From: a virus
Virus record (IMG/VR): IMGVR_UViG_3300037470_000304
Coordinates: 1 to 58,664 of that record
Reading direction: 5' to 3' (one strand)
Length of the DNA stretch: 58,664 bases
Below the pieces are notes generated by a model that was not told the DNA's origin, searched no databases, and saw only the letters and a list, made by a program, of their open reading frames with translations. The position numbers and the translations under genes were made by a program. This document shows, in pieces, positions 1 through 58,664 of this stretch; the first letter of the stretch is position 1; each line of letters opens with the position of its first letter.

Positions 1-127
1 GATCGAGCACGTTCTTGGTGGGATCGATCGGCGCCATGGGACTTGCCGCCACGGGCGGTGGCGCTGTCATTTCTTCGTTGCCGCCATCCGACATTTCCTC
101 AGCCTTTCACGCAGTTGCAGATGCTGG
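1..127. repeat. Terminal overlap copy 1 (identical to 58538-58664)
   Basis: Direct reading: gatcgagcacgttcttggtgg...gcagatgctgg occurs at both ends. Confidence 0.95.
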
Positions 128-291
128 CGAGCAAGCTCGGCGATGGCCGTGCCTTTGGGCTGGCGCTCAAGCTCGTCGGCTAGACGGCGCTGATAGGCAA
201 GGGGCCATTCCCGGAGTGGCGGGCAGACGACGATCGGCGGCGGGACAGCCATCTGGCATTCGAAGATGATGAGGAAGCCCCAGCAGATCAT
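67..291 (-). CDS. Small protein, possible o-spanin-type lipoprotein
   Basis: 4-nt ATGA overlap with 288..530. Hydrophobic start, then PPPIVVCPPL (Cys followed by a Pro-rich stretch). The lipobox is non-canonical. Confidence 0.25.
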   Translation of the reverse strand: MICWGFLIIFECQMAVPPPIVVCPPLREWPLAYQRRLADELERQPKGTAIAELARQHLQLRERLRKCRMAATKK

Positions 292-530
292 GCGAGCCCA
301 TCCCTCAACCGCCTGATGGCGTCGCCGATCTCAGGCTCAGCCACTTCGCCCATTTCGGCCGCAACCTTCGCGGCGGCGGTTGCCGCTTCCCGCTCAGCCT
401 CGGCGCGGCCCCTTGCGCGCGCGTCCTGGCTTGCCTTCCACGTGGCCAGATATTGCAGGATCATCTGGCCGAAAACCGACACGGCCGCCTCGATGAGCGG
501 CCGCGCCAGCAGGGCAAGGATTGCGCCCAT
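288..530 (-). CDS. Small membrane protein, possible i-spanin
   Basis: N-terminal hydrophobic helix MGAILALLARPLIEAAVSVFGQMIL followed by a charged Ala/Glu/Arg helix. Lies downstream of the endolysin. Confidence 0.4.
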   Translation of the reverse strand: MGAILALLARPLIEAAVSVFGQMILQYLATWKASQDARARGRAEAEREAATAAAKVAAEMGEVAEPEIGDAIRRLRDGLA

Positions 531-1007
531 TTACGGGGTGGGTTCGGCCGGCGTATTGGCCGCGACAGCATCGGCCAGCACCTTGGTCTGGACATCCAGC
601 TTGTCGGCAAGTGCCGCGATCTTGGCCTGATTGGCTGGCGTATCGCGGATTTCCTGCGCGATGCTGGTGAGCAGCGTGATGACCGACTGCACAGCATCGC
701 TGTTTTCAGCGACTTCGGATTCGAGGCGGGCAAAATCGAGAGCCATTTGTTCTAACCTTTTGCTGATGGGAGAAAGCGCCTCTGCAATCCGGTCCAAGCG
801 GCGCAAGATATCGGGACCGGAATTCTGGTGGCCGTGATCGTCTGTTCCATCCATGGCGATCGCGGCGGCGAGGCGTTCAAAAGCGGTGGCAAGTCGCTCC
901 ATCCGCTTAATGACGTGGATCAGCGTCCCGGCGGATTCCTCCACCTGCTTGGCGAGCTGCTCCGTCTTCTTAGCGTCGTGCCGATTGCGGTTGCGCAGCC
1001 ATTCCAT
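531..1007 (-). CDS. Hypothetical coiled-coil protein
   Basis: 158-aa ORF abutting its neighbours, heptad-like charged sequence, no family recognised. Confidence 0.5.
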   Translation of the reverse strand: MEWLRNRNRHDAKKTEQLAKQVEESAGTLIHVIKRMERLATAFERLAAAIAMDGTDDHGHQNSGPDILRRLDRIAEALSPISKRLEQMALDFARLESEVAENSDAVQSVITLLTSIAQEIRDTPANQAKIAALADKLDVQTKVLADAVAANTPAEPTP

Positions 1008-1615
1008 TACGCGGCCCTCCGTGGCGTGGAGATGTCTATCTCTGCCGCCAGTGCGACAAAATTGGGCTTGGCCACATCCGATGCCAAGTCGAGCCGCGAC
1101 CAGATTTTTTCAGCCAATTCGGCAGGTGTGCCAGCGAATTGTTTGACCAATGCGGCGCCGTGCGTTCGCGCATAGGATAATGCCCAGCGTAGCACCGGGT
1201 TCGCGGTGTTGATCTCGATCGTCTTACCTGCCACGGCGCCAGGCGTCTGGTTGATGCCGAAGGCAATAGCCTGTTTAAGCAGTTGCTCCACCCGCATGGT
1301 CATGAACATCGCATTGACCTGGGGTGGCAGCTTGCGGAAACTATATGCGATAAGGGCGCCGAGCCCCACCCAGACATAGCCGAGCAGGCCGGACATGATA
1401 TCGCCGATGGGGATGGTGACCGGCGGCGGCGCGGCCTGGACGATCACCTCGACGGGGACCGGCACGGCGGGTGTGATTGGCGCCGGCGGCGTGGGGGGAA
1501 CTGGTTGCACCTCGCCGGCAGGTTGAGCTTGCACCAGCGCGGCGGTGACGATCCCGGCATTGGTGGGAATCGCGAGCATAAAAAAAGCCGCGAATGCGGC
1601 GGGTAGAAGTCTCAT
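1007..1615 (-). CDS. Membrane protein (signal-like N-terminus, Pro-rich linker, one TM helix); holin candidate
   Basis: MRLLPAAFAAFFMLAIP signal-like start, PVPPTPPAPITPAVPVP linker, TM helix LLGYVWVGLGALIAYSF. Sits next to the endolysin. Confidence 0.4.
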   Translation of the reverse strand: MRLLPAAFAAFFMLAIPTNAGIVTAALVQAQPAGEVQPVPPTPPAPITPAVPVPVEVIVQAAPPPVTIPIGDIMSGLLGYVWVGLGALIAYSFRKLPPQVNAMFMTMRVEQLLKQAIAFGINQTPGAVAGKTIEINTANPVLRWALSYARTHGAALVKQFAGTPAELAEKIWSRLDLASDVAKPNFVALAAEIDISTPRRAA

Positions 1616-1685
1616 GATGTGGTCCTTATGAAAGGCAGGCTTGATTACGTTTCCTTAGCGATCGCCTTATTAAAGGCTGGCGCGA

Positions 1686-2402
1686 CTACAGGCGGGCGGC
1701 CTGGACATGCATCCAATCAAAATTCCGCGCCCGTCCCAGGCTCACCCAGCCCTCATCCGCCCAGATGTCCCAGAAGCGTTTGCAGTCAGGCAACGCCAGG
1801 CGCGCCGTGTCGCGGCCCTGTCTGAGCTGATTTTTGGCCGGATCGAAGTCGATGGCGATCCCCCAGCTATGCATCGACCATGACGATCCGCCGCGCATCT
1901 TGCGGACGTTCAGACACCCGCCGAACAGGTCCACACCGATCAGCTTGCGCGCGGTTTCGTCATAGGCGTCGGCAATGCGGGTGAAGCACCGCAATGCGCT
2001 GTCATGCACCTTTTCATGGACCGAGAATTGCTTGATAGGCTTGCGCAGATCCCAGGCGAGCCGCATCGGATAGGGCAACTTCAGCATGGTCTGGTGCTTG
2101 CCGACCTCGCCGAAGATTTTCGCCACATCCTTCTGGCGTGGCCAATGCGCTTCATGCAGCGTCCGCGCGATTTCCTCATCGGTTTCAGGCGGATCCACAT
2201 CGCGTTCCGGCATATAGGCGGGGAACAGCTCGTTGAGCGTCTTCGGCCCGGCGATGCCATCGTCCGTCACGCCGTGGAGACGCTGGAAACCACGGATCGC
2301 GGCGGTGGTCAGCTTGCCTTTACGGCCGTCCACCTTGCCGGTGTAAAAGCCGAGTTCGGCCAGCCGCCGCTGGATGTCAGAGACGGTCATCGGTTCTCCC
2401 AA
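1686..2402 (-). CDS. Endolysin: peptidoglycan-binding domain plus M15 (VanY-like) zinc peptidase
   Basis: N-terminal LGFYTGKVDG...AIRGFQ (PG_binding_1-like). C-terminal HSWGIAID (H-x6-D) and DWMH zinc ligands. Confidence 0.85.
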   Translation of the reverse strand: MGEPMTVSDIQRRLAELGFYTGKVDGRKGKLTTAAIRGFQRLHGVTDDGIAGPKTLNELFPAYMPERDVDPPETDEEIARTLHEAHWPRQKDVAKIFGEVGKHQTMLKLPYPMRLAWDLRKPIKQFSVHEKVHDSALRCFTRIADAYDETARKLIGVDLFGGCLNVRKMRGGSSWSMHSWGIAIDFDPAKNQLRQGRDTARLALPDCKRFWDIWADEGWVSLGRARNFDWMHVQAARL

Positions 2403-2403
2403 T

Positions 2404-2428
2404 AAAAAACCCCGCCGGAGCGGGGTCA
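2404..2428 (-). terminator. Rho-independent terminator (minus strand)
   Basis: Minus strand reads ccccgc-tccg-gcgggg followed by ttttttatt, immediately upstream of the endolysin RBS. Confidence 0.7.
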
Positions 2429-2448
2429 GATTGAAGATGTGTCGGGGT

Positions 2449-2661
2449 TCAGAATGCCGCAGACTTCATTGGCCGAAAGGCGCGCCAGAACTGCGAAAGA
2501 TCAGCCGCATCGGACCAGACCGAACCGTATTGATCGCGATGCAAGTAACCATCCATCCGGGCGTCCGGCTCATCTCGCCATTCGACGTTTTGGCCACTTT
2601 CCGCAGCGGCGGCAAGGACGATGCTCTTGAGACTCTTAGGCATGTTTTCAAGGCAATTCAT
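2449..2661 (-). CDS. Hypothetical protein
   Basis: 70-aa ORF on the late strand, followed by the terminator. Confidence 0.5.
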   Translation of the reverse strand: MNCLENMPKSLKSIVLAAAAESGQNVEWRDEPDARMDGYLHRDQYGSVWSDAADLSQFWRAFRPMKSAAF

Positions 2662-2670
2662 GTTGACCTC

Positions 2671-2832
2671 TCATTCGCGTTGCGTCTGCTCGCCAAGCAG
2701 CGTCCGCCATTCCTTGAGCCAACGGTCACTCACCGCGGTGCGCTCGGCGTTGCTCAGGAAGCCCACGGCAATATGCAGGGCATCCTCAAGGGCGCGTATA
2801 CGTTCCGGCGCCGGGGTGTCAAGGCTTGCCAT
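2671..2832 (-). CDS. Hypothetical small protein (start trimmed to MASLDTP)
   Basis: The internal ATG at 2832 avoids overlap with 2837..3067. The track ORF extends to 2889. Confidence 0.4.
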   Translation of the reverse strand: MASLDTPAPERIRALEDALHIAVGFLSNAERTAVSDRWLKEWRTLLGEQTQRE

Positions 2833-2836
2833 ATGG

Positions 2837-3067
2837 CTATGCCCCACGCGCGCTGAGCAACTGGTCCAGCACGCCGAAATTGCTGTCAAGCTCCTCGGTA
2901 AGATAGGCGCGGGCGGCGGCGAAGCGCTCGCCTTCCACGGTCTGTTGCAACAGCGTGATGATCGAGCCCAGGTTGTTCATCGCGGTCTCGATCTGGAGCG
3001 CCGTGAAAACGCTGTTGTCGTCCTTGGGCTGGCCGGGGAACGGGATGACGGTCGGTTCGCGCATCAT
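2837..3067 (-). CDS. Hypothetical protein
   Basis: 76-aa ORF on the late strand, closely spaced with its neighbours. Confidence 0.5.
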   Translation of the reverse strand: MMREPTVIPFPGQPKDDNSVFTALQIETAMNNLGSIITLLQQTVEGERFAAARAYLTEELDSNFGVLDQLLSARGA

Positions 3068-3073
3068 GACCTC

Positions 3074-3292
3074 CTACAGGAACAGGCTGAGGCGGGACAA
3101 ATCGCCACTGAGCCGCTTGATCATGAAATGCAGCGAGTTGACCGCCTCGCTTTCGACGGTGGTCGCGCCGACCTTGCGGGTGCGCAGCAGTTCGACCTGC
3201 TCGCGCATCTCATTGACCGTGCCCTTGATATGGGCAAGACGGTCGCGGGGATTGTTGGCGAGCACGGGAAGCATTAATGATGGCGTAGCCAT
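3074..3292 (-). CDS. Hypothetical protein
   Basis: 72-aa ORF on the late strand. Confidence 0.5.
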   Translation of the reverse strand: MATPSLMLPVLANNPRDRLAHIKGTVNEMREQVELLRTRKVGATTVESEAVNSLHFMIKRLSGDLSRLSLFL

Positions 3293-3387
3293 TGTGACCT
3301 GTCCTGTAGGTTGCTGTGGTTAGGCTTGGCGGGGAGTTCGCACCTCCCTGTCAGGCCGGTATATGCACCATAGCAATGATATATCGC

Positions 3388-3430
3388 ATGTCAACGGCTA
3401 TCTTGACATTTTCGGTATGCCGCGTATCGT
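3388..3430 (+). promoter_or_regulatory. Sigma70-like promoter with palindromic operator
   Basis: TTGACA (3403-3408), 16 nt, TATCGT (3425-3430). The inverted repeat ATGTCAA-N8-TTGACAT (3388-3409) overlaps the -35. Confidence 0.45.
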
Positions 3431-3437
3431 CCGCCTC

Positions 3438-3650
3438 ATGGCTATCAAACCGAAACGAATTCTGATCGAACTTCCGCCCGAGCTTTTTCGCGCGATTGAG
3501 GACTATCGCTATAGCCAGCGTGTCCCAACGCGCGTCGAAGCCATCCGCCAACTCATCGAACGGGGATTGCACACCACAATCGATGATGACACGCCCGGCG
3601 AGAACTACGATCCAGGCCCTGCCCCCAAGGCGAAGGAGAAAACCACGTGA
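3438..3650 (+). CDS. Ribbon-helix-helix (CopG/Arc-like) DNA-binding protein
   Basis: MAIKPKRILIELPPELFRAIEDYRYSQRVPTRVEAIRQLIERGL has a beta-alpha-alpha pattern. The ATG lies 8 nt after the -10. The track ORF begins at 3363. Confidence 0.6.
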   Translation: MAIKPKRILIELPPELFRAIEDYRYSQRVPTRVEAIRQLIERGLHTTIDDDTPGENYDPGPAPKAKEKTT

Positions 3651-3841
3651 ACTTCTTCGTCTGGTATAGCCTCTCGAAATACGATCCGCTTGAACTGACG
3701 GAATTCTCCTGCGAGAAGGACGCGCTCGACTTCATAAACCGCCATGCTGGCAATCTCGACGCGACATTCCATGTCGTGCGCGGGCAGCGTATCGGTTTGG
3801 TGCCGGTCGCCATCGTTCGGGAATATCGGCTCAACACCTAA
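3647..3841 (+). CDS. Hypothetical 64-aa protein, translationally coupled to the RHH gene
   Basis: GTGA start/stop overlap. AT-richer than the flanks. No family recognised. Confidence 0.5.
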   Translation: MNFFVWYSLSKYDPLELTEFSCEKDALDFINRHAGNLDATFHVVRGQRIGLVPVAIVREYRLNT

Positions 3842-3891
3842 CCCACCCTCACGATGACGCGGCCCGCGCCGCCAGCGCCGGATACCCCGTG

Positions 3892-5142
3892 CTATGCATA
3901 GCCGTAGACGGCGTAGCTTCCCGTGATATTTCCGCTGGACATGAAAAACGTGACAGCGTCGACATCCGCCGCAGTGCGGCGCGTTCCCGCGCCATCAGCA
4001 CCAACCGTCGCGGTTGTAGCATTGTCATTCATCCACGACACATTGTGCCGAAACTTGGTGAACAGGGCCGCCGATGTGTGGCCGATGACTTCCACCCACC
4101 CCGTTAGCCCTTCTGACGATGCATTGCCTATGCCGTCTTCGGTCAGGGATATTTGCGTGTCTCCAGTGCTGTTGCCCTGGTTTGTGCCGACTGACGCAAA
4201 TTGCTCGAACAACGTCCAATCATAGTTGCCGGCGGCGCTGTCGTAGGACGACCCGCCATTGGTCGACGACCGCATCAGCAAATTGACGCCATCGGTCGCG
4301 GGCAATACGCCGCTCAGCAGGATTTTCAGCATGCGATAGGCGCTCATGCCGGTGAGCAATACAGGCATCGTAGCGGCGTTCGAAACGCTTCCGGACGACA
4401 GCAACGCGACGCCGAGTGAGGGGAGTAGCGATGTTCCAGCGCTGGAAGCGCACGCGGTTAGATCAATGTTGACGCCGCGAAAGCTGCCGCCTGCTTCGAA
4501 AATGCGTACCAGGTTGCCTGCAACGTCAAACACAACATCGCCGCCAAGCGAGTGGCCCGACGAAGGCGCCTGCAAGTACATTTCGCCACCTTCGTCGCCG
4601 CCCGCTCGGTTCACAAAAAAGTTAGCTGGGACGACCAGCGGCACGCCAGACAAGGTAAGCGCCCCGCCACCAGCATCAAGGCGGGCGGCAAAGTCTGACG
4701 TGTCCCCGTCGCTGGTGTGGAAGTCGATATAACGGCCGACTTCCATCACGCCATCAGCCGCGACCGGCGCGATCACCCCCCAACGGTCCCCCGACGCCGT
4801 CATCGGAAAACCCGTCACCGACGTCGCCGTGCTGTTCAGCTCCAGCACCTGGAAATTCGTACCGTCATAGCTCAGCGTATAGATGCCGCCGGAGACAATA
4901 TCGCCCGACGCCAGATTGGTGGCGCCGCCGTATTTCTTCAGCGTGGCGGCGCCAATGCCGTTGATGTTGACCGTGGACGATCCAGAGCAGGTGAAGTTGG
5001 CCTTGAACCGGATCGGGTCCATGCCCTGGATGTAGCCGGTGAGGCTCGCCGCCGTGGCGATCACATAGGCGTTCGCCGAGCCGGTCGAGGTGATCTGCCC
5101 GGAGGAATCCCAGAGATGGTTGGACTGGTCGCGGGGGGCCAT
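3892..5142 (-). CDS. Tail fibre-like protein A
   Basis: Shares INxNxxGAxxxKK..G...L..GDI..GG.Y.L.YDGTNFQ with the adjacent ORF. Gly/Ser/Thr-rich beta-type sequence at the distal end of the tail module. Confidence 0.6.
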   Translation of the reverse strand: MAPRDQSNHLWDSSGQITSTGSANAYVIATAASLTGYIQGMDPIRFKANFTCSGSSTVNINGIGAATLKKYGGATNLASGDIVSGGIYTLSYDGTNFQVLELNSTATSVTGFPMTASGDRWGVIAPVAADGVMEVGRYIDFHTSDGDTSDFAARLDAGGGALTLSGVPLVVPANFFVNRAGGDEGGEMYLQAPSSGHSLGGDVVFDVAGNLVRIFEAGGSFRGVNIDLTACASSAGTSLLPSLGVALLSSGSVSNAATMPVLLTGMSAYRMLKILLSGVLPATDGVNLLMRSSTNGGSSYDSAAGNYDWTLFEQFASVGTNQGNSTGDTQISLTEDGIGNASSEGLTGWVEVIGHTSAALFTKFRHNVSWMNDNATTATVGADGAGTRRTAADVDAVTFFMSSGNITGSYAVYGYA

Positions 5143-6395
5143 CAGGCGGCGTAGATTTCAACGCGGGTGTAGACCTCGGTGCCAAAGCTGGCCGCCAGGC
5201 CAAAACCGTTCGTGCCTACGGTTGTCGCGCATCTATGACGTATTTCATAGACATTGCTGCCTGCTGGCGTGACGCGAACCGATCCGTCACTGAATGTGAC
5301 AGGGGGATTTGAAGGCGTCCCCGCAACGCTCGCGCCTCGGCCGTTTGTGACTTCCGCCCCGGCGGTAATGTCATACAAAAATGATTGGTGTTCATTGACC
5401 ATATGGGCCGGCGCGCTCCATTTGATCAACCAGCTTCCTGCCGCGATCGTGATCTGGTTCGATGCGATAGACACAACTGAGTTTCGGCTGTAGACCAGCG
5501 TGTTCAGATCCCGCGTGCGGTCCGCGCCTGATGTGAACGTGCCGCCATCCGTGCCGGATGCCTTGTTGTCCTCGATGATGGCTACCAGCGCGCCGGGGAA
5601 CACAGCATCCGTCAGGATCGCGCCAAGGTTCGTGCGGGCCGCCGTCGCCGTCGAGGCGCCCGTGCCTCCATCGGCAAGCGCAATATCGGTAATCCCGGTA
5701 ATGCTGCCGCCCGTGATGGCGACGGCGCTCGCCGCCTGTGTGGCCATTGTGCCAAGGCCAAGCGTGCCGCGCGCCGTCGACGCATCGGCATCATCCAGGA
5801 CCGTGGCCATGAACGCCGAGATGTTCTGACCGAGTCCGGGATTTTCAAGCTGGAAATTGGTGCCGTCATAGATCAGCGAATAAGCGCCACCAGTTGTGAT
5901 ATCGCCGGCCCCCAGAGCGGTGGAACCAGCCGCGCCCTTCTTAATCGCTCCCGCGCCGACGCTGTTGAAGTTGATCGTCGCCGCGCCGGTATTGGTCCCG
6001 CCCGCCTTGAAGTGATAGCGCTGCCCCGCGACATAGTCCGTGATCGCCGGGCTGAGCGTCGCGGTGATGGTATCCGTGCCCGCCGAGGTGCCGGCAAAGA
6101 CATGCACCGAGTCCTGCACCTTATCGACGCGCTGGGCATTGGTGCGGGCGGTTGGCGCGCCGTAATTGGTGATGAGCTGGGCATTCCAGTCGATCGCGGC
6201 GCTGGGGCTGTTGCCGCCATCTTTCTTGATGCACGCCTCGATGCCATCGGCCAGGTCTTCGTCGTGGGTATCGTGCGACGCCGACAGGATAGCGACAGCG
6301 GCGGCGTCGGCTTCCTGCCAGGTCTCGGGGCCGGTGCGCGTGCCGTCCGTGCGCACAAACGTCTGGCTCGGCGGTGAGCCGGTCCATGGACACAT
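5142..6395 (-). CDS. Tail fibre-like protein B
   Basis: Same shared motif (TINFNSVGAGAIKKGAAGSTALGAGDITTGGAYSLIYDGTNFQ). 1-nt overlap with fibre A. Confidence 0.6.
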   Translation of the reverse strand: MCPWTGSPPSQTFVRTDGTRTGPETWQEADAAAVAILSASHDTHDEDLADGIEACIKKDGGNSPSAAIDWNAQLITNYGAPTARTNAQRVDKVQDSVHVFAGTSAGTDTITATLSPAITDYVAGQRYHFKAGGTNTGAATINFNSVGAGAIKKGAAGSTALGAGDITTGGAYSLIYDGTNFQLENPGLGQNISAFMATVLDDADASTARGTLGLGTMATQAASAVAITGGSITGITDIALADGGTGASTATAARTNLGAILTDAVFPGALVAIIEDNKASGTDGGTFTSGADRTRDLNTLVYSRNSVVSIASNQITIAAGSWLIKWSAPAHMVNEHQSFLYDITAGAEVTNGRGASVAGTPSNPPVTFSDGSVRVTPAGSNVYEIRHRCATTVGTNGFGLAASFGTEVYTRVEIYAA

Positions 6396-6419
6396 ATCGG
6401 GATTCCTATGATGGGGAGG

Positions 6420-8093
6420 TTAGCGAACGGCCTGATTCAGCCAGGACGCGATCTGCTCGGGTGTGGCCCCGGTTTGCTGCATGCGCTGCAAGCGGCCCAT
6501 GATCGCGGGTGCGTAGGGCGATGCGCCGCTCGGGTCGGGCGCTGGGATGCCTTCGGGGATTTGCAACGCCGAGGCGGACGCCATCGGCATGGCAGCGGCC
6601 TGCTCGGCTTGTGCCCTGGCGAGCATCGCGGGATCGGAGCGGTCGCCGGGCGGCGGGACTTGCGCCATCTGGTAGGCATCTTCCACCGCGCCGCCACGCA
6701 AGGCGGCAGGCAGATTGCGCGCCAGCATGTTGCGGCCCTGGGCCATCTCCTCGGGGCTGTAATCGGTCATGGCGTCGGCGGACACAGGCGCCATGGCCTC
6801 GCCGGTCATGCCGATCGCCCCGCGCGCGGCCGGGCCTAGCGCCTGGGCCAGCCTGGAAACGCCGTAGGCACCGCCGCCGGCAATCCCGGCATTGGTCAGC
6901 GCTTCGGACTGCCCCCCCGATGGCGCGCCGGTTCCCGCCTCCGCGCGGTCCGGGGTCAGCGCATAGGCCAGCCCGCCGGCGAGCGCCGCCGCGCCGGTGC
7001 CGCTCGGCGGCTTGGGCAGGCGCTTGGGCACGGTGCGCTTGCCGCCATGCTCGGCCATGGCTTCGGCGAGCTTTTCCGCCAATTCGCCCTTGGAGAGTTT
7101 GGAGACGCCCTTGAGGCCGAGGTCTTTGGCTTGCGCCGCCATATAGGCTTTCGTGCCAGGCGCGGCAATCGCCTTGGCGGGGGCTTCGAGTTCGGCGCGC
7201 GGGGGGGTGATGTCCGTGGGCGTGACATCGATGACATCACCACGCAGCGCCTGCGCGAGCGCACCTGGAGCGCCGTTGCGGCGAAGCTGGTTGGAGTTGA
7301 TGACGGCAATCGCCTGGGCGTCGGGCGCTACGCCGGGGGCGGCTCCATAGCGCAACCCCTGCTTGGCAAGCCCCGCGCCCGTGCCGATATAGGCCAGGCC
7401 GGCGGCGCGGTCCGCCATCTGGGGGTAGAATTCGCCATTGGGATCACTCTCGCTGAGAACCTGCCCGCCCTTGGCCAATGACAGCGCGCCAAGGCCGAGA
7501 TGTGGAGCCATCCGCGAGCCAACCCTCAACGCCGAATTGCTGTACGGCATCGCCCCCGCCAGCCTCGCGCCGGTGCGCGCGCCTTCGACAGTCGTTCGGC
7601 CCGCCATCCGGTCATCCGCCGCCCCGCGCAGAACCGTGTTCCGGCTCTCTTGCGCGGCATCCATGCCTTTGTTGACGCCAGCGCCAAGCGCCATGCCAAG
7701 GGCCGTGCCGGCCGCCGGAGCTGCTAGATTGGCCGCACTCTGCGTCGCCATGCCGAGCCCGGACGCGGCATCGGCGTCATAGCGTTGCCGGCGCTGCGTT
7801 TCGATAGCTTTCGCCGCAGCTTCGGCATCGCCTGTCGCCTTGCCGGTCTGCGCCTGGATGCGCGCGACCTCGATCTCCTGCGCGCGCAGATCGTCGGCAC
7901 GCCTGCGCTCGCCGGCAGCTTCGGCCGCTTTACTCTCTTCGCGCGCGCGGCCCGCTTCCAACTCAAATGCGGCCTTGGTGCCCGCGCCCCATTTGCCGTC
8001 CGTATCGCCATTATACAGGCCCAATTCAAGTAGCCGTTTTTGTGCTATCTTGCGCTGTTCGAGTGGCAGGCTATTGAATTGCTGTTCATTCAT
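6420..8093 (-). CDS. Virion/ejection-type protein with N-terminal peptidoglycan-binding-like motif
   Basis: LLELGLYNGDTDGKWGAGTKAAF at the N-terminus, followed by a long Ala/Gly-rich low-complexity body. Confidence 0.5.
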   Translation of the reverse strand: MNEQQFNSLPLEQRKIAQKRLLELGLYNGDTDGKWGAGTKAAFELEAGRAREESKAAEAAGERRRADDLRAQEIEVARIQAQTGKATGDAEAAAKAIETQRRQRYDADAASGLGMATQSAANLAAPAAGTALGMALGAGVNKGMDAAQESRNTVLRGAADDRMAGRTTVEGARTGARLAGAMPYSNSALRVGSRMAPHLGLGALSLAKGGQVLSESDPNGEFYPQMADRAAGLAYIGTGAGLAKQGLRYGAAPGVAPDAQAIAVINSNQLRRNGAPGALAQALRGDVIDVTPTDITPPRAELEAPAKAIAAPGTKAYMAAQAKDLGLKGVSKLSKGELAEKLAEAMAEHGGKRTVPKRLPKPPSGTGAAALAGGLAYALTPDRAEAGTGAPSGGQSEALTNAGIAGGGAYGVSRLAQALGPAARGAIGMTGEAMAPVSADAMTDYSPEEMAQGRNMLARNLPAALRGGAVEDAYQMAQVPPPGDRSDPAMLARAQAEQAAAMPMASASALQIPEGIPAPDPSGASPYAPAIMGRLQRMQQTGATPEQIASWLNQAVR

Positions 8094-8107
8094 GAGAGGT
8101 CACACCC

Positions 8108-8314
8108 ATGGCGACTATGGCGAAAGAGATCGTTTACGAGGAGACGGCTTCGGGCGATTACGCCCCCGCGCCGACACGCGCGCAAAAACGGGCGGCGAAA
8201 CGGGCAGCGGAGCTGAGAAGGCAGACGCGCGACGAATGGTCAGTCATGATCGGCGCTGTTCTGCTGTGCGTGTTGCTCACGGGTGTCAGTATACTGCCGT
8301 ATGTCCGGTGGTAG
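8108..8314 (+). CDS. Small membrane protein (opposite-strand moron)
   Basis: RBS gagagg upstream. C-terminal TM helix VMIGAVLLCVLLTGVSILPYV. Confidence 0.5.
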   Translation: MATMAKEIVYEETASGDYAPAPTRAQKRAAKRAAELRRQTRDEWSVMIGAVLLCVLLTGVSILPYVRW

Positions 8315-8318
8315 GCCG

Positions 8319-8684
8319 ATGAGCGAACACGAACCCATCGACCTTGTTGAAACCGCCCCCGGCGAATGGCGGTTCGTAAGATTGCTGCGCCTTGCCGCTG
8401 GCCGCCATTTCAAGGCGGACGCCGAAGCGCGGCGAGAGCGGTTCTTCGACGCGCTGGCAGGCGACGCCATCAAGCCCAAACCGGATCACTGGTGGACCGG
8501 CGGCGTTGCGATACTACTGCTCGTCATCATGGGCTGCGCTGTCGTCGCATTCCTGGGGAAGCCGCATCTGCTGCCCGTGATCCCCGCCATCGTTGGCGTG
8601 TTCATTTTCCTGACCATCATCCTGCCTGAACTCTGTTCGGGAAGCACCCTGGCGCAAGCGCTTCGCTCACTATGGCGCCCGTGA
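8319..8684 (+). CDS. Membrane protein with two predicted TM helices (moron)
   Basis: WWTGGVAILLLVIMGCAVVAFLG and LLPVIPAIVGVFIFLTIILP. Start chosen at MSEHEP; the track ORF starts at 8283. Confidence 0.5.
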   Translation: MSEHEPIDLVETAPGEWRFVRLLRLAAGRHFKADAEARRERFFDALAGDAIKPKPDHWWTGGVAILLLVIMGCAVVAFLGKPHLLPVIPAIVGVFIFLTIILPELCSGSTLAQALRSLWRP

Positions 8685-11075
8685 TCCATCCTTACCGGCG
8701 TCCTGCCAAACCATCTCGGTCGTTTGACCGATCGATGCAGGCGACAAGCGAGCGCGCCTGTATTCCCGAATCATCGTCACATAATGTTGCCGCTCGGCTG
8801 CTGTCGTGGCTGATTTCTCCAGCCTGACCAGCAATGGAAACATCTGATCCGGATCCGTTGTCGTGAGGATGTTCAACCGCTCGCCCGCCGCCTTCTCGCC
8901 GATCTTGCGCGCCAGATAATTCGACAAATCCCCGGCCGCCTTCCAGAACCGGCCGGTCAGCCCATTCGCCGCCGCGCTGGACAATTCTTGCTCTCCAGCG
9001 ATGGCATTCTGCACCGGCGCCGTTCGTGAGCCGCGCATCACATCGTTGATGGTGTCGGTTGAGATCGCCTCGCCGCGCAGGTTGCGGAGCAGGCTCTCAC
9101 CCCGGCGCTGAACATCCTTGCCGGCAGATTTGGGGTAAAGCTCCTCTACGATCGCGGTGAAGCCTTCATTGTTGAATTGGCGGGCAGCGGCGTTACCGCG
9201 CGGAACGCGCAGAGCATCGTCTGCCATCTGCCGTTCAAAGCCGACGCGAAAGATTTCCTGCTGCGTCGGCGTCATCTTGCGGAAGTCACGGATACTTTGG
9301 CGCGATCGCTGATTGAGCGTCTTGCCGAGCGATGCGCCGTCAGAAAGCAACCGCTCCGATGTGCGGTTCTCTGAAAACCGCAGATCAGCGTCGGTGAGGT
9401 CTTTGTTATTCGCCCGCGCCGCGTTGTTGATGCGGGTGCGAAAGCCGGTTAACTCATCGGTCAGCGGTGTGGATTGGCCCATATTCTTGGAGTCAGCGAT
9501 CATCTGGTCCAGTTCGCGACGCTGGTCGAGGAACTTGCTGACATCCGTTATCGGCTGGCCAATCTTCTCATTTTTCGACGCCCGCGAGAACTCATCCTGC
9601 TGTTCGGCGACACGGAAACGGCGGCGCAATCTGGCGATTTCGTCATAGGACTTGCCATCGGTGATGGCTTTCTCCATCCGCTCGCGCGCTTCTTTGATCC
9701 GCAAGCCGGTCGCGGGCGATTGCGGTGGTTCACGCAATTCCGCCTCAAAGAACAGATCGGCGGCCTTATTCATCTGCTCGGCGATTGTGCCGCCACGCAC
9801 CACCGACCGGCGCCGCATCGTACCGATGACAGGCTTCAGGTCTATCGGCTTGGCGTTCTGCCTGGCAATGCCGTAAGCCTGCTGTTCCTCGGTCTTGGCG
9901 ATGCCATCGAGACGCAGCGCTTCCTCATCGTAATTGCGGCCCTTCACGCCGGTCTGCTGGATGGTGTCGGCCACGCGGCCGGGCTGCTGATATTGTCGAT
10001 CGGTGAGCCGCCTGGCCGACTCCGCATCGCCGCCAATCGCCATCGCGGTGCGGCCCTGATCCGCCAGAGGCTTGGCGCCGCCTTCGCCGCGCAGCTCCTT
10101 TGCAACATCGATGATGTTGCGCTGCAATGGATTGGCAGTCCGGTACCTGGTCAGATACCCGCCAACCGCGCCCTCGCTGACCCCGTAACGGGTGGCAATC
10201 GCCCGATTGGTCTCGCCAGCATAGGACCGGGATATCATATCGGCGATTTCAGGCTCGTTGATGCCACGCGCCTGGAAATTCGGGCTCGGCGCGGGCGTCA
10301 GTTCGATGCGAACCTGTTCTGGGCTGATCTTTGCCTCAACCATCTTGTCGGCGACATCATCAATCGCCGCCGCCTCCGAATTGACAGCGCGCTGCACCTG
10401 CCGGTTCGCATGGCGTGCACCTTCCTTGATGCCACCGCCAAGACGCGCGGCCGCGTTCACCGTGCTCGGCGCGGCAATGCCGCCAGCGAGGCCAGCGGCA
10501 AACTCGCCGGCGGGTCCAAGGTCGTTCTCGCGTGCAGCCCCTACACCCAGACCAGCGCCGACGCCCGAAATCAGGTCATTGCGAAAAGTCGCCTTCGGAG
10601 CCTGCGCAGCCTTGGCGAGAATTCCTCTGCCCGCCGCGATAGCCTGTGGCGCCAGCTTGGCGCCTTCGCGGATGATGGCGGCCGATGGCAGCACCGTGCC
10701 GCCCACGGCCTCACCGACCGATCCAGCGACGCGGCCCGCTGTCGTTGCGGCTTCCTCGCCGGAATTGGCAAGCGTCGCCACATGGATCGGCTTGAACACC
10801 TCATCGGGCAACGGTGCTTCACGGCCAAGCATTCCCGCGCCAGCGTTGATCAACTGGCCGGGCAAATTCATCACCGTGCCCGGCAGGTTGATCGTGGCGT
10901 CGATGCCGCGATTAAAACCCTGCGTGAGCTGGCTGGCGACATCGGCGAGCATCCCGCGCTTGGGCGGCTCCTGAAAACCGAATTTTCGGCGCATGGCGTC
11001 GCGCATGATTTCCGGCGTGGTGTCATCGGGGAATTCGACAGTCACGCCGTCCGGCCCCTCGACATTAATCGGCAT
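8670..11075 (-). CDS. Large internal virion/ejection-like protein (801 aa)
   Basis: Size and position between the M15 virion protein and the fibres. Contains an HTH-like stretch NRAIATRYGVSEGAVGGYLTRY. Confidence 0.5.
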   Translation of the reverse strand: MPINVEGPDGVTVEFPDDTTPEIMRDAMRRKFGFQEPPKRGMLADVASQLTQGFNRGIDATINLPGTVMNLPGQLINAGAGMLGREAPLPDEVFKPIHVATLANSGEEAATTAGRVAGSVGEAVGGTVLPSAAIIREGAKLAPQAIAAGRGILAKAAQAPKATFRNDLISGVGAGLGVGAARENDLGPAGEFAAGLAGGIAAPSTVNAAARLGGGIKEGARHANRQVQRAVNSEAAAIDDVADKMVEAKISPEQVRIELTPAPSPNFQARGINEPEIADMISRSYAGETNRAIATRYGVSEGAVGGYLTRYRTANPLQRNIIDVAKELRGEGGAKPLADQGRTAMAIGGDAESARRLTDRQYQQPGRVADTIQQTGVKGRNYDEEALRLDGIAKTEEQQAYGIARQNAKPIDLKPVIGTMRRRSVVRGGTIAEQMNKAADLFFEAELREPPQSPATGLRIKEARERMEKAITDGKSYDEIARLRRRFRVAEQQDEFSRASKNEKIGQPITDVSKFLDQRRELDQMIADSKNMGQSTPLTDELTGFRTRINNAARANNKDLTDADLRFSENRTSERLLSDGASLGKTLNQRSRQSIRDFRKMTPTQQEIFRVGFERQMADDALRVPRGNAAARQFNNEGFTAIVEELYPKSAGKDVQRRGESLLRNLRGEAISTDTINDVMRGSRTAPVQNAIAGEQELSSAAANGLTGRFWKAAGDLSNYLARKIGEKAAGERLNILTTTDPDQMFPLLVRLEKSATTAAERQHYVTMIREYRRARLSPASIGQTTEMVWQDAGKDGSRAP

Positions 11076-12751
11076 TATTCGATCTCACCCGTTTGCGGGT
11101 TGAAACGAAGGGTTTTGACGGGCTTGGGCTGGTCCGGGCTTGGCGCGGCTTGTGGCCTGCCGCCCGCCGCCTTTTTCTCCAGGTCGGAGTAGGACGCGCG
11201 CATCATCTGTTCCAGCGTGCCTAGCGCAGCCAGATACTGCTCCTTCGACTGCGCAACGTCGAGGTTGGCAATAGCCTGCTCGCCCTTGGCGCCTTCGAAG
11301 TCGGTGACCTGTCCCGCGCCCTTCAGAGCATCGCGCGCGACCATGAAACTTTGCCCAGTCGCCTGCTTGTTCTTGGCCTGAAAATCGTAACTGTCCGTGC
11401 CGGGTATCCAACTGCGCGGATCGAACACATTCGATGCGCCCGTGCCAACGTTGAGACCTGGGTGAGCGCGCAGCTCGCCGATGGTCTTGAAGGCGTTGTC
11501 CACCATGGTCTTGGCGGCAGGCAGCGCGACTTGCGCCTGACCACCCAGCTTACCGACTTCCTCGGCGGCTTCCTTGCCAGCGATGTTTTTCGCAATAGCC
11601 GGTCCCGCCGCGCCGGTCTTCCGGTTCAGCCCGGTGAATTCCGTGCCAGTGTCCTTGAAGTCGTATCCGGGAGCCCACTTCGCCCCCTCGTCAAGCTCAA
11701 CGTCCTTGCGTCCACCCGCCTTGCTCATCTGTGTGTAGCGGAGGTTGCCGTCCTTGTCGGTGTAGGGAACCGGAGTGGTGCCGTATTCGGCCGCATCTGC
11801 GCCGCTCTGTTCCGTGCCGGGCACAATCTGCCCCGTCATGGTATCCACGACGCCCTGCTTGGATGGACGAAAACGACCGACCTGGGATTGCGGCTTGGCC
11901 TGCGCCACCTTCAGCGCCACGCCCTGTTTTACCAGATCATCATCGCCGGTCGACATCAGCGTTCTGGCCATGCTGTCGGTATCGTTCGCGCCCATCAGCG
12001 CTTGCGCGAGGGAGCCCTTATAAGCGGACTGCTGCTTATCCGCCTTGTCGCTGAGCGTGTAGCCCAGCGCCAGATCGCCGGCCGAGTTCAGCAAATCGCC
12101 CCAGCCCTTGGGCTTGGCTCCGGCAGCCGAGGCAAGCAGCGCATCGGCGAGCTTCGAATAGCGCATGTTGGGCGCGGTGAGCGGCACCGGGCCGCCAGCA
12201 ATGGGCGCGCCGCCGATTGGTGAGGCCATGCTACGAGGTTCTCCGTTGTTCACTGCGTTGACGGCGTTACCCGCCATGTGGCTGGATGCGGGCGCCCCAT
12301 AAGCCGGCAGCCCGTCCACGATGCGCGACGCCTCGAAATGCATAGGATCCGGGTTGGAAAACGTGCCTCCCCATACCAGTCCATGTTTACCTGCTAACTC
12401 TCCAACATCTGGCGGCAGGTTATGCTTTGCCGAACCGCGCGGATTGATATCCCAGTTCAGATCGATGGCATTGCCGAAAGCATGTTGGGAGAGCCGAGGC
12501 GATCCGGCGATGGTGCGATTATTATATCCCCCCGATGTCTTCGGGTTGAGCAAATAGCCCTTGCCGCCCAGATCGGAGAGGAAGGCATTGAACTGCGGCG
12601 CGACCTTCCGGGCAACGGTGAATTTGGCGCCATTGGGTCCAGCGATCGTCACCAGATCGGCCTGATCGCCCGGCGATAGACCGAGCGCCGCACCCTGGTT
12701 TGGCCGCAGACCCGCAAAAGCCGTGAACGAGCGGTTGGTCAAATCAGCCAT
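11075..12751 (-). CDS. Virion-associated protein with N-terminal M15 peptidase domain
   Basis: SQHAFGNAID (H-x6-D) and DPMHFE zinc-ligand motifs in the first ~150 aa. Long extension. Lies in the tail/ejection module. Confidence 0.7.
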   Translation of the reverse strand: MADLTNRSFTAFAGLRPNQGAALGLSPGDQADLVTIAGPNGAKFTVARKVAPQFNAFLSDLGGKGYLLNPKTSGGYNNRTIAGSPRLSQHAFGNAIDLNWDINPRGSAKHNLPPDVGELAGKHGLVWGGTFSNPDPMHFEASRIVDGLPAYGAPASSHMAGNAVNAVNNGEPRSMASPIGGAPIAGGPVPLTAPNMRYSKLADALLASAAGAKPKGWGDLLNSAGDLALGYTLSDKADKQQSAYKGSLAQALMGANDTDSMARTLMSTGDDDLVKQGVALKVAQAKPQSQVGRFRPSKQGVVDTMTGQIVPGTEQSGADAAEYGTTPVPYTDKDGNLRYTQMSKAGGRKDVELDEGAKWAPGYDFKDTGTEFTGLNRKTGAAGPAIAKNIAGKEAAEEVGKLGGQAQVALPAAKTMVDNAFKTIGELRAHPGLNVGTGASNVFDPRSWIPGTDSYDFQAKNKQATGQSFMVARDALKGAGQVTDFEGAKGEQAIANLDVAQSKEQYLAALGTLEQMMRASYSDLEKKAAGGRPQAAPSPDQPKPVKTLRFNPQTGEIE

Positions 12752-12762
12752 GGCTCAGCCCC

Positions 12763-13626
12763 TTACCCGAAAGCTCCCATGCCCGGACCAAGCTGCGGCA
12801 GCAGCATCGGCCCCAAGGCCGACGACAAGCCGCCCGTCGCCGCGCTCAGCCCGAGTTTGCCAATCCCAAGCAGTCCGCCCATCATGTTTGATTGCTTCTG
12901 CTGTTGCGCCGCGACGTCAGCGTTGTAGGCATTCCAGACATTGCCGGCGACATCCGTGCCAGCCGCCGACGACTGCGCGAATGGCGAAAAGCTCGGATTC
13001 TGCACGCCTTGCGAATTGCCCATCAGCGTGCTCAACTGCTGATACGGCATGTTGTACTCGGTCATGGCGTTGCCGTATTGGCGCTGGAATTCATTGGAGG
13101 CGTCGAGGTCGGACTGGCGCGAGGCCGCCAGCATCGAGCTGTCCTTGGCCCGGTTATATTCGCCCTGCTGGTCGTTCCAGATTTCCGCCCCGATCGGGAT
13201 GCCGCGATCCGACATCCGGCCTTCAAGCTCGCGCGCGCCCTTCTCGAACTGCGGATTGAGCATTGCCATCTGGCTGTCGAACGAGCGTTGCCGGACATCA
13301 TCGACATTGATGCCCGATGCATCGAACGCCCCCGTGGGCAGCCGGCCGATGGTGTCGCCGATCGCCGAGGAAATGCCCTGCTGCGCGCTCGTCTGGCTGT
13401 CGAACAGCGCCTGCATCTCGGGCGTCAGCGTGGTGTTCTGCTTGTAGATCGGCGCGCCGGTTGTGGGATCGACGCCGCTCTGGGTGTAGTTGATGCTGCC
13501 AAACGGCGACGACTGGTCGATCCGGTTCAGCGAGGCATTATACGCCGCCGTTTCCTTGTTCGATTTCGTCTGCGCATCCGACACCGCATAGGGGTCTGGC
13601 GTTTCCGGGCCATCTTTCTTACCCAA
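12763..13626 (-). CDS. Structural (ejection-module) protein
   Basis: 287-aa Gln/Ser/Asn-rich ORF on the late strand between the GNAT and the M15 virion protein. Confidence 0.5.
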   Translation of the reverse strand: MGKKDGPETPDPYAVSDAQTKSNKETAAYNASLNRIDQSSPFGSINYTQSGVDPTTGAPIYKQNTTLTPEMQALFDSQTSAQQGISSAIGDTIGRLPTGAFDASGINVDDVRQRSFDSQMAMLNPQFEKGARELEGRMSDRGIPIGAEIWNDQQGEYNRAKDSSMLAASRQSDLDASNEFQRQYGNAMTEYNMPYQQLSTLMGNSQGVQNPSFSPFAQSSAAGTDVAGNVWNAYNADVAAQQQKQSNMMGGLLGIGKLGLSAATGGLSSALGPMLLPQLGPGMGAFG

Positions 13627-13630
13627 GGCT

Positions 13631-14059
13631 TTATTCCCCTATCCAACGGCATTCGCGCCGTAACATGCCAAGCAAAAGCGCATCCTTGCCCGTGCCGAAG
13701 CCGTCACGAACGCATCCCTCGATTTGAAATCCCAGACGCCGGCTGGCATCCAATGCACGCTTGTTGCCTCGCGACGTCAGCGCGGTGATGCGGACACAGC
13801 CCAATTGCTGAAACGGATAGCCGAACAGCACGCGCAGCGTCTTCCGGGTCATCCAGCCCGGTTCGCCCGCCCAATGGGTGCGTATGTCGGCTTGGTCCGG
13901 CTCCATTTTGCGATATTCGGCATAGATCACCCCGCCGATGATCCGGCCGCCTCGGGTCACGCCTATGGCCTCGTAATCCGCTCGCGGCGGCTCTCGCATA
14001 TCGCGGATGCGGGAGGCAACCCAGGCGGCGACAAACTCGCGCTGACCGGCGAGGATCAT
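13631..14059 (-). CDS. GNAT-family N-acetyltransferase
   Basis: 142 aa. ...ITALTSRGNKRALDASRRLGFQIEG... resembles the acetyl-CoA-binding motif A region of RimJ/RimL-like GNATs. Confidence 0.65.
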   Translation of the reverse strand: MILAGQREFVAAWVASRIRDMREPPRADYEAIGVTRGGRIIGGVIYAEYRKMEPDQADIRTHWAGEPGWMTRKTLRVLFGYPFQQLGCVRITALTSRGNKRALDASRRLGFQIEGCVRDGFGTGKDALLLGMLRRECRWIGE

Positions 14060-14175
14060 CGATTTAGCGCGTTTTCAGCGCTTCTCGGAGTATCCGAGCG
14101 TTCGCTAATACGGCATCGGGGGCTTTAGGCGCTTTGCTCAACCGACATACCTCGAAGGATAGGTATTTGCACTGT

Positions 14176-14212
14176 TTGACATGGCCGCCAACTGTCACTA
14201 TCTTGGTGACAT
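14176..14212 (+). promoter_or_regulatory. Near-consensus sigma70 promoter with palindrome around the -10
   Basis: TTGACA (14176-14181), 17 nt, TATCTT (14199-14204). TGTCAC (14193-14198) and GTGACA (14207-14212) bracket the -10. Confidence 0.5.
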
Positions 14213-14235
14213 AGAGGCGGCAACGGGCCGCTCAA

Positions 14236-14523
14236 TTGATGGAGATGACCACGATGCACGACAATTTCGAAGTAATCGAATGCATCAATGTCGGTACTAA
14301 GCACTTCGTGCTGGAGCATACGAAATGCGGTGACTTCTCAGCACACTGCCAGGATAAACACACGCTCGAACTCACGGTTCTGACGCAACCGATGTCCACG
14401 CTGAGCGTCGCGAGGGCCGCTTACCGAAACGCGGTGGAGGATGCTGAACGTGATGTGGCACGCACTGAGGCCGGGGAGCGTGCAATCGAGCGCGCGCATG
14501 TTCAGAAACAGCTCCTCAAATGA
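14236..14523 (+). CDS. Hypothetical 95-aa protein (moron gene 1)
   Basis: Opposite strand to the late operon. Clearly AT-richer. The exact start among several Met codons is uncertain. Confidence 0.5.
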   Translation: MMEMTTMHDNFEVIECINVGTKHFVLEHTKCGDFSAHCQDKHTLELTVLTQPMSTLSVARAAYRNAVEDAERDVARTEAGERAIERAHVQKQLLK

Positions 14524-14750
14524 CCAATACCGAGAAGCTCCGCATTCTCGGCGAGGCACTCCACGGGCCTCGCTGGATGAGAGCGGCGGCCCGCGATCTC
14601 GGCGTTAATTATCGCACTATGCTTCGGTGGCATGCGGGCCAGTCGCCCATAAATGACAAAATCGTGGTCGAATTGCTCGCCATTAGCAGAACCAGAGCGG
14701 CCACGATCAACGCCGCAATGGAGCAATGCAGAGGCCACACTCAGAACTGA
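14520..14750 (+). CDS. Small HTH DNA-binding protein (moron gene 2)
   Basis: ATGA overlap with the upstream ORF. AAARDLGVNYRTMLRWHAGQSP is helix-turn-helix-like. Confidence 0.55.
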   Translation: MTNTEKLRILGEALHGPRWMRAAARDLGVNYRTMLRWHAGQSPINDKIVVELLAISRTRAATINAAMEQCRGHTQN

Positions 14751-15472
14751 ACCTTAGTGTTCTGTGAGGTGTCTCGTAGAATTTCGGCTATGTCACCAGC
14801 GGTTAAACCGTCTTCGTGCAGATAATCTGTCAATGGGTTGCGTCCCCAGTCAAAGTCGTGTGGGTTAATGCGGTCTCCACGCTGATGGATGGTCAACTCT
14901 GGAAGTAACCCCAACTCCTTTGCCGCCATCAAGCGGTGGCTTCCTTCCAGTGCCATGTAATGGTCCCCCATATCCACAACGCTGATTTGCGGAGGACCAT
15001 GGTGCTGCATCGCCTCCTTAACCTCGTACAATTTTGAAGGATGGGTGTCATTGATCATGTAGATGGGCCTGTCTATCTTTGCGACTGAACCCGCCCCGCT
15101 GAACACCGTTCGCCCCGCGTCCTTGGCCACCGCGCCCGCCATCCGCGACGTTGGCAAGCCCGTGACGGCTCCGAACCCCGACAGCCCCGCCAGCGCGGAT
15201 GCGAGCGCTCCACGCCGCCAGTCGCCTGCGCCGAAGGCCTGCACGGCGTCCTTGCCGCTATCCCAGGCATCCTTCGCCGAGATCGCGTTCGCCGGACCCG
15301 GAATGACCGACAGCGCCTCCCAGCCGGTCTGCTTCAGGTTCTTCGCGCGCTGCTCCGGCGTCACAGTCTGACGTGCAGCCAGCTCCTGCCGCAGCTTGAA
15401 CGCATCAACAGGCGACATGCCCGCGAACGGGTCGTCACCAGGCTGCAGCGCATCAGAAAGATAACCCGGCAT
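14741..15472 (-). CDS. Tail-module protein with C-terminal ParB/Srx-like domain
   Basis: Start trimmed to MPGYLSDA (ATGA overlap with 15472..16986). C-terminal ISVVDMGDHYMALEGSHRLMAAKELGL resembles the ParB N-terminal domain. The 3' third is AT-richer. Confidence 0.55.
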   Translation of the reverse strand: MPGYLSDALQPGDDPFAGMSPVDAFKLRQELAARQTVTPEQRAKNLKQTGWEALSVIPGPANAISAKDAWDSGKDAVQAFGAGDWRRGALASALAGLSGFGAVTGLPTSRMAGAVAKDAGRTVFSGAGSVAKIDRPIYMINDTHPSKLYEVKEAMQHHGPPQISVVDMGDHYMALEGSHRLMAAKELGLLPELTIHQRGDRINPHDFDWGRNPLTDYLHEDGLTAGDIAEILRDTSQNTKVQF

Positions 15473-16986
15473 CACCCCGCCCCCAAAGGCCCGCCCGGCG
15501 TCGCGATAAGCTGGCTGGCAAACCATGATACGGAATCCGCCGTGCTCAGCGTGCGCACCACCGGCGCGACAGCCCGGCCGAAGCCGCGCGAGGATCGCCA
15601 GCGCCGCTTTGCGGAAGCGGGCGCGCCCCAATCCGTGCCCCAGGGATCGCCCCATTGCGCGCCCGTGCCGGCGGTGGACAGATCGTAAACCGTGGCGCCC
15701 AGCGCGGAATCGCGGAAATCGATGTCCAGCGCGAATTGCAGTTGCGCCGGCCCGGTGGCGTCGATCAGCGGCATATAGGCATTGTACAGCGCGGCATTGC
15801 CCGGCCCCATCGGATAGGAGGCGCCCTGCCTGGCCAGCGTGACGATCTGGGCGCCGGCGTCGGCCCCGGTCGCATGCCGGTAGACCAGCCCCGTGGAATA
15901 GGAGCCGAAATACAGCGCCCCGTTCAGATCGGCGAATTGCGCGGCCGGCAGCTTGGTGTACAGCGTCCAGGCCGAGACCCGGGTGTTGAGTACATATTGC
16001 TTGGTTTGCGCCAGGCCGGTGGCGATGTTGAAATACACCAGACCGTCGAAGAAATGCGCATTCCACCCGGCATTGGCGCCGTAGCGGGCAAAATCGGCTT
16101 TCCAGCTCGGCGCGATCTTGCCATAGAGCGCCAGCGCATCGAAGGAAAACGCATTGCCGGCGATCACGGCGGACACCGGGATCGGCCCGGACACGGTCAT
16201 GATGACCAGCTCGCCGCCCACCTTGACCACCGCGTCGACCGCGACTGGCGCTGGCGCCATGTATTTGCCCACCAGCGCGAAATTGGTCGCCGGATCGCCC
16301 TGATAGACGATGATCTCGCCGGTGTTCATGATGAACACGGTGAAATCGTCGCTGCCATCGCCGGCATCGCGCGACCATGAGCCGATGGCGACGCATTTGC
16401 CGCCCGCCGCGATCTGCGAAAGCTGAAACGTGGTCAGCGCCCCGGTCACCGACCCGATGCCGCCATAGCGGACATCGGCGGAGTTGGTCTGCGTCACCCA
16501 CAGCCGGTTGCGCACCTGGCTGATGGTTTGCAGCGTGGTCAGCGTCGGCCCGGTAAAGCCGGTTGCGCCAAATGTCGTGCCGTCATAGCGCCAGGGCGTG
16601 TCGGTGGCGTTGACGCCAAAAATGTAGCCGTTGAAATTGGCGTGCCGCCAGCGGTTGACGGTGTAGCCCGCGCCGAGTTCGGTTGGCGATCCCGAGACAT
16701 CGTAGACCTTGCCGTCCGAGGCCCCGGCGATCAACTTCTGGCTGGATGCGCCCTTGAACAGCATCAGGCTGAGCACGGTGGTGGCGCCCGTTATCGTCTG
16801 ATGCAAGGTATGACCTGGGCGCACCTTCACCGCGCCCTCGTCGGGCAACCAGTTCTCCAGCACCCGCGCCTCGGTCGGCTGCAAGGCGGTGTAGGCCTCG
16901 CGGGTATTGAGCCCTTGGAACGGCGCCGGGATTGGAAATGAGCCGCCAGCGCCTTTCATTTCGGGGGTTGGAAGACGGTTGGCCAT
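15472..16986 (-). CDS. Tail structural protein (nozzle/tubular-B-like position)
   Basis: 504-aa beta-rich ORF following the adaptor-like gene. Assignment is by position only. Confidence 0.45.
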   Translation of the reverse strand: MANRLPTPEMKGAGGSFPIPAPFQGLNTREAYTALQPTEARVLENWLPDEGAVKVRPGHTLHQTITGATTVLSLMLFKGASSQKLIAGASDGKVYDVSGSPTELGAGYTVNRWRHANFNGYIFGVNATDTPWRYDGTTFGATGFTGPTLTTLQTISQVRNRLWVTQTNSADVRYGGIGSVTGALTTFQLSQIAAGGKCVAIGSWSRDAGDGSDDFTVFIMNTGEIIVYQGDPATNFALVGKYMAPAPVAVDAVVKVGGELVIMTVSGPIPVSAVIAGNAFSFDALALYGKIAPSWKADFARYGANAGWNAHFFDGLVYFNIATGLAQTKQYVLNTRVSAWTLYTKLPAAQFADLNGALYFGSYSTGLVYRHATGADAGAQIVTLARQGASYPMGPGNAALYNAYMPLIDATGPAQLQFALDIDFRDSALGATVYDLSTAGTGAQWGDPWGTDWGAPASAKRRWRSSRGFGRAVAPVVRTLSTADSVSWFASQLIATPGGPLGAG

Positions 16987-17244
16987 CTACGCGGACGGTT
17001 CGGCGCGTGAGTTGCGAGCGGCTACTATCCCATCCAAGGCATCCGCCAAATCGTTAGTGGATATAAGCCCATCGGGCAAAGCATCATGCGCTATTGCCTC
17101 TTTGAGACGAAGGTGCACCCATTGCCCCATCCCAGGCACAACAGCCCAGCAATAATGGGCCGGGATCTTTCCCTTCACGATCATCTCGCCATCGGTCGTT
17201 ATTTTGACCCACGCATAAAAAGTTTTGTCGCTTCGGTAAGTCAT
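16987..17244 (-). CDS. Hypothetical 85-aa protein
   Basis: Start trimmed to MTYRSDKTF. The upstream part of the track ORF overlaps 17250..17948 out of frame. Confidence 0.45.
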   Translation of the reverse strand: MTYRSDKTFYAWVKITTDGEMIVKGKIPAHYCWAVVPGMGQWVHLRLKEAIAHDALPDGLISTNDLADALDGIVAARNSRAEPSA

Positions 17245-17249
17245 CGCGG

Positions 17250-17948
17250 TCAGCCCCAATTCCCGTCCGGAATGCCGGTCGGCCGGATACGCGGCACGCC
17301 GGAAACATCGATCAGCGGCTTGGGCGTGTCGTCGAATTGCAGCGCCATCAGCGCGGCCAGATAATCGGCCTTCTCCTCGGCGAAGGGCAGCCCCTTGCGG
17401 GCGCGGAAACGGTAGCGCATACCGAGCACCGCCAGATCCCGGTCGAGCCGCCACAGATCGCTGTCGGCCACCCAGTTTTCCTGGGCCGTGCCGGCGCTGG
17501 TGGTGGAATAATAACGGCTGTAATAGTCGTAGCCGATATTTTGCACATCCGTCGGCGTCGGGGTGATGTTCAGATAGCCGCCGGAGACGTGGAAGGCGTA
17601 GCGGATGCCCAGCACCACGATGCCGCGCGTCAGCGCCGCCCAATCGATGCCGTTGACCGGGCCGATCAACGGCTGCTCCTCCGAGGTGTTCCAGAAGGTG
17701 AGATTGGCGAAGCGCTGATAATCGGCGGGAAGGCTGTAAGCCGAAGTCGCGGCGACCGTGGCGAAGGTGTAATCGTCCTTCAACGCCTGCCATTTGACCT
17801 CGCGCGCCAGTTCGCGGCCGATCTGGGCGGCGATGTTCTTCAGCAGGATCGCGGTCGGATCGGTGTTGCCAACGATCGTCGAGGGCGTCTCGAAGCCATC
17901 CACGCCCTCAAGCGCGTCGGTGCAAAGCTGCAGCAGCGTGGCGGCCAT
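17250..17948 (-). CDS. Head-tail adaptor / tail tubular-A-like structural protein
   Basis: 232-aa ORF in the structural operon. Assignment is by position and size only. Confidence 0.4.
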   Translation of the reverse strand: MAATLLQLCTDALEGVDGFETPSTIVGNTDPTAILLKNIAAQIGRELAREVKWQALKDDYTFATVAATSAYSLPADYQRFANLTFWNTSEEQPLIGPVNGIDWAALTRGIVVLGIRYAFHVSGGYLNITPTPTDVQNIGYDYYSRYYSTTSAGTAQENWVADSDLWRLDRDLAVLGMRYRFRARKGLPFAEEKADYLAALMALQFDDTPKPLIDVSGVPRIRPTGIPDGNWG

Positions 17949-17953
17949 GGGGC

Positions 17954-18619
17954 TTACGCCGCCTGCCGGCGCTGGCGGCCGGACGTCACGGCCGGATCGG
18001 GCTCGGAGCCGGCATGACCGACCATGGCGCGGGCGCGCTCCACATAGTCCAGCACGTAATTGGCCCTGAGCGCCATCTTGTGCTGATGCAGTTTGGCGGT
18101 CAGGCCTGCGATTTTCTCCTCATCGAATGCCGCGAATTCCCGCACCGTGCGCATGCCCATGGTCTGAATCACCTGCACCACTTCCGGGGGAACGCTGTCG
18201 AGCAGCACCAGCGGGATTTCCCCGCGCTCGCGCAACAGCTTCAGCTCATATTCCTGGAACACGCCGGGAAAGCGGTCCTTCAGCTTGCGGATTTCGAACG
18301 GCTTGACCGCCGTGACGCTGACGTCCTTGGACTGGCGCGCGGGGTGCCCGTATTTGTGCTGCAGCATCAGCTTGGGTTCGCCCAGCGGCTCGTCATAGGC
18401 GTCGAGCTGGGCAACCTCCACCAGCCGGCCCTTGACGACGGTCTTGGTCCAGTCGCCGTCTTCCTCGCGGTGCCAATCGGATTTCAGCGCGCTGTCATGC
18501 CATTCGGTGAGGTTTTTGACCTTGACGTTCTTGACGTCGGCGGGGTGCGGCACATCCAGGGTTTCCCCCTGTGCCTGGTTCATGATGCCCTGAAGGGCCT
18601 CGATCATCTGGTTCGACAT
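17954..18619 (-). CDS. Structural-module protein (unknown role)
   Basis: 221-aa ORF on the late strand between the capsid and tail genes. Confidence 0.5.
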   Translation of the reverse strand: MSNQMIEALQGIMNQAQGETLDVPHPADVKNVKVKNLTEWHDSALKSDWHREEDGDWTKTVVKGRLVEVAQLDAYDEPLGEPKLMLQHKYGHPARQSKDVSVTAVKPFEIRKLKDRFPGVFQEYELKLLRERGEIPLVLLDSVPPEVVQVIQTMGMRTVREFAAFDEEKIAGLTAKLHQHKMALRANYVLDYVERARAMVGHAGSEPDPAVTSGRQRRQAA

Positions 18620-18631
18620 GATGGCTTCGTC

Positions 18632-18934
18632 CTAAAAAGTGGCGTTGATCTGCGTTGGGGTGATGAAGACGAAGAACGCCGCGCGCCCGGCGGGCAGCGT
18701 CAGCGCCGTGTTGGCCGTCGTGCCGTTGAAGCTGGAGCCGACCGGGGGATAGACGAGCAGCGAGTCCGTCGTGTCGCCATTGGCGATGGTGCGTATCTCA
18801 GCGCCATTGCCTGGGCTGAGAATGACGCCCTCGCCCGCCACGACGCTGGGGACGAGGACATGATCGGCGACACACACCGATGCAGTCGCCTGGGTCGTGC
18901 CGGCGGATGGCTGGGCTACATTGCTGGTCATCAA
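18632..18934 (-). CDS. Small beta-rich protein with Ser/Thr-rich N-terminus
   Basis: MMTSNVAQPSAGTTQATASV... 4-nt overlap with the Maf-like/MTase gene. Confidence 0.5.
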   Translation of the reverse strand: MMTSNVAQPSAGTTQATASVCVADHVLVPSVVAGEGVILSPGNGAEIRTIANGDTTDSLLVYPPVGSSFNGTTANTALTLPAGRAAFFVFITPTQINATF

Positions 18935-20313
18935 TGATCCTTCCGGGAGACCACGAATTGGGAATTGTCACCGCGATCGACAGAGAACGAGACGGCATAG
19001 CCTTTGTGCTCGAACAGCATTCGCCAGCCTTCATGATCCAGCACGCTGAGATGCAGGATCTGGCCGATATGAACGCCCATCGCATCGGGAACGGTCGAAA
19101 TCTGGAAAAACACCGTCTTGGCGGACGCCATGATGTTGTCGATGACGGCCTCCACCTGATCAGGAGGCACATGCTCCATCACGTCGGCGCACAAGCCGTA
19201 AGACGCGCGGAACGGCATGGGCTTGGACATATCCAGCGTGTAAAATCGCAAGCCGCGCGCCGGATGGTCGAGACAGTTCGACGCGAAATCGATGGCAATG
19301 ACGTCGCAACCGCGCCCCTCGATTTTCATCGCCGCGCGTCCGGTGCCGCAGCCGAAATCGATTACCAGGCCTTCCGGCTTGACGCGATCGAAGAAGGCGT
19401 CAACCGCATCCTCGCCCGGCGACCATCGTCGGTATTCCGGCAGCGACCACATCGCCTCGTATTTCTGCTGTTCTTCCATGCCCTCAAAGCCGGCGCGCCA
19501 CATGGCCGGCAGGATGCCGTCGCCATGCACTTCGATGGTGCAGCCTTGGCTTTGCAGATGGCGGGCAGCACCGAAGAAAGTCTTGCACTGGCCGCGCATG
19601 GTCAGGGAAATCTGATACGCCACGCCCTTGAAGGACATGTCGATTACGGCTTCCTCGTCATTGAGCGCTTGCGGCATGGCGTGGTGCTTGTCGCCGCGAT
19701 AGCTGCTGTCATAGCCGTAAGCCGCGAATTTGCGGTAGCCCATGGCGAAAGCGAGATACAGCGCCGTACAGCCGATCGATGAACCGCCGCCGATCAGGCA
19801 ATAATCGTCGTCATAGTCCGGCAGCACGTCGTCGATGCCGTCGATGATCATGTGCCAGAGGGTGGCGCGCGTTTTTCGGCCAAAGCAAAGCGGGCTGACC
19901 TGGCTGGCGAACAGATGGTGGTCAGCCGGCCCGATCAGATCGGCCGTCGCGTCGCGGGCGTCGGCGATGACCTGATAAGCAGGGCGAATGCCGTTCTCCG
20001 CCAGAAACCCGGCCGCTGCATTGAGCCCGAACACCGTCTCGCCGCGCGCCGCTCTCTCGCGAATCTCATCGAGTGTATCGGCTAGGCTTGGGCCCGATCC
20101 GCATAGCACGGCGACGCGATCATGTGGCTCGGCCAGCTTCAGCCATCCCTTGTGGGCCAGCGAATTGACGCGAATGTTCTCCAGCAATTGCTCATCGGTG
20201 GTGTTGCAGATCACGGCCAAAGGCAGTAGCAACGGCCACTCGGCGCCATCGTTACGATGTTCGATGGTAAGACGGGTGATAGGCGAAGGGGCGATTTTCA
20301 AATCGAACTCCAA
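18931..20313 (-). CDS. Fusion protein: DUF115/MptE-like (Maf-type glycosyltransferase-like) N-domain plus class I SAM methyltransferase C-domain
   Basis: VLCGSGPSL...GLNAAAGFLAENGIRPAYQVIADA and CLIGGGSSIGCTALYLAFAMGYRKFAAYGYD (DUF115-like). VIDFGCGTGRAAMKIEGRGCDVIAIDF (SAM motif I). Confidence 0.6.
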   Translation of the reverse strand: MEFDLKIAPSPITRLTIEHRNDGAEWPLLLPLAVICNTTDEQLLENIRVNSLAHKGWLKLAEPHDRVAVLCGSGPSLADTLDEIRERAARGETVFGLNAAAGFLAENGIRPAYQVIADARDATADLIGPADHHLFASQVSPLCFGRKTRATLWHMIIDGIDDVLPDYDDDYCLIGGGSSIGCTALYLAFAMGYRKFAAYGYDSSYRGDKHHAMPQALNDEEAVIDMSFKGVAYQISLTMRGQCKTFFGAARHLQSQGCTIEVHGDGILPAMWRAGFEGMEEQQKYEAMWSLPEYRRWSPGEDAVDAFFDRVKPEGLVIDFGCGTGRAAMKIEGRGCDVIAIDFASNCLDHPARGLRFYTLDMSKPMPFRASYGLCADVMEHVPPDQVEAVIDNIMASAKTVFFQISTVPDAMGVHIGQILHLSVLDHEGWRMLFEHKGYAVSFSVDRGDNSQFVVSRKDH

Positions 20314-20324
20314 AAGGAGGGCAA

Positions 20325-20732
20325 GTGGCTAGAATCTACATTCCCACGCCAGAGCAAGAAGCAGGCTGGGCTGCTTGGGTCGCTGACAGGCCGCCAGCCG
20401 TGCGCGCAGTCGCAGAACGTTTCGATCTGTGGTCGCTGTATCGGCTAAAGAGCAGCGGCCACCGTGTGACAATCTACAGTTTTCGCGAAAGTGATCCGGT
20501 CACAGTGACCGTGAACGTTCTCGGCGATTTCAATGCGTTAATTTTTGAGCGCCAAGTGTTTGGCGTCGCCCCTGACGATCTGGAGCCATGTGACCTGCCG
20601 TCAGCAGATGAGTTGGTCGGCTCCGTGATCCCAGCCGGGGAAGTTGAAGAAAACATTGACGCGCTTCGCGTCATCGTGCGTCCCGACCTATGGAACATGG
20701 GCGAAGACGGCAAAGCGCATCGCAAGCACTAA
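20325..20732 (+). CDS. Hypothetical 135-aa protein (opposite-strand moron)
   Basis: AGGAGG RBS upstream of a GTG start. Convergent with the decoration gene. Confidence 0.55.
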   Translation: MARIYIPTPEQEAGWAAWVADRPPAVRAVAERFDLWSLYRLKSSGHRVTIYSFRESDPVTVTVNVLGDFNALIFERQVFGVAPDDLEPCDLPSADELVGSVIPAGEVEENIDALRVIVRPDLWNMGEDGKAHRKH

Positions 20733-20736
20733 ATCA

Positions 20737-20772
20737 GCAAACGGGGCGGGGACGATCCCCCGCCCCGTTTGC
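20737..20772. terminator. Bidirectional hairpin terminator
   Basis: gcaaacggggcgggg-acgat-ccccgccccgtttgc, a 15-bp perfect stem between convergent genes. Confidence 0.7.
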
Positions 20773-20774
20773 TG

Positions 20775-21281
20775 TCAGGTGATGCGGCCCTGGATGCGCG
20801 GACGATTAATCACGCAAAGGCACGTGGTTACATCGGATTTCGCCGAGGCGACCGCCGCGAGCAGGAAGCCCTGGATTTCCTTGCCGGTGCCGGAGGCGAT
20901 GACGAAGCCGGGGCTGGATGCCGAATTCAGCCCAAGCGCGATGCCGGAGGCAAAGGATGATGCGGCCTTCTTGGCCACGACCGCGACGCCGGAGATCTGA
21001 TACCAGCCATAGAGAGCGGCCGTGTTTGCCGACATCGCGATCGCGACATTGCGCGGCAAGCGCTTGCCGCCAACCGCAAGCGTGGTCTGCCCGGTCGTTG
21101 AGTTGAACGACACCACCGAACCGACGATGGTCGAGGCAACGCCGATCAGATAGATGAACTCGCCGCCGCCATAGGTCGGATCGTTGGCCCTCACGATCAG
21201 GCCAACGGGATGTTTCTCCGTCGTGGACGTGTCCGCGATCGGCTGCGACCCCAGAATAGGGTCGATGATAGTGTAAGCCAT
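20775..21281 (-). CDS. Capsid decoration/cement-like protein
   Basis: 168-aa beta-rich ORF immediately downstream of the major capsid gene. Confidence 0.45.
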   Translation of the reverse strand: MAYTIIDPILGSQPIADTSTTEKHPVGLIVRANDPTYGGGEFIYLIGVASTIVGSVVSFNSTTGQTTLAVGGKRLPRNVAIAMSANTAALYGWYQISGVAVVAKKAASSFASGIALGLNSASSPGFVIASGTGKEIQGFLLAAVASAKSDVTTCLCVINRPRIQGRIT

Positions 21282-21306
21282 TGTGTGTTTTCCCTATTCC
21301 CGGCGC

Positions 21307-22272
21307 TTACGCGATGATGACGAAGTTGCGGCGGCGCGACCGGATGGTCAGGTTGCCCGTCCACCACATCGGCACCGCGAACATGTCCTGATTGACCGGC
21401 TTGACCTTGTCGCCTTGCGTGAAGTTGCGATCCGGGTCGGGACGGAACAGCACCGTCGAGGTGTTGATGCCGTACATGCGCGTCGCCGAGAAGTTCGGGT
21501 CATGCATCACCATCGCCGTCTTGTAGCGATAGGCGTCGAAACCGGCCTTACCCAGCTCGGCATCCATGAAGCGCTGATTGGCCTGAAGCGCGCCCTCGAA
21601 GTAGCCGAAATAGGTCGTGCCGCCGAGGACGAGATCGACCTTTTCAGTGCCGCGATTGGTGTTCAGGAACGACGTATTCAGCGCGGTCAGAATGGTGGCC
21701 GTGCCCGGCGTCAGCGAATTGACGCTGAAGTCGAACACGTAGTTGCGCCACCAGCTATTGGTGGCAACCGAGGCGTCGATACCGCCCACAGTGCCGGTGG
21801 TGGGATCGTCGGCGATCAGATGCTGCAAGCCGCCGATCGCCTTGCCGGCGCTCTCGGTGTTGGCATAGGCAAGCGCCGCGCCGATACCGTTCTGCATTTT
21901 CGCATCGGCGGCCGACAGTTTGCCGTCGATCAGCGAATGCATTTTGGCCTTACCCTTGTTCTGGGTAATCTCCAGGCCGTTCATGGTGATCAGTGCATAA
22001 TGCTGTTTCCAGGCGAAGTTCGCCGAGGTCAGCACGTCGGTGTCGGAGGTGGACAGCACCTCGGAGCCGGAATACCAGCCGCCCGCCGCACTCTCGGCGA
22101 ACAGGACGTTTTCGAGGATTTCCGAGCCGCCATCGGCGGGCTTGGTGTTGCCCTTCTTCTTCAGATACATCAGCAGCGCGTTGTTGCCGGTGATGTTGTC
22201 TTCCAGCGTCGATGAATAGTTGGCGATCGACGCGGTTAGCACCTGGGTGTAGGTGCTGTTCGGCGTAGCCAT
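21307..22272 (-). CDS. Major capsid protein (HK97-fold type)
   Basis: 321 aa, placed after the scaffold-like gene. The composition and C-terminal ...MWWTGNLTIRS... pattern are typical of podoviral capsid proteins. Confidence 0.7.
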   Translation of the reverse strand: MATPNSTYTQVLTASIANYSSTLEDNITGNNALLMYLKKKGNTKPADGGSEILENVLFAESAAGGWYSGSEVLSTSDTDVLTSANFAWKQHYALITMNGLEITQNKGKAKMHSLIDGKLSAADAKMQNGIGAALAYANTESAGKAIGGLQHLIADDPTTGTVGGIDASVATNSWWRNYVFDFSVNSLTPGTATILTALNTSFLNTNRGTEKVDLVLGGTTYFGYFEGALQANQRFMDAELGKAGFDAYRYKTAMVMHDPNFSATRMYGINTSTVLFRPDPDRNFTQGDKVKPVNQDMFAVPMWWTGNLTIRSRRRNFVIIA

Positions 22273-22294
22273 TTGGGTGAGATCCTAAAGGGGT

Positions 22295-23467
22295 TTACGC
22301 GACCCCGTGATCCCTCATCGCCTTGTTGATAGCGTCCTCGCGCGTCATCCGGCCGACCCCCGCCTGTCCGCTGGCTCCGGGAGAGCCTTTGCGGGTTGCC
22401 GAGACCTGGGCCTTCTTGACGGCGTTCTGCGCCTCGCGCTCGCTCATGCGCTTTTCAAAGTCGGCGTCGATGAGCTGCTGGCGAATTTCGGGATTGAGGT
22501 AAAGCGCTTGGGTGTAGGCCTGCTCCAAAGCCTCGGCGGGCTTGGAATGCAGCGTGCTTCTCGTGGCAGGGTCGGAAACCAGTCGAATGACATCGTTCAT
22601 GACCGCCGGGAGATGGGGATATTTCGGGTTGCCGTCGTCATCAATGGCGTTTTCAAACGCATCGCATTGCTGGGCGAACCAGGTGTTGAAACGCGTCTGC
22701 TCCGAGCGCTGCTGCTCGGCGCTTTGGCGCTGCCTGGAGGTCTCGACGGCCTCCATTCTGGCCAGTCGTTCACGCAGCTCCACGACGACCGGGTCCACCC
22801 ACTCCTGTTCGGTGGGCGGCGTGGCGGGGTCCTGGACGGCGGGTGAGCCTGCGAACAGATGCTCGGGCTTGACGCCGGTGCGCGCGATGACGGCTTTCAA
22901 GAATGCGACAGGATCGCGGTTGAGCGCATCATGCTGCTGAATGAGGTATCGGACGGCGCCGATATCATCCAGGCCAGCCGACTGCATCTGCTGCCGGTGA
23001 TCGTCGTTGAACAGGCTGATGACAGCCTCTGCGGTGCGCCGGAATTGCGCGTTTTCCTGCTGCGATCGCGTGACCGCGACGTTGGCTTCCTTGTTGCGCT
23101 CCAGGATGATGCGCTTGGCTTCGTCGGGGAGCGTGCCGAATTGGTCGCGCCTGTCCTTGGGCCAATGTTTCGGCGCTTCCAATGCGTCTTTCGACGTTGG
23201 CAAGGCCGCACGGTCCTCGGCAGGGCGCGACGGGTCGGGTGTTTCGAGCTCGGCGCCCTTTTCAGGGTCTTGAGCAGTCTTAACGCTAGCGTCTATCGGC
23301 GCGTCGTCACGCGCCGGTTCTTCAGTCGCGCGGATACCCCCGGCCGAGGGTATATCGTCGCTGCTGAATTCGTCGGGGAATGCCGCGAATGCTGCGTCAA
23401 TCGCAGCAGAGCGGCCAGCCGTCGAGGCCGCAGACTCCGGACGCGGAGCGCGATCACCTTCGTTCAT
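22295..23467 (-). CDS. Scaffolding-like protein
   Basis: 390-aa acidic, helical, low-complexity ORF directly upstream of the capsid gene. Confidence 0.5.
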   Translation of the reverse strand: MNEGDRAPRPESAASTAGRSAAIDAAFAAFPDEFSSDDIPSAGGIRATEEPARDDAPIDASVKTAQDPEKGAELETPDPSRPAEDRAALPTSKDALEAPKHWPKDRRDQFGTLPDEAKRIILERNKEANVAVTRSQQENAQFRRTAEAVISLFNDDHRQQMQSAGLDDIGAVRYLIQQHDALNRDPVAFLKAVIARTGVKPEHLFAGSPAVQDPATPPTEQEWVDPVVVELRERLARMEAVETSRQRQSAEQQRSEQTRFNTWFAQQCDAFENAIDDDGNPKYPHLPAVMNDVIRLVSDPATRSTLHSKPAEALEQAYTQALYLNPEIRQQLIDADFEKRMSEREAQNAVKKAQVSATRKGSPGASGQAGVGRMTREDAINKAMRDHGVA

Positions 23468-23496
23468 GGAATGTCCTTGAGGTTATGCGGTAAACG

Positions 23497-23829
23497 TCAG
23501 GCCCAGCCGCCTTCGACGCCAGCGGCAAGCTTCTCGCGCTCGGCGCGCTTGGCCTCGTTGTTGGCGGCGACAGTGCCCACCGGAAAATCGTTGCCGGTCT
23601 GGTGGCAACCGAAGCTGCGCTCGAAGCTGCGCAGCTCCGAGCGAGATGAGATGATGTGCGTGCGCTCGGGATTGGCGACGTTCAGGAAGGGCGCGATATC
23701 GCCCATGTGATAGGGGCTGGCCAGATCGGAGCGGCGGTCTGGCGCGGGTTCGGCGCGGCACGGCGGGCGCGGCGGCAGCGGGTTGGCGCGCATGAAGCTC
23801 AGGTCGAGGCCGGACAGGCAGATGGGCAT
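23497..23829 (-). CDS. Hypothetical protein
   Basis: 110-aa ORF on the late strand. Start uncertain. Confidence 0.4.
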   Translation of the reverse strand: MPICLSGLDLSFMRANPLPPRPPCRAEPAPDRRSDLASPYHMGDIAPFLNVANPERTHIISSRSELRSFERSFGCHQTGNDFPVGTVAANNEAKRAEREKLAAGVEGGWA

Positions 23830-23838
23830 AGGCTAGCC

Positions 23839-24066
23839 TCAGCCGTCTTGCAAGAATGCGAGAAACGCACGCGCATCGACAACGATTTTCGCGGCGTCAA
23901 CACCCACCCCGTTATTGAACTGGATGGCTGTAGCCAGAGCCGCGCTACGGATATAGCTGTGCGGATACCCGGCAAGTCCCCCATCAGCACCGACCATCGC
24001 ATGCGCATAAGTCTGCTGCTGGGCGTAAGCTCGTGCCTTCGCTTGTTCGTCGTCGCCGGGATTCAT
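23839..24066 (-). CDS. Hypothetical protein
   Basis: 75-aa ORF with ATGA overlap to the upstream ORF. Confidence 0.5.
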   Translation of the reverse strand: MNPGDDEQAKARAYAQQQTYAHAMVGADGGLAGYPHSYIRSAALATAIQFNNGVGVDAAKIVVDARAFLAFLQDG

Positions 24067-24290
24067 CTGGCCATCTCCTCAAGTCCAGCATCGTGTATCG
24101 CGGTAAGCGCCGCCGCGCGCGTCGGGAACCATCCCCAAAGGCTATGCGGCCAACAAGTGAACGACGGGCTTTCCGGCACCGGATCGTAATCGGCGTATGT
24201 AGAGTCGCCGTTGTCATTCACGAAGGCGACGAGGAACCCTGTCGCGCCGTCGCTGGCGTTAACTTGGTCGATGACACGCAGACCGCTCAT
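24063..24290 (-). CDS. Hypothetical protein
   Basis: 75-aa ORF with RBS gaggt right after the terminator T-run. Confidence 0.5.
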   Translation of the reverse strand: MSGLRVIDQVNASDGATGFLVAFVNDNGDSTYADYDPVPESPSFTCWPHSLWGWFPTRAAALTAIHDAGLEEMAR

Positions 24291-24301
24291 GCTGACCTCA
24301 A

Positions 24302-24327
24302 TAAAAAACCCCGCACGGTGGCGGGGC
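24302..24327 (-). terminator. Rho-independent terminator (minus strand)
   Basis: Minus strand reads ccccgc-caccgt-gcgggg followed by ttttttatt. Near-twin of the 2404-2428 terminator. Confidence 0.7.
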
Positions 24328-24409
24328 TATGTGATTGGTTCTGGCGGGCCGGGCGCTACTCCGGCTGGATTCGAGCTCGTCTGACTTTCGGGGTGCCATC
24401 CCGGGTGCG

Positions 24410-24523
24410 CTAGGTCCGATCCTCCTGCTTGCGCAGGCGCTCGCGCTCTCCACCCTTGCCTACGGGCTGCGTGTCTGCTTTCCACGCCGCCGCCAGAATT
24501 TGCCCGCCCTGGTGGATGTACAT
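24410..24523 (-). CDS. Possible 37-aa ORF (below track cutoff)
   Basis: MYIHQGGQILAAAWKADTQPVGKGGERERLRKQEDRT. GC-rich third positions. Weak RBS. Confidence 0.2.
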   Translation of the reverse strand: MYIHQGGQILAAAWKADTQPVGKGGERERLRKQEDRT

Positions 24524-24680
24524 TTTGCAAACACCCACCCGCATTGGCAAACGATGAATTCGTGTCCGGTATCACCCCCCGGACGGGGGACTGGCCGCGA
24601 TCCGTTTAGCCGACGCGCGTGGCTTTGGCAACCGTGTCGGACGCGCGTGCCGCATGTCGGCGGCTTTCGCTGGCGCTGGG

Positions 24681-24932
24681 CTATTTCGCCGGCTGGAGGT
24701 CTTGCTGTTGTGGCACTGATTCCGCGGTGGCCGGCTTCACCAGCCGCAGTTGGTCAACCCAGTATTCATTGACGCTGCCATTATCGTCGCGGCGGCATTC
24801 CACCATGGTCTGTGTCTTGCCCGGAATGCTCGCGGCTTTCGTCACGACAGCATTCGCCCCGTCTTTGACGATGATGACCTTGTCACCAATTTGCAGGTCA
24901 GCCATGTCATGCGCTCCATTTGTTGCCATCAC
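24681..24932 (-). CDS. Hypothetical protein
   Basis: 83-aa ORF with ATGA overlap to the upstream gene. Confidence 0.5.
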   Translation of the reverse strand: MMATNGAHDMADLQIGDKVIIVKDGANAVVTKAASIPGKTQTMVECRRDDNGSVNEYWVDQLRLVKPATAESVPQQQDLQPAK

Positions 24933-25834
24933 GCCGCCATCAGCATGAGCATTTCAACATCATCCTCATCGGCCTGCCGCCGCGCTTCCACCATAGCGGT
25001 GATCGTCGCCGATAGTTCCGCGATTTCAGCGCTCAGGCTACCCGTTTCCGGGGGCGTGGCTGGCTCGAAGCCGATAGCCGGCTGCTCAGCCGCGCGCGCC
25101 GTTTCCACCGCCTCAAGGGCTTCCTGGGCTTCCGCGACGGCCGCTTCAAATTCGGCTTCGATCTCGGGTTCGCCGTCCAGCGCCGGCAATTGCCGCAAGT
25201 CCCGCATCGCCAAGGCAAGACGCGCCAGCAGATGGACGCTTTCCGCTGTTTCGCGTGTCTGAGCGAGCATGCGGCGCTGCATCGCCTTGAAGGCCGCGAT
25301 TTCGCGCGGGGTGAACGCGCCCGCGCCGCCCGTGGTGCCGGTGATCACCGGCGCATAGGTCAGCGTCGCCGATTGCCCGGTCAACACGAACGCGCCAGGA
25401 TCGGCCGCGAGCGTAATCGCACCAGCGACCGGCGTATAAGTTAGCGTTGCATCCTGGCCAGTGAAAGCGAAGCTGCCGGACGCCGATGGCAGGTTTCGAG
25501 CTGCCCGTAGCGTTGCCGCCTGACCCGTGAACGTGAATTCGCCGCTATCAGCCGTCAGCGGCAGACGCGCATAGCGCAGTGTTGCTGCTTGGCCGGTGAG
25601 CGAGAATGCCCCGGAAGCCGCGCTGAGCGGATAGCCGCGCCGCAAACCGGCGGCCTGCCCGGTAAACGCATATTCGCCAACATCCGCCGCCAGCGGCAAA
25701 CGGCCGTAGCGTAACGTCGCCGCTTGCCCGGTGAGGGCGAATGAACCTGATGCAGCGCTAAGAGTGTATGCCCCGCTTGCGCCGGCCTGCTGTTGCCCCG
25801 CCCCCGGTAGAAGCGGCTGGAATGGCCAGGACAT
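24929..25834 (-). CDS. Tandem-repeat (fibre/spike-like) protein with acidic helical C-terminus
   Basis: Six ~23-aa repeats with core SG.F.(L/F)TGQ.A.L, then a Glu/Ala-rich helix. Confidence 0.6.
   Translation of the reverse strand: MSWPFQPLLPGAGQQQAGASGAYTLSAASGSFALTGQAATLRYGRLPLAADVGEYAFTGQAAGLRRGYPLSAASGAFSLTGQAATLRYARLPLTADSGEFTFTGQAATLRAARNLPSASGSFAFTGQDATLTYTPVAGAITLAADPGAFVLTGQSATLTYAPVITGTTGGAGAFTPREIAAFKAMQRRMLAQTRETAESVHLLARLALAMRDLRQLPALDGEPEIEAEFEAAVAEAQEALEAVETARAAEQPAIGFEPATPPETGSLSAEIAELSATITAMVEARRQADEDDVEMLMLMAA
25346..25759 (-). repeat. Six in-frame tandem coding repeats (~69 nt period)
   Basis: SAASGSFALTGQAATLRYGRLPL / AADVGEYAFTGQAAGLRRGYPL / SAASGAFSLTGQAATLRYARLPL, and so on. 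Confidence 0.8.
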
Positions 25835-25835
25835 C

Positions 25836-26687
25836 TCAACTCACCACGTAGGCGGCGACGTCGATGGACTCCGCCGTGCCGGAGCATGTGCCGCGCACCT
25901 GCAATTGTGTTCCCGCTGCAATTTTGTTGAAGGCGACTCCAGTGGGCCACGCACAAACGCCCTCGGAAGTTCCAGTCATATGCAGCCGTCTCGGGCCTAT
26001 TCGCGTGCTTCCATAACCAAACTCAAAGGTATAAGCTGCGCTATTCATAGTATTGGTGCCGTCGCCTTGCGCTGATGTTTGCCACGCGAGACATTCAGAC
26101 GCCAATGTCGACCCCAGACTTGTCCAACTGGAAAATGCGCCGGTATTCCCGGATGTGTGCGCTTGCCCCTGTGACGTTGCGGCGCTCATCGTGCCGACTG
26201 TCGTAACCTTTTGCCCGCATGCCCATGAGCCCGGATTCTGATTGCCTCCAAAAGCGCGAATGACAACCTGCTGCGCAATAGAGGCTGTCGCGCAGCGCAC
26301 CTGCGCGCCTATCGAAGCTCCGGCGGGTATCCAAAGCGGGAAATCATATTGATAACTGGGGCCGAATGGCGTTGACCCAACCGCGACCAGACCAGAATAG
26401 CCGCAGAGCAAATCAGAGATAAGCTCTGACCAGCTTGTTCCACCCGCTGGGTCGACAAGAACATCTAAAAGAGCGCTTCTGTTTGTGTTGCTTCCTGAGT
26501 TGGCCAGCAGCGATATGGATAAATATTCGCAATCATGCGCAAGCGCGGATAGAAGCGTAGCCGCCGTGCCATCGGTGTTGGCCGAGCCGCCAGAGGTAAC
26601 GGCAGTGCCTGGAGTAATGCTCGGCGTCGCGGCGAGATTGTCGCTGCAATATCCCCATGACGGCCCTGACGGCAGGATCAGCGCCAT
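25836..26687 (-). CDS. Beta-rich structural protein (two similar halves)
   Basis: 283 aa, Gly/Ser/Thr-rich. The halves end ...IGAQVRCATASIAQQVVIRAFGG and ...TQLQVRGTCSGTAESIDVAAYVVS. Confidence 0.5.
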   Translation of the reverse strand: MALILPSGPSWGYCSDNLAATPSITPGTAVTSGGSANTDGTAATLLSALAHDCEYLSISLLANSGSNTNRSALLDVLVDPAGGTSWSELISDLLCGYSGLVAVGSTPFGPSYQYDFPLWIPAGASIGAQVRCATASIAQQVVIRAFGGNQNPGSWACGQKVTTVGTMSAATSQGQAHTSGNTGAFSSWTSLGSTLASECLAWQTSAQGDGTNTMNSAAYTFEFGYGSTRIGPRRLHMTGTSEGVCAWPTGVAFNKIAAGTQLQVRGTCSGTAESIDVAAYVVS

Positions 26688-26688
26688 A

Positions 26689-27042
26689 TCAGGCCACCGA
26701 CGCGATGCGCCAGACGATGGCGCGATCCGTGCCCGAGACCTTAATCAGTGTCATGTCCCAGCCGACGCCGAGAATGAGCGTCGGCGACACCCAGATCGGC
26801 GTCGCCTGCACATTCGAGAACGTCGCCGTATAAACCTTTCTCTGCGTGCCACCCGATGTCGCCACGGTCTCATAGGCCGCGAAGGTGAAGATGTCGCCGG
26901 CCGCCATCGCGTTGAGATCGATGAATGCCTGAAAGATGCCATCAGACGTGTCGGTATCCGGCCCCGCCGTGTCGGTGGTCATCGAATGCTCGGTGGTCGA
27001 GACGGTTTCGGAGCCCTCGAAGGCCGCGATGGTGATGGTCAT
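26689..27042 (-). CDS. Small beta-rich structural protein
   Basis: Start trimmed to MTITIAAFEG (TAATG junction with 27042..27455). Confidence 0.5.
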   Translation of the reverse strand: MTITIAAFEGSETVSTTEHSMTTDTAGPDTDTSDGIFQAFIDLNAMAAGDIFTFAAYETVATSGGTQRKVYTATFSNVQATPIWVSPTLILGVGWDMTLIKVSGTDRAIVWRIASVA

Positions 27043-27455
27043 TAGACGAGCGTCAAGATGCTGGCGCCGAAATCGACAGTAAATGTCTCGGTGTCGGCGA
27101 GTGTCACGTTCGCGCCATAATCCCACCAGCCGATCAGCTCATCGTTTGTCGCCGTGTCGTTGTAGAGCACCTGATAGCGGAACGTACCCATGGAACCGCC
27201 TGTAGCGGTAAACACAACATCGTTGCCGACAAGGCTGTAAGTGCCGGATGTCTGCGAGGATGCGGTAATCGTCACCGCCGTGCCGCCGGTGGTGTAACCA
27301 TTAGCTCCGGCGATCTGCGTGATGTTGGCGAGCACGGTGTTGCTGGCGACAGGCGCGCTGTTGGTCAGCGCGATCTTGAGCGTGTCCGAACCAAGGTTAT
27401 GCGCCTTCTCAGCAAGAAGCTCCACGAAGCTGTTGAACTTGTTGAATGCTGCCAT
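27042..27455 (-). CDS. Small beta-rich structural protein
   Basis: 137 aa, MAAFNKFNSFVELLAEKAHNLGSDTLKIALTNSAP... Resembles conserved phage virion-associated proteins (recollection only). Confidence 0.5.
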   Translation of the reverse strand: MAAFNKFNSFVELLAEKAHNLGSDTLKIALTNSAPVASNTVLANITQIAGANGYTTGGTAVTITASSQTSGTYSLVGNDVVFTATGGSMGTFRYQVLYNDTATNDELIGWWDYGANVTLADTETFTVDFGASILTLV

Positions 27456-27495
27456 CAGGCGGTCTCTTCCATCGGATCAAAATCGCGGCCCATCA

Positions 27496-28725
27496 TCAGG
27501 CCATCCCCTCGACGCGGCCATCAGCCCCGCGCGCGATACCGCGCTTGCCCGATTTCAGCCGCGCCAGCATCGTCGGCAGATCGCCGTCGCTCTGCCCAAT
27601 CTCCACACCCATCGCGCGCCCGGTCTTGGGATCGCGGCTCACCTTGCGCGGCGCAGTCATATGGCCGACCACGGCGGTGACCGCATCCGTCATCTCATCC
27701 TGATTGCCGCGTATCTCCTGCAGCACGGAGACGATCTGCACTTGATTGGCTGACAGCTCCCGCATGGAGGCGGCGAACTGCGAGGCCAGTTCCGTGATCT
27801 GCTGGGCAACGCTGTCCTCGATCTCGGCCTTGGCGGTCTTGCCGCCTTCGCCCTTCATCTGTTCGCCTTCCAGGCTGCGGCGCGCCTGCTGCTCGTCCCG
27901 ATCCATGGCAAGACGCGATTGTGTTTCATGCGTCTTCAGCTCGCGGTCCTGGCGCTTGCCCTGGATGTCCTCAAGCGCGACCTGGCGCTGGAATTGGCGA
28001 TCGTCGTCCTGGCTAGCCCGGTTGGCCTGCGCTTCGTCGATGCGCATCGCCACATCCTGCTGCTTGACCCCCATGTCGAAGGCGGCGCTTTCCTTCTTGA
28101 ACGACAGCTCCTGCATCTTGATGCCCAGCTCGGCTCGTTTGAATTCAAGCTCGGCGGCAAGCTGCTGCTGCTTCATCGCGAACTCGCTCTCGGCCTGCTT
28201 GACCTTGAGCTGCGCGTCCTGCTGTTTGAACGCCATGTCGGCTTGCTGGGCCTGCGCGCTCGCCTGGGCTTCCTGCTGCTTCATGGCCATCTCAGCCTTG
28301 GCGGCCTCGGCTTCCGGATTGGGCTGCGGCGGGGTGTTCTGGATCTGGTCGAAGGCGTCGCCGAGCTGCTCCTCGAACTGCCGGCCCGGCTTGAACCTGC
28401 TCGACACGAATACCGCTAGTTCCTTGGCGAATGGGGCGAGCGTCGGGTTGCCCTGGATCGCAGGTATCCAGAGCTGCATCATCTCGGTCATCGCCTTGAC
28501 GTATTCGATGCTTTGCGCCTTCTCGGCCTCTTCATCCTCGAAGGCGGTGGCGTCGGTCTCAATGTCGATGCTGTAATTGCGCCGGTCGTCCGAGCGCAGG
28601 ATGCCGGAGACCTCCTCCCAGGAACAGGCCTCGGCGATCAGCTTGTCTTGTTCGAGCTGTTCGGGTGTGGGCATCGGCGGCATGGCTGGCGGTGCGGCGC
28701 CGTTCATCGGCATGGGAGGCATCAC
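27496..28725 (-). CDS. Pro/Met-rich N-terminus, globular segment and long Gln/Ala/Glu coiled coil (scaffold-like or portal-extension-like)
   Basis: 409 aa. MMPPMPMNGAAPPAMPPMP... then ...YSIDIETDATAF..., then a long coiled coil. Confidence 0.5.
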   Translation of the reverse strand: MMPPMPMNGAAPPAMPPMPTPEQLEQDKLIAEACSWEEVSGILRSDDRRNYSIDIETDATAFEDEEAEKAQSIEYVKAMTEMMQLWIPAIQGNPTLAPFAKELAVFVSSRFKPGRQFEEQLGDAFDQIQNTPPQPNPEAEAAKAEMAMKQQEAQASAQAQQADMAFKQQDAQLKVKQAESEFAMKQQQLAAELEFKRAELGIKMQELSFKKESAAFDMGVKQQDVAMRIDEAQANRASQDDDRQFQRQVALEDIQGKRQDRELKTHETQSRLAMDRDEQQARRSLEGEQMKGEGGKTAKAEIEDSVAQQITELASQFAASMRELSANQVQIVSVLQEIRGNQDEMTDAVTAVVGHMTAPRKVSRDPKTGRAMGVEIGQSDGDLPTMLARLKSGKRGIARGADGRVEGMA

Positions 28726-28982
28726 CGCGCGCTCACCCGGATGCAGGCGCCAACATGGTGCAAGCTCTCGACGGGGAACAGATGCGTGATCGTGCTTCCA
28801 TCCGCCTCCGTGATCTCACAAAGCCTATCATCGCCGCTCACTTCAAGCACCGTCATGGGGTGACGTTCACCGCGATTGACAACGCGCGTTCCCATTGGGA
28901 GCACGGTATAGCCGTGGCACGGCTCGCCTGTCTCATCATGAAACCCGCGATGATAACGCGCGCGTTCACAGCATGAGGTCAC
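28722..28982 (-). CDS. Hypothetical 86-aa protein
   Basis: ATGA overlaps on both sides. Cys/His-rich N-terminus. Confidence 0.5.
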   Translation of the reverse strand: MTSCCERARYHRGFHDETGEPCHGYTVLPMGTRVVNRGERHPMTVLEVSGDDRLCEITEADGSTITHLFPVESLHHVGACIRVSAR

Positions 28983-29281
28983 GCGGCTACCGCCTTAACA
29001 TCGTCCGCCCCATCTTCGCGCACGAAGCACTCATCCGCGATGACGATGTTGACGAACCCGCCGGCGCCAGGAGATTGCGAGCGCAACTTGCCAAGCGCGA
29101 ATTCAGCGAACGCAGGGTCTAAAGCGATGACGCGCAGGTAGTTGCATGCAGCCTGATCCGGAGGTTTGCGGCCCTGCTCCCAATCGCGCAGCGTTCCCAA
29201 AGGAAGATTGAAACGCTCGGCGAACGCGGCTTGCGTAAGCCGCATGCCCGCGCGAAGCGCCTTGATAGCTTCTGGCGTCAC
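28979..29281 (-). CDS. XRE/YiaG-type HTH protein (antitoxin-like)
   Basis: IKALRAGMRLTQAAFAERFNLPLGTLRDWEQGRKPPDQAACNYLRVIALDP matches the MqsA/YiaG-style HTH pattern. Confidence 0.6.
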   Translation of the reverse strand: MTPEAIKALRAGMRLTQAAFAERFNLPLGTLRDWEQGRKPPDQAACNYLRVIALDPAFAEFALGKLRSQSPGAGGFVNIVIADECFVREDGADDVKAVAA

Positions 29282-29496
29282 GCGGCTCTATCCCGCAGCT
29301 TGATAACCACCTTTGCGGTGTCGCGATAGAAGTACCAGAGCGGCACAATGTAATGATCTTCTGGAAGGTAGCTGAATTGGCCAACTGGCGAGCAGCCTGT
29401 GGAGAGCACGTACCGGGTCACTTTCGCATCCGGATTGAGTGCGTGCCTCTCACAGAGTTCTCGGGCAACGGCTTCGATATCATCCTCGGCGCTCAT
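29278..29496 (-). CDS. Hypothetical 72-aa protein
   Basis: ATGA overlap with the portal stop and with the HTH gene. Confidence 0.5.
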   Translation of the reverse strand: MSAEDDIEAVARELCERHALNPDAKVTRYVLSTGCSPVGQFSYLPEDHYIVPLWYFYRDTAKVVIKLRDRAA

Positions 29497-31040
29497 GCGG
29501 CTATCCCATTCATCGGAGGTCCGCCATTGTGACCCATCGGCGCGGGCAGCGGCCCGCCCGGCGGCGGCCCCGGCCCCTGCTGCATCTGTTGCGCCTGCAT
29601 CTGTTTCATCTTCTCCGCCATGGCGAGCCGCTGCCTGGCCGCCGCGCGCTCGCTCTCGGGCGGCAACAGGATGCCGGTCATCTGGCTCAATTGCTGAGGC
29701 TCGAAATGCTCGGCGATGATCTCGGCCTTCATCCGGTAGAGGTTGCGCACGAAGGTCTGCACCTCCTTCTGCCGCTTCTGCATGCGCTGCGATCCGAACC
29801 GGGCCTTGAGCTTTTGCGCACCAAGCGTCTCATTGGGGTCGGTCGCGCCGCGAATGACGTCGGATATGCCCGTTACCTCATAGATTGACTGGATCAGGCT
29901 GACGGCGCGCTGGGCGAGCTGCTGAATGGCCATCGCGATCGGCTCAAGGTCGCGGACCTGAAACGCGGCCTTCAGCCCGCCGCCACTGGCCAGGGCGGCC
30001 ATGTTCTTGAACGGCACGAATTGGCTATCGCTCAAATTGCCCAGCGATGACAGTTCATCGTCGGCCGACCCGTCATAGATGCCGCAATATTTGAGCGCCT
30101 CGACAAGCACATAAATGCGCTGGTTGAGCCGGTCCAGCTCGGCGGCCTGATCCTGATACTGGCAATATTCGGGTTGCGGGATCAGCCGGTCCGGCGTCTT
30201 GACGCCATACAGCGGCTTTGGACAGGGGAAGAAGCCTTCCAGCCGATAGGGATCGTCGATGCGCTCGATCTCCCAGTCATAGCCTTCAGCGATGTAAATG
30301 CGGGTGCGCGAGATGCTGTCCCAAATCTCCCAGATTTTGGCCCGCTTGAAGTCGCCAGCGCCCTGGTCTTCGGAGCGTCCTTCACCCTCCTTCAGCGTGA
30401 AGTTGAACGGGACTTTCTGCTTATCGAGGTCGAGGTCCGGGAATTGCTGCTTGACGTCGTCCCTGGTGAACAGATGCTGGCGCGCCACCCAGGGCACCTG
30501 CCGCCATTTCTTGCCCGGCCCATGGGTCCATTCATCATAGGGCACGTGGCAGACCTTGACCTGCTGATAGCCGAGCGTCTCGGCGCCGCCTTCCTCCACG
30601 ATCTCGGCGTCATATTCGATCCAGCACTGGCCGCGCCCACCAAGCAGATAGTCGGTGACACCGTCCTCGATCTCGCCGGCCACATCATAGCGATTGGCGC
30701 AGGCGACCAGCGCGCGCTCCATCACCAGCGCGGCGACGCGCGCGATCTTGTTGGCCTTGCCGGGCTGGGGAAAGGTCCGGCGCACATCGGGGCTGCCAAG
30801 CTCGGCGAACAGCGTGGATTTGAGCACTTCGGTGTTCGACCACAGGATCGAGATGCGGCGGTCGACCTCGCCTTCGTCGCGGTCACGCTCATCCAGATAG
30901 CGGCAGACGACGCTTTCGGCGCGCTTGCGCCATTTGTCCTCACGCTTGAGACTGGCGTCGATCTGGTTGTGCCAATAGCGCGCCGATTTGGGGGGCTCGC
31001 CTTGTTCCCTGGCCTCGCTCTCGGTCAGTTCCTGGGTCAC
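29493..31040 (-). CDS. Portal protein
   Basis: 515 aa directly downstream of terL. ...GATDPNETLGAQKLK... region is typical of podoviral portals. Gln/Pro-rich tail. Confidence 0.75.
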   Translation of the reverse strand: MTQELTESEAREQGEPPKSARYWHNQIDASLKREDKWRKRAESVVCRYLDERDRDEGEVDRRISILWSNTEVLKSTLFAELGSPDVRRTFPQPGKANKIARVAALVMERALVACANRYDVAGEIEDGVTDYLLGGRGQCWIEYDAEIVEEGGAETLGYQQVKVCHVPYDEWTHGPGKKWRQVPWVARQHLFTRDDVKQQFPDLDLDKQKVPFNFTLKEGEGRSEDQGAGDFKRAKIWEIWDSISRTRIYIAEGYDWEIERIDDPYRLEGFFPCPKPLYGVKTPDRLIPQPEYCQYQDQAAELDRLNQRIYVLVEALKYCGIYDGSADDELSSLGNLSDSQFVPFKNMAALASGGGLKAAFQVRDLEPIAMAIQQLAQRAVSLIQSIYEVTGISDVIRGATDPNETLGAQKLKARFGSQRMQKRQKEVQTFVRNLYRMKAEIIAEHFEPQQLSQMTGILLPPESERAAARQRLAMAEKMKQMQAQQMQQGPGPPPGGPLPAPMGHNGGPPMNGIAA

Positions 31041-31068
31041 GCGGGCGATGCGTCCGTTTCAGTTTGCG

Positions 31069-32412
31069 TCATATCCGGTTTCCCTGCGCTCGCGTTTGCT
31101 TATGCCGTGCCGCCAGCGCGCCGATGGTCGGCAGTCTGGTCGGGTCGGGCTGTTCTTTCTCGACGGGTGGCGCGAGGCCCTGCATCACCTGGCAGCCATA
31201 CGAAAAACCATCCGAGGGATGGCTCGCCCAATCATGCAGCGGCTCTTTGGTGAACACCTGCAGATCATGGTTGAACTCGAACGCCCATGCCCTCAGAGCG
31301 TCCACGCCCTTCTCGCAGTTGGTCTCATGAAATTCGCAGCGCTTGATGATGGTGCGCGCCGCGTTGATGCGGTCGGCCTTCGATGTCATCTCGACGATGC
31401 CGCACTTGGCCTGGCCGAAGCGCTTGGCGAATTGCTCGATGGCGGAATGCTTGGACTGGAACGTCTTCGTGCGCGCATCATGCGGCAGCCAGAATTTGCC
31501 GAGCGGCCAACCGCGCGCGGCCAGCCTGCGTTCGAGGCGTTCGATCCACTCCGAGGCCTCCAGCCCGCTGTCCAGATCGAAGTCGAGCACCGCGAACCCA
31601 CCGACGCGGCGCTGCCAGAACCACCACGCCGAGGTGTCGCGCCATCCGATGTCGCTGCTGATCTCGATGGCCGGTCCGTCAGGATCGTATGCGACGCCGT
31701 CATGGATGCGGAATTCCTTGTCCGCCGCGCTGACCCAGCGGCCGAGGATGGCCCCGGCCTGCATGCCATAGCCGCCTTCCCAGACATGTTCGGCGGTGTC
31801 CGGATCATTGTCGTTGTCGTGCTCCATCTCCCGGCGCAAGACATCGGGGAACCATGGGTTGTCGCGCCAGTTGACCAGCACGGCCACCGCTTCGGGATGG
31901 CACGGCTTCTTGCGGAAGAACCTGTCCACCGCGTCGGTGCGATGGCGCGGGTTCCACGAGAACCACAGCTCCGAGCCTTCCTTGCGGATGGTCGGACGGA
32001 GCAGCTCCAACGACACATGGCTGAATGTCTGGGCTTCCTCCACCCAGACGATGTCGAAGCCTTCGAGCGATTTGATGCTCTCGGCATTGTAGGACTGCAT
32101 GCCCCGGAAAATAATCAGCGAGCCGCGCGGGCCGCGTATCTCGTTGTCCAGCACCTCGAAGCAATGACCAAGGCCCAGCTTCTGAATCTTGTCGATCAGC
32201 AGCTGCCGGACACTGTCCCGGATGGTGAGCTGCACCTCACGGATACACACCGCGCGGGTTGGCTGCACAAAGCAGCGTAGGATGATCTGCTCGGCGAAGA
32301 AATGGCTCTTGCCCGAACCGCGCCCACCATAGGCGCCTTTGTAGCGGGCGGGGGCAAGCAGCGGTTTGAGCGCGCGTGGAACCTCATGCGTCAGGGTGTT
32401 TGGGGTCAACAA
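31069..32412 (-). CDS. terL: Terminase large subunit
   Basis: Walker A GGRGSGKS, Walker B-like DIVWVEEA, C-terminal nuclease-like region with HDWASHPSDGF. Confidence 0.9.
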   Translation of the reverse strand: MLTPNTLTHEVPRALKPLLAPARYKGAYGGRGSGKSHFFAEQIILRCFVQPTRAVCIREVQLTIRDSVRQLLIDKIQKLGLGHCFEVLDNEIRGPRGSLIIFRGMQSYNAESIKSLEGFDIVWVEEAQTFSHVSLELLRPTIRKEGSELWFSWNPRHRTDAVDRFFRKKPCHPEAVAVLVNWRDNPWFPDVLRREMEHDNDNDPDTAEHVWEGGYGMQAGAILGRWVSAADKEFRIHDGVAYDPDGPAIEISSDIGWRDTSAWWFWQRRVGGFAVLDFDLDSGLEASEWIERLERRLAARGWPLGKFWLPHDARTKTFQSKHSAIEQFAKRFGQAKCGIVEMTSKADRINAARTIIKRCEFHETNCEKGVDALRAWAFEFNHDLQVFTKEPLHDWASHPSDGFSYGCQVMQGLAPPVEKEQPDPTRLPTIGALAARHKQTRAQGNRI

Positions 32413-32689
32413 TCAGTGTTCTGATGGTTATGTCGGCTTGGAATGCGCCGCCCTCGGGCCCTGACACGGCCTGCACAGGCTTGCCCCAGGCACGGTCGAG
32501 AAGAACGCTGGCGGCACCGACTGATGCCTTGGCGTTTTCGCTGTTCAGCCAATGCACAAGACGCTCGATAGCGTTTGCGGTGTGTTGCTTAGCGAGTTCG
32601 CGGACGTCGCCAATATCCTTAGCGCGACCGCCTGGATTTCCGCTTTTGCCCTTCTGGAATTTGCGGCCCTCGCCGCGCTTGGTTGTCAT
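32384..32689 (-). CDS. terS: Terminase small subunit-like protein
   Basis: 101 aa. Basic N-terminus KGKSGNPGGRAK. Overlaps the terL start. Confidence 0.45.
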   Translation of the reverse strand: MTTKRGEGRKFQKGKSGNPGGRAKDIGDVRELAKQHTANAIERLVHWLNSENAKASVGAASVLLDRAWGKPVQAVSGPEGGAFQADITIRTLIVDPKHPDA

Positions 32690-32717
32690 GGCTGCTCCTG
32701 GCTGATCTCAGCCAGCG

Positions 32718-33011
32718 TTATCTCGCGCGTTTCTGCGGATCATCTTGTTCAAACCGCATAGCGATGTGATCCGCGATGGGCTGGCCGCTATCGGCGAACA
32801 CCCAGACATGGCGGATCGTATCGTCACCGATGTGGATGGCGCGGCGGATGATGGGGGTGAGCATGGCAGCGCGGAAACTTGCCCCATGGTCCTTGCCGGT
32901 CTCATCGATCCAGCTGCAAAAAATCCACCCGTCTTCATCGACAGAGACCGTCATCGCATGCCCGCCGCTCTTGAGCGCCACGGTGTCGCCGGGTTTGAAT
33001 TCGGGGCTCAT
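32718..33011 (-). CDS. DUF2158 (YodC)-like domain protein
   Basis: FKPGDTVALKSGGHAMTVSVDEDGWIFCSW pattern. Confidence 0.55.
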   Translation of the reverse strand: MSPEFKPGDTVALKSGGHAMTVSVDEDGWIFCSWIDETGKDHGASFRAAMLTPIIRRAIHIGDDTIRHVWVFADSGQPIADHIAMRFEQDDPQKRAR

Positions 33012-33196
33012 ACGGCGGCCTTGACCGGGCGGCCAACGCCCTTGCGTGCTCGGATTGCTCGCAGCTCAGCGCCTGACCATTTGCCGGCGTCCCATGCACA
33101 AGGCCGTGCGAGGCAATCCGCATAGGCCTCGGTGCGCCGGGCAAGCTTCTCTTCAATGCGGCGTGCGAGAGCATCGCCACTCATGCGTTTCGACAT
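33008..33196 (-). CDS. Hypothetical 62-aa protein
   Basis: ATGA overlap with the downstream gene. RBS GGAGAGG lies inside a hairpin. Confidence 0.45.
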   Translation of the reverse strand: MSKRMSGDALARRIEEKLARRTEAYADCLARPCAWDAGKWSGAELRAIRARKGVGRPVKAAV

Positions 33197-33199
33197 CTC

Positions 33200-33243
33200 G
33201 ACCTCTCCGTTGAAACAGCAGCGACCTCGCCAGGGGAGAGGTC
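33200..33243 (-). promoter_or_regulatory. Hairpin sequestering the RBS of 33008..33196
   Basis: gacctctcc (33200-33208) pairs with ggagaggtc (33235-33243). On the mRNA the 3' arm GGAGAGGTC lies 3 nt before the ATG. Confidence 0.35.
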
Positions 33244-33366
33244 ATGTCACCCCGGCGATGATCGCGCTAAGCTCACCCAACTCCAACATGGCCACGCGAT
33301 CGTTAGCCGTCCCATGGCAGGCAGGCGAGCAAACTGAAATGACGCTAATCGCTTGGCCCCATGGCA

Positions 33367-33906
33367 TCACGCCTCGGAGCGATTATAACCGTGGCGCTCG
33401 AAGCGCAGACGCACCAGAAGCGAGAACACCTCACCCGATTCCGGCGTATAGGCCCCGCGTGCTTCCACGGCCGTGTAGATTGTCGCCCCCACATTCAAAT
33501 CCTCGGCGATCGTGAGCGCATCCGTCAGTGCGCCGCCCCAACCAACCGCATCGGATGCAAACGCAAGCCCGATCGTGACGTCGATGGAGCCGAGATAGGC
33601 ATCGGGCTGCGTGGAGACATAGGCGCCGTTGTCGCCGTTGGAAAAGACCGGAGCGGCTGTGTAGAAATGCACCCGAAAGGCGGCGTTGGTGATGCTCGTC
33701 CCGCTCTTGCGCAACCGGCAGCGATGGATATGGATATGGCCGCCGCGTTCGGCGGGCAGGATGAACTGCATCGGCGTCACGGAGCCGGCCGTCGTCGAAT
33801 TGGCGACGAGATCGCCAGAGGCGTAAGCCGTGGTGTCGGCTGGCCGCGTGAAATCCGCCTCGGCTGTCGTCATGGGTCGACTGGGGAATGTCGCGCTGAT
33901 GGCCAT
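33367..33906 (-). CDS. Beta-rich hypothetical protein (first gene after a terminator-like hairpin)
   Basis: Start trimmed to MAISATF. The upstream part of the track ORF runs through a hairpin/T-run and looks non-coding. Confidence 0.45.
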   Translation of the reverse strand: MAISATFPSRPMTTAEADFTRPADTTAYASGDLVANSTTAGSVTPMQFILPAERGGHIHIHRCRLRKSGTSITNAAFRVHFYTAAPVFSNGDNGAYVSTQPDAYLGSIDVTIGLAFASDAVGWGGALTDALTIAEDLNVGATIYTAVEARGAYTPESGEVFSLLVRLRFERHGYNRSEA

Positions 33907-33929
33907 ACAAGGTTCCGGATGCGGGCAAC

Positions 33930-33950
33930 AAAAAGCCCCTCGGACGGGCT
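33930..33950 (-). terminator. Weak rho-independent terminator candidate
   Basis: Minus strand reads agccc-gtccgag-gggct followed by ttttg, 24 nt upstream of the ATG at 33906. Confidence 0.35.
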
Positions 33951-34045
33951 GTCCTGGGGCTTGGGCAGGGTGTGGATACAATTCACAACCCTGCATTAAT
34001 TGCTGCCTTAGCCGTTTGGCGTTGTCAAGCGCCACGTTTTCAGCA

Positions 34046-34180
34046 TCATTCGTAGTCGTAGCAGATGGCCAGCGGCCCCAAACACCACCAGACGCCGACG
34101 ACACGGCCATCATCCTCGATGGCGTCACGCTTCCCAAGCCGCCACGCTAACGGATTCCAAGCCCAAGCAAGTCCCCACAT
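34046..34180 (-). CDS. Possible 44-aa Trp-rich peptide (below track cutoff)
   Basis: AAGGAGA RBS 6 nt before the ATG. MWGLAWAWNPLAWRLGKRDAIEDDGRVVGVWWCLGPLAICYDYE. Confidence 0.35.
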   Translation of the reverse strand: MWGLAWAWNPLAWRLGKRDAIEDDGRVVGVWWCLGPLAICYDYE

Positions 34181-34198
34181 TCCGTTCTCCTTTCAGAT

Positions 34199-34783
34199 TT
34201 ACGTCGATCGTTTGTAGTGCCCCTCCAGCGCGTCGCAGGTGCGACAGAGTACGCGCTTGAACGACGCCCGCGCCCAAAGCTCCGATGCCTCGGGAAACCA
34301 CGCCTTCGCCTGTTCCCGCCAGCCACAGGGCTCGGTTGCGATCCAGTCGAGCATGCGGCGGCGCTTGGGTCCGCATCGCGCCTGTGCGGCCGCGAGACGG
34401 GCGAGGTAATCCGCCGCTGCCTCGACTGGCAGCAGGAAGGGTTGCCCGCCACCCTCGATCATCCTGGGCTCATATCGCACGGTTGCGCAGGGGCCGACGA
34501 TAGCCGCGAGATCAGCATCGCGCTGATAGCGGCGCGCGGCACCATATTGCCCGGCGTCGAGAATGCCGGCCTTCCACAGTTGCTCCAGCGGGTTGAGGAT
34601 GCGCATGCGCTTGAGCTGCGTTTCCTCGCCGGCATCAGTTCGGTAGGTCTCCACCACCAGCATGGTGCCCGATAGCGCGGCATGGCGGATGCGCTGCGCC
34701 GTGGGGCCTTGCCAGTTGGGCAGGGTGATGGTGGCGGGCCGGCGCTTGCGGCCGGTGCGGCGGCATGGGATGGCGTGCATCAT
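34199..34783 (-). CDS. Hypothetical 194-aa protein (regulator candidate by position)
   Basis: Last sizeable gene of the early-left block before the late genes. Basic N-terminus. No family recognised. Confidence 0.5.
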   Translation of the reverse strand: MMHAIPCRRTGRKRRPATITLPNWQGPTAQRIRHAALSGTMLVVETYRTDAGEETQLKRMRILNPLEQLWKAGILDAGQYGAARRYQRDADLAAIVGPCATVRYEPRMIEGGGQPFLLPVEAAADYLARLAAAQARCGPKRRRMLDWIATEPCGWREQAKAWFPEASELWARASFKRVLCRTCDALEGHYKRST

Positions 34784-34977
34784 TTGCCCTCTACCTTCAC
34801 CGGCCAGCCAAGCGGCCCTTCCTTCATTTCGAAGTGCCGGTATAGCTCAGCGGCTTTTCTCCTTTCCTGCTGCTCAGCCCACAAAATTGTCGCCGCACTG
34901 CAAGTGATTGCCGTTATTTCCAAACGCGCGGCAGACCTCGCCCATTCCATCAGAGCCGTAAGCTGCAAATCAGTCAT
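34780..34977 (-). CDS. Hypothetical 65-aa protein
   Basis: ATGA overlap with the downstream ORF. Confidence 0.45.
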   Translation of the reverse strand: MTDLQLTALMEWARSAARLEITAITCSAATILWAEQQERRKAAELYRHFEMKEGPLGWPVKVEGK

Positions 34978-35005
34978 CTCAACCTCAATTTTGCTCCGTC
35001 TTCAT

Positions 35006-35188
35006 GTGCGGCACTTTTTGCCCGCCAGCTTCTTCGCCGCATCCGCGCTCGCCGGCTTTGCCGCACTGCCGCACCTCCTCCCCCCCCTTCGGGGGGGATA
35101 GGGGATGCGGCAGCAAGTGCGGCAGTCCTACGGCGGCATTTGCCGCACTTGTTTTCGCGTGGTGCGGCATCGGTGCGGCAGTGCGGCA
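35006..35188. repeat. Iteron cluster, candidate replication origin
   Basis: GTGCGGCA at 35006, 35117, 35162, 35173 and 35181 (ATGCGGCA at 35105). The complement TGCCGCAC occurs at 35059, 35067 and 35141. C7-TTC-G7 hairpin at 35081-35097. Confidence 0.6.
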
Positions 35189-35190
35189 AA

Positions 35191-36495
35191 TCATTCCATT
35201 TCCTCCGACTGCTGACGGCCGCCGAAGTCCCAATTTCCGAGCGCGAAATAGTCCCGCAACTCGCGCCGATTATCCTTGTGCTCCTCGATGACGAGCGCGC
35301 CGCTTTTCAGCCATGCATCGATCATCTTGGCAATGCGCCGCTTGCCCGCCTTGTCCTTGGTGTCAATGCCGAGCACGCAGCCGATGGCATGGCCGCCCCA
35401 CTCGTTGGCCTGCATGCTGACGCGGTAGCGCCGCGCGCCAATGACACGCATCGCGGCGTCGATCATCTCCCAGGGGATGTCTTCGAACAGCGCTGGCGTT
35501 TTGAATTCGGCGACCACTTGGACGCTGTCGGGCTTGACGTTATCGGCGTCGGCTGCCTCCGAGGCATTCTCCAGCGAGACGCTCATCAGCTTGAGCCATG
35601 CAACCTTGTCCGGCGGCGGAGCCATGTTCTGCTTGCTGTCGCCGATGCGGATATGCCGATAGGCCTGGTCGGGCTCGATGCCCATCGTGACGGCCTCTTC
35701 ATCGGTCATGCGCACGATCAGCCGGGCGTCCCTGACGGCTCCAATCTGCGACGAGGCCCCGCGTGCATCCTCGATGCTCCTGGCCTGTCCAGAGCTCGCC
35801 TTGCGGCTGTGGATGACCAATTCCACGGCGACGTTGGCTTTTTCCGCGATATCGACCCAGGCCGTGTAGGTGGCTTCCATCGCGCCGTTGTCGTTCTCGG
35901 GGACACGATGGGTTTTCACGAAAGGGTCGACGGTGAACACGTCGATGCCGTTGCTGGTCATGGCTTGGATAAGCGCATCGATATCGGGAACATTGATCTG
36001 CACGCCGCCGATGCGCTGTTCGGCGATAATCAGCTTGGTGTCGCGGAAGCTCTCGACGAACAGGCGATCGCCGCAGTCGGCCGGCTTGATGCCGTAGAAC
36101 TTCATGGCCGCCAGGAAGCGGCGGTCCAGCTCGTCCTGGTCATCCTCGCCGATATACCAGATGCGCTTGGGCGCGCGCGGGGCATGGCCGAGCAGCATTC
36201 GGCCGGTGACGAGGGCGAGCATGTCCGCCGTGACCAGCGCGGACTTGCCCAGGCCTCCAGGCGCAATCGTCGCGCCAACATAGCGCCTGATGTAGTGGGC
36301 GCCCATGATGAAAGGGCGCGGCGGGATGAGTTTGGGATCGCGGAAGACGAAGCCGCGCGGCTTGATGATGCGCGTCACGGGATCGACCATCCAGCGGCCG
36401 GCATCGCGGGCGTTGTCGACATAGCGATCATACGCCGGATCCGGGCTCTCATGGTCGATGCGCCTGATGTTGCTGGTCAGCATTTCAAGCGCCAT
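35191..36495 (-). CDS. RepA/DnaB-like RecA-fold replication ATPase (AAA_25-like)
   Basis: Walker A APGGLGKS, Walker B-like IDVFTVDPF. Start trimmed to MALEML. Confidence 0.65.
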   Translation of the reverse strand: MALEMLTSNIRRIDHESPDPAYDRYVDNARDAGRWMVDPVTRIIKPRGFVFRDPKLIPPRPFIMGAHYIRRYVGATIAPGGLGKSALVTADMLALVTGRMLLGHAPRAPKRIWYIGEDDQDELDRRFLAAMKFYGIKPADCGDRLFVESFRDTKLIIAEQRIGGVQINVPDIDALIQAMTSNGIDVFTVDPFVKTHRVPENDNGAMEATYTAWVDIAEKANVAVELVIHSRKASSGQARSIEDARGASSQIGAVRDARLIVRMTDEEAVTMGIEPDQAYRHIRIGDSKQNMAPPPDKVAWLKLMSVSLENASEAADADNVKPDSVQVVAEFKTPALFEDIPWEMIDAAMRVIGARRYRVSMQANEWGGHAIGCVLGIDTKDKAGKRRIAKMIDAWLKSGALVIEEHKDNRRELRDYFALGNWDFGGRQQSEEME

Positions 36496-36772
36496 TGCGC
36501 CGCCTCGCATACGCCACCTGGGCCATCCAGATGATGAACTCCGGGCCGAGATAGTCGCGCACCTCACCCTCGGTCATGCGGCCCGCTTTCAGCGCTTCAC
36601 CGGCGACTTCGATGAATGCCAGGATCTCGTTGCAGTCGCGCCAGAGGTCGCGCAGATCAGCGAGCAGCGCGGCTTTGGCCCGTGCCGATAGCGCGCGGCG
36701 GAGCTTGGCCGTTTCCGGGTCGGCGGGCGGCTGGCGGACTTCGGGCGCTACAGCCTCGGCGGTTTCGGTCAT
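36485..36772 (-). CDS. Hypothetical 95-aa protein
   Basis: ORF on the early-left strand overlapping the ATPase start by 11 nt. Confidence 0.5.
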   Translation of the reverse strand: MTETAEAVAPEVRQPPADPETAKLRRALSARAKAALLADLRDLWRDCNEILAFIEVAGEALKAGRMTEGEVRDYLGPEFIIWMAQVAYARRRNGA

Positions 36773-36799
36773 GGGAACTCACGGCCACAGGGGGAGAGG

Positions 36800-37069
36800 C
36801 TACCGGACAGCGCTATTCAGGCGGTCTTCGACCAGCTTCGCGTAGCCGGCGATGTCGTGCCAACTGTCGGCATAATCAGGATCGCCGTTGAGGATACGGG
36901 CGATCTTGTGCTGGATCATATCCAGCGCCTCCTTCTGGTCTGGCGCGAGATCGTGATGGTTGGGATGGGCGCGCATCGTGTCCTTGAGCGCCTGCGCCAC
37001 CTCGGCATGCCCGGTGAATGCGCCATAGCGCTTGCCGCGTTCGGCGAGAGTTGCTGCTACGTCAGACAT
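36800..37069 (-). CDS. Hypothetical 89-aa protein
   Basis: ORF overlapping the thyX end by 8 nt. No family confidently recognised. Confidence 0.5.
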   Translation of the reverse strand: MSDVAATLAERGKRYGAFTGHAEVAQALKDTMRAHPNHHDLAPDQKEALDMIQHKIARILNGDPDYADSWHDIAGYAKLVEDRLNSAVR

Positions 37070-37715
37070 TTTGCGTTACCTCGATGGCTTCAAAAACGGC
37101 GGGGAGATACGGGCACAGTTCGGCTTCAATGGCGGTCGCGACATCGCGATGCTCAAGCTGGGTTGCGGGGTCGGTCCGAACGGCGAGATAGTGAATCCAG
37201 GAGCGAAGCGTGCCTGCCATGTAGAGACGACTGGGCGTCATGCCCTCGGGAAGCACGGCACGGGCCACTTCTTTCGCGATGCCGTGCTCGATCGCCCATT
37301 CATAGGCGCCGAGCGCTGCCGATGCGGCATCCTCCTGCATCCGGAGCCACTGCTCATGCCTGTTGTCGTCCGGCGGAATGGTGAGCGAACTCTGACGGTT
37401 CTTCTGGTCCTGCAACCGCGCAACGCGCTTGACGATGCCCAGCGCGCTTGCATCAGCATAGCGCTGCGAGAACTCCTGAAAGCTGAAACTGCGGTGCCTC
37501 AGTATCTGGCGCGCGATGTCGCGGGTGGTGTTAACCTCGACGCAGGCCGCGACCATCTCGAACGGTGACCAGTGCCGATTGCGAATCAGGTAGTTGATCA
37601 GCCGCGCGCTGTTTTCGCCAGTTTCCTGGCTCTTCGGGTTCGACACGCGCGCCATATGCACGAGCAGTGCTTCGGCGTCCGGTGTGATCCAGACAAGTTT
37701 CACGTCTTGCGTCAT
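37062..37715 (-). CDS. thyX: FAD-dependent thymidylate synthase
   Basis: ThyX signature RHRSFSFQEFSQR. Start trimmed to MTQDVKL. Confidence 0.85.
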   Translation of the reverse strand: MTQDVKLVWITPDAEALLVHMARVSNPKSQETGENSARLINYLIRNRHWSPFEMVAACVEVNTTRDIARQILRHRSFSFQEFSQRYADASALGIVKRVARLQDQKNRQSSLTIPPDDNRHEQWLRMQEDAASAALGAYEWAIEHGIAKEVARAVLPEGMTPSRLYMAGTLRSWIHYLAVRTDPATQLEHRDVATAIEAELCPYLPAVFEAIEVTQNV

Positions 37716-37722
37716 ATGAACC

Positions 37723-38133
37723 TCAGAACAAGTCTTCGATGCTGTCATTGAAGGCGGTCGTCATTGTCGTCAGCGGCCTCTGGCTATCGACCTTCCCCCC
37801 GCGCGGCTTTCGCGGCGCCTTGGGCTTGGCCCGCCCGATGAGGCCCTTGGGCTGGACAACATCGGCGGACACCTGCCATCCGGACTTGGTGCCGCCCTCG
37901 GACTCCCAGTGCCGTTGCTTCATCTTGCCCTCGCAATAGACCTCGACGCCTTTGAGGAGGCTGGGGGCCAGCTCGGTGAGATGATCGGACCATGCGCTGA
38001 CGTTCAGCCATACGGCGTCGGCATCCTCGCCAACGATGACGGAGAACACGAGGAACGGCCGTCCGGCTTGTGTGGTTTTCAGCTCGGCGTCGCGGCCCAA
38101 TTTGCCCTCGAAGGCGCATGCGATGCCTCTCAT
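37723..38133 (-). CDS. ssb: Single-stranded DNA-binding protein
   Basis: OB-fold-like N-terminus, Gly/Pro/Lys linker, acidic tip DSIEDLF. Confidence 0.75.
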   Translation of the reverse strand: MRGIACAFEGKLGRDAELKTTQAGRPFLVFSVIVGEDADAVWLNVSAWSDHLTELAPSLLKGVEVYCEGKMKQRHWESEGGTKSGWQVSADVVQPKGLIGRAKPKAPRKPRGGKVDSQRPLTTMTTAFNDSIEDLF

Positions 38134-38435
38134 GCGGATGCCTCTTCACGTTGGCGCGGCCACACAAACGGGGCCATGCCGAACCGCGCGCACACGCTGC
38201 CAAGTTGCCCGTGGCCGATGCCGATGGCGGCCGCCGCGTCTGGACCTGTCATGCCTTGGGCTTGCGCGTGCTCAATTGCTGCGATCATTTCGGCCCGTCT
38301 TTCAGCTCTGCACTGGCGTCGCGTGTCTTGGAAGGCCACTCGTGGAAGCCTGGTCCGCTTCCGGAACAGCTCGCAGCACATGGTGCAGAAGCTGTGGTAA
38401 TGCGGCGGCTCCCCGCATTCCGGGCACAGGGCCAT
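38130..38435 (-). CDS. Zn-ribbon plus HTH-like small protein
   Basis: CPECGEPPHYHSFCTMCC, then GMTGPDAAAAIGIGHGQLGSV. Start trimmed to MALCPEC. Confidence 0.5.
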   Translation of the reverse strand: MALCPECGEPPHYHSFCTMCCELFRKRTRLPRVAFQDTRRQCRAERRAEMIAAIEHAQAQGMTGPDAAAAIGIGHGQLGSVCARFGMAPFVWPRQREEASA

Positions 38436-38950
38436 TACGCTCTCCGCAAGAACCGTTGCCGTGCGATTGGATCGATCGCCCGCGCATGGTGGTGGCGGCA
38501 ATAGACGTGGCTGTGTGGATCGCGCGGCTCGCCGCAGAACAGCCAGCCCTCGGCGCCGCCATCGTTGAGCGGCCAGCGGCAGACGTCGCGGCTCAGCGCG
38601 TCGAAGGTGATGGGCTCGCGGTCGGGGGAGGGCGGGATGCTGGCCGGCAGTCGCTCGGGTGGCGGGGCTGGTTGGGGCGCGGTTTGCTGCGAGCGGGGGA
38701 AGATGCCGTCATTGCGGTTGGGGGATTTGGGCTTGGCGGTTGGGAGAGCGGGGCGTTCTGTCGTCTTCAGTTGCACGATTTTGCCGCGAACAAGATGCAG
38801 GCGTTTGATTTTGCCAGCGACCGCGCTAGACGAGATACCGAAACGAGCGCTGATCTGCGCCTGCGAGCAGCCATCCGCCCAGAGTCGTTTCAGTTCCGCG
38901 ACGCGCTCGTCCGTCCAGTCGAAGCTGTCGCCGGTGTATATCCGCGTCAT
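38435..38950 (-). CDS. gcrA: GcrA-like cell-cycle regulator homologue
   Basis: WTDERVAELKRLWADGCSQAQISARFGISSSAVAGKIKRLHL and C-terminal CRWPL...FCGEP...YCRHH match the GcrA pattern. Start trimmed to MTRIY. Confidence 0.7.
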   Translation of the reverse strand: MTRIYTGDSFDWTDERVAELKRLWADGCSQAQISARFGISSSAVAGKIKRLHLVRGKIVQLKTTERPALPTAKPKSPNRNDGIFPRSQQTAPQPAPPPERLPASIPPSPDREPITFDALSRDVCRWPLNDGGAEGWLFCGEPRDPHSHVYCRHHHARAIDPIARQRFLRRA

Positions 38951-39273
38951 GCAGCCTCGCTGAATTGCAGCCGATAGCCGGTGCGCTTGATGTTGCTGAT
39001 GCAAATGCCCATGAGCTTCAGCTTGCGGTTCAGTTTGGAAATCAGCGAAAATATCGTCGCCGGGTTGCCGTTGCCCACGCCATAGACGCGGTCGAGCATG
39101 ACCTGGAGCGGCACGCCTGCCGGATACGCCGTGCGCAGGACTTCCGCGATTTCGGTTTCGCGGCGGGTGAGCTCGGCGCTGCGCTCGCCATAGACCGCCA
39201 CATTGGCTTGCAGGCAGACCATCAGTCGACTGTCAGGAGCGGGGGTGCCGCATGTGGGGCAACACGCCATCAC
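38947..39273 (-). CDS. OmpR/PhoB-type winged-helix DNA-binding protein
   Basis: LTRRETEIAEVL...LISKLNRKLKLMGICISNIKRTGYRL resembles a Trans_reg_C domain. N-terminal CPTC. Confidence 0.55.
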   Translation of the reverse strand: MMACCPTCGTPAPDSRLMVCLQANVAVYGERSAELTRRETEIAEVLRTAYPAGVPLQVMLDRVYGVGNGNPATIFSLISKLNRKLKLMGICISNIKRTGYRLQFSEAA

Positions 39274-39524
39274 GCGGCATCCTCTTTGCGGGGCTGGCGC
39301 TCCTTGAGCGCAGCCAGCGCCATCTTATGCAAGGCGCTCATGGGCAGGCGCAGGCGGTGCCTTTTGCGGGCGGCCAAAATCACCGGCTCCCAATGGGGAA
39401 GGTCAATAAATCCGCGCTTCTTCCAGCCGTAGACGGTCTGCTCCGGCAGACCGACATCATCCGCAAGGCGGTTCAAAGGCTTCCAGAGGGCGAGGAGTTC
39501 GGGGAAGGTTTGGGGGGTGCTCAT
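39270..39524 (-). CDS. Cro/YdaS-like HTH protein (first leftward gene)
   Basis: LADDVGLPEQTVYGWKKRGFI. Divergent from the repressor gene across the operators. Confidence 0.55.
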   Translation of the reverse strand: MSTPQTFPELLALWKPLNRLADDVGLPEQTVYGWKKRGFIDLPHWEPVILAARKRHRLRLPMSALHKMALAALKERQPRKEDAA

Positions 39525-39537
39525 GTCCCCTACCGTG

Positions 39538-39596
39538 GTCCAGAATTGGACCGAACGTCAAGGGGGTAACGTGACGGCTTCGGTCCAATTCTGGAC
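39538..39596. promoter_or_regulatory. Switch operators: two GTCCA-N4-TGGAC sites inside an 18-bp inverted repeat
   Basis: GTCCAGAATTGGACCGAA (39538-39555) and TTCGGTCCAATTCTGGAC (39579-39596). Confidence 0.6.
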
Positions 39597-39661
39597 GGCG
39601 CACGGCATTCAAAAATGACAAGCCAGTGGAAATCGCCGCCTAAAAATTATACTGTCGGTCC

Positions 39662-40549
39662 ATGAGTGACCACATTGATACCGAGAAACAGACCGAAGAG
39701 GAGCGCGAACGGCTCAAGCTGTTCGGCAAGCGCCTGGAGCTGGCTGTACTGCTCGCCGGCAGTTCCAACACAGCGTTCATCAAGAGGATCGTGGCAGCCC
39801 GCATTTGCTCGAAGGGGTCGTTTTACAATCACACTGGGGGGGTGAATAAGCCGCAGGATAAGATGGTCTACGCCTATGAAGACCTGCTCGGTGTTCCCCG
39901 TGGCTGGCTGTGGCGGCGGGACTTCACCTCGGATGAACTGGATGAGGTCAGGGACGCGCTGAAAGACGGCGAGGCCGACAATCCGACGCTGGTTAAAATC
40001 CGGGCGTCCATCCCGAAATCCCGGATTGGAAACAATGTTGTTGATCTGCAAATTAACCATTCAGGCAAACAAAACGCCTCACAATCTTCCATAACCGTAG
40101 GAATCCGTCATATTCCGATACTCCCTAAGGATAAGATCAGCGCTTGGCTGGCCGGGGAGAGGTCGTTTGAGATGTTGTCGGCGAAACCATTGCCTATACC
40201 GGACATGCCCAATCTGGGGCCTCGCACCTGGGCGCATCCTATAGCCGATAACGATTTTTCCATGACCGGCCCAGGCGACATCTCCTACCCACCACGCACC
40301 CTGCTCACGGTCGATCCCGATCAGACAATCGTGCCGGGGGACCGGATCGTCATCCGCAAGCGCGGCGTGGGCGAGTGGCTGGTGCGCAGATACCAAGCCC
40401 CCTGGCCGCTGCCGGCGGACCTCGCCAAGGCGCAGGAATTCACGCTCGTCGCGGCCAACCCGTCCTTCGAGCCGATTCGCGTGACCAACCCCAGCGATTG
40501 GGAAGTCGGCGGCTGTGTGATGCTCTCCACCAAACTGGAAAAATACTGA
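39662..40549 (+). CDS. cI-like repressor with S24 (LexA-type) peptidase-like C-terminal domain
   Basis: AT-richer gene. C-terminal DNDFSMTGPGD...VPGDRIVIRKRG...WLVRRY resembles the S24 fold. The catalytic Lys is not obvious. Confidence 0.55.
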   Translation: MSDHIDTEKQTEEERERLKLFGKRLELAVLLAGSSNTAFIKRIVAARICSKGSFYNHTGGVNKPQDKMVYAYEDLLGVPRGWLWRRDFTSDELDEVRDALKDGEADNPTLVKIRASIPKSRIGNNVVDLQINHSGKQNASQSSITVGIRHIPILPKDKISAWLAGERSFEMLSAKPLPIPDMPNLGPRTWAHPIADNDFSMTGPGDISYPPRTLLTVDPDQTIVPGDRIVIRKRGVGEWLVRRYQAPWPLPADLAKAQEFTLVAANPSFEPIRVTNPSDWEVGGCVMLSTKLEKY

Positions 40550-40590
40550 TTGGACCAGTAGTCCAATTTTGGACTTGACCACCAGTCCAA
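40550..40590. promoter_or_regulatory. Operator-like palindromes next to a TTGACC box
   Basis: TTGGACCAGTAGTCCAA (40550-40566), GTCCAATTTTGGAC (40561-40574), TTGACC (40575-40580). Confidence 0.5.
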
Positions 40591-40674
40591 CGCGTGGCCA
40601 TATGGTGCTACGGCAAGGTCATATCCTGACTGAGCCGCAGCCCCCCCTTCTCGGGGCGTTTCCTCCTCTAACTT

Positions 40675-40713
40675 GAGGTCCGCCGCGGTTCCCCCAAAGC
40701 GGACCTCCTTTTT
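40675..40713 (+). terminator. Rho-independent terminator/attenuator before the first rightward gene
   Basis: GAGGTCCGC (40675-40683) pairs with GCGGACCTC (40699-40707), followed by CTTTTT. The RBS ggagag and the ATG at 40725 follow. Confidence 0.55.
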
Positions 40714-40724
40714 CGGAGAGTCCC

Positions 40725-41111
40725 ATGTTCACCACGCAATGCGCGTTCGAGCGGACCCAGGCCGGGATTATCTTCCTGCCCAGCGATGCCGTCGCCGATG
40801 ATCACCCGCGTCTGTGCGATCTGCGCGTCCATTTTTCCATTGGCCGGCTCTATCCGCCGGAAAACGACAACGGCTCGGGTTTGACCTGGGATGGCGGTAT
40901 CGCCTCCATCGAATGGTTGCCTTATGGCACCGATCCCTTTGTCATCGCCTATGACACGGCAATGCACCACCGCCAGCCGGACCATTGGTTAACGCTGCGC
41001 AATGAGACATTCGATGCCGCCAAGACCTTCCTGCTGCGCTATCACGGCAATGCGCTGTGGCAGCAGGAGAGCGATGCTGCGCATGAGCAATTTTACGGCG
41101 AGGCCGCGTGA
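40725..41111 (+). CDS. Hypothetical protein (first rightward early gene)
   Basis: 128-aa ORF with RBS ggagag. Confidence 0.5.
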   Translation: MFTTQCAFERTQAGIIFLPSDAVADDHPRLCDLRVHFSIGRLYPPENDNGSGLTWDGGIASIEWLPYGTDPFVIAYDTAMHHRQPDHWLTLRNETFDAAKTFLLRYHGNALWQQESDAAHEQFYGEAA

Positions 41112-41488
41112 TGGCCCGCAACGGCTTTGCCCATGATTTCGCACACGACCTGGACCGGCATTTGAAGCTGGTGGCATCTCAGGAGCGGTCTCGGGAACGC
41201 TTCGCCACTTGGCAGGCCCAACTGAGCGCCCCCCCGGCACAACCCGTCGTCATCGATCAGGCCCCGGCCGACGTGCCTGCCGCCTGGAAGCTGGCTGCGG
41301 CCAACGCGGCCTACGCCGCCGTGTTGTTCTGGCAGGCGGTGCGCCTGACCGCGATTGCCGCAACTGGGCGCTACCACGCGCTGCTGAACGGCACCCTTGA
41401 CACGAAGACCCGTGACTTTCTCACCGGGGCGAGCGTCGGCGGATGGGCCTGCACTCTCATACTGATTGCGCTTTTCATCTGGAGATAA
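41108..41488 (+). CDS. Hypothetical protein with C-terminal TM helix
   Basis: ATGA overlap. GGWACTLILIALFIW at the C-terminus. Confidence 0.5.
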   Translation: MMARNGFAHDFAHDLDRHLKLVASQERSRERFATWQAQLSAPPAQPVVIDQAPADVPAAWKLAAANAAYAAVLFWQAVRLTAIAATGRYHALLNGTLDTKTRDFLTGASVGGWACTLILIALFIWR

Positions 41489-41492
41489 TTTC

Positions 41493-41852
41493 ATGACATG
41501 GCCAGTAAATCCGGCGCTTGATGCGCTGCACGACGCCGCTCTCACCTATGCCAACATCCATGGCGTCGACGCCATGCTGCGGTGGCTCGCGAACGAGGCA
41601 TCCCGTCTGCGCATGACGCGCGATGTGTTCACCAAGCGCCGCGCCGATGCGGGGGTGGTGATCGTGGAAGCTGCGGCGGAGATCGATGCCGAGCATGAAG
41701 CAACTCTCCGTGTCCTCGAACGGTACGCCGACCCAGGGTTCTACCGCGAGACCAAACGCAAGCCGGTCAGCGAGGTGATGGCGGACGGTGGCGCGATGGC
41801 GCGCGCCCGTCTCGATGAGATCGAATCCCTGTTCGGCGAGGACGGCAAATGA
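41493..41852 (+). CDS. Hypothetical protein
   Basis: Start trimmed to MTWPVNP. The track ORF starts at 41466. Confidence 0.5.
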   Translation: MTWPVNPALDALHDAALTYANIHGVDAMLRWLANEASRLRMTRDVFTKRRADAGVVIVEAAAEIDAEHEATLRVLERYADPGFYRETKRKPVSEVMADGGAMARARLDEIESLFGEDGK

Positions 41853-42184
41853 GCCCCGATCTCGAACGCGCCCGCGACTTCACCAAGGACAATCCGCTGT
41901 TCGGCGAATGGCTGATCGCCGTCGCGGTTTCCTATGGCAGCATCTCCTACCACACAAAGCTGCGCGAGGAGCGCAGCCCCGGCGCCGGGCGGCAGGAGCG
42001 CATGGCCGCTGTGACGCGTGCCTGGGCGGTCGTCCACGGGACGCTGGAGATGCAGAAGCTCGAACCTCGGGCAGGTCGCTCCAAGGCCGTGTTCGAAGCG
42101 CTGGTGGAGATGGCGGCCCAGATTGGGCTGCTCGCCACCGATGGCGTCGCCGGTTACCCCTATGACCCGGCGGAGGTGATGTGA
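41849..42184 (+). CDS. Hypothetical protein
   Basis: ATGA-coupled 111-aa ORF. Confidence 0.5.
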   Translation: MSPDLERARDFTKDNPLFGEWLIAVAVSYGSISYHTKLREERSPGAGRQERMAAVTRAWAVVHGTLEMQKLEPRAGRSKAVFEALVEMAAQIGLLATDGVAGYPYDPAEVM

Positions 42185-42465
42185 TGGCTGAGCAGCCGAA
42201 GTTTACGCCGGGGCCGTGGTGGGCAGAGCAAGACGGGCCGCGCGTCATCATCCTGGCGAAGGTGGGGCCGCTTCGGGTGAGCCCCGGCACAGCCAACTCT
42301 GAGGGCGATGCGCATCTGATCGCCGCCGCGCCTGAACTGTATGAGGCCTGCCGCATCGCTCTTAAGTTCTGGAACAGCGATCACCCGAACGACGACTGCG
42401 AGGGCATTGAAGCACACGAATACATCAAGACCGCCCTCGCCAAAGCGGAGGGGCGCAATGTCTGA
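42181..42465 (+). CDS. Hypothetical protein
   Basis: ATGA-coupled 94-aa ORF. Confidence 0.5.
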   Translation: MMAEQPKFTPGPWWAEQDGPRVIILAKVGPLRVSPGTANSEGDAHLIAAAPELYEACRIALKFWNSDHPNDDCEGIEAHEYIKTALAKAEGRNV

Positions 42466-42697
42466 CACCGACATTGGGCTCCTCATCGCCGGCGGCGTCA
42501 CGCTGGCGGCGACATTCGCGCTGATCTGGCTGCTCATGGAGAAGTGCATCCGATTGGAGCGCTGCATCGATGCGTTGGCCGAAAAGCTTGGCAGCGTGAA
42601 ACTGGAGATCGGTGTGTTGAAGGCCGATCTGGCGGCGCACAAAACAACCAGCGTGTTCACGGCCCATGCGGCCCAGCGCGAGAGTGCCCGCCAATGA
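42458..42697 (+). CDS. Small membrane/coiled-coil protein
   Basis: MSDTDIGLLIAGGVTLAATFALIWLL TM helix. Start trimmed within the track ORF 42341..42697. Confidence 0.45.
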   Translation: MSDTDIGLLIAGGVTLAATFALIWLLMEKCIRLERCIDALAEKLGSVKLEIGVLKADLAAHKTTSVFTAHAAQRESARQ

Positions 42698-43212
42698 CCA
42701 TCCACAACCCCGCCCACGAACTCACCCGCCAAGCCCAAGCCGCCCGCAATCTGCTCGCCGTGCACAAGAGCTACGTTGAGGAGGACGAAGACTTCGCCAT
42801 GGATCTGATCGAAGGCCAGACCGATCTGGTTGAGATCGTCAACGTGATGGCGGCGCAGGAGGGCGAGGACAAGGCGCAAGTCATGGCCCTGGAGCTCTAT
42901 GCCGAGAAGCTCATCGCGCGGGCACGACGCATTGATGCCCGCATCGACAAGCGCCGCAATTTGCTGCTGATGGCGCTTCAGACAGCGGGGATTACGAAGC
43001 CGATACGCGGCCCCTTCGGCACGGTAGGCCTGCGCGCTACGCCGCCCAAGCCCACCGTCACGGATGAAGCGCTGATCCCGGACGAGTTCTGGAAGACGCC
43101 CGCTCGGGTGCTGGATAAGCGCGCACTCGGCGTGGCGCTGAAGGAAGGCCGCACCATCCCCGGCGCTGAGCTGAGCAATGGCGGCGTGTCTCTTTCCATA
43201 CGCACGAACTGA
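42694..43212 (+). CDS. Gp157-like / Gam-like recombination-associated protein
   Basis: Helical N-terminus plus C-terminal ...IPDEFWKTP...DKRALGVALKEGRTIPGAELSNGGVSLSIRT pattern, upstream of recT. Start trimmed to MTIHNP. Confidence 0.45.
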   Translation: MTIHNPAHELTRQAQAARNLLAVHKSYVEEDEDFAMDLIEGQTDLVEIVNVMAAQEGEDKAQVMALELYAEKLIARARRIDARIDKRRNLLLMALQTAGITKPIRGPFGTVGLRATPPKPTVTDEALIPDEFWKTPARVLDKRALGVALKEGRTIPGAELSNGGVSLSIRTN

Positions 43213-43226
43213 GGCTGAAGGCTGAG

Positions 43227-43502
43227 ATGCGTTTCAACGGACACCGATACACCTCATGCCGCTGGTGCAGCGGAAGCGGGTGCCTCTATTGCGAGAATGA
43301 GGCTGATCAAGCATACGCGCGCGAATTCCCAGAAGGTCCGAAGCCGATCGCCACCTTCAGGCTCGACAGTCCCGCCGACATGGAACGGATGAAATCAATT
43401 TTCGGTGCCGAGGCGCTGGAACGCGCCTTCGGACCTGAAGGCGGCGGCATTGCGGAGATCGATGAGAAGCTCCGCGCCACCGATCCGAACAAGTCCAACT
43501 GA
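43227..43502 (+). CDS. Small Cys-cluster protein
   Basis: CRWCSGSGCLYC motif. Confidence 0.5.
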   Translation: MRFNGHRYTSCRWCSGSGCLYCENEADQAYAREFPEGPKPIATFRLDSPADMERMKSIFGAEALERAFGPEGGGIAEIDEKLRATDPNKSN

Positions 43503-43517
43503 CCCCGGAGCACTCCC

Positions 43518-44612
43518 ATGAACACCGTCGCCTTACACAACCCGCAGGGGCAGCAGCTTTCCGTCATCGCAGCGATGGCCAGCGATTACAACATGGACGC
43601 TGTGCTGTTCGAGGAAACGCTACGCGCCGCGATCGTGCCGAGGAACTGCACGCGCGAGGAATTCACCGTCTACCTCCTGGCGGCAAAGCAGTACAAGCTG
43701 AACCCGCTCTTGCGCGAAATCTACGCCATCCCGAAAAAGGGCGGCGGCATCCAGCCGGTCGTCAGTATCGATGGCTGGTATCACATTTGCAACGATCACC
43801 CGCAGTTCGACGGCATCGAATACGAAGACCGCTTCGATGCGGACACGTTCTTGGGTGTGACCGCTCGCATTTGGCGCAAGGATCGCTCGCGGCCGACCGT
43901 GGTGACGGAGTGGCTTGCCGAGTGCAAGATGAACACTGACAACTGGCAGAAATGGCCACGCCGGATGACGCGGCACAAGGCCGGCATCCAGTGCGCCCGC
44001 ATTGCATTCGGTTTCTCCGGCATCGTTGATCCCGATGAGGCAGAGCGCTTCACGCAACCGGAGTATGAGGAGCGCCGCCCCAGCCGCATCACGGACGCAA
44101 CGGTGCATTCCTTGCGCACCATTGATGCTCAGCCTGGCGATTTTACCCGGCAGGATGCCTCCCCGCAAACGCCTGTTGAGCCGGCCACGATCGATGCGGC
44201 GCAATACGCGCATCTGCAAGGCTTGGCTGATGAAGTTGGCGTGGATCACGCGACGATCTGCGAACGGCTCGGTGTCTCCAGCCTCGCGGAGATTCCGGCG
44301 AGCCGGTTCGAAAAACTGATCCGCAAGCTGGAGCTGACGCGCCAGACCGAACAATCCCCATCTGCGGCAGCTCCCCCGCCCGTCGCGGAAACGCCAGCCA
44401 TGCCCCCGGCTGACAATCCCCCGGTATCGGTTCCCCCCGCTGATACCGGGGGCGATATCGATCCGATCGCGGAGGCGCACGAAGCCGGCCGCGCGGCTTG
44501 CGAAGCCGGGATCGCATTCGAAGACATCCCGGCGAAATTCAGGGACCACGCCTATTGGCGCAAGGCTTACAGGGACGGCTATCAGGCGCAAGCACAGGAG
44601 ATGGGAGCGTGA
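43518..44612 (+). CDS. recT: RecT/Bet-family single-strand annealing protein
   Basis: ...LNPLLREIYAIPKKGGGIQPVVSIDGWYHI... matches the RecT/Redbeta-like core. Pro-rich C-terminal extension. Confidence 0.7.
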   Translation: MNTVALHNPQGQQLSVIAAMASDYNMDAVLFEETLRAAIVPRNCTREEFTVYLLAAKQYKLNPLLREIYAIPKKGGGIQPVVSIDGWYHICNDHPQFDGIEYEDRFDADTFLGVTARIWRKDRSRPTVVTEWLAECKMNTDNWQKWPRRMTRHKAGIQCARIAFGFSGIVDPDEAERFTQPEYEERRPSRITDATVHSLRTIDAQPGDFTRQDASPQTPVEPATIDAAQYAHLQGLADEVGVDHATICERLGVSSLAEIPASRFEKLIRKLELTRQTEQSPSAAAPPPVAETPAMPPADNPPVSVPPADTGGDIDPIAEAHEAGRAACEAGIAFEDIPAKFRDHAYWRKAYRDGYQAQAQEMGA

Positions 44613-45121
44613 GCAAGGTTTATGTCGCGTCGAGTTGGCGCAATCCGCACTACGGCGATGTCCTTCAAATACTGCGAGGTCACGGCCATGCGGTTTGGGA
44701 CTGGAGGTCGCCGCCGACCGGCGGCAACGGCTTCCGATGGCAGGACACGGCGGTCGAAGAGGTCGCCAATTACCAGCACGGCGACAAGATATCGCCGTCT
44801 GCCTGGGGCCGCCTGCTGAATACCACCGTCGCGCAGACCGGCTTCGCCTCTGACCTCGCTGGCATGAGCTGGTGCGACGTCGGCGTCTTGCTCCACCCTT
44901 GCGGCCGCAGCGCCCATCTCGAAGCCGGATGGATCGCCGGTCGCGGCAAGACGGTGCATGTGCTGGCGCTCGAAGATGTCGAGCCAGACCTGACGGTGCT
45001 GGCGCTCAATGGCGGGATATGCGGCAGCATAGGCGAGCTTGTGCATGTGCTTGGGGTGGCGGCTTGGCAGGAAGCCCATGCGGATGAAGGGGAGAAGATG
45101 GAAGCGGAGGCGAGACAGTGA
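44609..45121 (+). CDS. Nucleoside 2-deoxyribosyltransferase-like (SLOG-clade) protein
   Basis: GTG start overlapping the recT stop. KVYVASSWRN...GHAVWDW...HLEAGWIAGRGKTV pattern. Confidence 0.4.
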   Translation: MSKVYVASSWRNPHYGDVLQILRGHGHAVWDWRSPPTGGNGFRWQDTAVEEVANYQHGDKISPSAWGRLLNTTVAQTGFASDLAGMSWCDVGVLLHPCGRSAHLEAGWIAGRGKTVHVLALEDVEPDLTVLALNGGICGSIGELVHVLGVAAWQEAHADEGEKMEAEARQ

Positions 45122-45333
45122 AAGCAAAAGACCGCCAATTAGCCCGCGCATGGTTCGCCTCCGGAAGATTGTTCGAGGCGACCTGCGAGCGATGCGGCTG
45201 TCGCATCGTCGAGATGGCAGAGAAATGCACTGCTGATCTTGCTGACCCTTGCCCCGGCTTCAACGCTGTCGAAGTGGCCCACACAGAATTTGAGCAGAAC
45301 TTCAAGCTGATCACCACGGGCCGCACCGAATGA
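45118..45333 (+). CDS. Hypothetical protein
   Basis: Coupled 71-aa ORF. Confidence 0.5.
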   Translation: MKAKDRQLARAWFASGRLFEATCERCGCRIVEMAEKCTADLADPCPGFNAVEVAHTEFEQNFKLITTGRTE

Positions 45334-45899
45334 CCGACATCCGCATCTCCAAGGCACGCATCAAGGACGGCCAGCTCCATGTCGAGCTGGAGGGCATGGA
45401 GAACGACGTCGAGCGCAAGACGTCGCTCAAATCCCACGACGGCTTCCACCCCGATCTGCAAGCCGCGTTCGACGCGCTGTGCCCCAGCGTGCGCGAAATC
45501 CTGGAATGGCCGGGCAACCTCTATCCGGAACTGCGCGTCACGTGCGTTTCCTGGAGCCACAGCGAGAACACCGGCGTCGAAGGCGCGGTGCTCGTATGCC
45601 AGTCCCCGCTTGAGAGCTGCACGTCGCCGTTCTGCTTCAACACCCCGCATCTGCCGTTCGCGCAATACAACGAAGACGGCAATGCGCCGCTGATGCCGGA
45701 TGGGGCACAGGATGGGCTGAACGCGCTGCGGCGCGAGGTGCAGGCCTATATCGACGGCAAGCGGGCGCAGTTGGATTTGTTCGACATCGGCAATTTGTCC
45801 GGGCCGTATCCGGTCGAGGAGCGCATCGAACAACTCGGCAAGGCGCACGGGATGCCGAAGTCGGTGATCGATGCGACCAAACGGGAGTATGCGCGGTGA
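45330..45899 (+). CDS. Hypothetical protein
   Basis: Coupled 189-aa ORF. Confidence 0.5.
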   Translation: MTDIRISKARIKDGQLHVELEGMENDVERKTSLKSHDGFHPDLQAAFDALCPSVREILEWPGNLYPELRVTCVSWSHSENTGVEGAVLVCQSPLESCTSPFCFNTPHLPFAQYNEDGNAPLMPDGAQDGLNALRREVQAYIDGKRAQLDLFDIGNLSGPYPVEERIEQLGKAHGMPKSVIDATKREYAR

Positions 45900-46141
45900 C
45901 CAACCTCGATTTCGACGCCTTCATCCGCGAGCGCGACGAAGCCCTGCTTTCTCTCGACCGCGAAAAAATCGAGGCGTACATGCGCAAATACGAATGCCCC
46001 ATCGCCAGGAACGACGAACTGTTCTGGGCAGGCGTCCACAAAGCGCGAACCGCGATCTCGACGTTTCCCGAGGATGAACGGAAGAAATCGCGCGAGTGGC
46101 TTGCCGAACGCGGACTCCAGCATATGGGTGATGAGCAGTGA
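45896..46141 (+). CDS. Hypothetical protein
   Basis: Coupled 81-aa ORF. Confidence 0.5.
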   Translation: MTNLDFDAFIRERDEALLSLDREKIEAYMRKYECPIARNDELFWAGVHKARTAISTFPEDERKKSREWLAERGLQHMGDEQ

Positions 46142-46437
46142 CCCTCATCCCCACCCCCGAGCTCGCCAAGGCCATCACTGCCGTCGTCATGGAAACCATC
46201 GAGCGGCAGGGAACCATATCAAGCGTTGCATTGGATGAGGCGGTTCTGCGTGAGCTGCTGTTTCGGAATGCGACGGCGGGCATGAGCAAGGCCGGCGCGG
46301 ATGATGAGATCACCGCATGTTCAGCGCATCTGATCCGCCTGCTCTTTTCCAAGCTCACCTTCGGGACCCTGCCACAGGAAGTCGTGCTAGCTATCGGTGC
46401 CTTGCATGACCGGCTGCTTCAAAAGGGGCTGCTATGA
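46138..46437 (+). CDS. Hypothetical protein
   Basis: Coupled 99-aa ORF. Confidence 0.5.
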   Translation: MTLIPTPELAKAITAVVMETIERQGTISSVALDEAVLRELLFRNATAGMSKAGADDEITACSAHLIRLLFSKLTFGTLPQEVVLAIGALHDRLLQKGLL

Positions 46438-46886
46438 CCATCCTCGCTCTCGATCTCGGCACGACAACCGGCTGGGCGCTCCAGGGGACGCCGATCCTAT
46501 ACGGTGTCTGGAACCTGAAGGGCGGGCGCTATGAAGGCGGCGGCATGCGCTTTGTCCGATTCCGCCACCACCTTGAAACGATGCATCACATCCATCCGAT
46601 CACCTGCATCGCCTATGAGGAGGTCCGCCGGCACATGGGCGTCGATGCCGCGCACATCTATGGCGGCTTGCAGGCGGTGCTGACGAGCTGGTGCGAGTCC
46701 GAGAAAATCCCATACGCATCGACGCCGGTCGGAACCATCAAGAAATTCGCCACGGGCAAAGGCAACGCCGGAAAACCGGAGATGCTGAAAGCCATCCGCG
46801 CCAAGGGCTACAAGCCGGCGGACGACAACGAGGCCGACGCCCTGGCGCTGCTGCTCTGCGTGATGGGGGAAAGGAAAGCGGCATGA
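46434..46886 (+). CDS. ruvC: RuvC-like Holliday junction resolvase
   Basis: ILALDLGTTTGWAL, AYEEV and DDNEADALALL acidic catalytic motifs. Confidence 0.75.
   Translation: MTILALDLGTTTGWALQGTPILYGVWNLKGGRYEGGGMRFVRFRHHLETMHHIHPITCIAYEEVRRHMGVDAAHIYGGLQAVLTSWCESEKIPYASTPVGTIKKFATGKGNAGKPEMLKAIRAKGYKPADDNEADALALLLCVMGERKAA
46860..46886 (+). repeat. 27-bp gene-junction repeat, copy 1
   Basis: gtgatgggggaaaggaaagcggcatga, identical to 47102-47128. Confidence 0.9.
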
Positions 46887-47128
46887 TCCGAAGCAGCAAG
46901 CTCATCCAGGTCTGCGACAAATGCCTGACGGCCGCGTGTTGGTATGGCGAGTTCATGTGCGACGACGCGCGCACAGCCGGAACTGTGGCGGCGCGCGTCG
47001 GCGATCTCCGCAAGCTCAACCGTGAGCATCCCGATTACTGGTCAGCCAAGAAGCTGACCGAAATCTATGGAGAGAGCGCGCCGGACTTTTCTCATCTGCA
47101 TGTGATGGGGGAAAGGAAAGCGGCATGA
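46883..47128 (+). CDS. Hypothetical 81-aa Cys-containing protein bracketed by the 27-bp repeat
   Basis: MIRSSKLIQVCDKCLTAACW... ends in VMGERKAA, as RuvC does. Confidence 0.5.
   Translation: MIRSSKLIQVCDKCLTAACWYGEFMCDDARTAGTVAARVGDLRKLNREHPDYWSAKKLTEIYGESAPDFSHLHVMGERKAA
47102..47128 (+). repeat. 27-bp gene-junction repeat, copy 2
   Basis: Identical to 46860-46886. Confidence 0.9.
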
Positions 47129-47493
47129 GCACCGATGCGGAACTGATAGAGCAGCTTCACCATGCCGCGAAAGAGCGGTATGGCGACATGGAGCCGTGGG
47201 ATTCGCAAACCCTGGAGATCAGGGCCGCCGACCGCATCGCCGCCCTCATTGCAGAGCGGGACAGGCTGAAAGAGGCGCTGGCGGCAGCGAAAGTAGAGAT
47301 TGAATGGTGGGTGCAGGAGCATTCCTGCTGCCTAGGTCACGAAAATGATGTCATGGCGCAAATGCGCATCGCCCTCTCCTCCACACAGGAGAAGGCCACC
47401 GCTACCTGCGAGTATTGCGGACAGGCAACGGCGGATGGTCTGCCGGCCATCTGCATGAAGTGCTATGCCGCCGCCTGTGAGAACGCGCCATGA
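47125..47493 (+). CDS. Hypothetical protein
   Basis: 122-aa coiled-coil ORF with C-terminal CEYCG...CMKC. Confidence 0.5.
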   Translation: MSTDAELIEQLHHAAKERYGDMEPWDSQTLEIRAADRIAALIAERDRLKEALAAAKVEIEWWVQEHSCCLGHENDVMAQMRIALSSTQEKATATCEYCGQATADGLPAICMKCYAAACENAP

Positions 47494-47542
47494 TCCTCCG
47501 CCACATGGTGGCGTCGGTGCTGCGGATGGTGTTCGGGAGGGG

Positions 47543-47755
47543 ATGATGATCTTCGCGAACACCATGCTCAAGAAATTGCGCGATGCGGTTGCCGAAGCTG
47601 GCAGCCAGAAGGCATGGGCGGCCAAGCACGGTGTCTCCACGCAATACGTCAACGATTGTCTGAAGGGTCGGCGCGAAATCGGCCGGGCAATTTCCGAACC
47701 GCTCGGCTATCGCCCAGTGACGGTCTATCTGACGCTTCGTGAAGATGCAGGATGA
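47543..47755 (+). CDS. Cro/YdaS-like HTH protein
   Basis: RBS gggagggg. SQKAWAAKHGVSTQYVNDCLKGRR. Start trimmed within the track ORF. Confidence 0.5.
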   Translation: MMIFANTMLKKLRDAVAEAGSQKAWAAKHGVSTQYVNDCLKGRREIGRAISEPLGYRPVTVYLTLREDAG

Positions 47756-48186
47756 TCCGCCGCGACCCCAACCTCACCGAAAAGCTGGCCAGCGTGCTCC
47801 TGCTGCTGAAGGTCGGCAACGAATGGCTGATCCCGGAGCCGCTCCGCTCAACCGGAAGCGCGGCTCAGATAGCGGCCACGGTCGAGTTCGACCACGATCC
47901 CATCCCCTACGCCAATGGCGGGACAACAGCGCCGCAGAATCTGACGCCGCGCTCGATAGCCGCCCATGCGGAGAAAACCGCGACGATCGATCTCCCCCGG
48001 ATCGCCAAGGGCAAGCGCCTGGAGCGCACGCATGAAGAGTTCCGCAGGCTGCTGCTGCGCAAGATCGGCCAGGGGCTGGACGCCGAAGCCGCCCGGTGCA
48101 AGCGGGGTAGGCGGCTGCCATGTGGCAAGGACAGCGGGTGGAAGAAGCCGATGAATGGGAATGCTGTGAGGAGGGTGAAGACGTGA
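47752..48186 (+). CDS. HNH-like endonuclease
   Basis: VEFDHDPIPYANGGTTAPQNLTPRSIAAHAEKT resembles an HNH core. Confidence 0.5.
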   Translation: MIRRDPNLTEKLASVLLLLKVGNEWLIPEPLRSTGSAAQIAATVEFDHDPIPYANGGTTAPQNLTPRSIAAHAEKTATIDLPRIAKGKRLERTHEEFRRLLLRKIGQGLDAEAARCKRGRRLPCGKDSGWKKPMNGNAVRRVKT

Positions 48187-48196
48187 GCGAGCCTGA
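48178..48196 (+). repeat. 19-bp direct repeat, copy 1
   Basis: aagacgtgagcgagcctga, identical to 48754-48772. Confidence 0.9.
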
Positions 48197-48469
48197 ATGG
48201 AGAATTTCATGTTGAACGTAAATCTGTGCGAGACCGAGGAGGATCGGTTACATCAGGCAATGGCAGCACTTCAGGCTGCCGCATATGATCCAATTCGTAT
48301 GCCGGCGAACTGGCTGTGCGATCCGACCACACTCTCCCCAATGGCGTACGACCGGCTAAGAGCGCTCACCTTGGTGGCGATTGCGGCTGTGCCAGGCGGA
48401 ACCGACGAGGCCGCTGCGATGGCCTTCCTGAAAGCTGTATCCGTCTACAGAGATAGTCTCGTCAGTTGA
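48197..48469 (+). CDS. Hypothetical 90-aa protein (cassette gene 1)
   Basis: AT-richer ORF. No toxin family recognised. Confidence 0.45.
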   Translation: MENFMLNVNLCETEEDRLHQAMAALQAAAYDPIRMPANWLCDPTTLSPMAYDRLRALTLVAIAAVPGGTDEAAAMAFLKAVSVYRDSLVS

Positions 48470-48762
48470 CCCGCATCATCAACGCTGGGGCCGTGAGCGA
48501 TCCCATTGAAGCAATCGAAAAGCTGATGGAGCGGCGTGGCTGGACGCGCCAGCACCTGATGCCTGCCTTCGGCGGCTTGTCCAGCAGGATGGCCGAAGCC
48601 ATGAATCGCAAGCGCCCGCTATCGCTCAGCCAAATCCGCTGTCTCGTCTTCAACTACGGCTTGAACGCTGAGGTCATGATCCAATGGTACCCGACTGAAG
48701 CGCAGCCTCTGCGGCCCACTGATGTCTTTGAAGTTATTCGCAACGCAGGAGTAAAGACGTGA
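48466..48762 (+). CDS. HigA2-type (COG5499-like) HTH antitoxin-like protein
   Basis: GWTRQHLMPAFGGLSSRMAEAMNRKRPLSLSQIRCLVFNYGLNAEVMI fits the pattern of HTH antitoxins ending ...KR.LS...IR.L. Confidence 0.55.
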   Translation: MTRIINAGAVSDPIEAIEKLMERRGWTRQHLMPAFGGLSSRMAEAMNRKRPLSLSQIRCLVFNYGLNAEVMIQWYPTEAQPLRPTDVFEVIRNAGVKT

Positions 48763-48772
48763 GCGAGCCTGA
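48754..48772 (+). repeat. 19-bp direct repeat, copy 2 (contains the GTG start of 48759..49451)
   Basis: Identical to 48178-48196. Confidence 0.9.
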
Positions 48773-49451
48773 GAATCTGACGCCGGCGCATCTGCTTTGC
48801 GCAGTTGCCGCATCCTGCCCCTCCATCTACCGCCTGGGAGATGGGAAGCTGCTTGTGGTGGGGAAGCGCGATGTTGATTGCCTCTACCTGCGCAATGTCG
48901 CCATCGGGGACGATGAGCAGGCCGTCATCATCTCCCCTGACCTCCTCGACAGCCTGAAGGCTGAGTGGGCGCGGGAGGCGATAGGCCAAGCGGCTAGTGG
49001 AGTGACCAGCAATCGCATCAGACGACTGCGGCGCACACCGCTTTACTACAGCCATGGCGGCGAGGCCGATGCCCTCACCGACGAAATCGCCGACGCCCTG
49101 GAAGCCTCCCAGGCTGAAGTGGAAAGGCTGAGAGAAGCGCTGACACTCAGGCCAATGAATACGGCGCCGAAGGAAGACCGGGCAATCATCTGGGCCAAGT
49201 TCAAAGACGACATGGCGCCATATAACGGCCGGACGGACCAACCGGATTGGCATACGCGCTGGCAAGGGCGGTGGGCGCCCGTGCGGCATGAGGGGATCAC
49301 CCATCCCGGCGGATACGACATGGGCTGGTCTATTGCATTGCCGGTTAGGCATGTCGGCCTGTCTGACGAATGGTTTGAGGGATGGCTTCCGCTGCCGGCC
49401 CGCGCCGTTCTCTCCTCCCCCGTGCAGAAGGATAAGGAGCCGCAGGCATGA
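48759..49451 (+). CDS. Hypothetical protein
   Basis: 230-aa ORF with a GTG start inside the repeat. Confidence 0.5.
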   Translation: MSEPENLTPAHLLCAVAASCPSIYRLGDGKLLVVGKRDVDCLYLRNVAIGDDEQAVIISPDLLDSLKAEWAREAIGQAASGVTSNRIRRLRRTPLYYSHGGEADALTDEIADALEASQAEVERLREALTLRPMNTAPKEDRAIIWAKFKDDMAPYNGRTDQPDWHTRWQGRWAPVRHEGITHPGGYDMGWSIALPVRHVGLSDEWFEGWLPLPARAVLSSPVQKDKEPQA

Positions 49452-49834
49452 GCCCCCTCATCACCCACTTGCGAAGCGCGGCTAAAGCCTGCGCCAGCGG
49501 CTATGAAGTCTCGCTCTCCATCAAGGAGGTGCGGGAGATCGTGGGGATGCTGGAGAGATGGGTCGCCATCAAATCACTGGATGATTTGCCGAAAAAGCAG
49601 ACGAACCGCTACGAACAATACGACTGCCTCGTCTACCACAAGGGCGAGGTCAAGCATCTCGTCTGGAATTGCGAGCATGTCTGCTGGGACGAGCGAACCG
49701 GCGATGATTTTTACTGCGATCCGCTGGAGCCTACGCACTACATGCTGTTCCCGGAGCATCCATCCCCGCCATCCGAGGTCGCCGAATTCGTCGGCCTCCT
49801 GGAGAACACACCCAAACCGAGTGGAGAGATTTGA
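49448..49834 (+). CDS. Hypothetical protein
   Basis: Coupled 128-aa ORF. Confidence 0.5.
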   Translation: MSPLITHLRSAAKACASGYEVSLSIKEVREIVGMLERWVAIKSLDDLPKKQTNRYEQYDCLVYHKGEVKHLVWNCEHVCWDERTGDDFYCDPLEPTHYMLFPEHPSPPSEVAEFVGLLENTPKPSGEI

Positions 49835-50190
49835 TGGGGACGCATCCAAATACAATTCTAATGGTCGTTCTCACGCCGGACGACTTAGCGCGCAAAACGC
49901 ACCGCGCCATCATGGTTGATGCTGGGATCAAAGATCCAGACGACCACATCAAAATCGGGGCACATGACTATACCCACGAAGTCATGGAAACAGACTATGA
50001 AGACGAGGTCCAGATATCTGCCCCCGAAGGCTCCATCGTGTTTCTCGATTACGTCACATATGGCTATGGCGAAACTGTCGAATGGGACGCCTTGCAGGCG
50101 CAAAAAGATGAATTGGAAGCCTGGGCAACGGGTATCTGTGAACGGCATAAATGCTCGTACAAAATCTATGTGACGGCGAATTACTGGTGA
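49831..50190 (+). CDS. Hypothetical acidic protein
   Basis: Coupled 119-aa ORF, AT-richer. Confidence 0.5.
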   Translation: MMGTHPNTILMVVLTPDDLARKTHRAIMVDAGIKDPDDHIKIGAHDYTHEVMETDYEDEVQISAPEGSIVFLDYVTYGYGETVEWDALQAQKDELEAWATGICERHKCSYKIYVTANYW

Positions 50191-50213
50191 CGGCCGTAGC
50201 TGCGTGGCGAACG

Positions 50214-50558
50214 ATGAGAGTCCTGGTCTGTGGCGGAAGAGACTTCAGCGATCGCGACCTTCTTTTCCGGACGCTGGATGATCTCCGCCGCGAACAGGTC
50301 GTCAACGTAATCATCGAGGGAAACGCTTCTGGAGCAGATCGCCTCGCGGGTTATTGGGCACGCAAGCACCACATCAAGAACAAGAAGTTCCCGGCCGATT
50401 GGGAGAAAAACGGCAAGGCCGCCGGTCCCATCCGCAACGCCCGCATGATCGCCGAGGGCAAGCCCGATCTGGTGATTGCCTTTCCCGGCGGTGAAGGCAC
50501 CGCAAACATGATCGCCCAAGCCAAAGAGGCTGGGATAGACGTTGTCGAAGTCAGTTGA
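50214..50558 (+). CDS. DUF2493 (SLOG-family) protein
   Basis: RVLVCGGRDF...GNASGADRLAGYWA...AGPIRNARMI...FPGGEGTANMI pattern. Start trimmed to MRVLV. Confidence 0.65.
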   Translation: MRVLVCGGRDFSDRDLLFRTLDDLRREQVVNVIIEGNASGADRLAGYWARKHHIKNKKFPADWEKNGKAAGPIRNARMIAEGKPDLVIAFPGGEGTANMIAQAKEAGIDVVEVS

Positions 50559-50569
50559 GTGAGTGAGTT

Positions 50570-50836
50570 ATGTCCGCAGCCGCGCTGAAGCCCCGTGATG
50601 TCGTCCTGCCGCTGTTGTCGCTCGCGCCACGGGGCTTGCGCCGTGTCGAGGCGGCGGCCTATATCGGCGTCAGCCCGTCGTCGTTCGACGCGATGATCGC
50701 CGAAGGGGTGATGCCTAAGCCCAAACGCTGGGGGGGGCGGGTGATATGGGATCGACACATGCTCGATGAATTCTTCGCCGCCATGCCTTGTGATGACGAC
50801 AAACCGCGCCGCAGCCTTTGCGACGAAATCGCATGA
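50570..50836 (+). CDS. xis: Excisionase/AlpA-like HTH protein
   Basis: AAAYIGVSPSSFDAMIAEGVMPKP...WDRHMLDEFF, immediately upstream of int. Confidence 0.55.
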   Translation: MSAAALKPRDVVLPLLSLAPRGLRRVEAAAYIGVSPSSFDAMIAEGVMPKPKRWGGRVIWDRHMLDEFFAAMPCDDDKPRRSLCDEIA

Positions 50837-51924
50837 TGGCACGCGTTCGCCTGAAGCATGTGACTGCGGATCAGGACCGGCACGGCAACGTGCGATACTA
50901 TTTCCGCAAGCGCGGGCTCAAGGCGAAAACGCGACTGCCGGGGTTGCCAGGCGCCGAAGAATTTATGCGCGCCTATGAGGCGCTGCTAGCCGGCAACCCC
51001 TTGCCCGCGCCAAAGGGACAGAAGCCCCTTCTCGGCAAGGCCGACGCCACGTCATTGCGCTGGCTGTTCCAGCAGTATCTCGCCTGCCCCGAATTCAAAG
51101 TGCTGGACAAGAAAACCCGTTCCAGCCGAAACGGGGTTCTTCAAACGATCAGCCAATTGCCGATCTCCGAGGGACATTCAAGCAAGATCGGCGATGTCCC
51201 ATTTGCCGAACTGACCTCGAAAAATATCCGCCGCATTCGCGACCGCAAGGCTGAATTCCCCCAAGCCGCGAATAGCTGGCTGAAATCGCTGAAAGTGGTG
51301 TTCAAATGGGCCGTCGCGGCTGAGCATTGCGAGCACGATCCGGCGAAAGATGTGCCAAAGATCAAAAAGTTCAGCGTCGGACATCACGCTTGGTCGATGC
51401 AGGAAATCGCCCAATATGAGGCCGCGTATCCCATCGGCACGATGGAGCGTCTCGCCTTGGCGCTGCTGCTGTATACGGGACAACGCGTGTCCGACATTAT
51501 TTTATTTGGCCCGCAACATATCAGCAACGACGTCTTGCGGTTCACCCAAGTCAAAAACCGCAACCGCAAGCCGGTCACGCTGGCGCTTCCCGTGCTGCCG
51601 GCGCTGATGAAGATCATCGCGGCAACCCCGTCCGGGCATCTGACATTTGTCGTCACCACGCATGGCCAGCCATTCTCGGCAGAACAGTTCAGCAGACGTT
51701 TCAGCGCATGGTGTACCGCTGCCGGATTGTCCGAATGTACGGCTCACGGATTGCGCAAGGCGGGCGCGACATTCGCCGCCGAGAACGGCGCAACGGCCGC
51801 GCAATTAAAGGCAATCTTTGGCTGGGCACAACTTGCGCAGGCCGATGTTTATACTCGCAGCGTTGACCAGGAACGGCTGGCCGGGGATAGCATGCATCTC
51901 ATCCGCACGGCGGACAAATCCTGA
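50833..51924 (+). CDS. int: Tyrosine recombinase (phage integrase)
   Basis: TGQRVSD (Arg), HGLRKAG (H-x-x-R), ADVYT (Tyr). ATGA overlap with xis. Confidence 0.85.
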   Translation: MMARVRLKHVTADQDRHGNVRYYFRKRGLKAKTRLPGLPGAEEFMRAYEALLAGNPLPAPKGQKPLLGKADATSLRWLFQQYLACPEFKVLDKKTRSSRNGVLQTISQLPISEGHSSKIGDVPFAELTSKNIRRIRDRKAEFPQAANSWLKSLKVVFKWAVAAEHCEHDPAKDVPKIKKFSVGHHAWSMQEIAQYEAAYPIGTMERLALALLLYTGQRVSDIILFGPQHISNDVLRFTQVKNRNRKPVTLALPVLPALMKIIAATPSGHLTFVVTTHGQPFSAEQFSRRFSAWCTAAGLSECTAHGLRKAGATFAAENGATAAQLKAIFGWAQLAQADVYTRSVDQERLAGDSMHLIRTADKS

Positions 51925-51928
51925 ACGA

Positions 51929-52123
51929 ATGTGTCCCACTTTCAGTTTTGGGTTTCTGGCGGTGGGACAAATCGGCGAAATAAACCAACAAAAACAACGC
52001 TAAATTCCGCTTGACATATTCCCGACCGGAATATGGATATTCAATTAAATCAATAACTTAGCCAGAAAGTGGGGCACAAAACCCACCACCATTTCATTAG
52101 CTTTTTTGCCCTTTGTGTCCCAC
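51929..52123. promoter_or_regulatory. AT-rich attP-like region with repeated TGTGTCCCAC arm-type motifs
   Basis: tgtgtcccac at 51930-51939 and 52114-52123. Inverted copies gtgggaca at 51962-51969 and gtggggcaca at 52069-52078. Confidence 0.45.
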
Positions 52124-52217
52124 TCCAATAAGCGCCGATGCCAGTATCCGCGATCGCCGCGCCACCCCCGCAAGAACACACAACGAACACACCCCATCGA
52201 AGCAAATTGGACTATTG

Positions 52218-52252
52218 GTCTATTTTGGACTTGCGATGTTCCAAGTTTGGAC
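52218..52252. promoter_or_regulatory. Operator-like sites resembling the switch motif
   Basis: ggtctattttggacttg (compare gtccaattttggacttg at 40561) and ttccaagtttggac at 52239-52252. Confidence 0.35.
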
Positions 52253-52638
52253 CTAAGGTCTTCCAAGAGCTGACGCACGCTTCGCAATCAAACGTCAGCC
52301 AGTCACACACAGAACCAAGTGTATTCGCCGCCAGCGAGGCATAACTCGCGGGAATAGCGCATGCACGACTACACGGAAAACCGCTGCGGCTGTACCCCAT
52401 CCATCCATCCCGGACCGCAGCGATAGGGAAGGTCGCTGGCACCCGGCAGAGATCTTCCCGCCCTATCCCCGGCGACCTCATAAGGGCGTCGGGTTTGTCC
52501 GGCGTCGCTACCTATCCGCCGGACAGTGGAGAGACCGCGCCCAGCGAGCGGGGTCGGTCTCTCCCGCGGCCCAGTATGTTGCTTCCTCGCGCAGCCTGGG
52601 CCGCCCATTTTGACTGAGGCATTAACATTGGAGCTTTC

Positions 52639-52998
52639 ATGAAACGTTCTCTCCTCCTCATTGCCGTGCTCGGCACGCTGGCGACGCCGGTGTCCGCCGA
52701 CAGTTCGCAAGGCCCCGGCGCACCGATGCCGCTCGGCGGCGCTCAAGACGCCATCGTCCTATCCGCCGACACCACCCAGGCGGAAATTGACGCCCAGGTG
52801 CGCGCCAACATTGCCGCCGGCCGCGCCAGCTATGCCGAGATCGCGCGGGCTGGCGGTTGCAAGGCCGATTTCCTCCCCGCTGCGATCGCGGCCTATTGCT
52901 GGGCACAGATGATGAACGGTTGGCCTGCCTCGGCCAATCCGACCGGCGGCCCCATCGGCGCATCGTCTGGCGGCTCTGACGGCGGTTCCGCAGACTAA
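52639..52998 (+). CDS. Secreted small protein (signal peptide)
   Basis: MKRSLLLIAVLGTLATPVSA-DSS signal-like start. Confidence 0.55.
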   Translation: MKRSLLLIAVLGTLATPVSADSSQGPGAPMPLGGAQDAIVLSADTTQAEIDAQVRANIAAGRASYAEIARAGGCKADFLPAAIAAYCWAQMMNGWPASANPTGGPIGASSGGSDGGSAD

Positions 52999-53068
52999 CC
53001 CGAGAGGGTGAAAGGGGCGGCGAAGCTCTGGGGGCCGAGCCGCCCCGGTTTCCAGAGAGGGAGACGGA

Positions 53069-53248
53069 CATGTGGGTACTGATTTTCATTGTAGCCGTAA
53101 TCGGATCGCCGGCCACACCGGCGACCGTGCATCAGGAATTCCAGACGGAAAGCACCTGTCGAGGCGCCGAGGAGTCCATCTCGCGCCAGCTTCAGGAAAA
53201 AGGCTTGGCCGTGCATTGGGGCATCGTCGGCGGGTGCTTTCCGCGATA
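53069..53248 (+). CDS. Possible 59-aa exported peptide (below track cutoff)
   Basis: RBS gagagggag. MWVLIFIVAVIGSPATPATVHQEFQTESTCRG... Confidence 0.4.
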
Positions 53249-53311
53249 GGAGGCCACCATAAGCATCAGCGATTGGATTGCCGATCTGCGGGGCAGACCT
53301 CGGGCGCGCGA

Positions 53312-53464
53312 ATGAGCACGATGCGGACGGCCTTGACTGTCCTTGCTGCATGGGTCGCGGCCGCTATCGTCGCGGGCATCGTTTTTAGCCGGGTGGTCAC
53401 CAAGGCAAAGCGGCGGGGAGAACATCAAGATGCGGACAACGTGGATGACGAGCCCGCCGCATGA
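53312..53464 (+). CDS. Possible 50-aa single-TM peptide
   Basis: MSTMRTALTVLAAWVAAAIVAGIVFSRV... lies inside the track ORF 53072..53464, whose upstream part looks non-coding. Confidence 0.35.
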   Translation: MSTMRTALTVLAAWVAAAIVAGIVFSRVVTKAKRRGEHQDADNVDDEPAA

Positions 53465-53657
53465 GCAGTCATACGCCGGGGAAACTCTGAGGGCCGGCTG
53501 GGAGGTCCTACGGAAGGAAGATCGGATGCGGCCCGGCGGCCCGCTACGCGGGTAAAGTAACCGTGAAATCCGATCGATCCCAGCAACTACCGCAGTTAGT
53601 GGGTCGCGCCCTGTCGGGTTTCTGGGCGGTTGGGGCAAGCAATCCTCTATGCAAAGC

Positions 53658-53684
53658 CGGCTCGGCGGGCTGCGGTTTTATCGC
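53658..53684 (+). repeat. 27-bp direct repeat, copy 1
   Basis: cggctcggcgggctgcggttttatcgc, identical to 54002-54028. Confidence 0.9.
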
Positions 53685-53716
53685 CCGGAAGCTGAACCAA
53701 TCAAAGGAGGGAGACC

Positions 53717-53998
53717 GTGAAAACTGATGGGCGTGGGTGGACTGCCGAAGAGTATCGGAACGCACTGGACAATCTAGAACTTGCTCTGACCAACCTCGGC
53801 ATCGTCGATCTGGTGCGAAGTTGGGGCGAGCCGCGACACCGTCCGGAGCTGGGCGTCTCTCTCAAGACCAACTGCGGCACGGTGTATCGCATCCATGATG
53901 CCTACATGGTCGCCAATCGGATGATGAACAACGCGAAATCTCACCCAGATGAGGAGGAACACGATGCGCGTCGTAAGGACAGCCGATCTGGCGCCTGA
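53717..53998 (+). CDS. Hypothetical 93-aa protein
   Basis: AGGAGG RBS, GTG start. Confidence 0.5.
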   Translation: MKTDGRGWTAEEYRNALDNLELALTNLGIVDLVRSWGEPRHRPELGVSLKTNCGTVYRIHDAYMVANRMMNNAKSHPDEEEHDARRKDSRSGA

Positions 53999-54383
53999 GA
54001 TCGGCTCGGCGGGCTGCGGTTTTATCGCGAAAGGAACAGCCGTGGCGAACATCACAAAGCATGCGACCGGCGATCTGCCCCAATGGGCCAGCGATGCGTT
54101 GCGCGATCTCAATGTCAACTACCGACGCCTTGGCGGCGTTCAAACGGCGATGGGTCTCACGGACAAGGAAATGCAGGTGGCGCTGCTCATTCATCAGGGC
54201 GGCCATAGCAACAAGGCGATCGCCGTGATCCTCGGCAACTCCTTTCGCACCATCGAAGCTCACAGGTTGAGAATCCACGACGCGCTCGGGGTGGCAAATA
54301 GCATCCAGGCCGCAGTTAAACTGGAGCGCGCGATCGCTGCGCAGGAACGCGCCCGCATCGAACAATGCACGGGCCAGCGTTGA
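53964..54383 (+). CDS. LuxR/GerE-family HTH regulator
   Basis: LTDKEMQVALLIHQGGHSNKAIAVILGNSFRTIEAHRLRIHDALGV. The GAGGAGGA RBS favours the ATG at 53964. Confidence 0.65.
   Translation: MRVVRTADLAPEIGSAGCGFIAKGTAVANITKHATGDLPQWASDALRDLNVNYRRLGGVQTAMGLTDKEMQVALLIHQGGHSNKAIAVILGNSFRTIEAHRLRIHDALGVANSIQAAVKLERAIAAQERARIEQCTGQR
54002..54028 (+). repeat. 27-bp direct repeat, copy 2
   Basis: Identical to 53658-53684, in a different reading frame. Confidence 0.9.
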
Positions 54384-54530
54384 AATAATATTGCCGAAAC
54401 TATGCTGATGTACTGATGTAACCAAAATGCCATTACTACAACAATAGACCAAGCATATCGCATTTTACATTTTCGTTCCGTCGCGTTCCACTCTATGACG
54501 ACACCATGCTCTTAAGGAGCTGGGCACTAA

Positions 54531-55352
54531 ATGGGGAATTCAATTATGAAGACTTTCGCAACGCTGCTCGGCAGCGCCTGTGTTGTTGCGTACAGCGCAA
54601 ATTGTGGGTACGCCGCCGATGTCTACGGCGGGCAGTCGTATAAGGATGCGCCGACGGTCATCGCCGCCGATCCGGTATATTCCTGGTCCGGTCCGTATAT
54701 CGGTGCATCGGCTGGCTTCGGTGTCGGGCAGAGCGAGAATAACGTCACGCTCTCGGAGGACTATGAGGGTGATGAAAAAGGGGATTCGCTCCCGTTCCTC
54801 CCGTCTATCGACGAGCTGAGCGGCGCGGTCTACGGCGTGCATGCCGGCTATAACTTCCAACGCGATCGTATCGTTTTCGGCGTTGAGGCCTCGCTGAACG
54901 GCACCGATATCGACGGCACCAGCACGTCGCCGGGTCTACTCGGAAGCTTGATCCAGACCGAGACCGCGATTGACTGGTACGCAACCGCTGTTGCCCGCTT
55001 GGGCATAGCCTCCGGCAAGACGCTTTTCTATGGGTTCGGCGGCGTGGCTTGGGCGGGTGTGGACTCTAAGGCATCCGGCGTTCTCGGCCTGGACATCCCC
55101 GGCGCCAGCATCACGTTGAACAACAACAGCGAGACGCCGATTGGCTGGACGGCTGGCCTGGGCATTGAGCATGCGCTGGGCGCGAACTGGACGGCGCGCG
55201 TCGAATACGCGCATGTCGATCTCGGATCCACGAGTTCATCCGCGAGCGTTCTGTTCGACGGTGAGGAAACTGGCATTGTTTCCACGCATAGCCAGGATAT
55301 CGAGTTCGACACGATCAAAATCGGCGTGAACTACAAGTTCCCAGTCAACTAG
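54531..55352 (+). CDS. Outer-membrane beta-barrel protein, Omp25/Omp31/RopB (OMP_b-brl) type
   Basis: Signal peptide, WSGPYIGASAGFG, alternating beta-strand pattern, terminal IKIGVNYKF aromatic end. Confidence 0.75.
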   Translation: MGNSIMKTFATLLGSACVVAYSANCGYAADVYGGQSYKDAPTVIAADPVYSWSGPYIGASAGFGVGQSENNVTLSEDYEGDEKGDSLPFLPSIDELSGAVYGVHAGYNFQRDRIVFGVEASLNGTDIDGTSTSPGLLGSLIQTETAIDWYATAVARLGIASGKTLFYGFGGVAWAGVDSKASGVLGLDIPGASITLNNNSETPIGWTAGLGIEHALGANWTARVEYAHVDLGSTSSSASVLFDGEETGIVSTHSQDIEFDTIKIGVNYKFPVN

Positions 55353-55382
55353 CCATCGGAGATTAGACGCGCGACCAAGCAT

Positions 55383-55414
55383 TGCCGGGCCATTTCCTGA
55401 TCGGCGGCCCGGCA
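55383..55414 (+). terminator. Hairpin downstream of the OMP gene (weak terminator candidate)
   Basis: tgccgggcc (55383-55391) pairs with ggcccggca (55406-55414). The T-run is poor. Confidence 0.3.
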
Positions 55415-55505
55415 TTCCCCTCGGCGCTGGGGCCGAGGCGTCCGGGTGACGGCCCCCATCGCTCACCCGGACATCTTTTCAATCTTCATGCATGGATTTG
55501 AAACA

Positions 55506-55724
55506 ATGTCAGAACCGCAATTCCTTGAAGGCACCATCAAAAGCTACTCTGGCGAATACGGCTTTATCATCCCAGACGACGAAACCCTGCCAGTCATTTT
55601 CCTCCACGTATCCGTGGTGAAATTCTGCGGCCAGGATTGCCCGCTCAAGGACGACCGGGTGCGCTTCCGCTACAGCGACAGAGACGGCAAGCTTGCCGCG
55701 CGCTGGGTCGAGATTATCGGCTGA
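55506..55724 (+). CDS. Cold-shock-domain-like protein
   Basis: GTIKSYSGEYGFIIPDDETLPVIFLHVS resembles the CSD RNP motifs. Start uncertain (the track ORF starts at 55446). Confidence 0.45.
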   Translation: MSEPQFLEGTIKSYSGEYGFIIPDDETLPVIFLHVSVVKFCGQDCPLKDDRVRFRYSDRDGKLAARWVEIIG

Positions 55725-55748
55725 CGCCCCCACCCAAGGAGCATGCGC

Positions 55749-55964
55749 ATGAACGACAACATCAAAGCGTCAGCCCTGGAAGAAATCATCGCGGTGCTCG
55801 CCATCATCGTCGCCGCGATGCAGGACCAAGGCGTGCATTCCGGCAATGAGCTGCCGGATGATCAGTATGTGGAGGTCCATCTGACGGCGGGCGATATCCG
55901 GCGCGCCGTGGCGGCGCTCAATGCGGTGGGAAATTCAACAGCAAACAATTTGGGTGAGGATTGA
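55749..55964 (+). CDS. Hypothetical protein
   Basis: AAGGAG RBS 7 nt before the ATG at 55749. Confidence 0.45.
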   Translation: MNDNIKASALEEIIAVLAIIVAAMQDQGVHSGNELPDDQYVEVHLTAGDIRRAVAALNAVGNSTANNLGED

Positions 55965-55966
55965 AA

Positions 55967-56341
55967 ATGGACGCTAGCGATTTCATCGGCCTTGTTGCCA
56001 AAGCGGGGAATACACCCAAGGCGGCGCCATCACTTAGCGTTGAGGCGCGGCGGTTACTCGATCACTATAGCGACTACACGAAGGTCCATAAGTTTCAGCG
56101 CGGCGATCTCGTGAAGCTGAAAACCGGGTTGAGATGCAATTTCCGTTATCCGCACGGCGACCGGCCGGGCATCGTCTTTGAGGTTCTTGATCCGCCGCTG
56201 GCTGGCGGCGCAACGTCACCGTGCACTGCCGGGTCGCTTCTGGATTTGCGGATCGGTGTATTGGATGACGACGGCGATCTGATCCTGTTCTGCTATCCCA
56301 GCCAGTTGTTCGAGCCTTATGACGGGCCGATTGAAGCATGA
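55967..56341 (+). CDS. Hypothetical protein
   Basis: RBS ggtgagga before the ATG at 55967. Confidence 0.5.
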   Translation: MDASDFIGLVAKAGNTPKAAPSLSVEARRLLDHYSDYTKVHKFQRGDLVKLKTGLRCNFRYPHGDRPGIVFEVLDPPLAGGATSPCTAGSLLDLRIGVLDDDGDLILFCYPSQLFEPYDGPIEA

Positions 56342-56559
56342 CGCGACAGCCCGAGAGCGACAATCCGCGCGTTTATTCCGACACGCTGCACGCGATGAGC
56401 TGGGGTGAATATGCCCAGCTCGTGCTCACCGAAAGAGAAAAGCAGGAGACGCGCCGCAATGCCCGGCGCCTGCTGTGGCGGGCGCTTTGCTGGGTGGGGC
56501 TGCTGGCGGCGACAGCCGGGCTGCTGATGCTGTACGCGCCGCTGGTGATGGGGAGATAA
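56338..56559 (+). CDS. Small membrane protein
   Basis: C-terminal TM helix LLWRALCWVGLLAATAGLLMLYAPLV. Confidence 0.5.
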   Translation: MTRQPESDNPRVYSDTLHAMSWGEYAQLVLTEREKQETRRNARRLLWRALCWVGLLAATAGLLMLYAPLVMGR

Positions 56560-56561
56560 GC

Positions 56562-57047
56562 ATGACAGGCCCCAAACCCGCCACCCGGATTCGCGTCATC
56601 CGCAAACAGCAAGGGCTGACGCTCAAGCAGATCGCCTACGCTATAGGCACCACGCCGCAAACCGCGCAGCGGCTGGAGACCGGCAATATGACCGTCTCTA
56701 TGGAATGGCTGGAGAAGATCGCGCGGGCGCTGGATGTGCCGATCGCCGACCTTTTGGTGGAACGAACACAGATAAGCCCCGAGGATGTGGCCATCGAGAT
56801 GACGCGCGCGGAACTGATGCGCGCCCGCACCAATCCGCGCGAACGCAGCGTGCTGGCGTTCATGGAAGCCACTGGCCAGTACGCGGCAATGCTGATCGAA
56901 GGTCAAGCCGGCGTAAGGCCCTGGCAGGACGTCACCAAGGCGGCGGCCACGGCGGCGGCATGCGCGATCCGCATTGCACTGGATGGCGAGCCCGGCCGAG
57001 TAGCTGTCGCGCCGCCGGTGCTGGTGAGCAGTCGGGAGGTGGGGTGA
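56562..57047 (+). CDS. XRE-family HTH regulator with C-terminal domain
   Basis: IRVIRKQQGLTLKQIAYAIGTTPQTAQRLETGNMTVSMEWLEKIARALDV. Start trimmed to MTGPKP. Confidence 0.6.
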   Translation: MTGPKPATRIRVIRKQQGLTLKQIAYAIGTTPQTAQRLETGNMTVSMEWLEKIARALDVPIADLLVERTQISPEDVAIEMTRAELMRARTNPRERSVLAFMEATGQYAAMLIEGQAGVRPWQDVTKAAATAAACAIRIALDGEPGRVAVAPPVLVSSREVG

Positions 57048-57445
57048 TGAGCGAGCGAATTGAGATCGACGGCGAGCAATGGGAAATCCGCGAGACGCGC
57101 ACTGACATTTGGGTCGGCCGCGGCGCCGAGCCTCACAATCGCGGCTGCATCGTCAGCGCTCACAACAGAGATGCCTTGGTCAAGGGCATTCCCGGCGCTC
57201 GCGAGAAGCATCGCATGGGAGCGATTGCCATCGGCATGGAAGCCGCCATCGTCACCGCTTTCAAGGACGTGATCAAGAGCAACATGGCCCACGGTTGGAG
57301 GGGCAGCGAGCACTATGCCGAACGGCAGCAGAAGTTCGCCCAGCTCAAGATGATATGCGCCGATCTATGGCCATGGATTTTTGATGAACGCACCGCTCGT
57401 GATTTGGCGACGCCCGAAGCAGGTAGCCGGGAGGATGTGGCGTGA
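57047..57445 (+). CDS. Hypothetical protein
   Basis: ATGA-coupled to the XRE gene. Start trimmed to MSERIEI. Confidence 0.5.
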   Translation: MSERIEIDGEQWEIRETRTDIWVGRGAEPHNRGCIVSAHNRDALVKGIPGAREKHRMGAIAIGMEAAIVTAFKDVIKSNMAHGWRGSEHYAERQQKFAQLKMICADLWPWIFDERTARDLATPEAGSREDVA

Positions 57446-57705
57446 AGGTTGAACAGGACGCCTACGTGATCTGGTCGAACGAGCACCAACAATGGTGGCT
57501 TCCGATGGACGAGGGCTTCACGCGGTGGATCGAAGCTGCTGGTCGGTATACGCAGGAACAGGCTATAGAGCGTTCCGAGCCCTCCGTACGCGGCGATTAC
57601 AACACTGGCTATCTCCACTTGGAGCCTAAGCGGGTCCGTCGCGACGTTATGCTGCTCGCGCCGGAATGCATTGTCACGCTCACCACCCCACCGGCAGAAG
57701 CCTGA
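57442..57705 (+). CDS. Hypothetical protein
   Basis: GTGA-coupled 87-aa ORF. Confidence 0.5.
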   Translation: MKVEQDAYVIWSNEHQQWWLPMDEGFTRWIEAAGRYTQEQAIERSEPSVRGDYNTGYLHLEPKRVRRDVMLLAPECIVTLTTPPAEA

Positions 57706-57714
57706 ACAGCACCA

Positions 57715-57840
57715 TCATCCCATCCGCGCGAAGATCGCGATGGCATAAACCAAGACCGTGAAGACCATGAACCCGGCGAGCAGAACCCACCGGATATGCC
57801 GTGAGCGGATCGGACGGCGTGCGGCGTGTGGCGCTATCAT
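57715..57840 (-). CDS. Possible 41-aa single-TM peptide
   Basis: MIAPHAARRPIRSRHIRWVLLAGFMVFTVLVYAIAIFARMG. Only the 3' part of the track ORF 57715..58128 looks coding. Confidence 0.25.
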   Translation of the reverse strand: MIAPHAARRPIRSRHIRWVLLAGFMVFTVLVYAIAIFARMG

Positions 57841-57845
57841 TTCGC

Positions 57846-58103
57846 TCACCCGCCAAGCAGCGTGACAAAGACCTTGACGAACAGATCGATCGCCTGTTCG
57901 CGGCCCATATTCGCAAAAACGAGGCTTGCCATCGCGACACCCCATACAAGCCTCTCGCGCCAGCGCTCCAGCGTCTCGCGGAATGTTTCGAGCTCCGTTA
58001 GCCGGGTGTCGGCTTCTTCGGCCCACGTCTGAAGGTGAACTATGGCCGGGCCATGAAGTTCCGGGCTCAGCGGCGGCCTGAAGGTGATCGGGTGCCGCCG
58101 CAT
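57846..58103 (-). CDS. Small protein with hydrophobic C-terminal half
   Basis: 85-aa ORF at the end of the late strand. Confidence 0.45.
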   Translation of the reverse strand: MRRHPITFRPPLSPELHGPAIVHLQTWAEEADTRLTELETFRETLERWRERLVWGVAMASLVFANMGREQAIDLFVKVFVTLLGG

Positions 58104-58187
58104 TATGTCCTCGTGCTGTGATGTTCATCCCCGGAGAATAGCAGTCTTTTCAATTATTTCCGTCATGTGCTTCGTAATTCGGGGCAC

Positions 58188-58631
58188 CTATTGTGGCCCG
58201 AACTTCGCCGCGATCGCCAGCCCCAAGCCCACCACCGCCAGCAGATAGCCAACGACCGTGGTCACCCCCAGCCCCTTGCCGCTGCTCTCATAGCGGAACT
58301 GTTCGAGCTTGGCGATCCGATCGCTGAGAATGGTGGAAACGTCAGCAACCTGCGCGCCGAGCTTTTCCGCCTGCGCCCGGTCATTGGCGTCTTTCTGCCT
58401 GGCCAGATCGTTGACCCGCCGCGTCTCGGCCTCGCGCATGGCATTTTGATAGCGGGACTCCATCTCGCGGATGGCGCTCTGATGCGTGATCTCCGCGACG
58501 CGCATGGCGTCCTGGTATTTGCTCTCGGCGCGCACCAGATCGAGCACGTTCTTGGTGGGATCGATCGGCGCCATGGGACTTGCCGCCACGGGCGGTGGCG
58601 CTGTCATTTCTTCGTTGCCGCCATCCGACAT
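58188..58631 (-). CDS. Coiled-coil protein with C-terminal TM anchor (spans the contig junction repeat)
   Basis: 147 aa. ...GLGVTTVVGYLLAVVGLGLAIAAKFG. Its 5' end is duplicated at 1-94. Confidence 0.55.
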   Translation of the reverse strand: MSDGGNEEMTAPPPVAASPMAPIDPTKNVLDLVRAESKYQDAMRVAEITHQSAIREMESRYQNAMREAETRRVNDLARQKDANDRAQAEKLGAQVADVSTILSDRIAKLEQFRYESSGKGLGVTTVVGYLLAVVGLGLAIAAKFGPQ

Positions 58632-58664
58632 TTCCTCAGCCTTTCACGCAGTTGCAGATGCTGG
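58538..58664. repeat. Terminal overlap copy 2 (identical to 1-127)
   Basis: Direct reading of both ends; 127 nt exact. Confidence 0.95.

Follow-up and report, generated by a model that had tools for sequence, protein, structure and literature searches.

Guilt by association with Aca regulators has been the main route to the discovery of anti-CRISPR and other anti-defence proteins. In Pectobacterium phage ZF40, which is temperate, the acrIF8-aca2 operon has a small effector gene upstream of the gene for an HTH autorepressor, an inverted repeat on its promoter, and a structured 5' UTR between the TSS and the ribosome-binding site (PMC6765145, PMC13551039). Aca2 is a protein of ~120 aa with a C-terminal dimerisation domain, and the core of its operator (IR1) is TTCG-N6-CGAA (PMC6765145). 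The aca1, aca2, aca10, and aca12 operons have a DNA motif on the promoter, a hairpin motif directly past the TSS, and a conserved position of the start codon (PMC13551039). In Mu-like Pseudomonas phages (JBD30 and its relatives), the acr-aca1 loci are inserted among structural genes and combine variable small acr genes with the gene for a conserved HTH protein of ~70-80 aa. AcrIC5, an experimentally validated type I-C inhibitor, was found beside aca1 (PMC7913775).

Here we describe a locus that appears to match the published layout of these operons. It lies in a stretch of 58,664 nucleotides of viral DNA (IMG/VR record IMGVR_UViG_3300037470_000304), called the window hereafter, which belongs to a temperate phage, as indicated by an integrase gene (50818-51924) and a RecT/Bet-like gene. 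We interpret the locus, with a probability of about 0.6, as an acr-aca-type counter-defence operon placed in opposite orientation inside the virion/ejection operon of this phage, a reading drawn from comparative sequence analysis and predicted structures.

A two-gene cassette inside the virion operon

An earlier note on this DNA, made from its letters alone, had described an AT-richer island of opposite orientation within the minus-strand virion operon, with a near-consensus promoter, a 95-aa ORF, and a coupled HTH gene, and had proposed it as an acr-aca-like anti-defence candidate. The insertion of a plus-strand cassette into the minus-strand virion/ejection operon is found at the positions claimed; with its promoter, the cassette spans 14176-14750 (Table 1). 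The lower GC content was also correctly noticed, but the difference is only modest (0.53-0.54 at 14000-14450 versus 0.617 for the window), and the 3' end of the neighbouring minus-strand gene, at 0.52, is as low as the cassette. Both cassette genes have GC content and codon adaptation below those of the core genes, which suggests that they are mobile cargo. At least two further opposite-strand islands occur elsewhere in the window. A distant DNA search with 7 kb around the locus gave no match among GenBank phages.

Table 1. Positions of the cassette elements in the window
Feature	Position	Strand	Remarks
sigma-70-type promoter	14176..14204	+	-35 TTGACA (14176-14181), 17-nt spacer, -10 TATCTT (14199-14204)
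Putative operator, 21-bp 9-3-9 palindrome	14192..14212	.	CTGTCACTA-TCT-TGGTGACAT; centred on the -10 hexamer
Conserved 5' leader	14213..14253	+	Block kept in eight loci; TSS inferred near 14211-14213
ORF1, 89-aa orphan	14254..14523	+	pI 6.0; 'acr position', between leader and HTH gene
HTH protein, 76 aa, putative Aca-like autorepressor	14520..14750	+	ATGA-coupled to ORF1

The two reading frames proposed in the earlier note (14236-14523 and 14520-14750, both on the plus strand, with an ATGA overlap) hold, as does the downstream coupling of a 76-aa HTH protein, whereas the length of 95 aa given to the first product, counted from a TTG at 14236, is most likely wrong. ORF1 most likely starts at the ATG at 14254, encoding 89 aa, since the in-frame ATG or TTG upstream of this position falls in a DNA block kept across eight related loci (see below), the upstream ATG and the corresponding gene are in different frames in three of them (L008, L013, and L016), and a gene call made independently on an identical contig gave 89 aa as well. 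ORF1 has a frame-specific coding signal (codon log-likelihood of +0.07 in the annotated frame versus -0.45 and -0.75 in the others), with GC contents of 0.64/0.37/0.63 at the three codon positions, and a weak codon adaptation equal to that of the HTH gene.

The predicted promoter, already recognised in the earlier note as TTGACA-17-TATCTT, agrees with the consensus at 10 of 12 positions and is the sole match that good on both strands between 9000 and 21000. As had also been noticed, two half-sites, TGTCAC (14193-14198) and GTGACA (14206-14211), bracket its -10 hexamer; the spacing between them is N7, not the N8 first reported, and they form the core of a 21-bp palindrome. The 58.6-kb window has a single occurrence of the pattern TGTCAC-N5..9-GTGACA, where shuffled sequences give an expectation of 0.01, and a search across the window for a second operator copy, a sign of co-regulated operons, found none. 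Around its TGTC-N11-GACA core, the palindrome has 7 of 10 symmetric pairs. Aca2 operators, by contrast, have the form TTCG-N6/N8-CGAA, and the TTCG-N6-CGAA type is absent from the window promoter.

A conserved leader, measuring 49 nt in the window, lies upstream of ORF1. It can be folded into two hairpins, one at 14214-14233 (GAG-G-CGGC paired with GCCG-CTC) and the other at 14237-14253 (TGATGG paired with CCACGA), the latter ending at the start codon and masking the GG of the Shine-Dalgarno sequence GGAG (14241-14244). The minimum free energy is -14.4 kcal/mol (z = -1.9). Unlike in Aca2 systems, these hairpins do not repeat the operator half-sites and so offer no special reason to suspect that the HTH protein binds RNA.

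A putative new family of Aca-like regulators

Pfam, PDB profile, and Foldseek searches all place Aca2/YdiL as the best match of the 76-aa HTH protein. The top Pfam family is Aca2_YdiL (PF08965/DUF1870), with 20.3 bits for a cut-off of 23.8 and over residues 28-71 only, and the PDB profile search ranks YdiL first (E 0.005) and Aca2 next. The AlphaFold2 (AF2) model (pLDDT 92.9) has an HTH fold like that at the N terminus of Aca2/YdiL and, after it, a long C-terminal helix, the order also seen in the solved Aca2 structures. Its top Foldseek match is Aca2 7b5j_A (TM 0.71, rmsd 2.4, 70 columns), with 7vjq, 7vjo, and 7ezy (Aca2) and YdiL 1s4k among the further ones; the shortness of the domain accounts for their weak E-values (0.05-0.16). 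These matches span approximately half of the Aca2 chains (target-normalised TM 0.47-0.49), and generic XRE regulators, the antitoxin HigA2 (TM 0.58), and Aca10 (7xi5) are also found among the fold matches. The C-terminal dimerisation domain of Aca2 (protein of ~115-125 aa) is absent from the window protein.

We compared the HTH protein with family HMMs for Aca1-10 built from published member lists (PMC9410906, supplement S1; Aca11-14 were left out). This comparison, suggested in the earlier note, placed it in none of these families, as every threshold was missed. Its best score was 20.4 bits on the Aca2 HMM, on which members reach 173 bits and other Aca families up to 34.6, followed by Aca9 (17.7), Aca6 (12.4), Aca8 (10.5), Aca5 (10.3), Aca10 (6.3), and Aca1 (3.8); true members of Aca1 and Aca3-Aca10 score 123-158 bits on their own HMMs. 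In a cross-family control, unrelated XRE-type Aca families scored one another up to 43 bits, and the two best scores of the window protein (Aca2 and Aca9) are within that range. The Aca1 score thus speaks for no relationship with the regulator of the acr-aca1 loci. Aca9 and Aca10 are similar to the window protein in size and in having an XRE-type recognition helix with a W-x-x-G motif after it, with an hhalign probability of 95.6% for Aca9 and, for Aca10, the structural match already mentioned, but true members of these two families score 125-135 bits, so that the likeness does not amount to membership. Since the Aca1-10 thresholds failed and the C-terminal domain of Aca2 is lacking, the HTH protein looks like the representative of a new Aca-like family. 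Relatives are found in nine distinct phage loci and in none of 185,579 representative genomes.

A conserved module with an exchangeable gene

The whole module, consisting of the HTH family, the promoter, the -10-centred palindrome, and the leader, recurs in seven other distinct phage loci (L001, L004, L007, L008, L012, L013, and L016) and was compared across these and the window. The HTH proteins share 51-70% identity. In all eight loci the -35/17-nt/-10 arrangement is found at the equivalent position, the ATG lies 46-51 nt from the -10, and every leader finishes with GATGG...ACCACG-ATG. The palindrome is perfect in L008 (ATGTCATCATTATGATGACAT, 10 of 10 symmetric pairs), with 8 of 10 pairs in L001 and L004 and 5-6 in L007, L012, L013, and L016. 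Shifting its centre leaves far fewer pairs in the window, L001, L004, L007, and L008, whereas in L012, L013, and L016 a centre moved by 1 nt scores equal or better. The operators differ between loci with the recognition helix VNYRT(M/V)LRW and those with I(N/D)(P/S)RQVHRW, among few independent loci. From this arrangement we infer promoter activity and autorepression via the putative operator. Standard pairs make up 97.9% of the cells in the leader hairpins over the eight loci; covariation across loci was not significant and an Rfam search with the leader yielded no family, so that we claim no functional RNA motif. Searching viral contigs for a strict leader DNA pattern retrieved nothing, and a looser pattern only contigs already identified. 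In genome contigs (596 Gb), the leader pattern (21 specified bases) had five matches, with ~1-2 expected by chance; the one inspected, in Pararhodobacter (L020), sits in a signal-peptidase-like coding region and is therefore a chance match.

In sharp contrast with this conserved frame, the genes in the slot between leader and HTH gene are mutually unrelated, except for the L001/L008 pair (32% identity). The cargo proteins of the eight loci, 70-126 aa long, fall into seven unrelated families; strong acidity (pI 4.1-4.5) is seen in four of them, ORF1 not being one of these. An intact slot ORF with the conserved Shine-Dalgarno and start position is present in every locus, translationally coupled to the HTH gene in most of them. 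In L001, a syntenic relative, the virion genes on either side are orthologous to those of the window (80% and 68% identity) and the cargo protein is different; the conservation of the island in all relatives with a known structural role, which the earlier note had named as a reason to abandon its interpretation, is thus not seen. The cassette of L007 is co-directional with its neighbouring genes. The leader and the HTH gene seem to delimit a slot where the effector gene is swapped between phages. None of the cargo proteins or their neighbours matched any of 5027 PADLOC defence models. All examples of the module come from uncultivated phages; the cultured phages closest to them have Bradyrhizobium, Rhizobium, Brucella, and Ruegeria as hosts.

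ORF1 itself is an orphan, as the earlier note had stated in assigning it to no recognisable family. Comparison with Pfam, PHROG, PADLOC, and PDB gave nothing significant, tblastn against GenBank phages had no match, and both a word-indexed search of 5.8 billion protein clusters and an exhaustive HMMER search of 1.84 billion representative proteins returned only ORF1 itself. Its sole other copy (L003) is 100% identical in DNA. The faint resemblances to Pro_CA (18 bits) and phrog_26533 (E 0.06), far under threshold, and to flavivirus E proteins (best PDB sequence matches, E about 0.6) are noise. A single-sequence AF2 model, with three beta-strands followed by a long helix, is poor (pLDDT 59.8), and its fold search, with nothing below E = 1, was disregarded. 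ORF1 matched neither AcrIC5 (PF22147) nor the AcrIC5-like family A4, and no similarity to any known anti-defence protein was found. Its standing as a candidate anti-defence effector comes entirely from its position and association.

AcrIC5 homologues beside the HTH gene

In five distinct loci (L004, L008-10, L012, L013/14, and L016), another gene, also of 89 aa, overlaps the 3' end of the HTH gene. All 14 members of its family match Pfam AcrIC5 (best E 1.5e-9), and AcrIC5 (7yhr) is the only significant match of the family profile in the PDB (E 3e-4). As in the acr-aca1 loci, AcrIC5 relatives thus accompany a conserved small HTH regulator; unlike the aca1-linked acrIC5, the homologues found here are downstream of the HTH gene, are longer (86-90 aa, ~30 residues more than AcrIC5, through an insertion), and are missing from the window, where a search of the whole sequence for an AcrIC5-like ORF found none. 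By homology, the HTH family is linked to a validated anti-CRISPR family.

Three characteristics of acr-aca operons are found here: an inverted repeat overlapping the upstream promoter, conserved in eight loci; an HTH gene that stays the same across mobile elements while the small genes beside it vary; and an HTH family located beside a validated anti-CRISPR family, via the homologues in five loci. The recurrence of the module with different cargo and the AcrIC5 homologues next to its HTH gene support the acr-aca-like interpretation of the earlier note. As related phages pair the same repressor and promoter with unrelated small proteins and with AcrIC5 relatives, ORF1 is a good candidate for an immunity inhibitor.

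Alternative functions of the cassette

The cassette might instead be a generic moron involved in lysogenic conversion, in which the HTH protein autoregulates a promoter active in the prophage and ORF1 aids the lysogen, for example through superinfection exclusion or immunity against other phages, with no inhibition of host defences. The temperate nature of the phage agrees with this, an opposite-strand island of lower GC with its own promoter in a late operon is the classic moron layout, islands of this kind occur in at least two other places in the window, and ORF1 resembles no anti-defence protein; moreover, Aca-regulated genes may target superinfecting phages as well as the host (PMC13551039). 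We nevertheless consider it unlikely, as just one cargo-associated family can be tied to a known relative and this is an anti-CRISPR, half of the cargo proteins combine small size with strong acidity, as DNA-mimic inhibitors typically do, ORF1 has no membrane segment predicted by reading its sequence, unlike many exclusion proteins, and the cargo proteins and their neighbours have no PADLOC match. More doubtful still is that the HTH protein has its real job elsewhere, for example in the timing of late transcription by interference with the minus-strand operon, the variable ORFs, ORF1 included, being neutral or non-functional filler. Since the cassette runs convergently to the minus-strand genes upstream of it, its promoter could modulate these, and ORF1, besides its weak codon adaptation, is a true orphan whose sole other copy has identical DNA, so that purifying selection cannot be shown. 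However, the only operator-like site in the window is at the cassette's own promoter, the co-directional cassette of L007 argues against interference as the general role, ORF1 has a coding signal specific to its frame, and the slot ORF is intact, with its conserved translation signals and mostly coupled to the HTH gene, in all eight loci.

RelE/HigB-type toxins are basic proteins. The HigA2 fold match raised the possibility of a type II toxin-antitoxin module with the HigB-HigA layout, that is, an upstream toxin and a downstream autorepressing HTH antitoxin, and the gene order, the overlap, and the promoter palindrome fit such modules. We rejected this reading, which is very improbable, because the partner proteins are diverse and many of them acidic (four cargo proteins, with ORF1 at pI 6.0). 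Unlike HigA2-type antitoxins, the window HTH protein has no toxin-like partner: the upstream proteins are unrelated across loci and match no toxin family in Pfam, PHROGs, or PADLOC. It is implausible that a single 76-aa HTH protein devoid of an extra neutralising domain could act against seven unrelated toxins, and in five loci it is directly followed by an anti-CRISPR homologue.

A model for a proposed counter-defence operon

If the locus is an acr-aca-type counter-defence operon, host RNA polymerase would fire its promoter upon phage entry, producing a single message that spans the structured leader, ORF1, and the HTH gene, whose translation would be coupled to that of ORF1. The ORF1 protein would take effect early, inhibiting a host immune system by binding. 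The HTH protein would then build up, dimerise, probably through its long C-terminal helix, and bind the -10-centred palindrome, closing the promoter and thereby avoiding both a head-on collision with minus-strand late transcription and overproduction of the effector. Dimerisation of the HTH protein and the anti-defence activity of ORF1 are both inferred steps of this model.

A broader version, in which a new minimal Aca family, two-level operon control, and an exchange slot for new anti-defence families all hold jointly, is possible but tentative. The 76-aa protein would then be an Aca2-like HTH without the Aca2 dimerisation domain, founding a minimal Aca family, and would repress transcription through the palindrome on the -10, while the HTH protein, or the leader alone, would control translation via the two conserved hairpins around the Shine-Dalgarno sequence in the 5' UTR. 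Recombination would be anchored by the invariant leader on one side and the start codon of the HTH gene on the other, making the interval a cassette-exchange slot that captured at least seven unrelated protein families, ORF1 included. Each of these would be a new anti-CRISPR or anti-defence family, and the phages concerned are probably alphaproteobacterial.

Significance

To our knowledge, few anti-defence genes are known for phages of the Bradyrhizobium/Rhizobium/Brucella/Ruegeria group. The locus lets one ask, in a natural setting, whether the Aca2 HTH still works as a repressor when the Aca2 dimerisation domain is missing, and whether a conserved structured leader adds to the control. If ORF1 proved inactive, the locus would be an ordinary autoregulated moron. 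As a new Aca-like marker, the HTH family would open a fresh set of candidates, recognisable by its promoter, operator, and leader signature, and it puts forward seven unrelated small proteins, the orphan ORF1 among them, as putative anti-defence effectors.

Genomic setting of the cassette

The window is the whole or a large part of a temperate phage genome, with TerL, portal, and virion genes on the minus strand (~0.5 to 32.4 kb) and integrase and RecT/Bet-like genes on the plus strand. No DNA match to it was found among GenBank phages, and its portal is only ~31% identical to portals of Bradyrhizobium, Rhizobium, Brucella, Ruegeria, and Myxococcus Mx8/Mx9 phages. A plus-strand cassette, flanked by a minus-strand GNAT-like gene and a minus-strand gene for a 261-aa protein, encodes a small protein (ORF1) and a helix-turn-helix (HTH) protein, and GC content is 0.53-0.54 across 14000-14450 versus 0.617 for the window overall. 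We interpret this cassette as an acr-aca-type counter-defence operon, with a probability of roughly 0.6. A strong early promoter would drive a small effector, a slot that ORF1 would fill, together with its own repressor, whose putative operator sits on the -10 element. Since the cassette and the upstream late genes are convergent, its repression would presumably also avert head-on interference between them.

Features of the cassette and of other genes and islands in the window
Feature	Position	Strand	Remarks
GNAT-like gene	13631-14059	minus	phrog_4470, E 1e-33
Nested inverted repeats	14064-14108		TTAGCG/CGCTAA, AGCGCT, CTCGGA-gta-TCCGAG
Sigma-70-type promoter, TTGACA-17-TATCTT	14176-14204	plus	sole 10/12 consensus match within 9000-21000
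Half-sites, TGTCAC-N7-GTGACA	14193-14211		unique in the window versus 0.01 expected
Hairpin 1 (predicted)	14214-14233		directly 3' of the inferred transcription start
Hairpin 2 (predicted)	14237-14253		TGATGG paired with CCACGA, masking half of the Shine-Dalgarno
ORF1	14254-14523	plus	most likely 89 aa
HTH gene	14520-14750	plus	76 aa; overlaps the ORF1 end as ATGA
261-aa gene	14741-15526	minus	convergent with the HTH gene
C-terminal domain of the 261-aa protein	14741-15130	minus	~129 aa, GC 0.52
460-aa protein gene	18931-20313	minus	within the virion block
135-aa ORF	20325-20732	plus	GTG start after GGAGG
Second small-ORF and HTH cassette	28722-29496	minus	72, 100, and 86 aa; between 27496-28725 and 29493-31040

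The inverted repeats lie in the intergenic stretch that separates the cassette promoter from the start codon of the minus-strand GNAT gene, and could be part of that gene's promoter region; they are not kept in L001 or L004, two contigs with related loci, where the spacer is much shorter. On the other side, the low-GC C-terminal domain of the 261-aa protein, with the motif DHYMALEGSHRLMAAKELG, has weak similarity to domains of the ParB/sulfiredoxin type (E 0.06 to SbnI and 0.17 to sulfiredoxin). The L001 orthologue, which lacks this domain, aligns with the N-terminal part alone (36% identity), and the domain could serve as a variable effector carried by an ejected virion protein beside the candidate anti-defence slot.

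Promoter, putative operator, and leader

The promoter, the half-sites, and the ATGA-coupled ORF pair described in the earlier note were all recovered, with the spacer between half-sites corrected from eight nucleotides to seven. The HTH family is rare: protein and DNA searches recovered it from nine separate phage contigs and from none of the cellular genomes. The upstream region is present on eight of them (the ninth, L006, is a 1-kb fragment), and these eight loci share a promoter with a 17-nt spacer (-35: TTGACA, ATGACA, TTGACG, or TTGACT; -10: TATATT, TATCTT, CATATT, or CATTAT), a 21-bp 9-3-9 palindrome centred on the -10, and a leader of 46-51 nt. All 10 symmetric pairs of the palindrome are kept in L008 (ATGTCATCA-TTA-TGATGACAT), 8/10 in each of L001 and L004, 7/10 in the window, 6/10 in each of L007, L012, and L013, and 5/10 in L016. 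Shifting the centre sharply lowers the pair count in the window, L001, L004, L007, and L008; in L012, L013, and L016 a shift of 1 nt gives an equal or better score.

RNAalifold predicts two hairpins in the leader, the second of which, by pairing over the Shine-Dalgarno, would explain the invariant ACCACG ahead of the start codon. Standard pairs occupy 97.9% of cells; almost every pair is invariant, and no significant covariation was detected. The single-sequence fold has a z-score of -1.9, and the leader matched no Rfam family. The same layout has been reported for the aca1, aca2, aca10, and aca12 operons (PMC13551039). IR2 of Aca2 resembles the operator half-sites whereas the present hairpins do not, so that we retain RNA binding by the HTH protein only as a possibility.

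ORF1, an orphan candidate effector

The DNA block common to the eight loci ends in ...GATGG(N6-9)ACCACG-ATG. Relative to the following gene, the ATG inside GATGG is in frame at five loci and out of frame at the other three (L008, L013, and L016), which implies conservation of the block at the nucleotide rather than the codon level. ORF1 most likely starts at the ATG after ACCACG, 9 nt downstream of a GGAG (14241-14244), and an independent gene call on an identical contig gives the same 89 aa. Its codon log-likelihood is positive in the annotated frame alone; the value matches the low one of the HTH gene and falls well under those of core virion genes.

Among 5.8 billion clusters, and likewise when 1.84 billion representatives were scanned exhaustively with HMMER, ORF1 retrieved only itself. 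The sole other copy is on contig L003, whose DNA is 100% identical across 10.9 kb. Searches of Pfam, PHROGs, PADLOC, and PDB sequences gave no credible match. The single-sequence AF2 model (pLDDT 59.8), with three predicted beta-strands followed by a helix (47-87), has no structural neighbour. The protein has a pI of 6.0 and an N-terminal half rich in Cys and His (C10, H17, H22, C25, H31, C32, and H36), for which metal binding is speculation.

Two other genes within the virion block were noted. The opposite-strand 135-aa ORF, also called on L003, has GC3 and codon adaptation as low as those of the cassette and no match in Pfam or PHROG. The 460-aa protein has a methyltransferase signature from PHROG (tRNA methyltransferase, E 5e-7) and, on the identical contig, an MptE-like one from Pfam. 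Such a protein is unexpected in a structural gene block, and it may be an enzyme that modifies DNA or RNA.

An apparently new family of HTH proteins

Among 24,736 Pfam models, the HTH protein best matched Aca2_YdiL (20.3 bits, under the cut-off of 23.8), and a five-sequence profile retrieved YdiL from the PDB (1s4k, E 0.005) followed by three Aca2 entries. Its AF2 model, built from three sequences (pLDDT 92.9), most resembles Aca2 (7b5j, TM 0.71), then Aca2 on DNA (7vjq), HigA2, YdiL, a second Aca2, and Aca10. On HMMs of Aca1-Aca10 made from the members listed in the PMC9410906 supplement, true members score 123-173 bits on their own family and distinct XRE-type families up to 43 bits on one another. 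The highest scores of the present family are 20.4 bits (Aca2) and 17.7 bits (Aca9). By these scores it is a new family, roughly as far from Aca2 and Aca9 as these are from each other. Unlike Aca2, the 76-aa protein has no C-terminal dimerisation domain, and in the model helix 46-74 is the sole candidate dimer interface.

The second small-ORF and HTH cassette encodes a 100-aa protein with a Pfam HTH_3 domain (24.5 bits, motif LRDWEQGRKPP) that scores 26.1 bits on the Aca9 HMM, inside cross-family noise. The ORFs flanking this cassette correspond to positions 9-510 and 505-709, the N- and C-terminal parts, of a single portal profile (phrog_12082). Either a portal-associated gene is split here, or a moron has been inserted between two genes fused in other phages.

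Cargo turnover and association with AcrIC5

Past the start codon the eight loci diverge fully. The slot between leader and HTH gene holds proteins of 70-126 aa, four with a pI of 4.1-4.5, mutually unrelated except for the L001/L008 pair (32% identity), and most are joined to the HTH gene by an ATGA or GTGA overlap. L001 carries a different 110-aa cargo despite flanks orthologous to those of the window (504-aa protein, 80% identical; GNAT, 68%). In L007 the cassette lies between terminase genes, in the same direction. Within its minus-strand tail operon L001 also carries two extra small ORFs on the plus strand (3209-3589; 69 and 56 aa); no ORFs were called at the matching site of the window.

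In L004, L008-10, L012, L013/14, and L016, a gene for an 86-90-aa protein begins ~19 nt ahead of the HTH stop codon. It belongs to a 14-member family, all members of which matched Pfam AcrIC5, with E 1.5e-9 at best; the score of the copy in L004, 26.5 bits, is under the cut-off of 27. AcrIC5 (7yhr) is also the sole significant PDB match of the family profile (E 3e-4), aligned in two collinear stretches separated by an insertion of ~30 residues. AcrIC5, first found beside aca1, is a validated inhibitor of type I-C systems with a broad distribution (PMC7913775). The protein is acidic, and occlusion of the Cas8c PAM site has been predicted for it (bioRxiv 10.1101/2025.06.06.658234). No AcrIC5 homologue was found in the window.

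The three further contexts examined for the AcrIC5-like family differ from the HTH-linked loci. In L015 (3239-3899) and L017 (2196-2895), the gene lies downstream of one for a protein of 163-185 aa whose N-terminal region is zinc-ribbon-like and which bears a weak HTH at its C terminus. This protein may be another type of regulator for the same anti-CRISPR family; in L015 a YccJ-like 72-aa protein (Pfam, 32 bits) is encoded further upstream. In L011 (4860-5003) the gene is solitary, without an adjoining HTH gene, and preceded by TTGTCA-17-TACACT with a perfect palindrome, ATGTCCTA-CACT-TAGGACAT (GAATGTCCTA-CACT-TAGGACATTC), centred on the -10. Its half-sites (ATGTC/GACAT) are like those of the cassette operator but 1 bp closer together, a near-match that suggests regulation in trans by a related HTH protein encoded elsewhere.

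Beside the counter-defence reading, the locus could be a generic moron or exclusion cassette, which we consider distinctly less probable. That the HTH protein has some other regulatory role, the cargo being mere filler, appears unlikely, and a toxin-antitoxin pair very improbable. If the locus is an acr-aca-type operon, as we favour, the kind of system is already well known. The novelty lies in the HTH family, in the signature formed by its operator and leader, and in the candidate effectors, one of them an orphan; for specialists these are useful more than surprising.

Follow-up and report, generated by a model that had tools for sequence, protein, structure and literature searches.

What does an enzyme that joins a glycosyltransferase-like domain to a methyltransferase do among the capsid genes of a phage, and does it act on a protein of the virion? 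The question is raised by one locus of IMG/VR virus record IMGVR_UViG_3300037470_000304, of which positions 1 to 58,664 were analyzed and are referred to here as the window. A preliminary description, made from the letters alone, had inferred that the encoded enzyme glycosylates and/or methylates a virion protein, with the capsid protein, the decoration protein, and an adjacent Ser/Thr-rich protein as the candidate targets. To our knowledge, virion glycosylation has so far been shown only in giant viruses and, among phages, in a few mycobacteriophages/actinobacteriophages.

The phage represented by the window is temperate and Mx8-like. Its temperate features comprise an integrase (50818-51924) and an S24 repressor, and a GcrA-like regulator at 38435-39004 makes an alphaproteobacterial host plausible. 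There are no tRNA genes in the whole window, and among the window ORFs that were scanned there are no sugar-nucleotide pathway genes, no pterin genes, and no members of the flagellin and nonulosonic-acid biosynthesis families; the neighbors of the enzyme gene are capsid genes. A DNA search of positions 17000-23500 against GenBank phages gave no match, and a protein search against phages gave a single partial match, confined to the methyltransferase domain, so that no cultured phage can be used as a model. Literature searches combining DUF115 or MptE-like with phage retrieved nothing relevant.

The enzyme gene and its two domains

The fusion enzyme is encoded on the minus strand at 18931..20313, where the late-strand ORF of 460 aa first described is indeed found, with a GC3 of 0.74, like that of the adjacent genes. 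The 460 aa are those of the mechanical ORF; translation likely starts at the TTG at 20301, which has a GGAG 6 nt upstream and gives a protein of 456 aa, and a 456-aa protein identical to the window enzyme (P0001) was called in an independent assembly. All the motifs previously attributed to the enzyme are present, i.e., VLCGSGPSL (aa 69-77), GLNAAAGFL (96-104), IRPAYQVIADA (109-119), CLIGGGSS...YGYD (172-202), and VIDFGCGTG...IDF (317-343), and the AF2 model of the protein has a mean pLDDT of 88.9.

The N-terminal domain (aa 14-278; 19480..20274, minus strand) had been assigned to the DUF115/MptE-like proteins, and the profile search supports this assignment: aa 44-206 match Pfam PF01973 with E=1.2e-13 and 51.7 bits, above the curated cutoff of 34.6. 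This Maf_flag10/MptE-like domain, with a GT42/Cst-II-like fold, is shared with the Maf flagellin nonulosonic-acid O-glycosyltransferases, such as those of Magnetospirillum magneticum (5mu5), Clostridium botulinum, and Geobacillus. In sequence, the enzyme has little identity to Maf, with phmmer aligning its aa 69-217 to 5mu5_A at E=3.9e-4; the Foldseek search of the AF2 model likewise places the Maf glycosyltransferase 5mu5 first among PDB entries (E=1.1e-8), and no MptE structure is present among the Foldseek matches. In the phmmer alignment, D118 (19960-19962) stands opposite E324 of the Magnetospirillum enzyme MmMaf and D202 (19708-19710) opposite D415, two residues reported from mutagenesis to be critical for activity (bioRxiv 10.1101/2020.06.03.131540). 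Both aspartates, our candidate catalytic residues, are invariant in 61 homologs, and H211 of the same domain is also invariant.

The resemblance does not extend to the full Maf architecture, which consists of an N-terminal Rossmann-like, a catalytic, and a C-terminal helical domain (PMC11339370). The match covers only residues 276-430 of the 666-residue 5mu5 chain, and outside this core the phage enzyme has a short N-terminal hairpin and the fused methyltransferase in place of the flanking Maf domains; it is a Maf-like catalytic core and not a complete Maf. No NCBIfam model covers the N-terminal domain, and a match of one variant to the Kdo-transferase WaaZ was far below threshold and is a mere lead. 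The fold alone cannot fix the chemistry, because PF01973 also includes a pyrophosphokinase (MptE).

The C-terminal domain (aa 279-458; 18940..19479, minus strand) is a class I SAM-dependent methyltransferase, as had been read from its motif I. The Pfam models Methyltransf_23 (32 bits) and Methyltransf_25 (31.3 bits) both exceed the curated cutoff of 27, and most of the more than 500 Foldseek matches are SAM methyltransferases. Motif I reads DFGCGTG, and conservation extends to D342, D361, and a CxDVMEH motif; the residues invariant across the 61 homologs, those of SAM binding among them, are D319, G321, G323, T324, G325, D342, D377, E380, and H381.

The enzyme gene is translationally coupled to the following gene (18632..18934, minus strand), which encodes a protein of 99/100 aa, here termed p100. 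The coupling holds whichever start is used, but the 4-nt overlap given at first (TTGA) applies only if the TTG of p100 is its start; an independent gene call chose the ATG one codon further on, which leaves a 1-nt TGATG overlap. The Ser/Thr-rich N-terminus ascribed to p100 can be seen in its sequence, and the protein is N-terminally shorter than its relatives of about 120 aa. It has no match in Pfam, PHROG, NCBIfam, or PDB.

On the other side, the enzyme gene is the next late-strand gene after the decoration gene, but it does not follow it as directly as had been described. An ORF of 135 aa on the opposite (plus) strand (20325..20732) and a terminator-like hairpin with a perfect, GC-rich stem of 13 bp (20739-20770) intervene here; in relatives, the decoration and enzyme genes are about 45 bp apart. 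The hairpin, read directly from the sequence, occupies the gap toward which the decoration gene and the antisense ORF converge, and on the late strand it precedes the enzyme gene; a consensus terminator scan missed it because its T-run is short. No sigma-70-like promoter was found around the enzyme gene. Given the hairpin, the antisense ORF, and the lack of a promoter-like site, expression of the enzyme from the late operon is only assumed.

The head-module slot and its partner domains

At 50% identity, relatives of the enzyme fall into at least 345 clusters, and they occur on more than 437 IMG/VR contigs. In Mx8-like phages they occupy a fixed slot, the gene order being MCP, decoration protein, enzyme, gp50-like protein, and adaptor, and a gene with an MptE-like domain lies between the decoration and adaptor genes in 141 loci. 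The conservation beside the capsid gene that had been proposed as a check thus holds in over 140 related loci, where the enzyme adjoins the capsid and decoration genes. The same synteny without an MptE-domain gene is found in Mx8, Mx9, and 80 further Mx8-type loci. The head module of Mx8/Mx9 (gp48, the MCP; gp49, the major virion protein; gp50, gp51, gp52, and gp53) has the same gene order as the window and shares with it homologs of the MCP, the N-terminal half of the decoration protein, the adaptor, a nozzle-like protein, and a GNAT-like protein; it differs in having a type-B C-terminal half of the decoration protein and no enzyme gene between gp49 and gp50. In the window, the MCP gene (21307..22272, minus strand; phrog_9953, E=2.3e-74) encodes a protein 34-38% identical to the MCP of Mx8/Mx9. 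The downstream boundary of the slot is the gene of a 221-aa protein (17954..18619, minus strand), termed gp50-like for its synteny with Mx8 gp50; nearly all relatives, and Mx8, have an ORF of 180-290 aa at this position, and nucleotide similarity between enzyme-positive and enzyme-negative phages restarts there.

The MptE-like domain is the constant part of the slot, whereas its partners vary. The methyltransferases found with it belong to three unrelated families, including Methyltransf_24 and the FkbM-type Methyltransf_21. Other partners, either fused or adjacent, are Glycos_transf_2 (GT2), a second MptE domain, an NAD epimerase/dehydratase (sugar epimerase), and a polysaccharide pyruvyl transferase; three-domain MptE-MT-MptE variants occur (P0010 and P0011), and in some phages the MptE domain stands alone. 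Of the additional ORFs in the slot, most match nothing in Pfam. The mix of partner enzymes points to the building of a glycan. The enzyme as a whole is better conserved than the capsid protein, and the catalytic and cofactor-binding residues of both domains are invariant in the 61 homologs, which are about 50% identical.

The pairing of methyltransferase and MptE-like domain is also seen beside the capsid genes of other lineages. Prophages of Pseudoxanthomonas (P. sacheonensis DSM 19373), Variovorax (V. fucosicus), and Lysobacter (L. dokdonensis DS-58) encode homologs of the methyltransferase domain as standalone proteins, directly 3' of the major capsid gene and followed by a 227-aa protein with MptE-like motifs in the same order. 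The statistical support for this protein is weak (Pfam E=0.0018, which does not reach the cutoff; hhalign E=0.017, probability 2.7%), and our own HMM of the MptE domain did not match it; judged by its motifs, it is a probable MptE-like protein.

Coupling to the decoration protein

The putative decoration (cement) protein of the window, of 168 aa and type A, is encoded at 20775..21281 on the minus strand. It matches the virion structural proteins of phrog_29386 (E=2.7e-24) and is a homolog of Mx8 gp49, annotated as a major virion structural protein, to which its N-terminal half is 54% identical. Its position next to the MCP gene is that expected for cement proteins of the lambda gpD, TW1 gp56, Pam3, and Sf11 type. 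The AF2 model is all-beta (pLDDT 81), and every top PDB match in Foldseek is a capsid decoration/cement protein, at marginal significance (E 1e-3 to 1e-2, TM ~0.5); profile searches with both families, decoration and p100, gave no match among PDB sequences.

Presence of the enzyme and subtype of the decoration protein agree in 173 of 174 cases, the exception being a type-A locus (L291) without the enzyme. When the decoration proteins were split into two clusters without supervision, all 112 enzyme-positive and 61 of the 62 enzyme-negative cases were sorted correctly, giving a cluster purity of 0.994 vs 0.56-0.70 for the MCP, adaptor, and nozzle. Similarly, 16 of 165 alignment columns of the decoration protein discriminate between enzyme-positive and enzyme-negative phages, and none do so in the MCP (0/325), the adaptor (0/240), or the nozzle (0/519); the MCP has no coupling to the enzyme.

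The coupling resides in the C-terminal half (aa 97-168; 20778..20993, minus strand), which co-varies and co-transfers with the enzyme. Its identity is 0.43 in enzyme-positive pairs and 0.53 in negative pairs vs 0.24 between positive and negative phages, while the N-terminal half is not partitioned in this way (0.55, 0.62, and 0.52, respectively). Where two phages have MCPs that are 80-90% identical and do not agree in the enzyme, their decoration proteins share only 41-48% identity, with the drop limited to the C-terminal half (0.20-0.39 vs 0.49-0.71 in the N-terminal half). Distances between enzymes follow those of this half (rho 0.59) rather than those of the MCP (0.15), the value for MCP and adaptor being 0.74. 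Finally, the blastn breakpoints between loci L278 and L308 enclose the C-terminal half together with the enzyme, one of them falling inside the decoration gene.

Some reservations apply to these results. The enzyme-negative set was retrieved through similarity to Mx8 gp49, so that the sample is not random; when the search was reversed, with the decoration protein of the window as the query, the answer was the same. Co-transfer of adjacent genes can reflect linkage and not function; a breakpoint within the decoration gene argues against mere linkage, and it could be mapped cleanly in only a few pairs.

Three hydroxyl positions in the alignment of the C-terminal half are specific to type A: T132 (20886-20888), S146 (20844-20846), and T153 (20823-20825), all on the minus strand. 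Ser or Thr occurs at position 146 in 97% of the enzyme-positive vs 0% of the negative phages, at 153 in 94% vs 2%, and at 132 in 94% vs 39%, and no Ser or Thr of this half is strictly invariant. The coupling of this half to the enzyme makes the decoration protein the best of the three targets proposed earlier. The p100 family is likewise associated with the enzyme (41 of 142 enzyme-positive vs 1 of 81 negative loci; Fisher p=2e-8) and is possibly a second decoration protein or a second acceptor; since it is absent from most enzyme-positive phages, it is at best a second target.

Proposed function, rival readings, and known systems

An enzyme that sits at a fixed spot and is exchanged along with what is presumably the outer half of the decoration protein most likely serves to coat the head of the phage with sugar. 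In more specific terms, we consider it probable, though by no means settled, that it O-glycosylates the exposed half of the decoration protein with a host-activated sugar late in infection and then methylates that sugar. The domain identities, the conservation of the Maf acidic residues, the fixed slot, the co-variation and co-transfer with the C-terminal half, and the glycan-related partner enzymes are observed; catalysis, donor, acceptor sites, methyl target, and benefit are inferred. Every in silico check made of the earlier inference, whether of domains, fold, or conservation, came out in its favor, and it remains biochemically unproven: no member of the family has biochemical or mass-spectrometry evidence behind it.

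Under this proposal, the protein would be a soluble, late-expressed, two-domain enzyme that modifies the virion. Its N-terminal domain, taken as the catalytic core of a Maf-type (GT42/Cst-II-like) glycosyltransferase, would transfer a host-made activated sugar to Ser/Thr on the outward-facing C-terminal half of the type-A decoration protein, with T132, S146, and T153 as the inferred candidate sites; p100 may receive the sugar as well. The fused methyltransferase would then use SAM to methylate the transferred sugar. The donor would most plausibly be a CMP-linked ulosonic acid, for example Kdo or a sugar of the pseudaminic/legionaminic type. E. coli supplies CMP-Kdo natively. The plausibility of such a donor rests on the absence of a sugar-nucleotide pathway from the window and on the use of CMP-Neu5Ac and CMP-Kdo by Maf enzymes (PMC11339370; bioRxiv 10.1101/2020.06.03.131540). 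A single mobile cassette would be made up of the enzyme gene and the part of the decoration gene that encodes the acceptor half, and Mx8-like phages may gain, lose, and diversify this cassette with a second transferase, GT2, other methyltransferases, a pyruvyl transferase, or an epimerase, and the outcome would be capsid surfaces that differ in their glycosylation.

The methyltransferase might instead modify protein, i.e., side chains of the decoration protein or p100, in the manner of the FliB-type lysine methylation of flagellin, with the MptE-like domain either glycosylating independently or mainly binding the acceptor. This reading, which we regard as unlikely, gains some support from the standalone methyltransferases behind the capsid gene of the prophages, from the generic fold matches of the methyltransferase domain, and from the enrichment of the type-A C-terminal half in Lys/Arg (0.087 vs 0.047). 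No type-specific Lys column remains, however: the apparent specificity of K104 (98% vs 2%) was rejected as an alignment shift at K103/K104, the negative proteins having a gap at 104 and a Lys in the neighboring column (74%). The prophage methyltransferase is, moreover, again followed by a protein with MptE-like motifs, so the pair probably persists, and a constant MptE domain that alternates among three methyltransferase families and a pyruvyl transferase, or stands alone, fits sugar decoration better than the methylation of a specific protein.

A target in the host, such as flagellin, pilin, or LPS, would make the enzyme an agent of lysogenic conversion or superinfection exclusion and its place in the head module incidental. 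Known Maf enzymes do glycosylate flagellins, the phage is temperate, and in the window the hairpin and antisense ORF detach the enzyme gene from the decoration gene. Conversion genes, however, normally lie near att or the integrase, whereas in over 140 loci this gene lies within the late structural operon and runs in its direction; the flanking domains with which Maf presumably handles flagellin are missing from the enzyme, and it co-varies with the C-terminal half of the decoration protein and with nothing related to the host. We hold a host target to be very unlikely. Even less credit is due to a metabolic moron unrelated to the virion, in which the MptE-like domain would act on small molecules, as a pyrophosphokinase or otherwise, and the substrate of the methyltransferase would be a metabolite or nucleic acid. 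The archaeal 6-hydroxymethylpterin diphosphokinase gave the Pfam family its name, UniProt automatically annotates phage members as such, and the nearest methyltransferase folds are small-molecule enzymes. Against this, the best sequence and fold match is Maf and no kinase, the Maf catalytic acidic residues are invariant, the partners include GT2, pyruvyl transferase, and epimerase, and the gene keeps strictly to its head-module slot and decoration subtype. Hardly tenable, lastly, is a non-catalytic chaperone or scaffold for the type-A decoration protein with its enzyme folds merely retained, which would suit the tight genetic coupling to a single subtype but not the invariance of catalytic and cofactor residues in both domains at about 50% identity, the conservation of the enzyme above that of the capsid protein, or the diverse catalytic domains in the slot.

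Glycosylation of the decoration protein followed by methylation of the sugar, the reading we prefer, can be set beside three known systems. Like Maf, the phage enzyme would be cytoplasmic and would modify Ser/Thr of a surface structural protein before assembly by means of CMP-ulosonic acids; unlike Maf, it has no flagellin or NulO biosynthesis genes nearby, and its proposed acceptor is a capsid decoration protein. The absence of the flanking Maf domains and of a flagellin-like acceptor counts against the proposed function.

Virion glycosylation in the mycobacteriophages of cluster F1, Che8 among them (Freeman et al. 2023, as cited in PMC11256854 and PMC12691614) also relies on phage-encoded glycosyltransferases that act on virion structural proteins with host-derived activated sugars. 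The systems differ in that the hosts are Actinobacteria, the enzymes are conventional glycosyltransferases, encoded near the 3' end of the genome in Maravista, and the capsid protein itself, not a separate decoration protein, is modified; neither a fused methyltransferase nor a cassette of acceptor plus enzyme is known to have been described there.

The third system is A064R of chlorovirus PBCV-1, which has two glycosyltransferase domains and a C-terminal class I SAM methyltransferase, acts on the capsid-protein glycan, and O-methylates the terminal sugar just added by the neighboring domain (PMC9614988). Here too, glycosyltransferase and methyltransferase are joined in a viral multidomain protein, a layout mirrored by the MptE-MT-MptE variants. 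A064R belongs to a eukaryotic giant virus, however, and works on N-linked glycans with GT-A/novel glycosyltransferase folds and UDP-rhamnose; the resemblance is taken here as one of design and not of ancestry.

A broader hypothesis, which we regard as possible but doubtful, is that this mobile cassette of acceptor domain and enzyme allows a very large group of uncultured Mx8-like phages with Gram-negative hosts to cover the capsid with sugars of the sialic-acid-like or Kdo kind that are methylated and come from the CMP-sugar pool of the host, with glycan diversity arising from the exchange of modules for a methyltransferase, GT2, a pyruvyl transferase, or a second transferase. Such a system would be the first case of Maf-type protein O-ulosonylation outside flagella and the first "sialylation" of a phage capsid. 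If the proposed function is true, capsid glycosylation would be common in environmental phages of Gram-negative hosts, given the at least 345 clusters and more than 437 IMG/VR contigs, and an enzyme class hitherto known only from flagellar glycosylation would have an acceptor domain of its own. The two genes would offer a compact way to direct O-glycosylation and methylation to given sites of a protein that assembles by itself on the capsid, with relevance for glycoengineering and for the surface properties of phages, among them adhesion, recognition by the immune system or by predators, and stability. The pairs of a methyltransferase gene and a probable MptE-like gene in prophages of cultured Pseudoxanthomonas, Variovorax, and Lysobacter make the question directly testable.

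Domains and distribution of the enzyme

The preliminary description assigned a DUF115/MptE-like N-terminal half and a SAM-dependent methyltransferase C-terminal half to a 460-aa ORF, and both domains are recovered by Pfam above cutoff: MptE-like PF01973 (formerly DUF115/Maf_flag10) at aa 44-206 (E=1.2e-13, 51.7 bits against a cutoff of 34.6) and a class I methyltransferase, matched by Methyltransf_23 and Methyltransf_25, at aa 302-440. The ORF is present at 18931..20313 (-), with a mechanically assigned TTG start, and contains every motif previously read from it. It has a GC3 of 0.74 and the codon-position GC pattern of the neighboring genes, and a separate assembly yields, by an independent gene call, an identical protein (P0001, 456 aa) that begins with the TTG at 20301, 6 nt behind a GGAG.

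A sequence search of solved structures ranks the Magnetospirillum magneticum Maf glycosyltransferase, 5mu5, first (E=3.9e-4, aa 69-217). The same protein is the top PDB fold (E=1.1e-8) for a confident AlphaFold2 model built from 61 homologs (pLDDT 88.9), followed by generic SAM methyltransferases over the C-terminal half. A preprint citing the structure paper describes E324 and D415 of this Maf as critical for activity (bioRxiv 10.1101/2020.06.03.131540); counted through the sequence alignment, these residues lie opposite D118 and D202 of the enzyme, which are invariant in the 61-sequence alignment together with the GSGPS loop and H211, as are the SAM-binding motifs DFGCGTG, D342, and DVMEH. 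Given these matches and invariant residues, the enzyme combines a conserved Maf-type catalytic core with a conserved methyltransferase, catalysis itself being inferred. The core appears to work as in Maf, but the enzyme meets neither the architecture nor the context of that family: neither the N-terminal nor the C-terminal domain that true Maf proteins have (PMC11339370) is present, and it is therefore not filed as Maf.

Regarding distribution, a word-indexed search returned 770 homologs, the best 120 of which have the ∼455-aa architecture at 48-80% identity, while 1.84 billion 50%-identity representatives, searched exhaustively, gave 2999 matches at E<=1e-3, 1562 at <=1e-10, and 345 at <=1e-30. 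Scanning IMG/VR with the enzyme confirmed at least 437 relatives, and species-representative genomes gave 93 confirmed stretches, among which each of the 13 full-length copies with collinear order, like several fusions of reversed order, comes from a MAG contig. BFVD members come from uncultured phages and are automatically named "MptE-like"; no full-length copy was found in GenBank phages, and our literature search found no paper on phage genes of this type.

A slot in the virion module

The genome is that of a temperate Mx8-like podovirus. The late strand carries the large terminase (31069-32412), a portal in two pieces (29493-31040 and 27496-28725, -), a probable scaffold, the major capsid protein (MCP; 21307-22272, phrog_9953), a 168-aa virion protein (20775-21281, phrog_29386) discussed below as the decoration protein, the enzyme, the small protein p100, a 221-aa protein, an SU10-type adaptor (17250-17948), a 504-aa homolog of Mx8 gp52, a GNAT-like protein, ejection and tail-fibre proteins, and an endolysin. 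The early and lysogeny genes include an integrase, an S24 repressor, RecT, ThyX, a helicase, and a GcrA-like cell-cycle regulator (38435-39004, -), the last of which points to an alphaproteobacterial host.

The enzyme had been placed directly after the decoration gene and in a 4-nt overlap with the 99/100-aa p100 (18632..18934), and both statements hold only in part. It is indeed the next late-strand gene, but in this phage an antisense 135-aa ORF (20325..20732, +) with its own GGAGG-GTG start lies between the two genes, and a 13-bp perfect GC-rich hairpin (20739-20770) separates the convergent gene ends. This ORF has no match in Pfam, PHROGs, or NCBIfam and, of all fetched loci, occurs only in L001, which is this phage assembled independently; it may be an anti-defence gene or a moron. 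Given where it lies, transcription of the enzyme gene becomes a question in itself, and readthrough of both the hairpin and the antisense ORF is assumed, not shown. At the p100 junction (CAT TGA TGA CC), the overlap is 4 nt with a TTG start but 1 nt with the ATG start used by the other gene call.

Several other features of the genome were observed. The portal ORFs match phrog_12082 at positions 9-510 and 505-709, and between them lie ORFs of 72 aa (29278-29496) and 100 aa (28979-29281, HTH_3), a pair that might form a regulatory or toxin-antitoxin-like module; the portal is one protein of 700-800 aa in most relatives and two ORFs in a few (L136, L200, L212). The GNAT-like 142-aa protein (13631-14059, -) is a homolog of Mx8 gp53, "acyl-CoA N-acyltransferase", and many relatives (41 among the first 91 loci) keep it in their tail module; its sole library match is weak (NCBIfam AAC(6'), E=0.0021), and it could be an acetyltransferase that also modifies the virion, as a second such enzyme. 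M15-type peptidase domains occur in a 558-aa ejection-type protein (11075-12751, -; phrog_2534, "released from the phage upon host infection") and in the endolysin (1686-2402, -; PG_binding_1 and Peptidase_M15_4). An outer-membrane beta-barrel protein gene (54531-55352, +) follows the tyrosine integrase (50818-51924, +), so that the last ∼6 kb may be host flank or lysogenic-conversion cargo.

When ORFs were called mechanically in all fetched loci and compared with these proteins, the enzyme was found to recur in one slot, in the order MCP, decoration protein, enzyme, 180-290-aa protein, adaptor, and gp52-like protein, usually starting ∼45 bp past the decoration gene. Across these loci the MCP varies more (27-40% identity) than either the enzyme (40-53%) or the decoration protein (45-60%). 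Phages Mx8 and Mx9 have the identical order without the enzyme.

The constant element of the slot is the MptE-like domain, and its partners vary. A Methyltransf_23/25-type methyltransferase is the partner in 123 loci (the sole slot gene in 118), and about 7 loci have MptE alone; the partner is Methyltransf_24 in L273, L294, and L311, FkbM-type Methyltransf_21 in L305, and an N-terminal Glycos_transf_2 in L297 and L314. In addition, the order is reversed in L017, with the methyltransferase first, the fusion is split into two genes in L133, a second MptE gene occurs in L100, L103, and L258, and the homologs P0010 and P0011 are triple MptE-MT-MptE fusions, while L266 adds a polysaccharide pyruvyl transferase and L314 an NAD-dependent sugar epimerase/dehydratase. 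Three unrelated methyltransferase families, second and third transferases, a pyruvyl transferase, and an epimerase are a toolkit for glycan assembly and decoration, and this mix is the strongest argument that the MptE-like domain acts as a glycosyltransferase in the slot. Because the partners are of glycan type, the methyltransferase most likely targets the sugar; methylation of the protein instead is retained as a minor possibility. In the GT2-MptE variant of L297 (3635-5791), aa 489-545 of the MptE-like domain weakly match NCBIfam WaaZ, a Kdo III transferase (E=0.0028, far below cutoff), and Kdo as the donor is only a lead from this match.

Coupling to the putative decoration protein

The N-terminal half of the 168-aa neighbor is 54% identical to Mx8 gp49, annotated as a major virion structural protein. 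Its model is all-beta (pLDDT 81), and all its top PDB fold matches are capsid cement or decoration proteins (Sf11, Pam3, HFTV1, TW1, the phi29 gp8.5 base, and lambda gpD), so marginal in score (E 1e-3 to 1e-2, TM about 0.5) that it can be called a decoration protein only putatively.

Loci came from the original enzyme-seeded scan, from a scan seeded with this decoration protein (62 enzyme-positive loci, 6 negative, 5 undetermined), and from one seeded with the Mx8-type protein (80/80 without). The enzyme-negative set was thus fetched by similarity to Mx8 gp49; several loci are from the same or closely related contigs, with deduplication at 100% identity only. An unsupervised two-cluster split of 174 distinct decoration sequences fits enzyme presence in 173, separating type A, found with the enzyme, from type B, the Mx8/Mx9 form. 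The sole misfit is L291, the only locus (5001-7070) with a type-A protein but no enzyme between the decoration and adaptor genes, which may reflect recent enzyme loss and would make this locus a natural control. Cluster purity is 0.994 for the decoration protein versus 0.56-0.70 for MCP, adaptor, and gp52-like proteins (2-8 clusters), and nearest-neighbor label concordance 0.994 versus 0.88-0.91; columns separating enzyme-positive from enzyme-negative loci number 16/165 in the decoration protein and 0/325, 0/240, and 0/519 in the other three, respectively.

Where two phages share 80-90% MCP identity but just one of them has the enzyme, identity between their decoration proteins is only 41-48%, and the divergence sits in the C-terminal half. 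Identity within enzyme-positive pairs, within negative pairs, and between positive and negative is 0.55, 0.62, and 0.52 for the N-half, and 0.43, 0.53, and 0.24 for the C-half. At the nucleotide level, L278 (enzyme-positive) and L308 (enzyme-negative) are collinear at 71-74% over the scaffold, the MCP, and about the first 96 decoration codons, lose similarity over the C-half and the enzyme gene, and regain it in the gp50-like gene, a pattern also present in other pairs. Moreover, enzyme pairwise distances correlate best with the decoration C-half (Spearman 0.59), then with the N-half (0.45), adaptor (0.27), and MCP (0.15), the MCP-adaptor correlation being 0.74. From this identity split, the breakpoints, and the distance correlations, the unit of exchange is the decoration C-half plus the enzyme. 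The type-A C-half is poorer in acidic residues and carries type-specific hydroxyl residues at positions 146 (97% of enzyme-positive vs 0% of negative), 153 (94% vs 2%), and 132 (94% vs 39%).

A second decoration protein or second acceptor is plausible in p100, an N-terminally shortened member of a ∼120-aa family without a match in any library. By iterative search the family occurs in 41/142 enzyme-positive versus 1/81 negative loci (Fisher p=2e-8), either directly 3' of the enzyme, at times duplicated in tandem, or some kb upstream, flanked by the portal and scaffold genes; most enzyme-positive phages lack it, so it cannot be the main target.

Proposed function and other lineages

We propose that, late in infection, the soluble enzyme would bind the type-A decoration protein at its exposed C-terminal subdomain and move a host-activated sugar onto Ser/Thr, which the fused methyltransferase would then cap. 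No sugar-nucleotide biosynthesis family was detected in any ORF scanned, so any donor must be host-derived. CMP-Kdo is made by every LPS-producing host. Since Maf enzymes use CMP-ulosonic acids and can accept CMP-Kdo (PMC11339370; bioRxiv 10.1101/2020.06.03.131540), and the phage has no donor pathway, a CMP-ulosonic acid is the most economical donor. The donor, the acceptor sites, the methylation target, and any advantage to the phage are inferred. Each of three other functions conflicts with the position of the gene in its slot, with its partner domains, with the coupling, or with the invariance of active-site residues: host-directed conversion, which is improbable, an activity on small molecules or as a kinase, for which little room is left, and, weakest of all, a non-catalytic role in assembly.

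The proposed biology is similar to virion glycosylation in mycobacteriophages, as described in papers citing that work (PMC11256854, PMC12691614), but the present case differs in enzyme class, host group, and target. Its domain design is similar to that of PBCV-1 A064R, in which the glycosyltransferase domains add a sugar to the capsid glycan and the methyltransferase domain methylates that sugar (PMC9614988).

Reversed MT-MptE fusions of 474-539 aa (L015-L021; e.g., L017:9779-11899 and L020:1235-4128) sit in other virion modules of other phage lineages, after a major head protein in L020, and are always followed by a conserved, Ser/Thr/Ala-rich 150-165-aa phrog_644 protein of unknown function, which may be the acceptor there. 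Siphovirus-type prophages of the cultured strains Lysobacter dokdonensis DS-58, Variovorax fucosicus, and Pseudoxanthomonas sacheonensis DSM 19373 (L033, L034, L036; about 8900-11300 in each) encode, in order, a Gp13-like MCP, a methyltransferase-domain homolog, a 227-aa protein, and a DnaT_2 head-tail connector; the 227-aa protein has the MptE-like motifs in order, although its MptE assignment has only weak statistics. A virion-linked glycan-modifying cassette is computationally well supported and experimentally untested, and these prophages in cultured strains offer a tractable experimental entry point.
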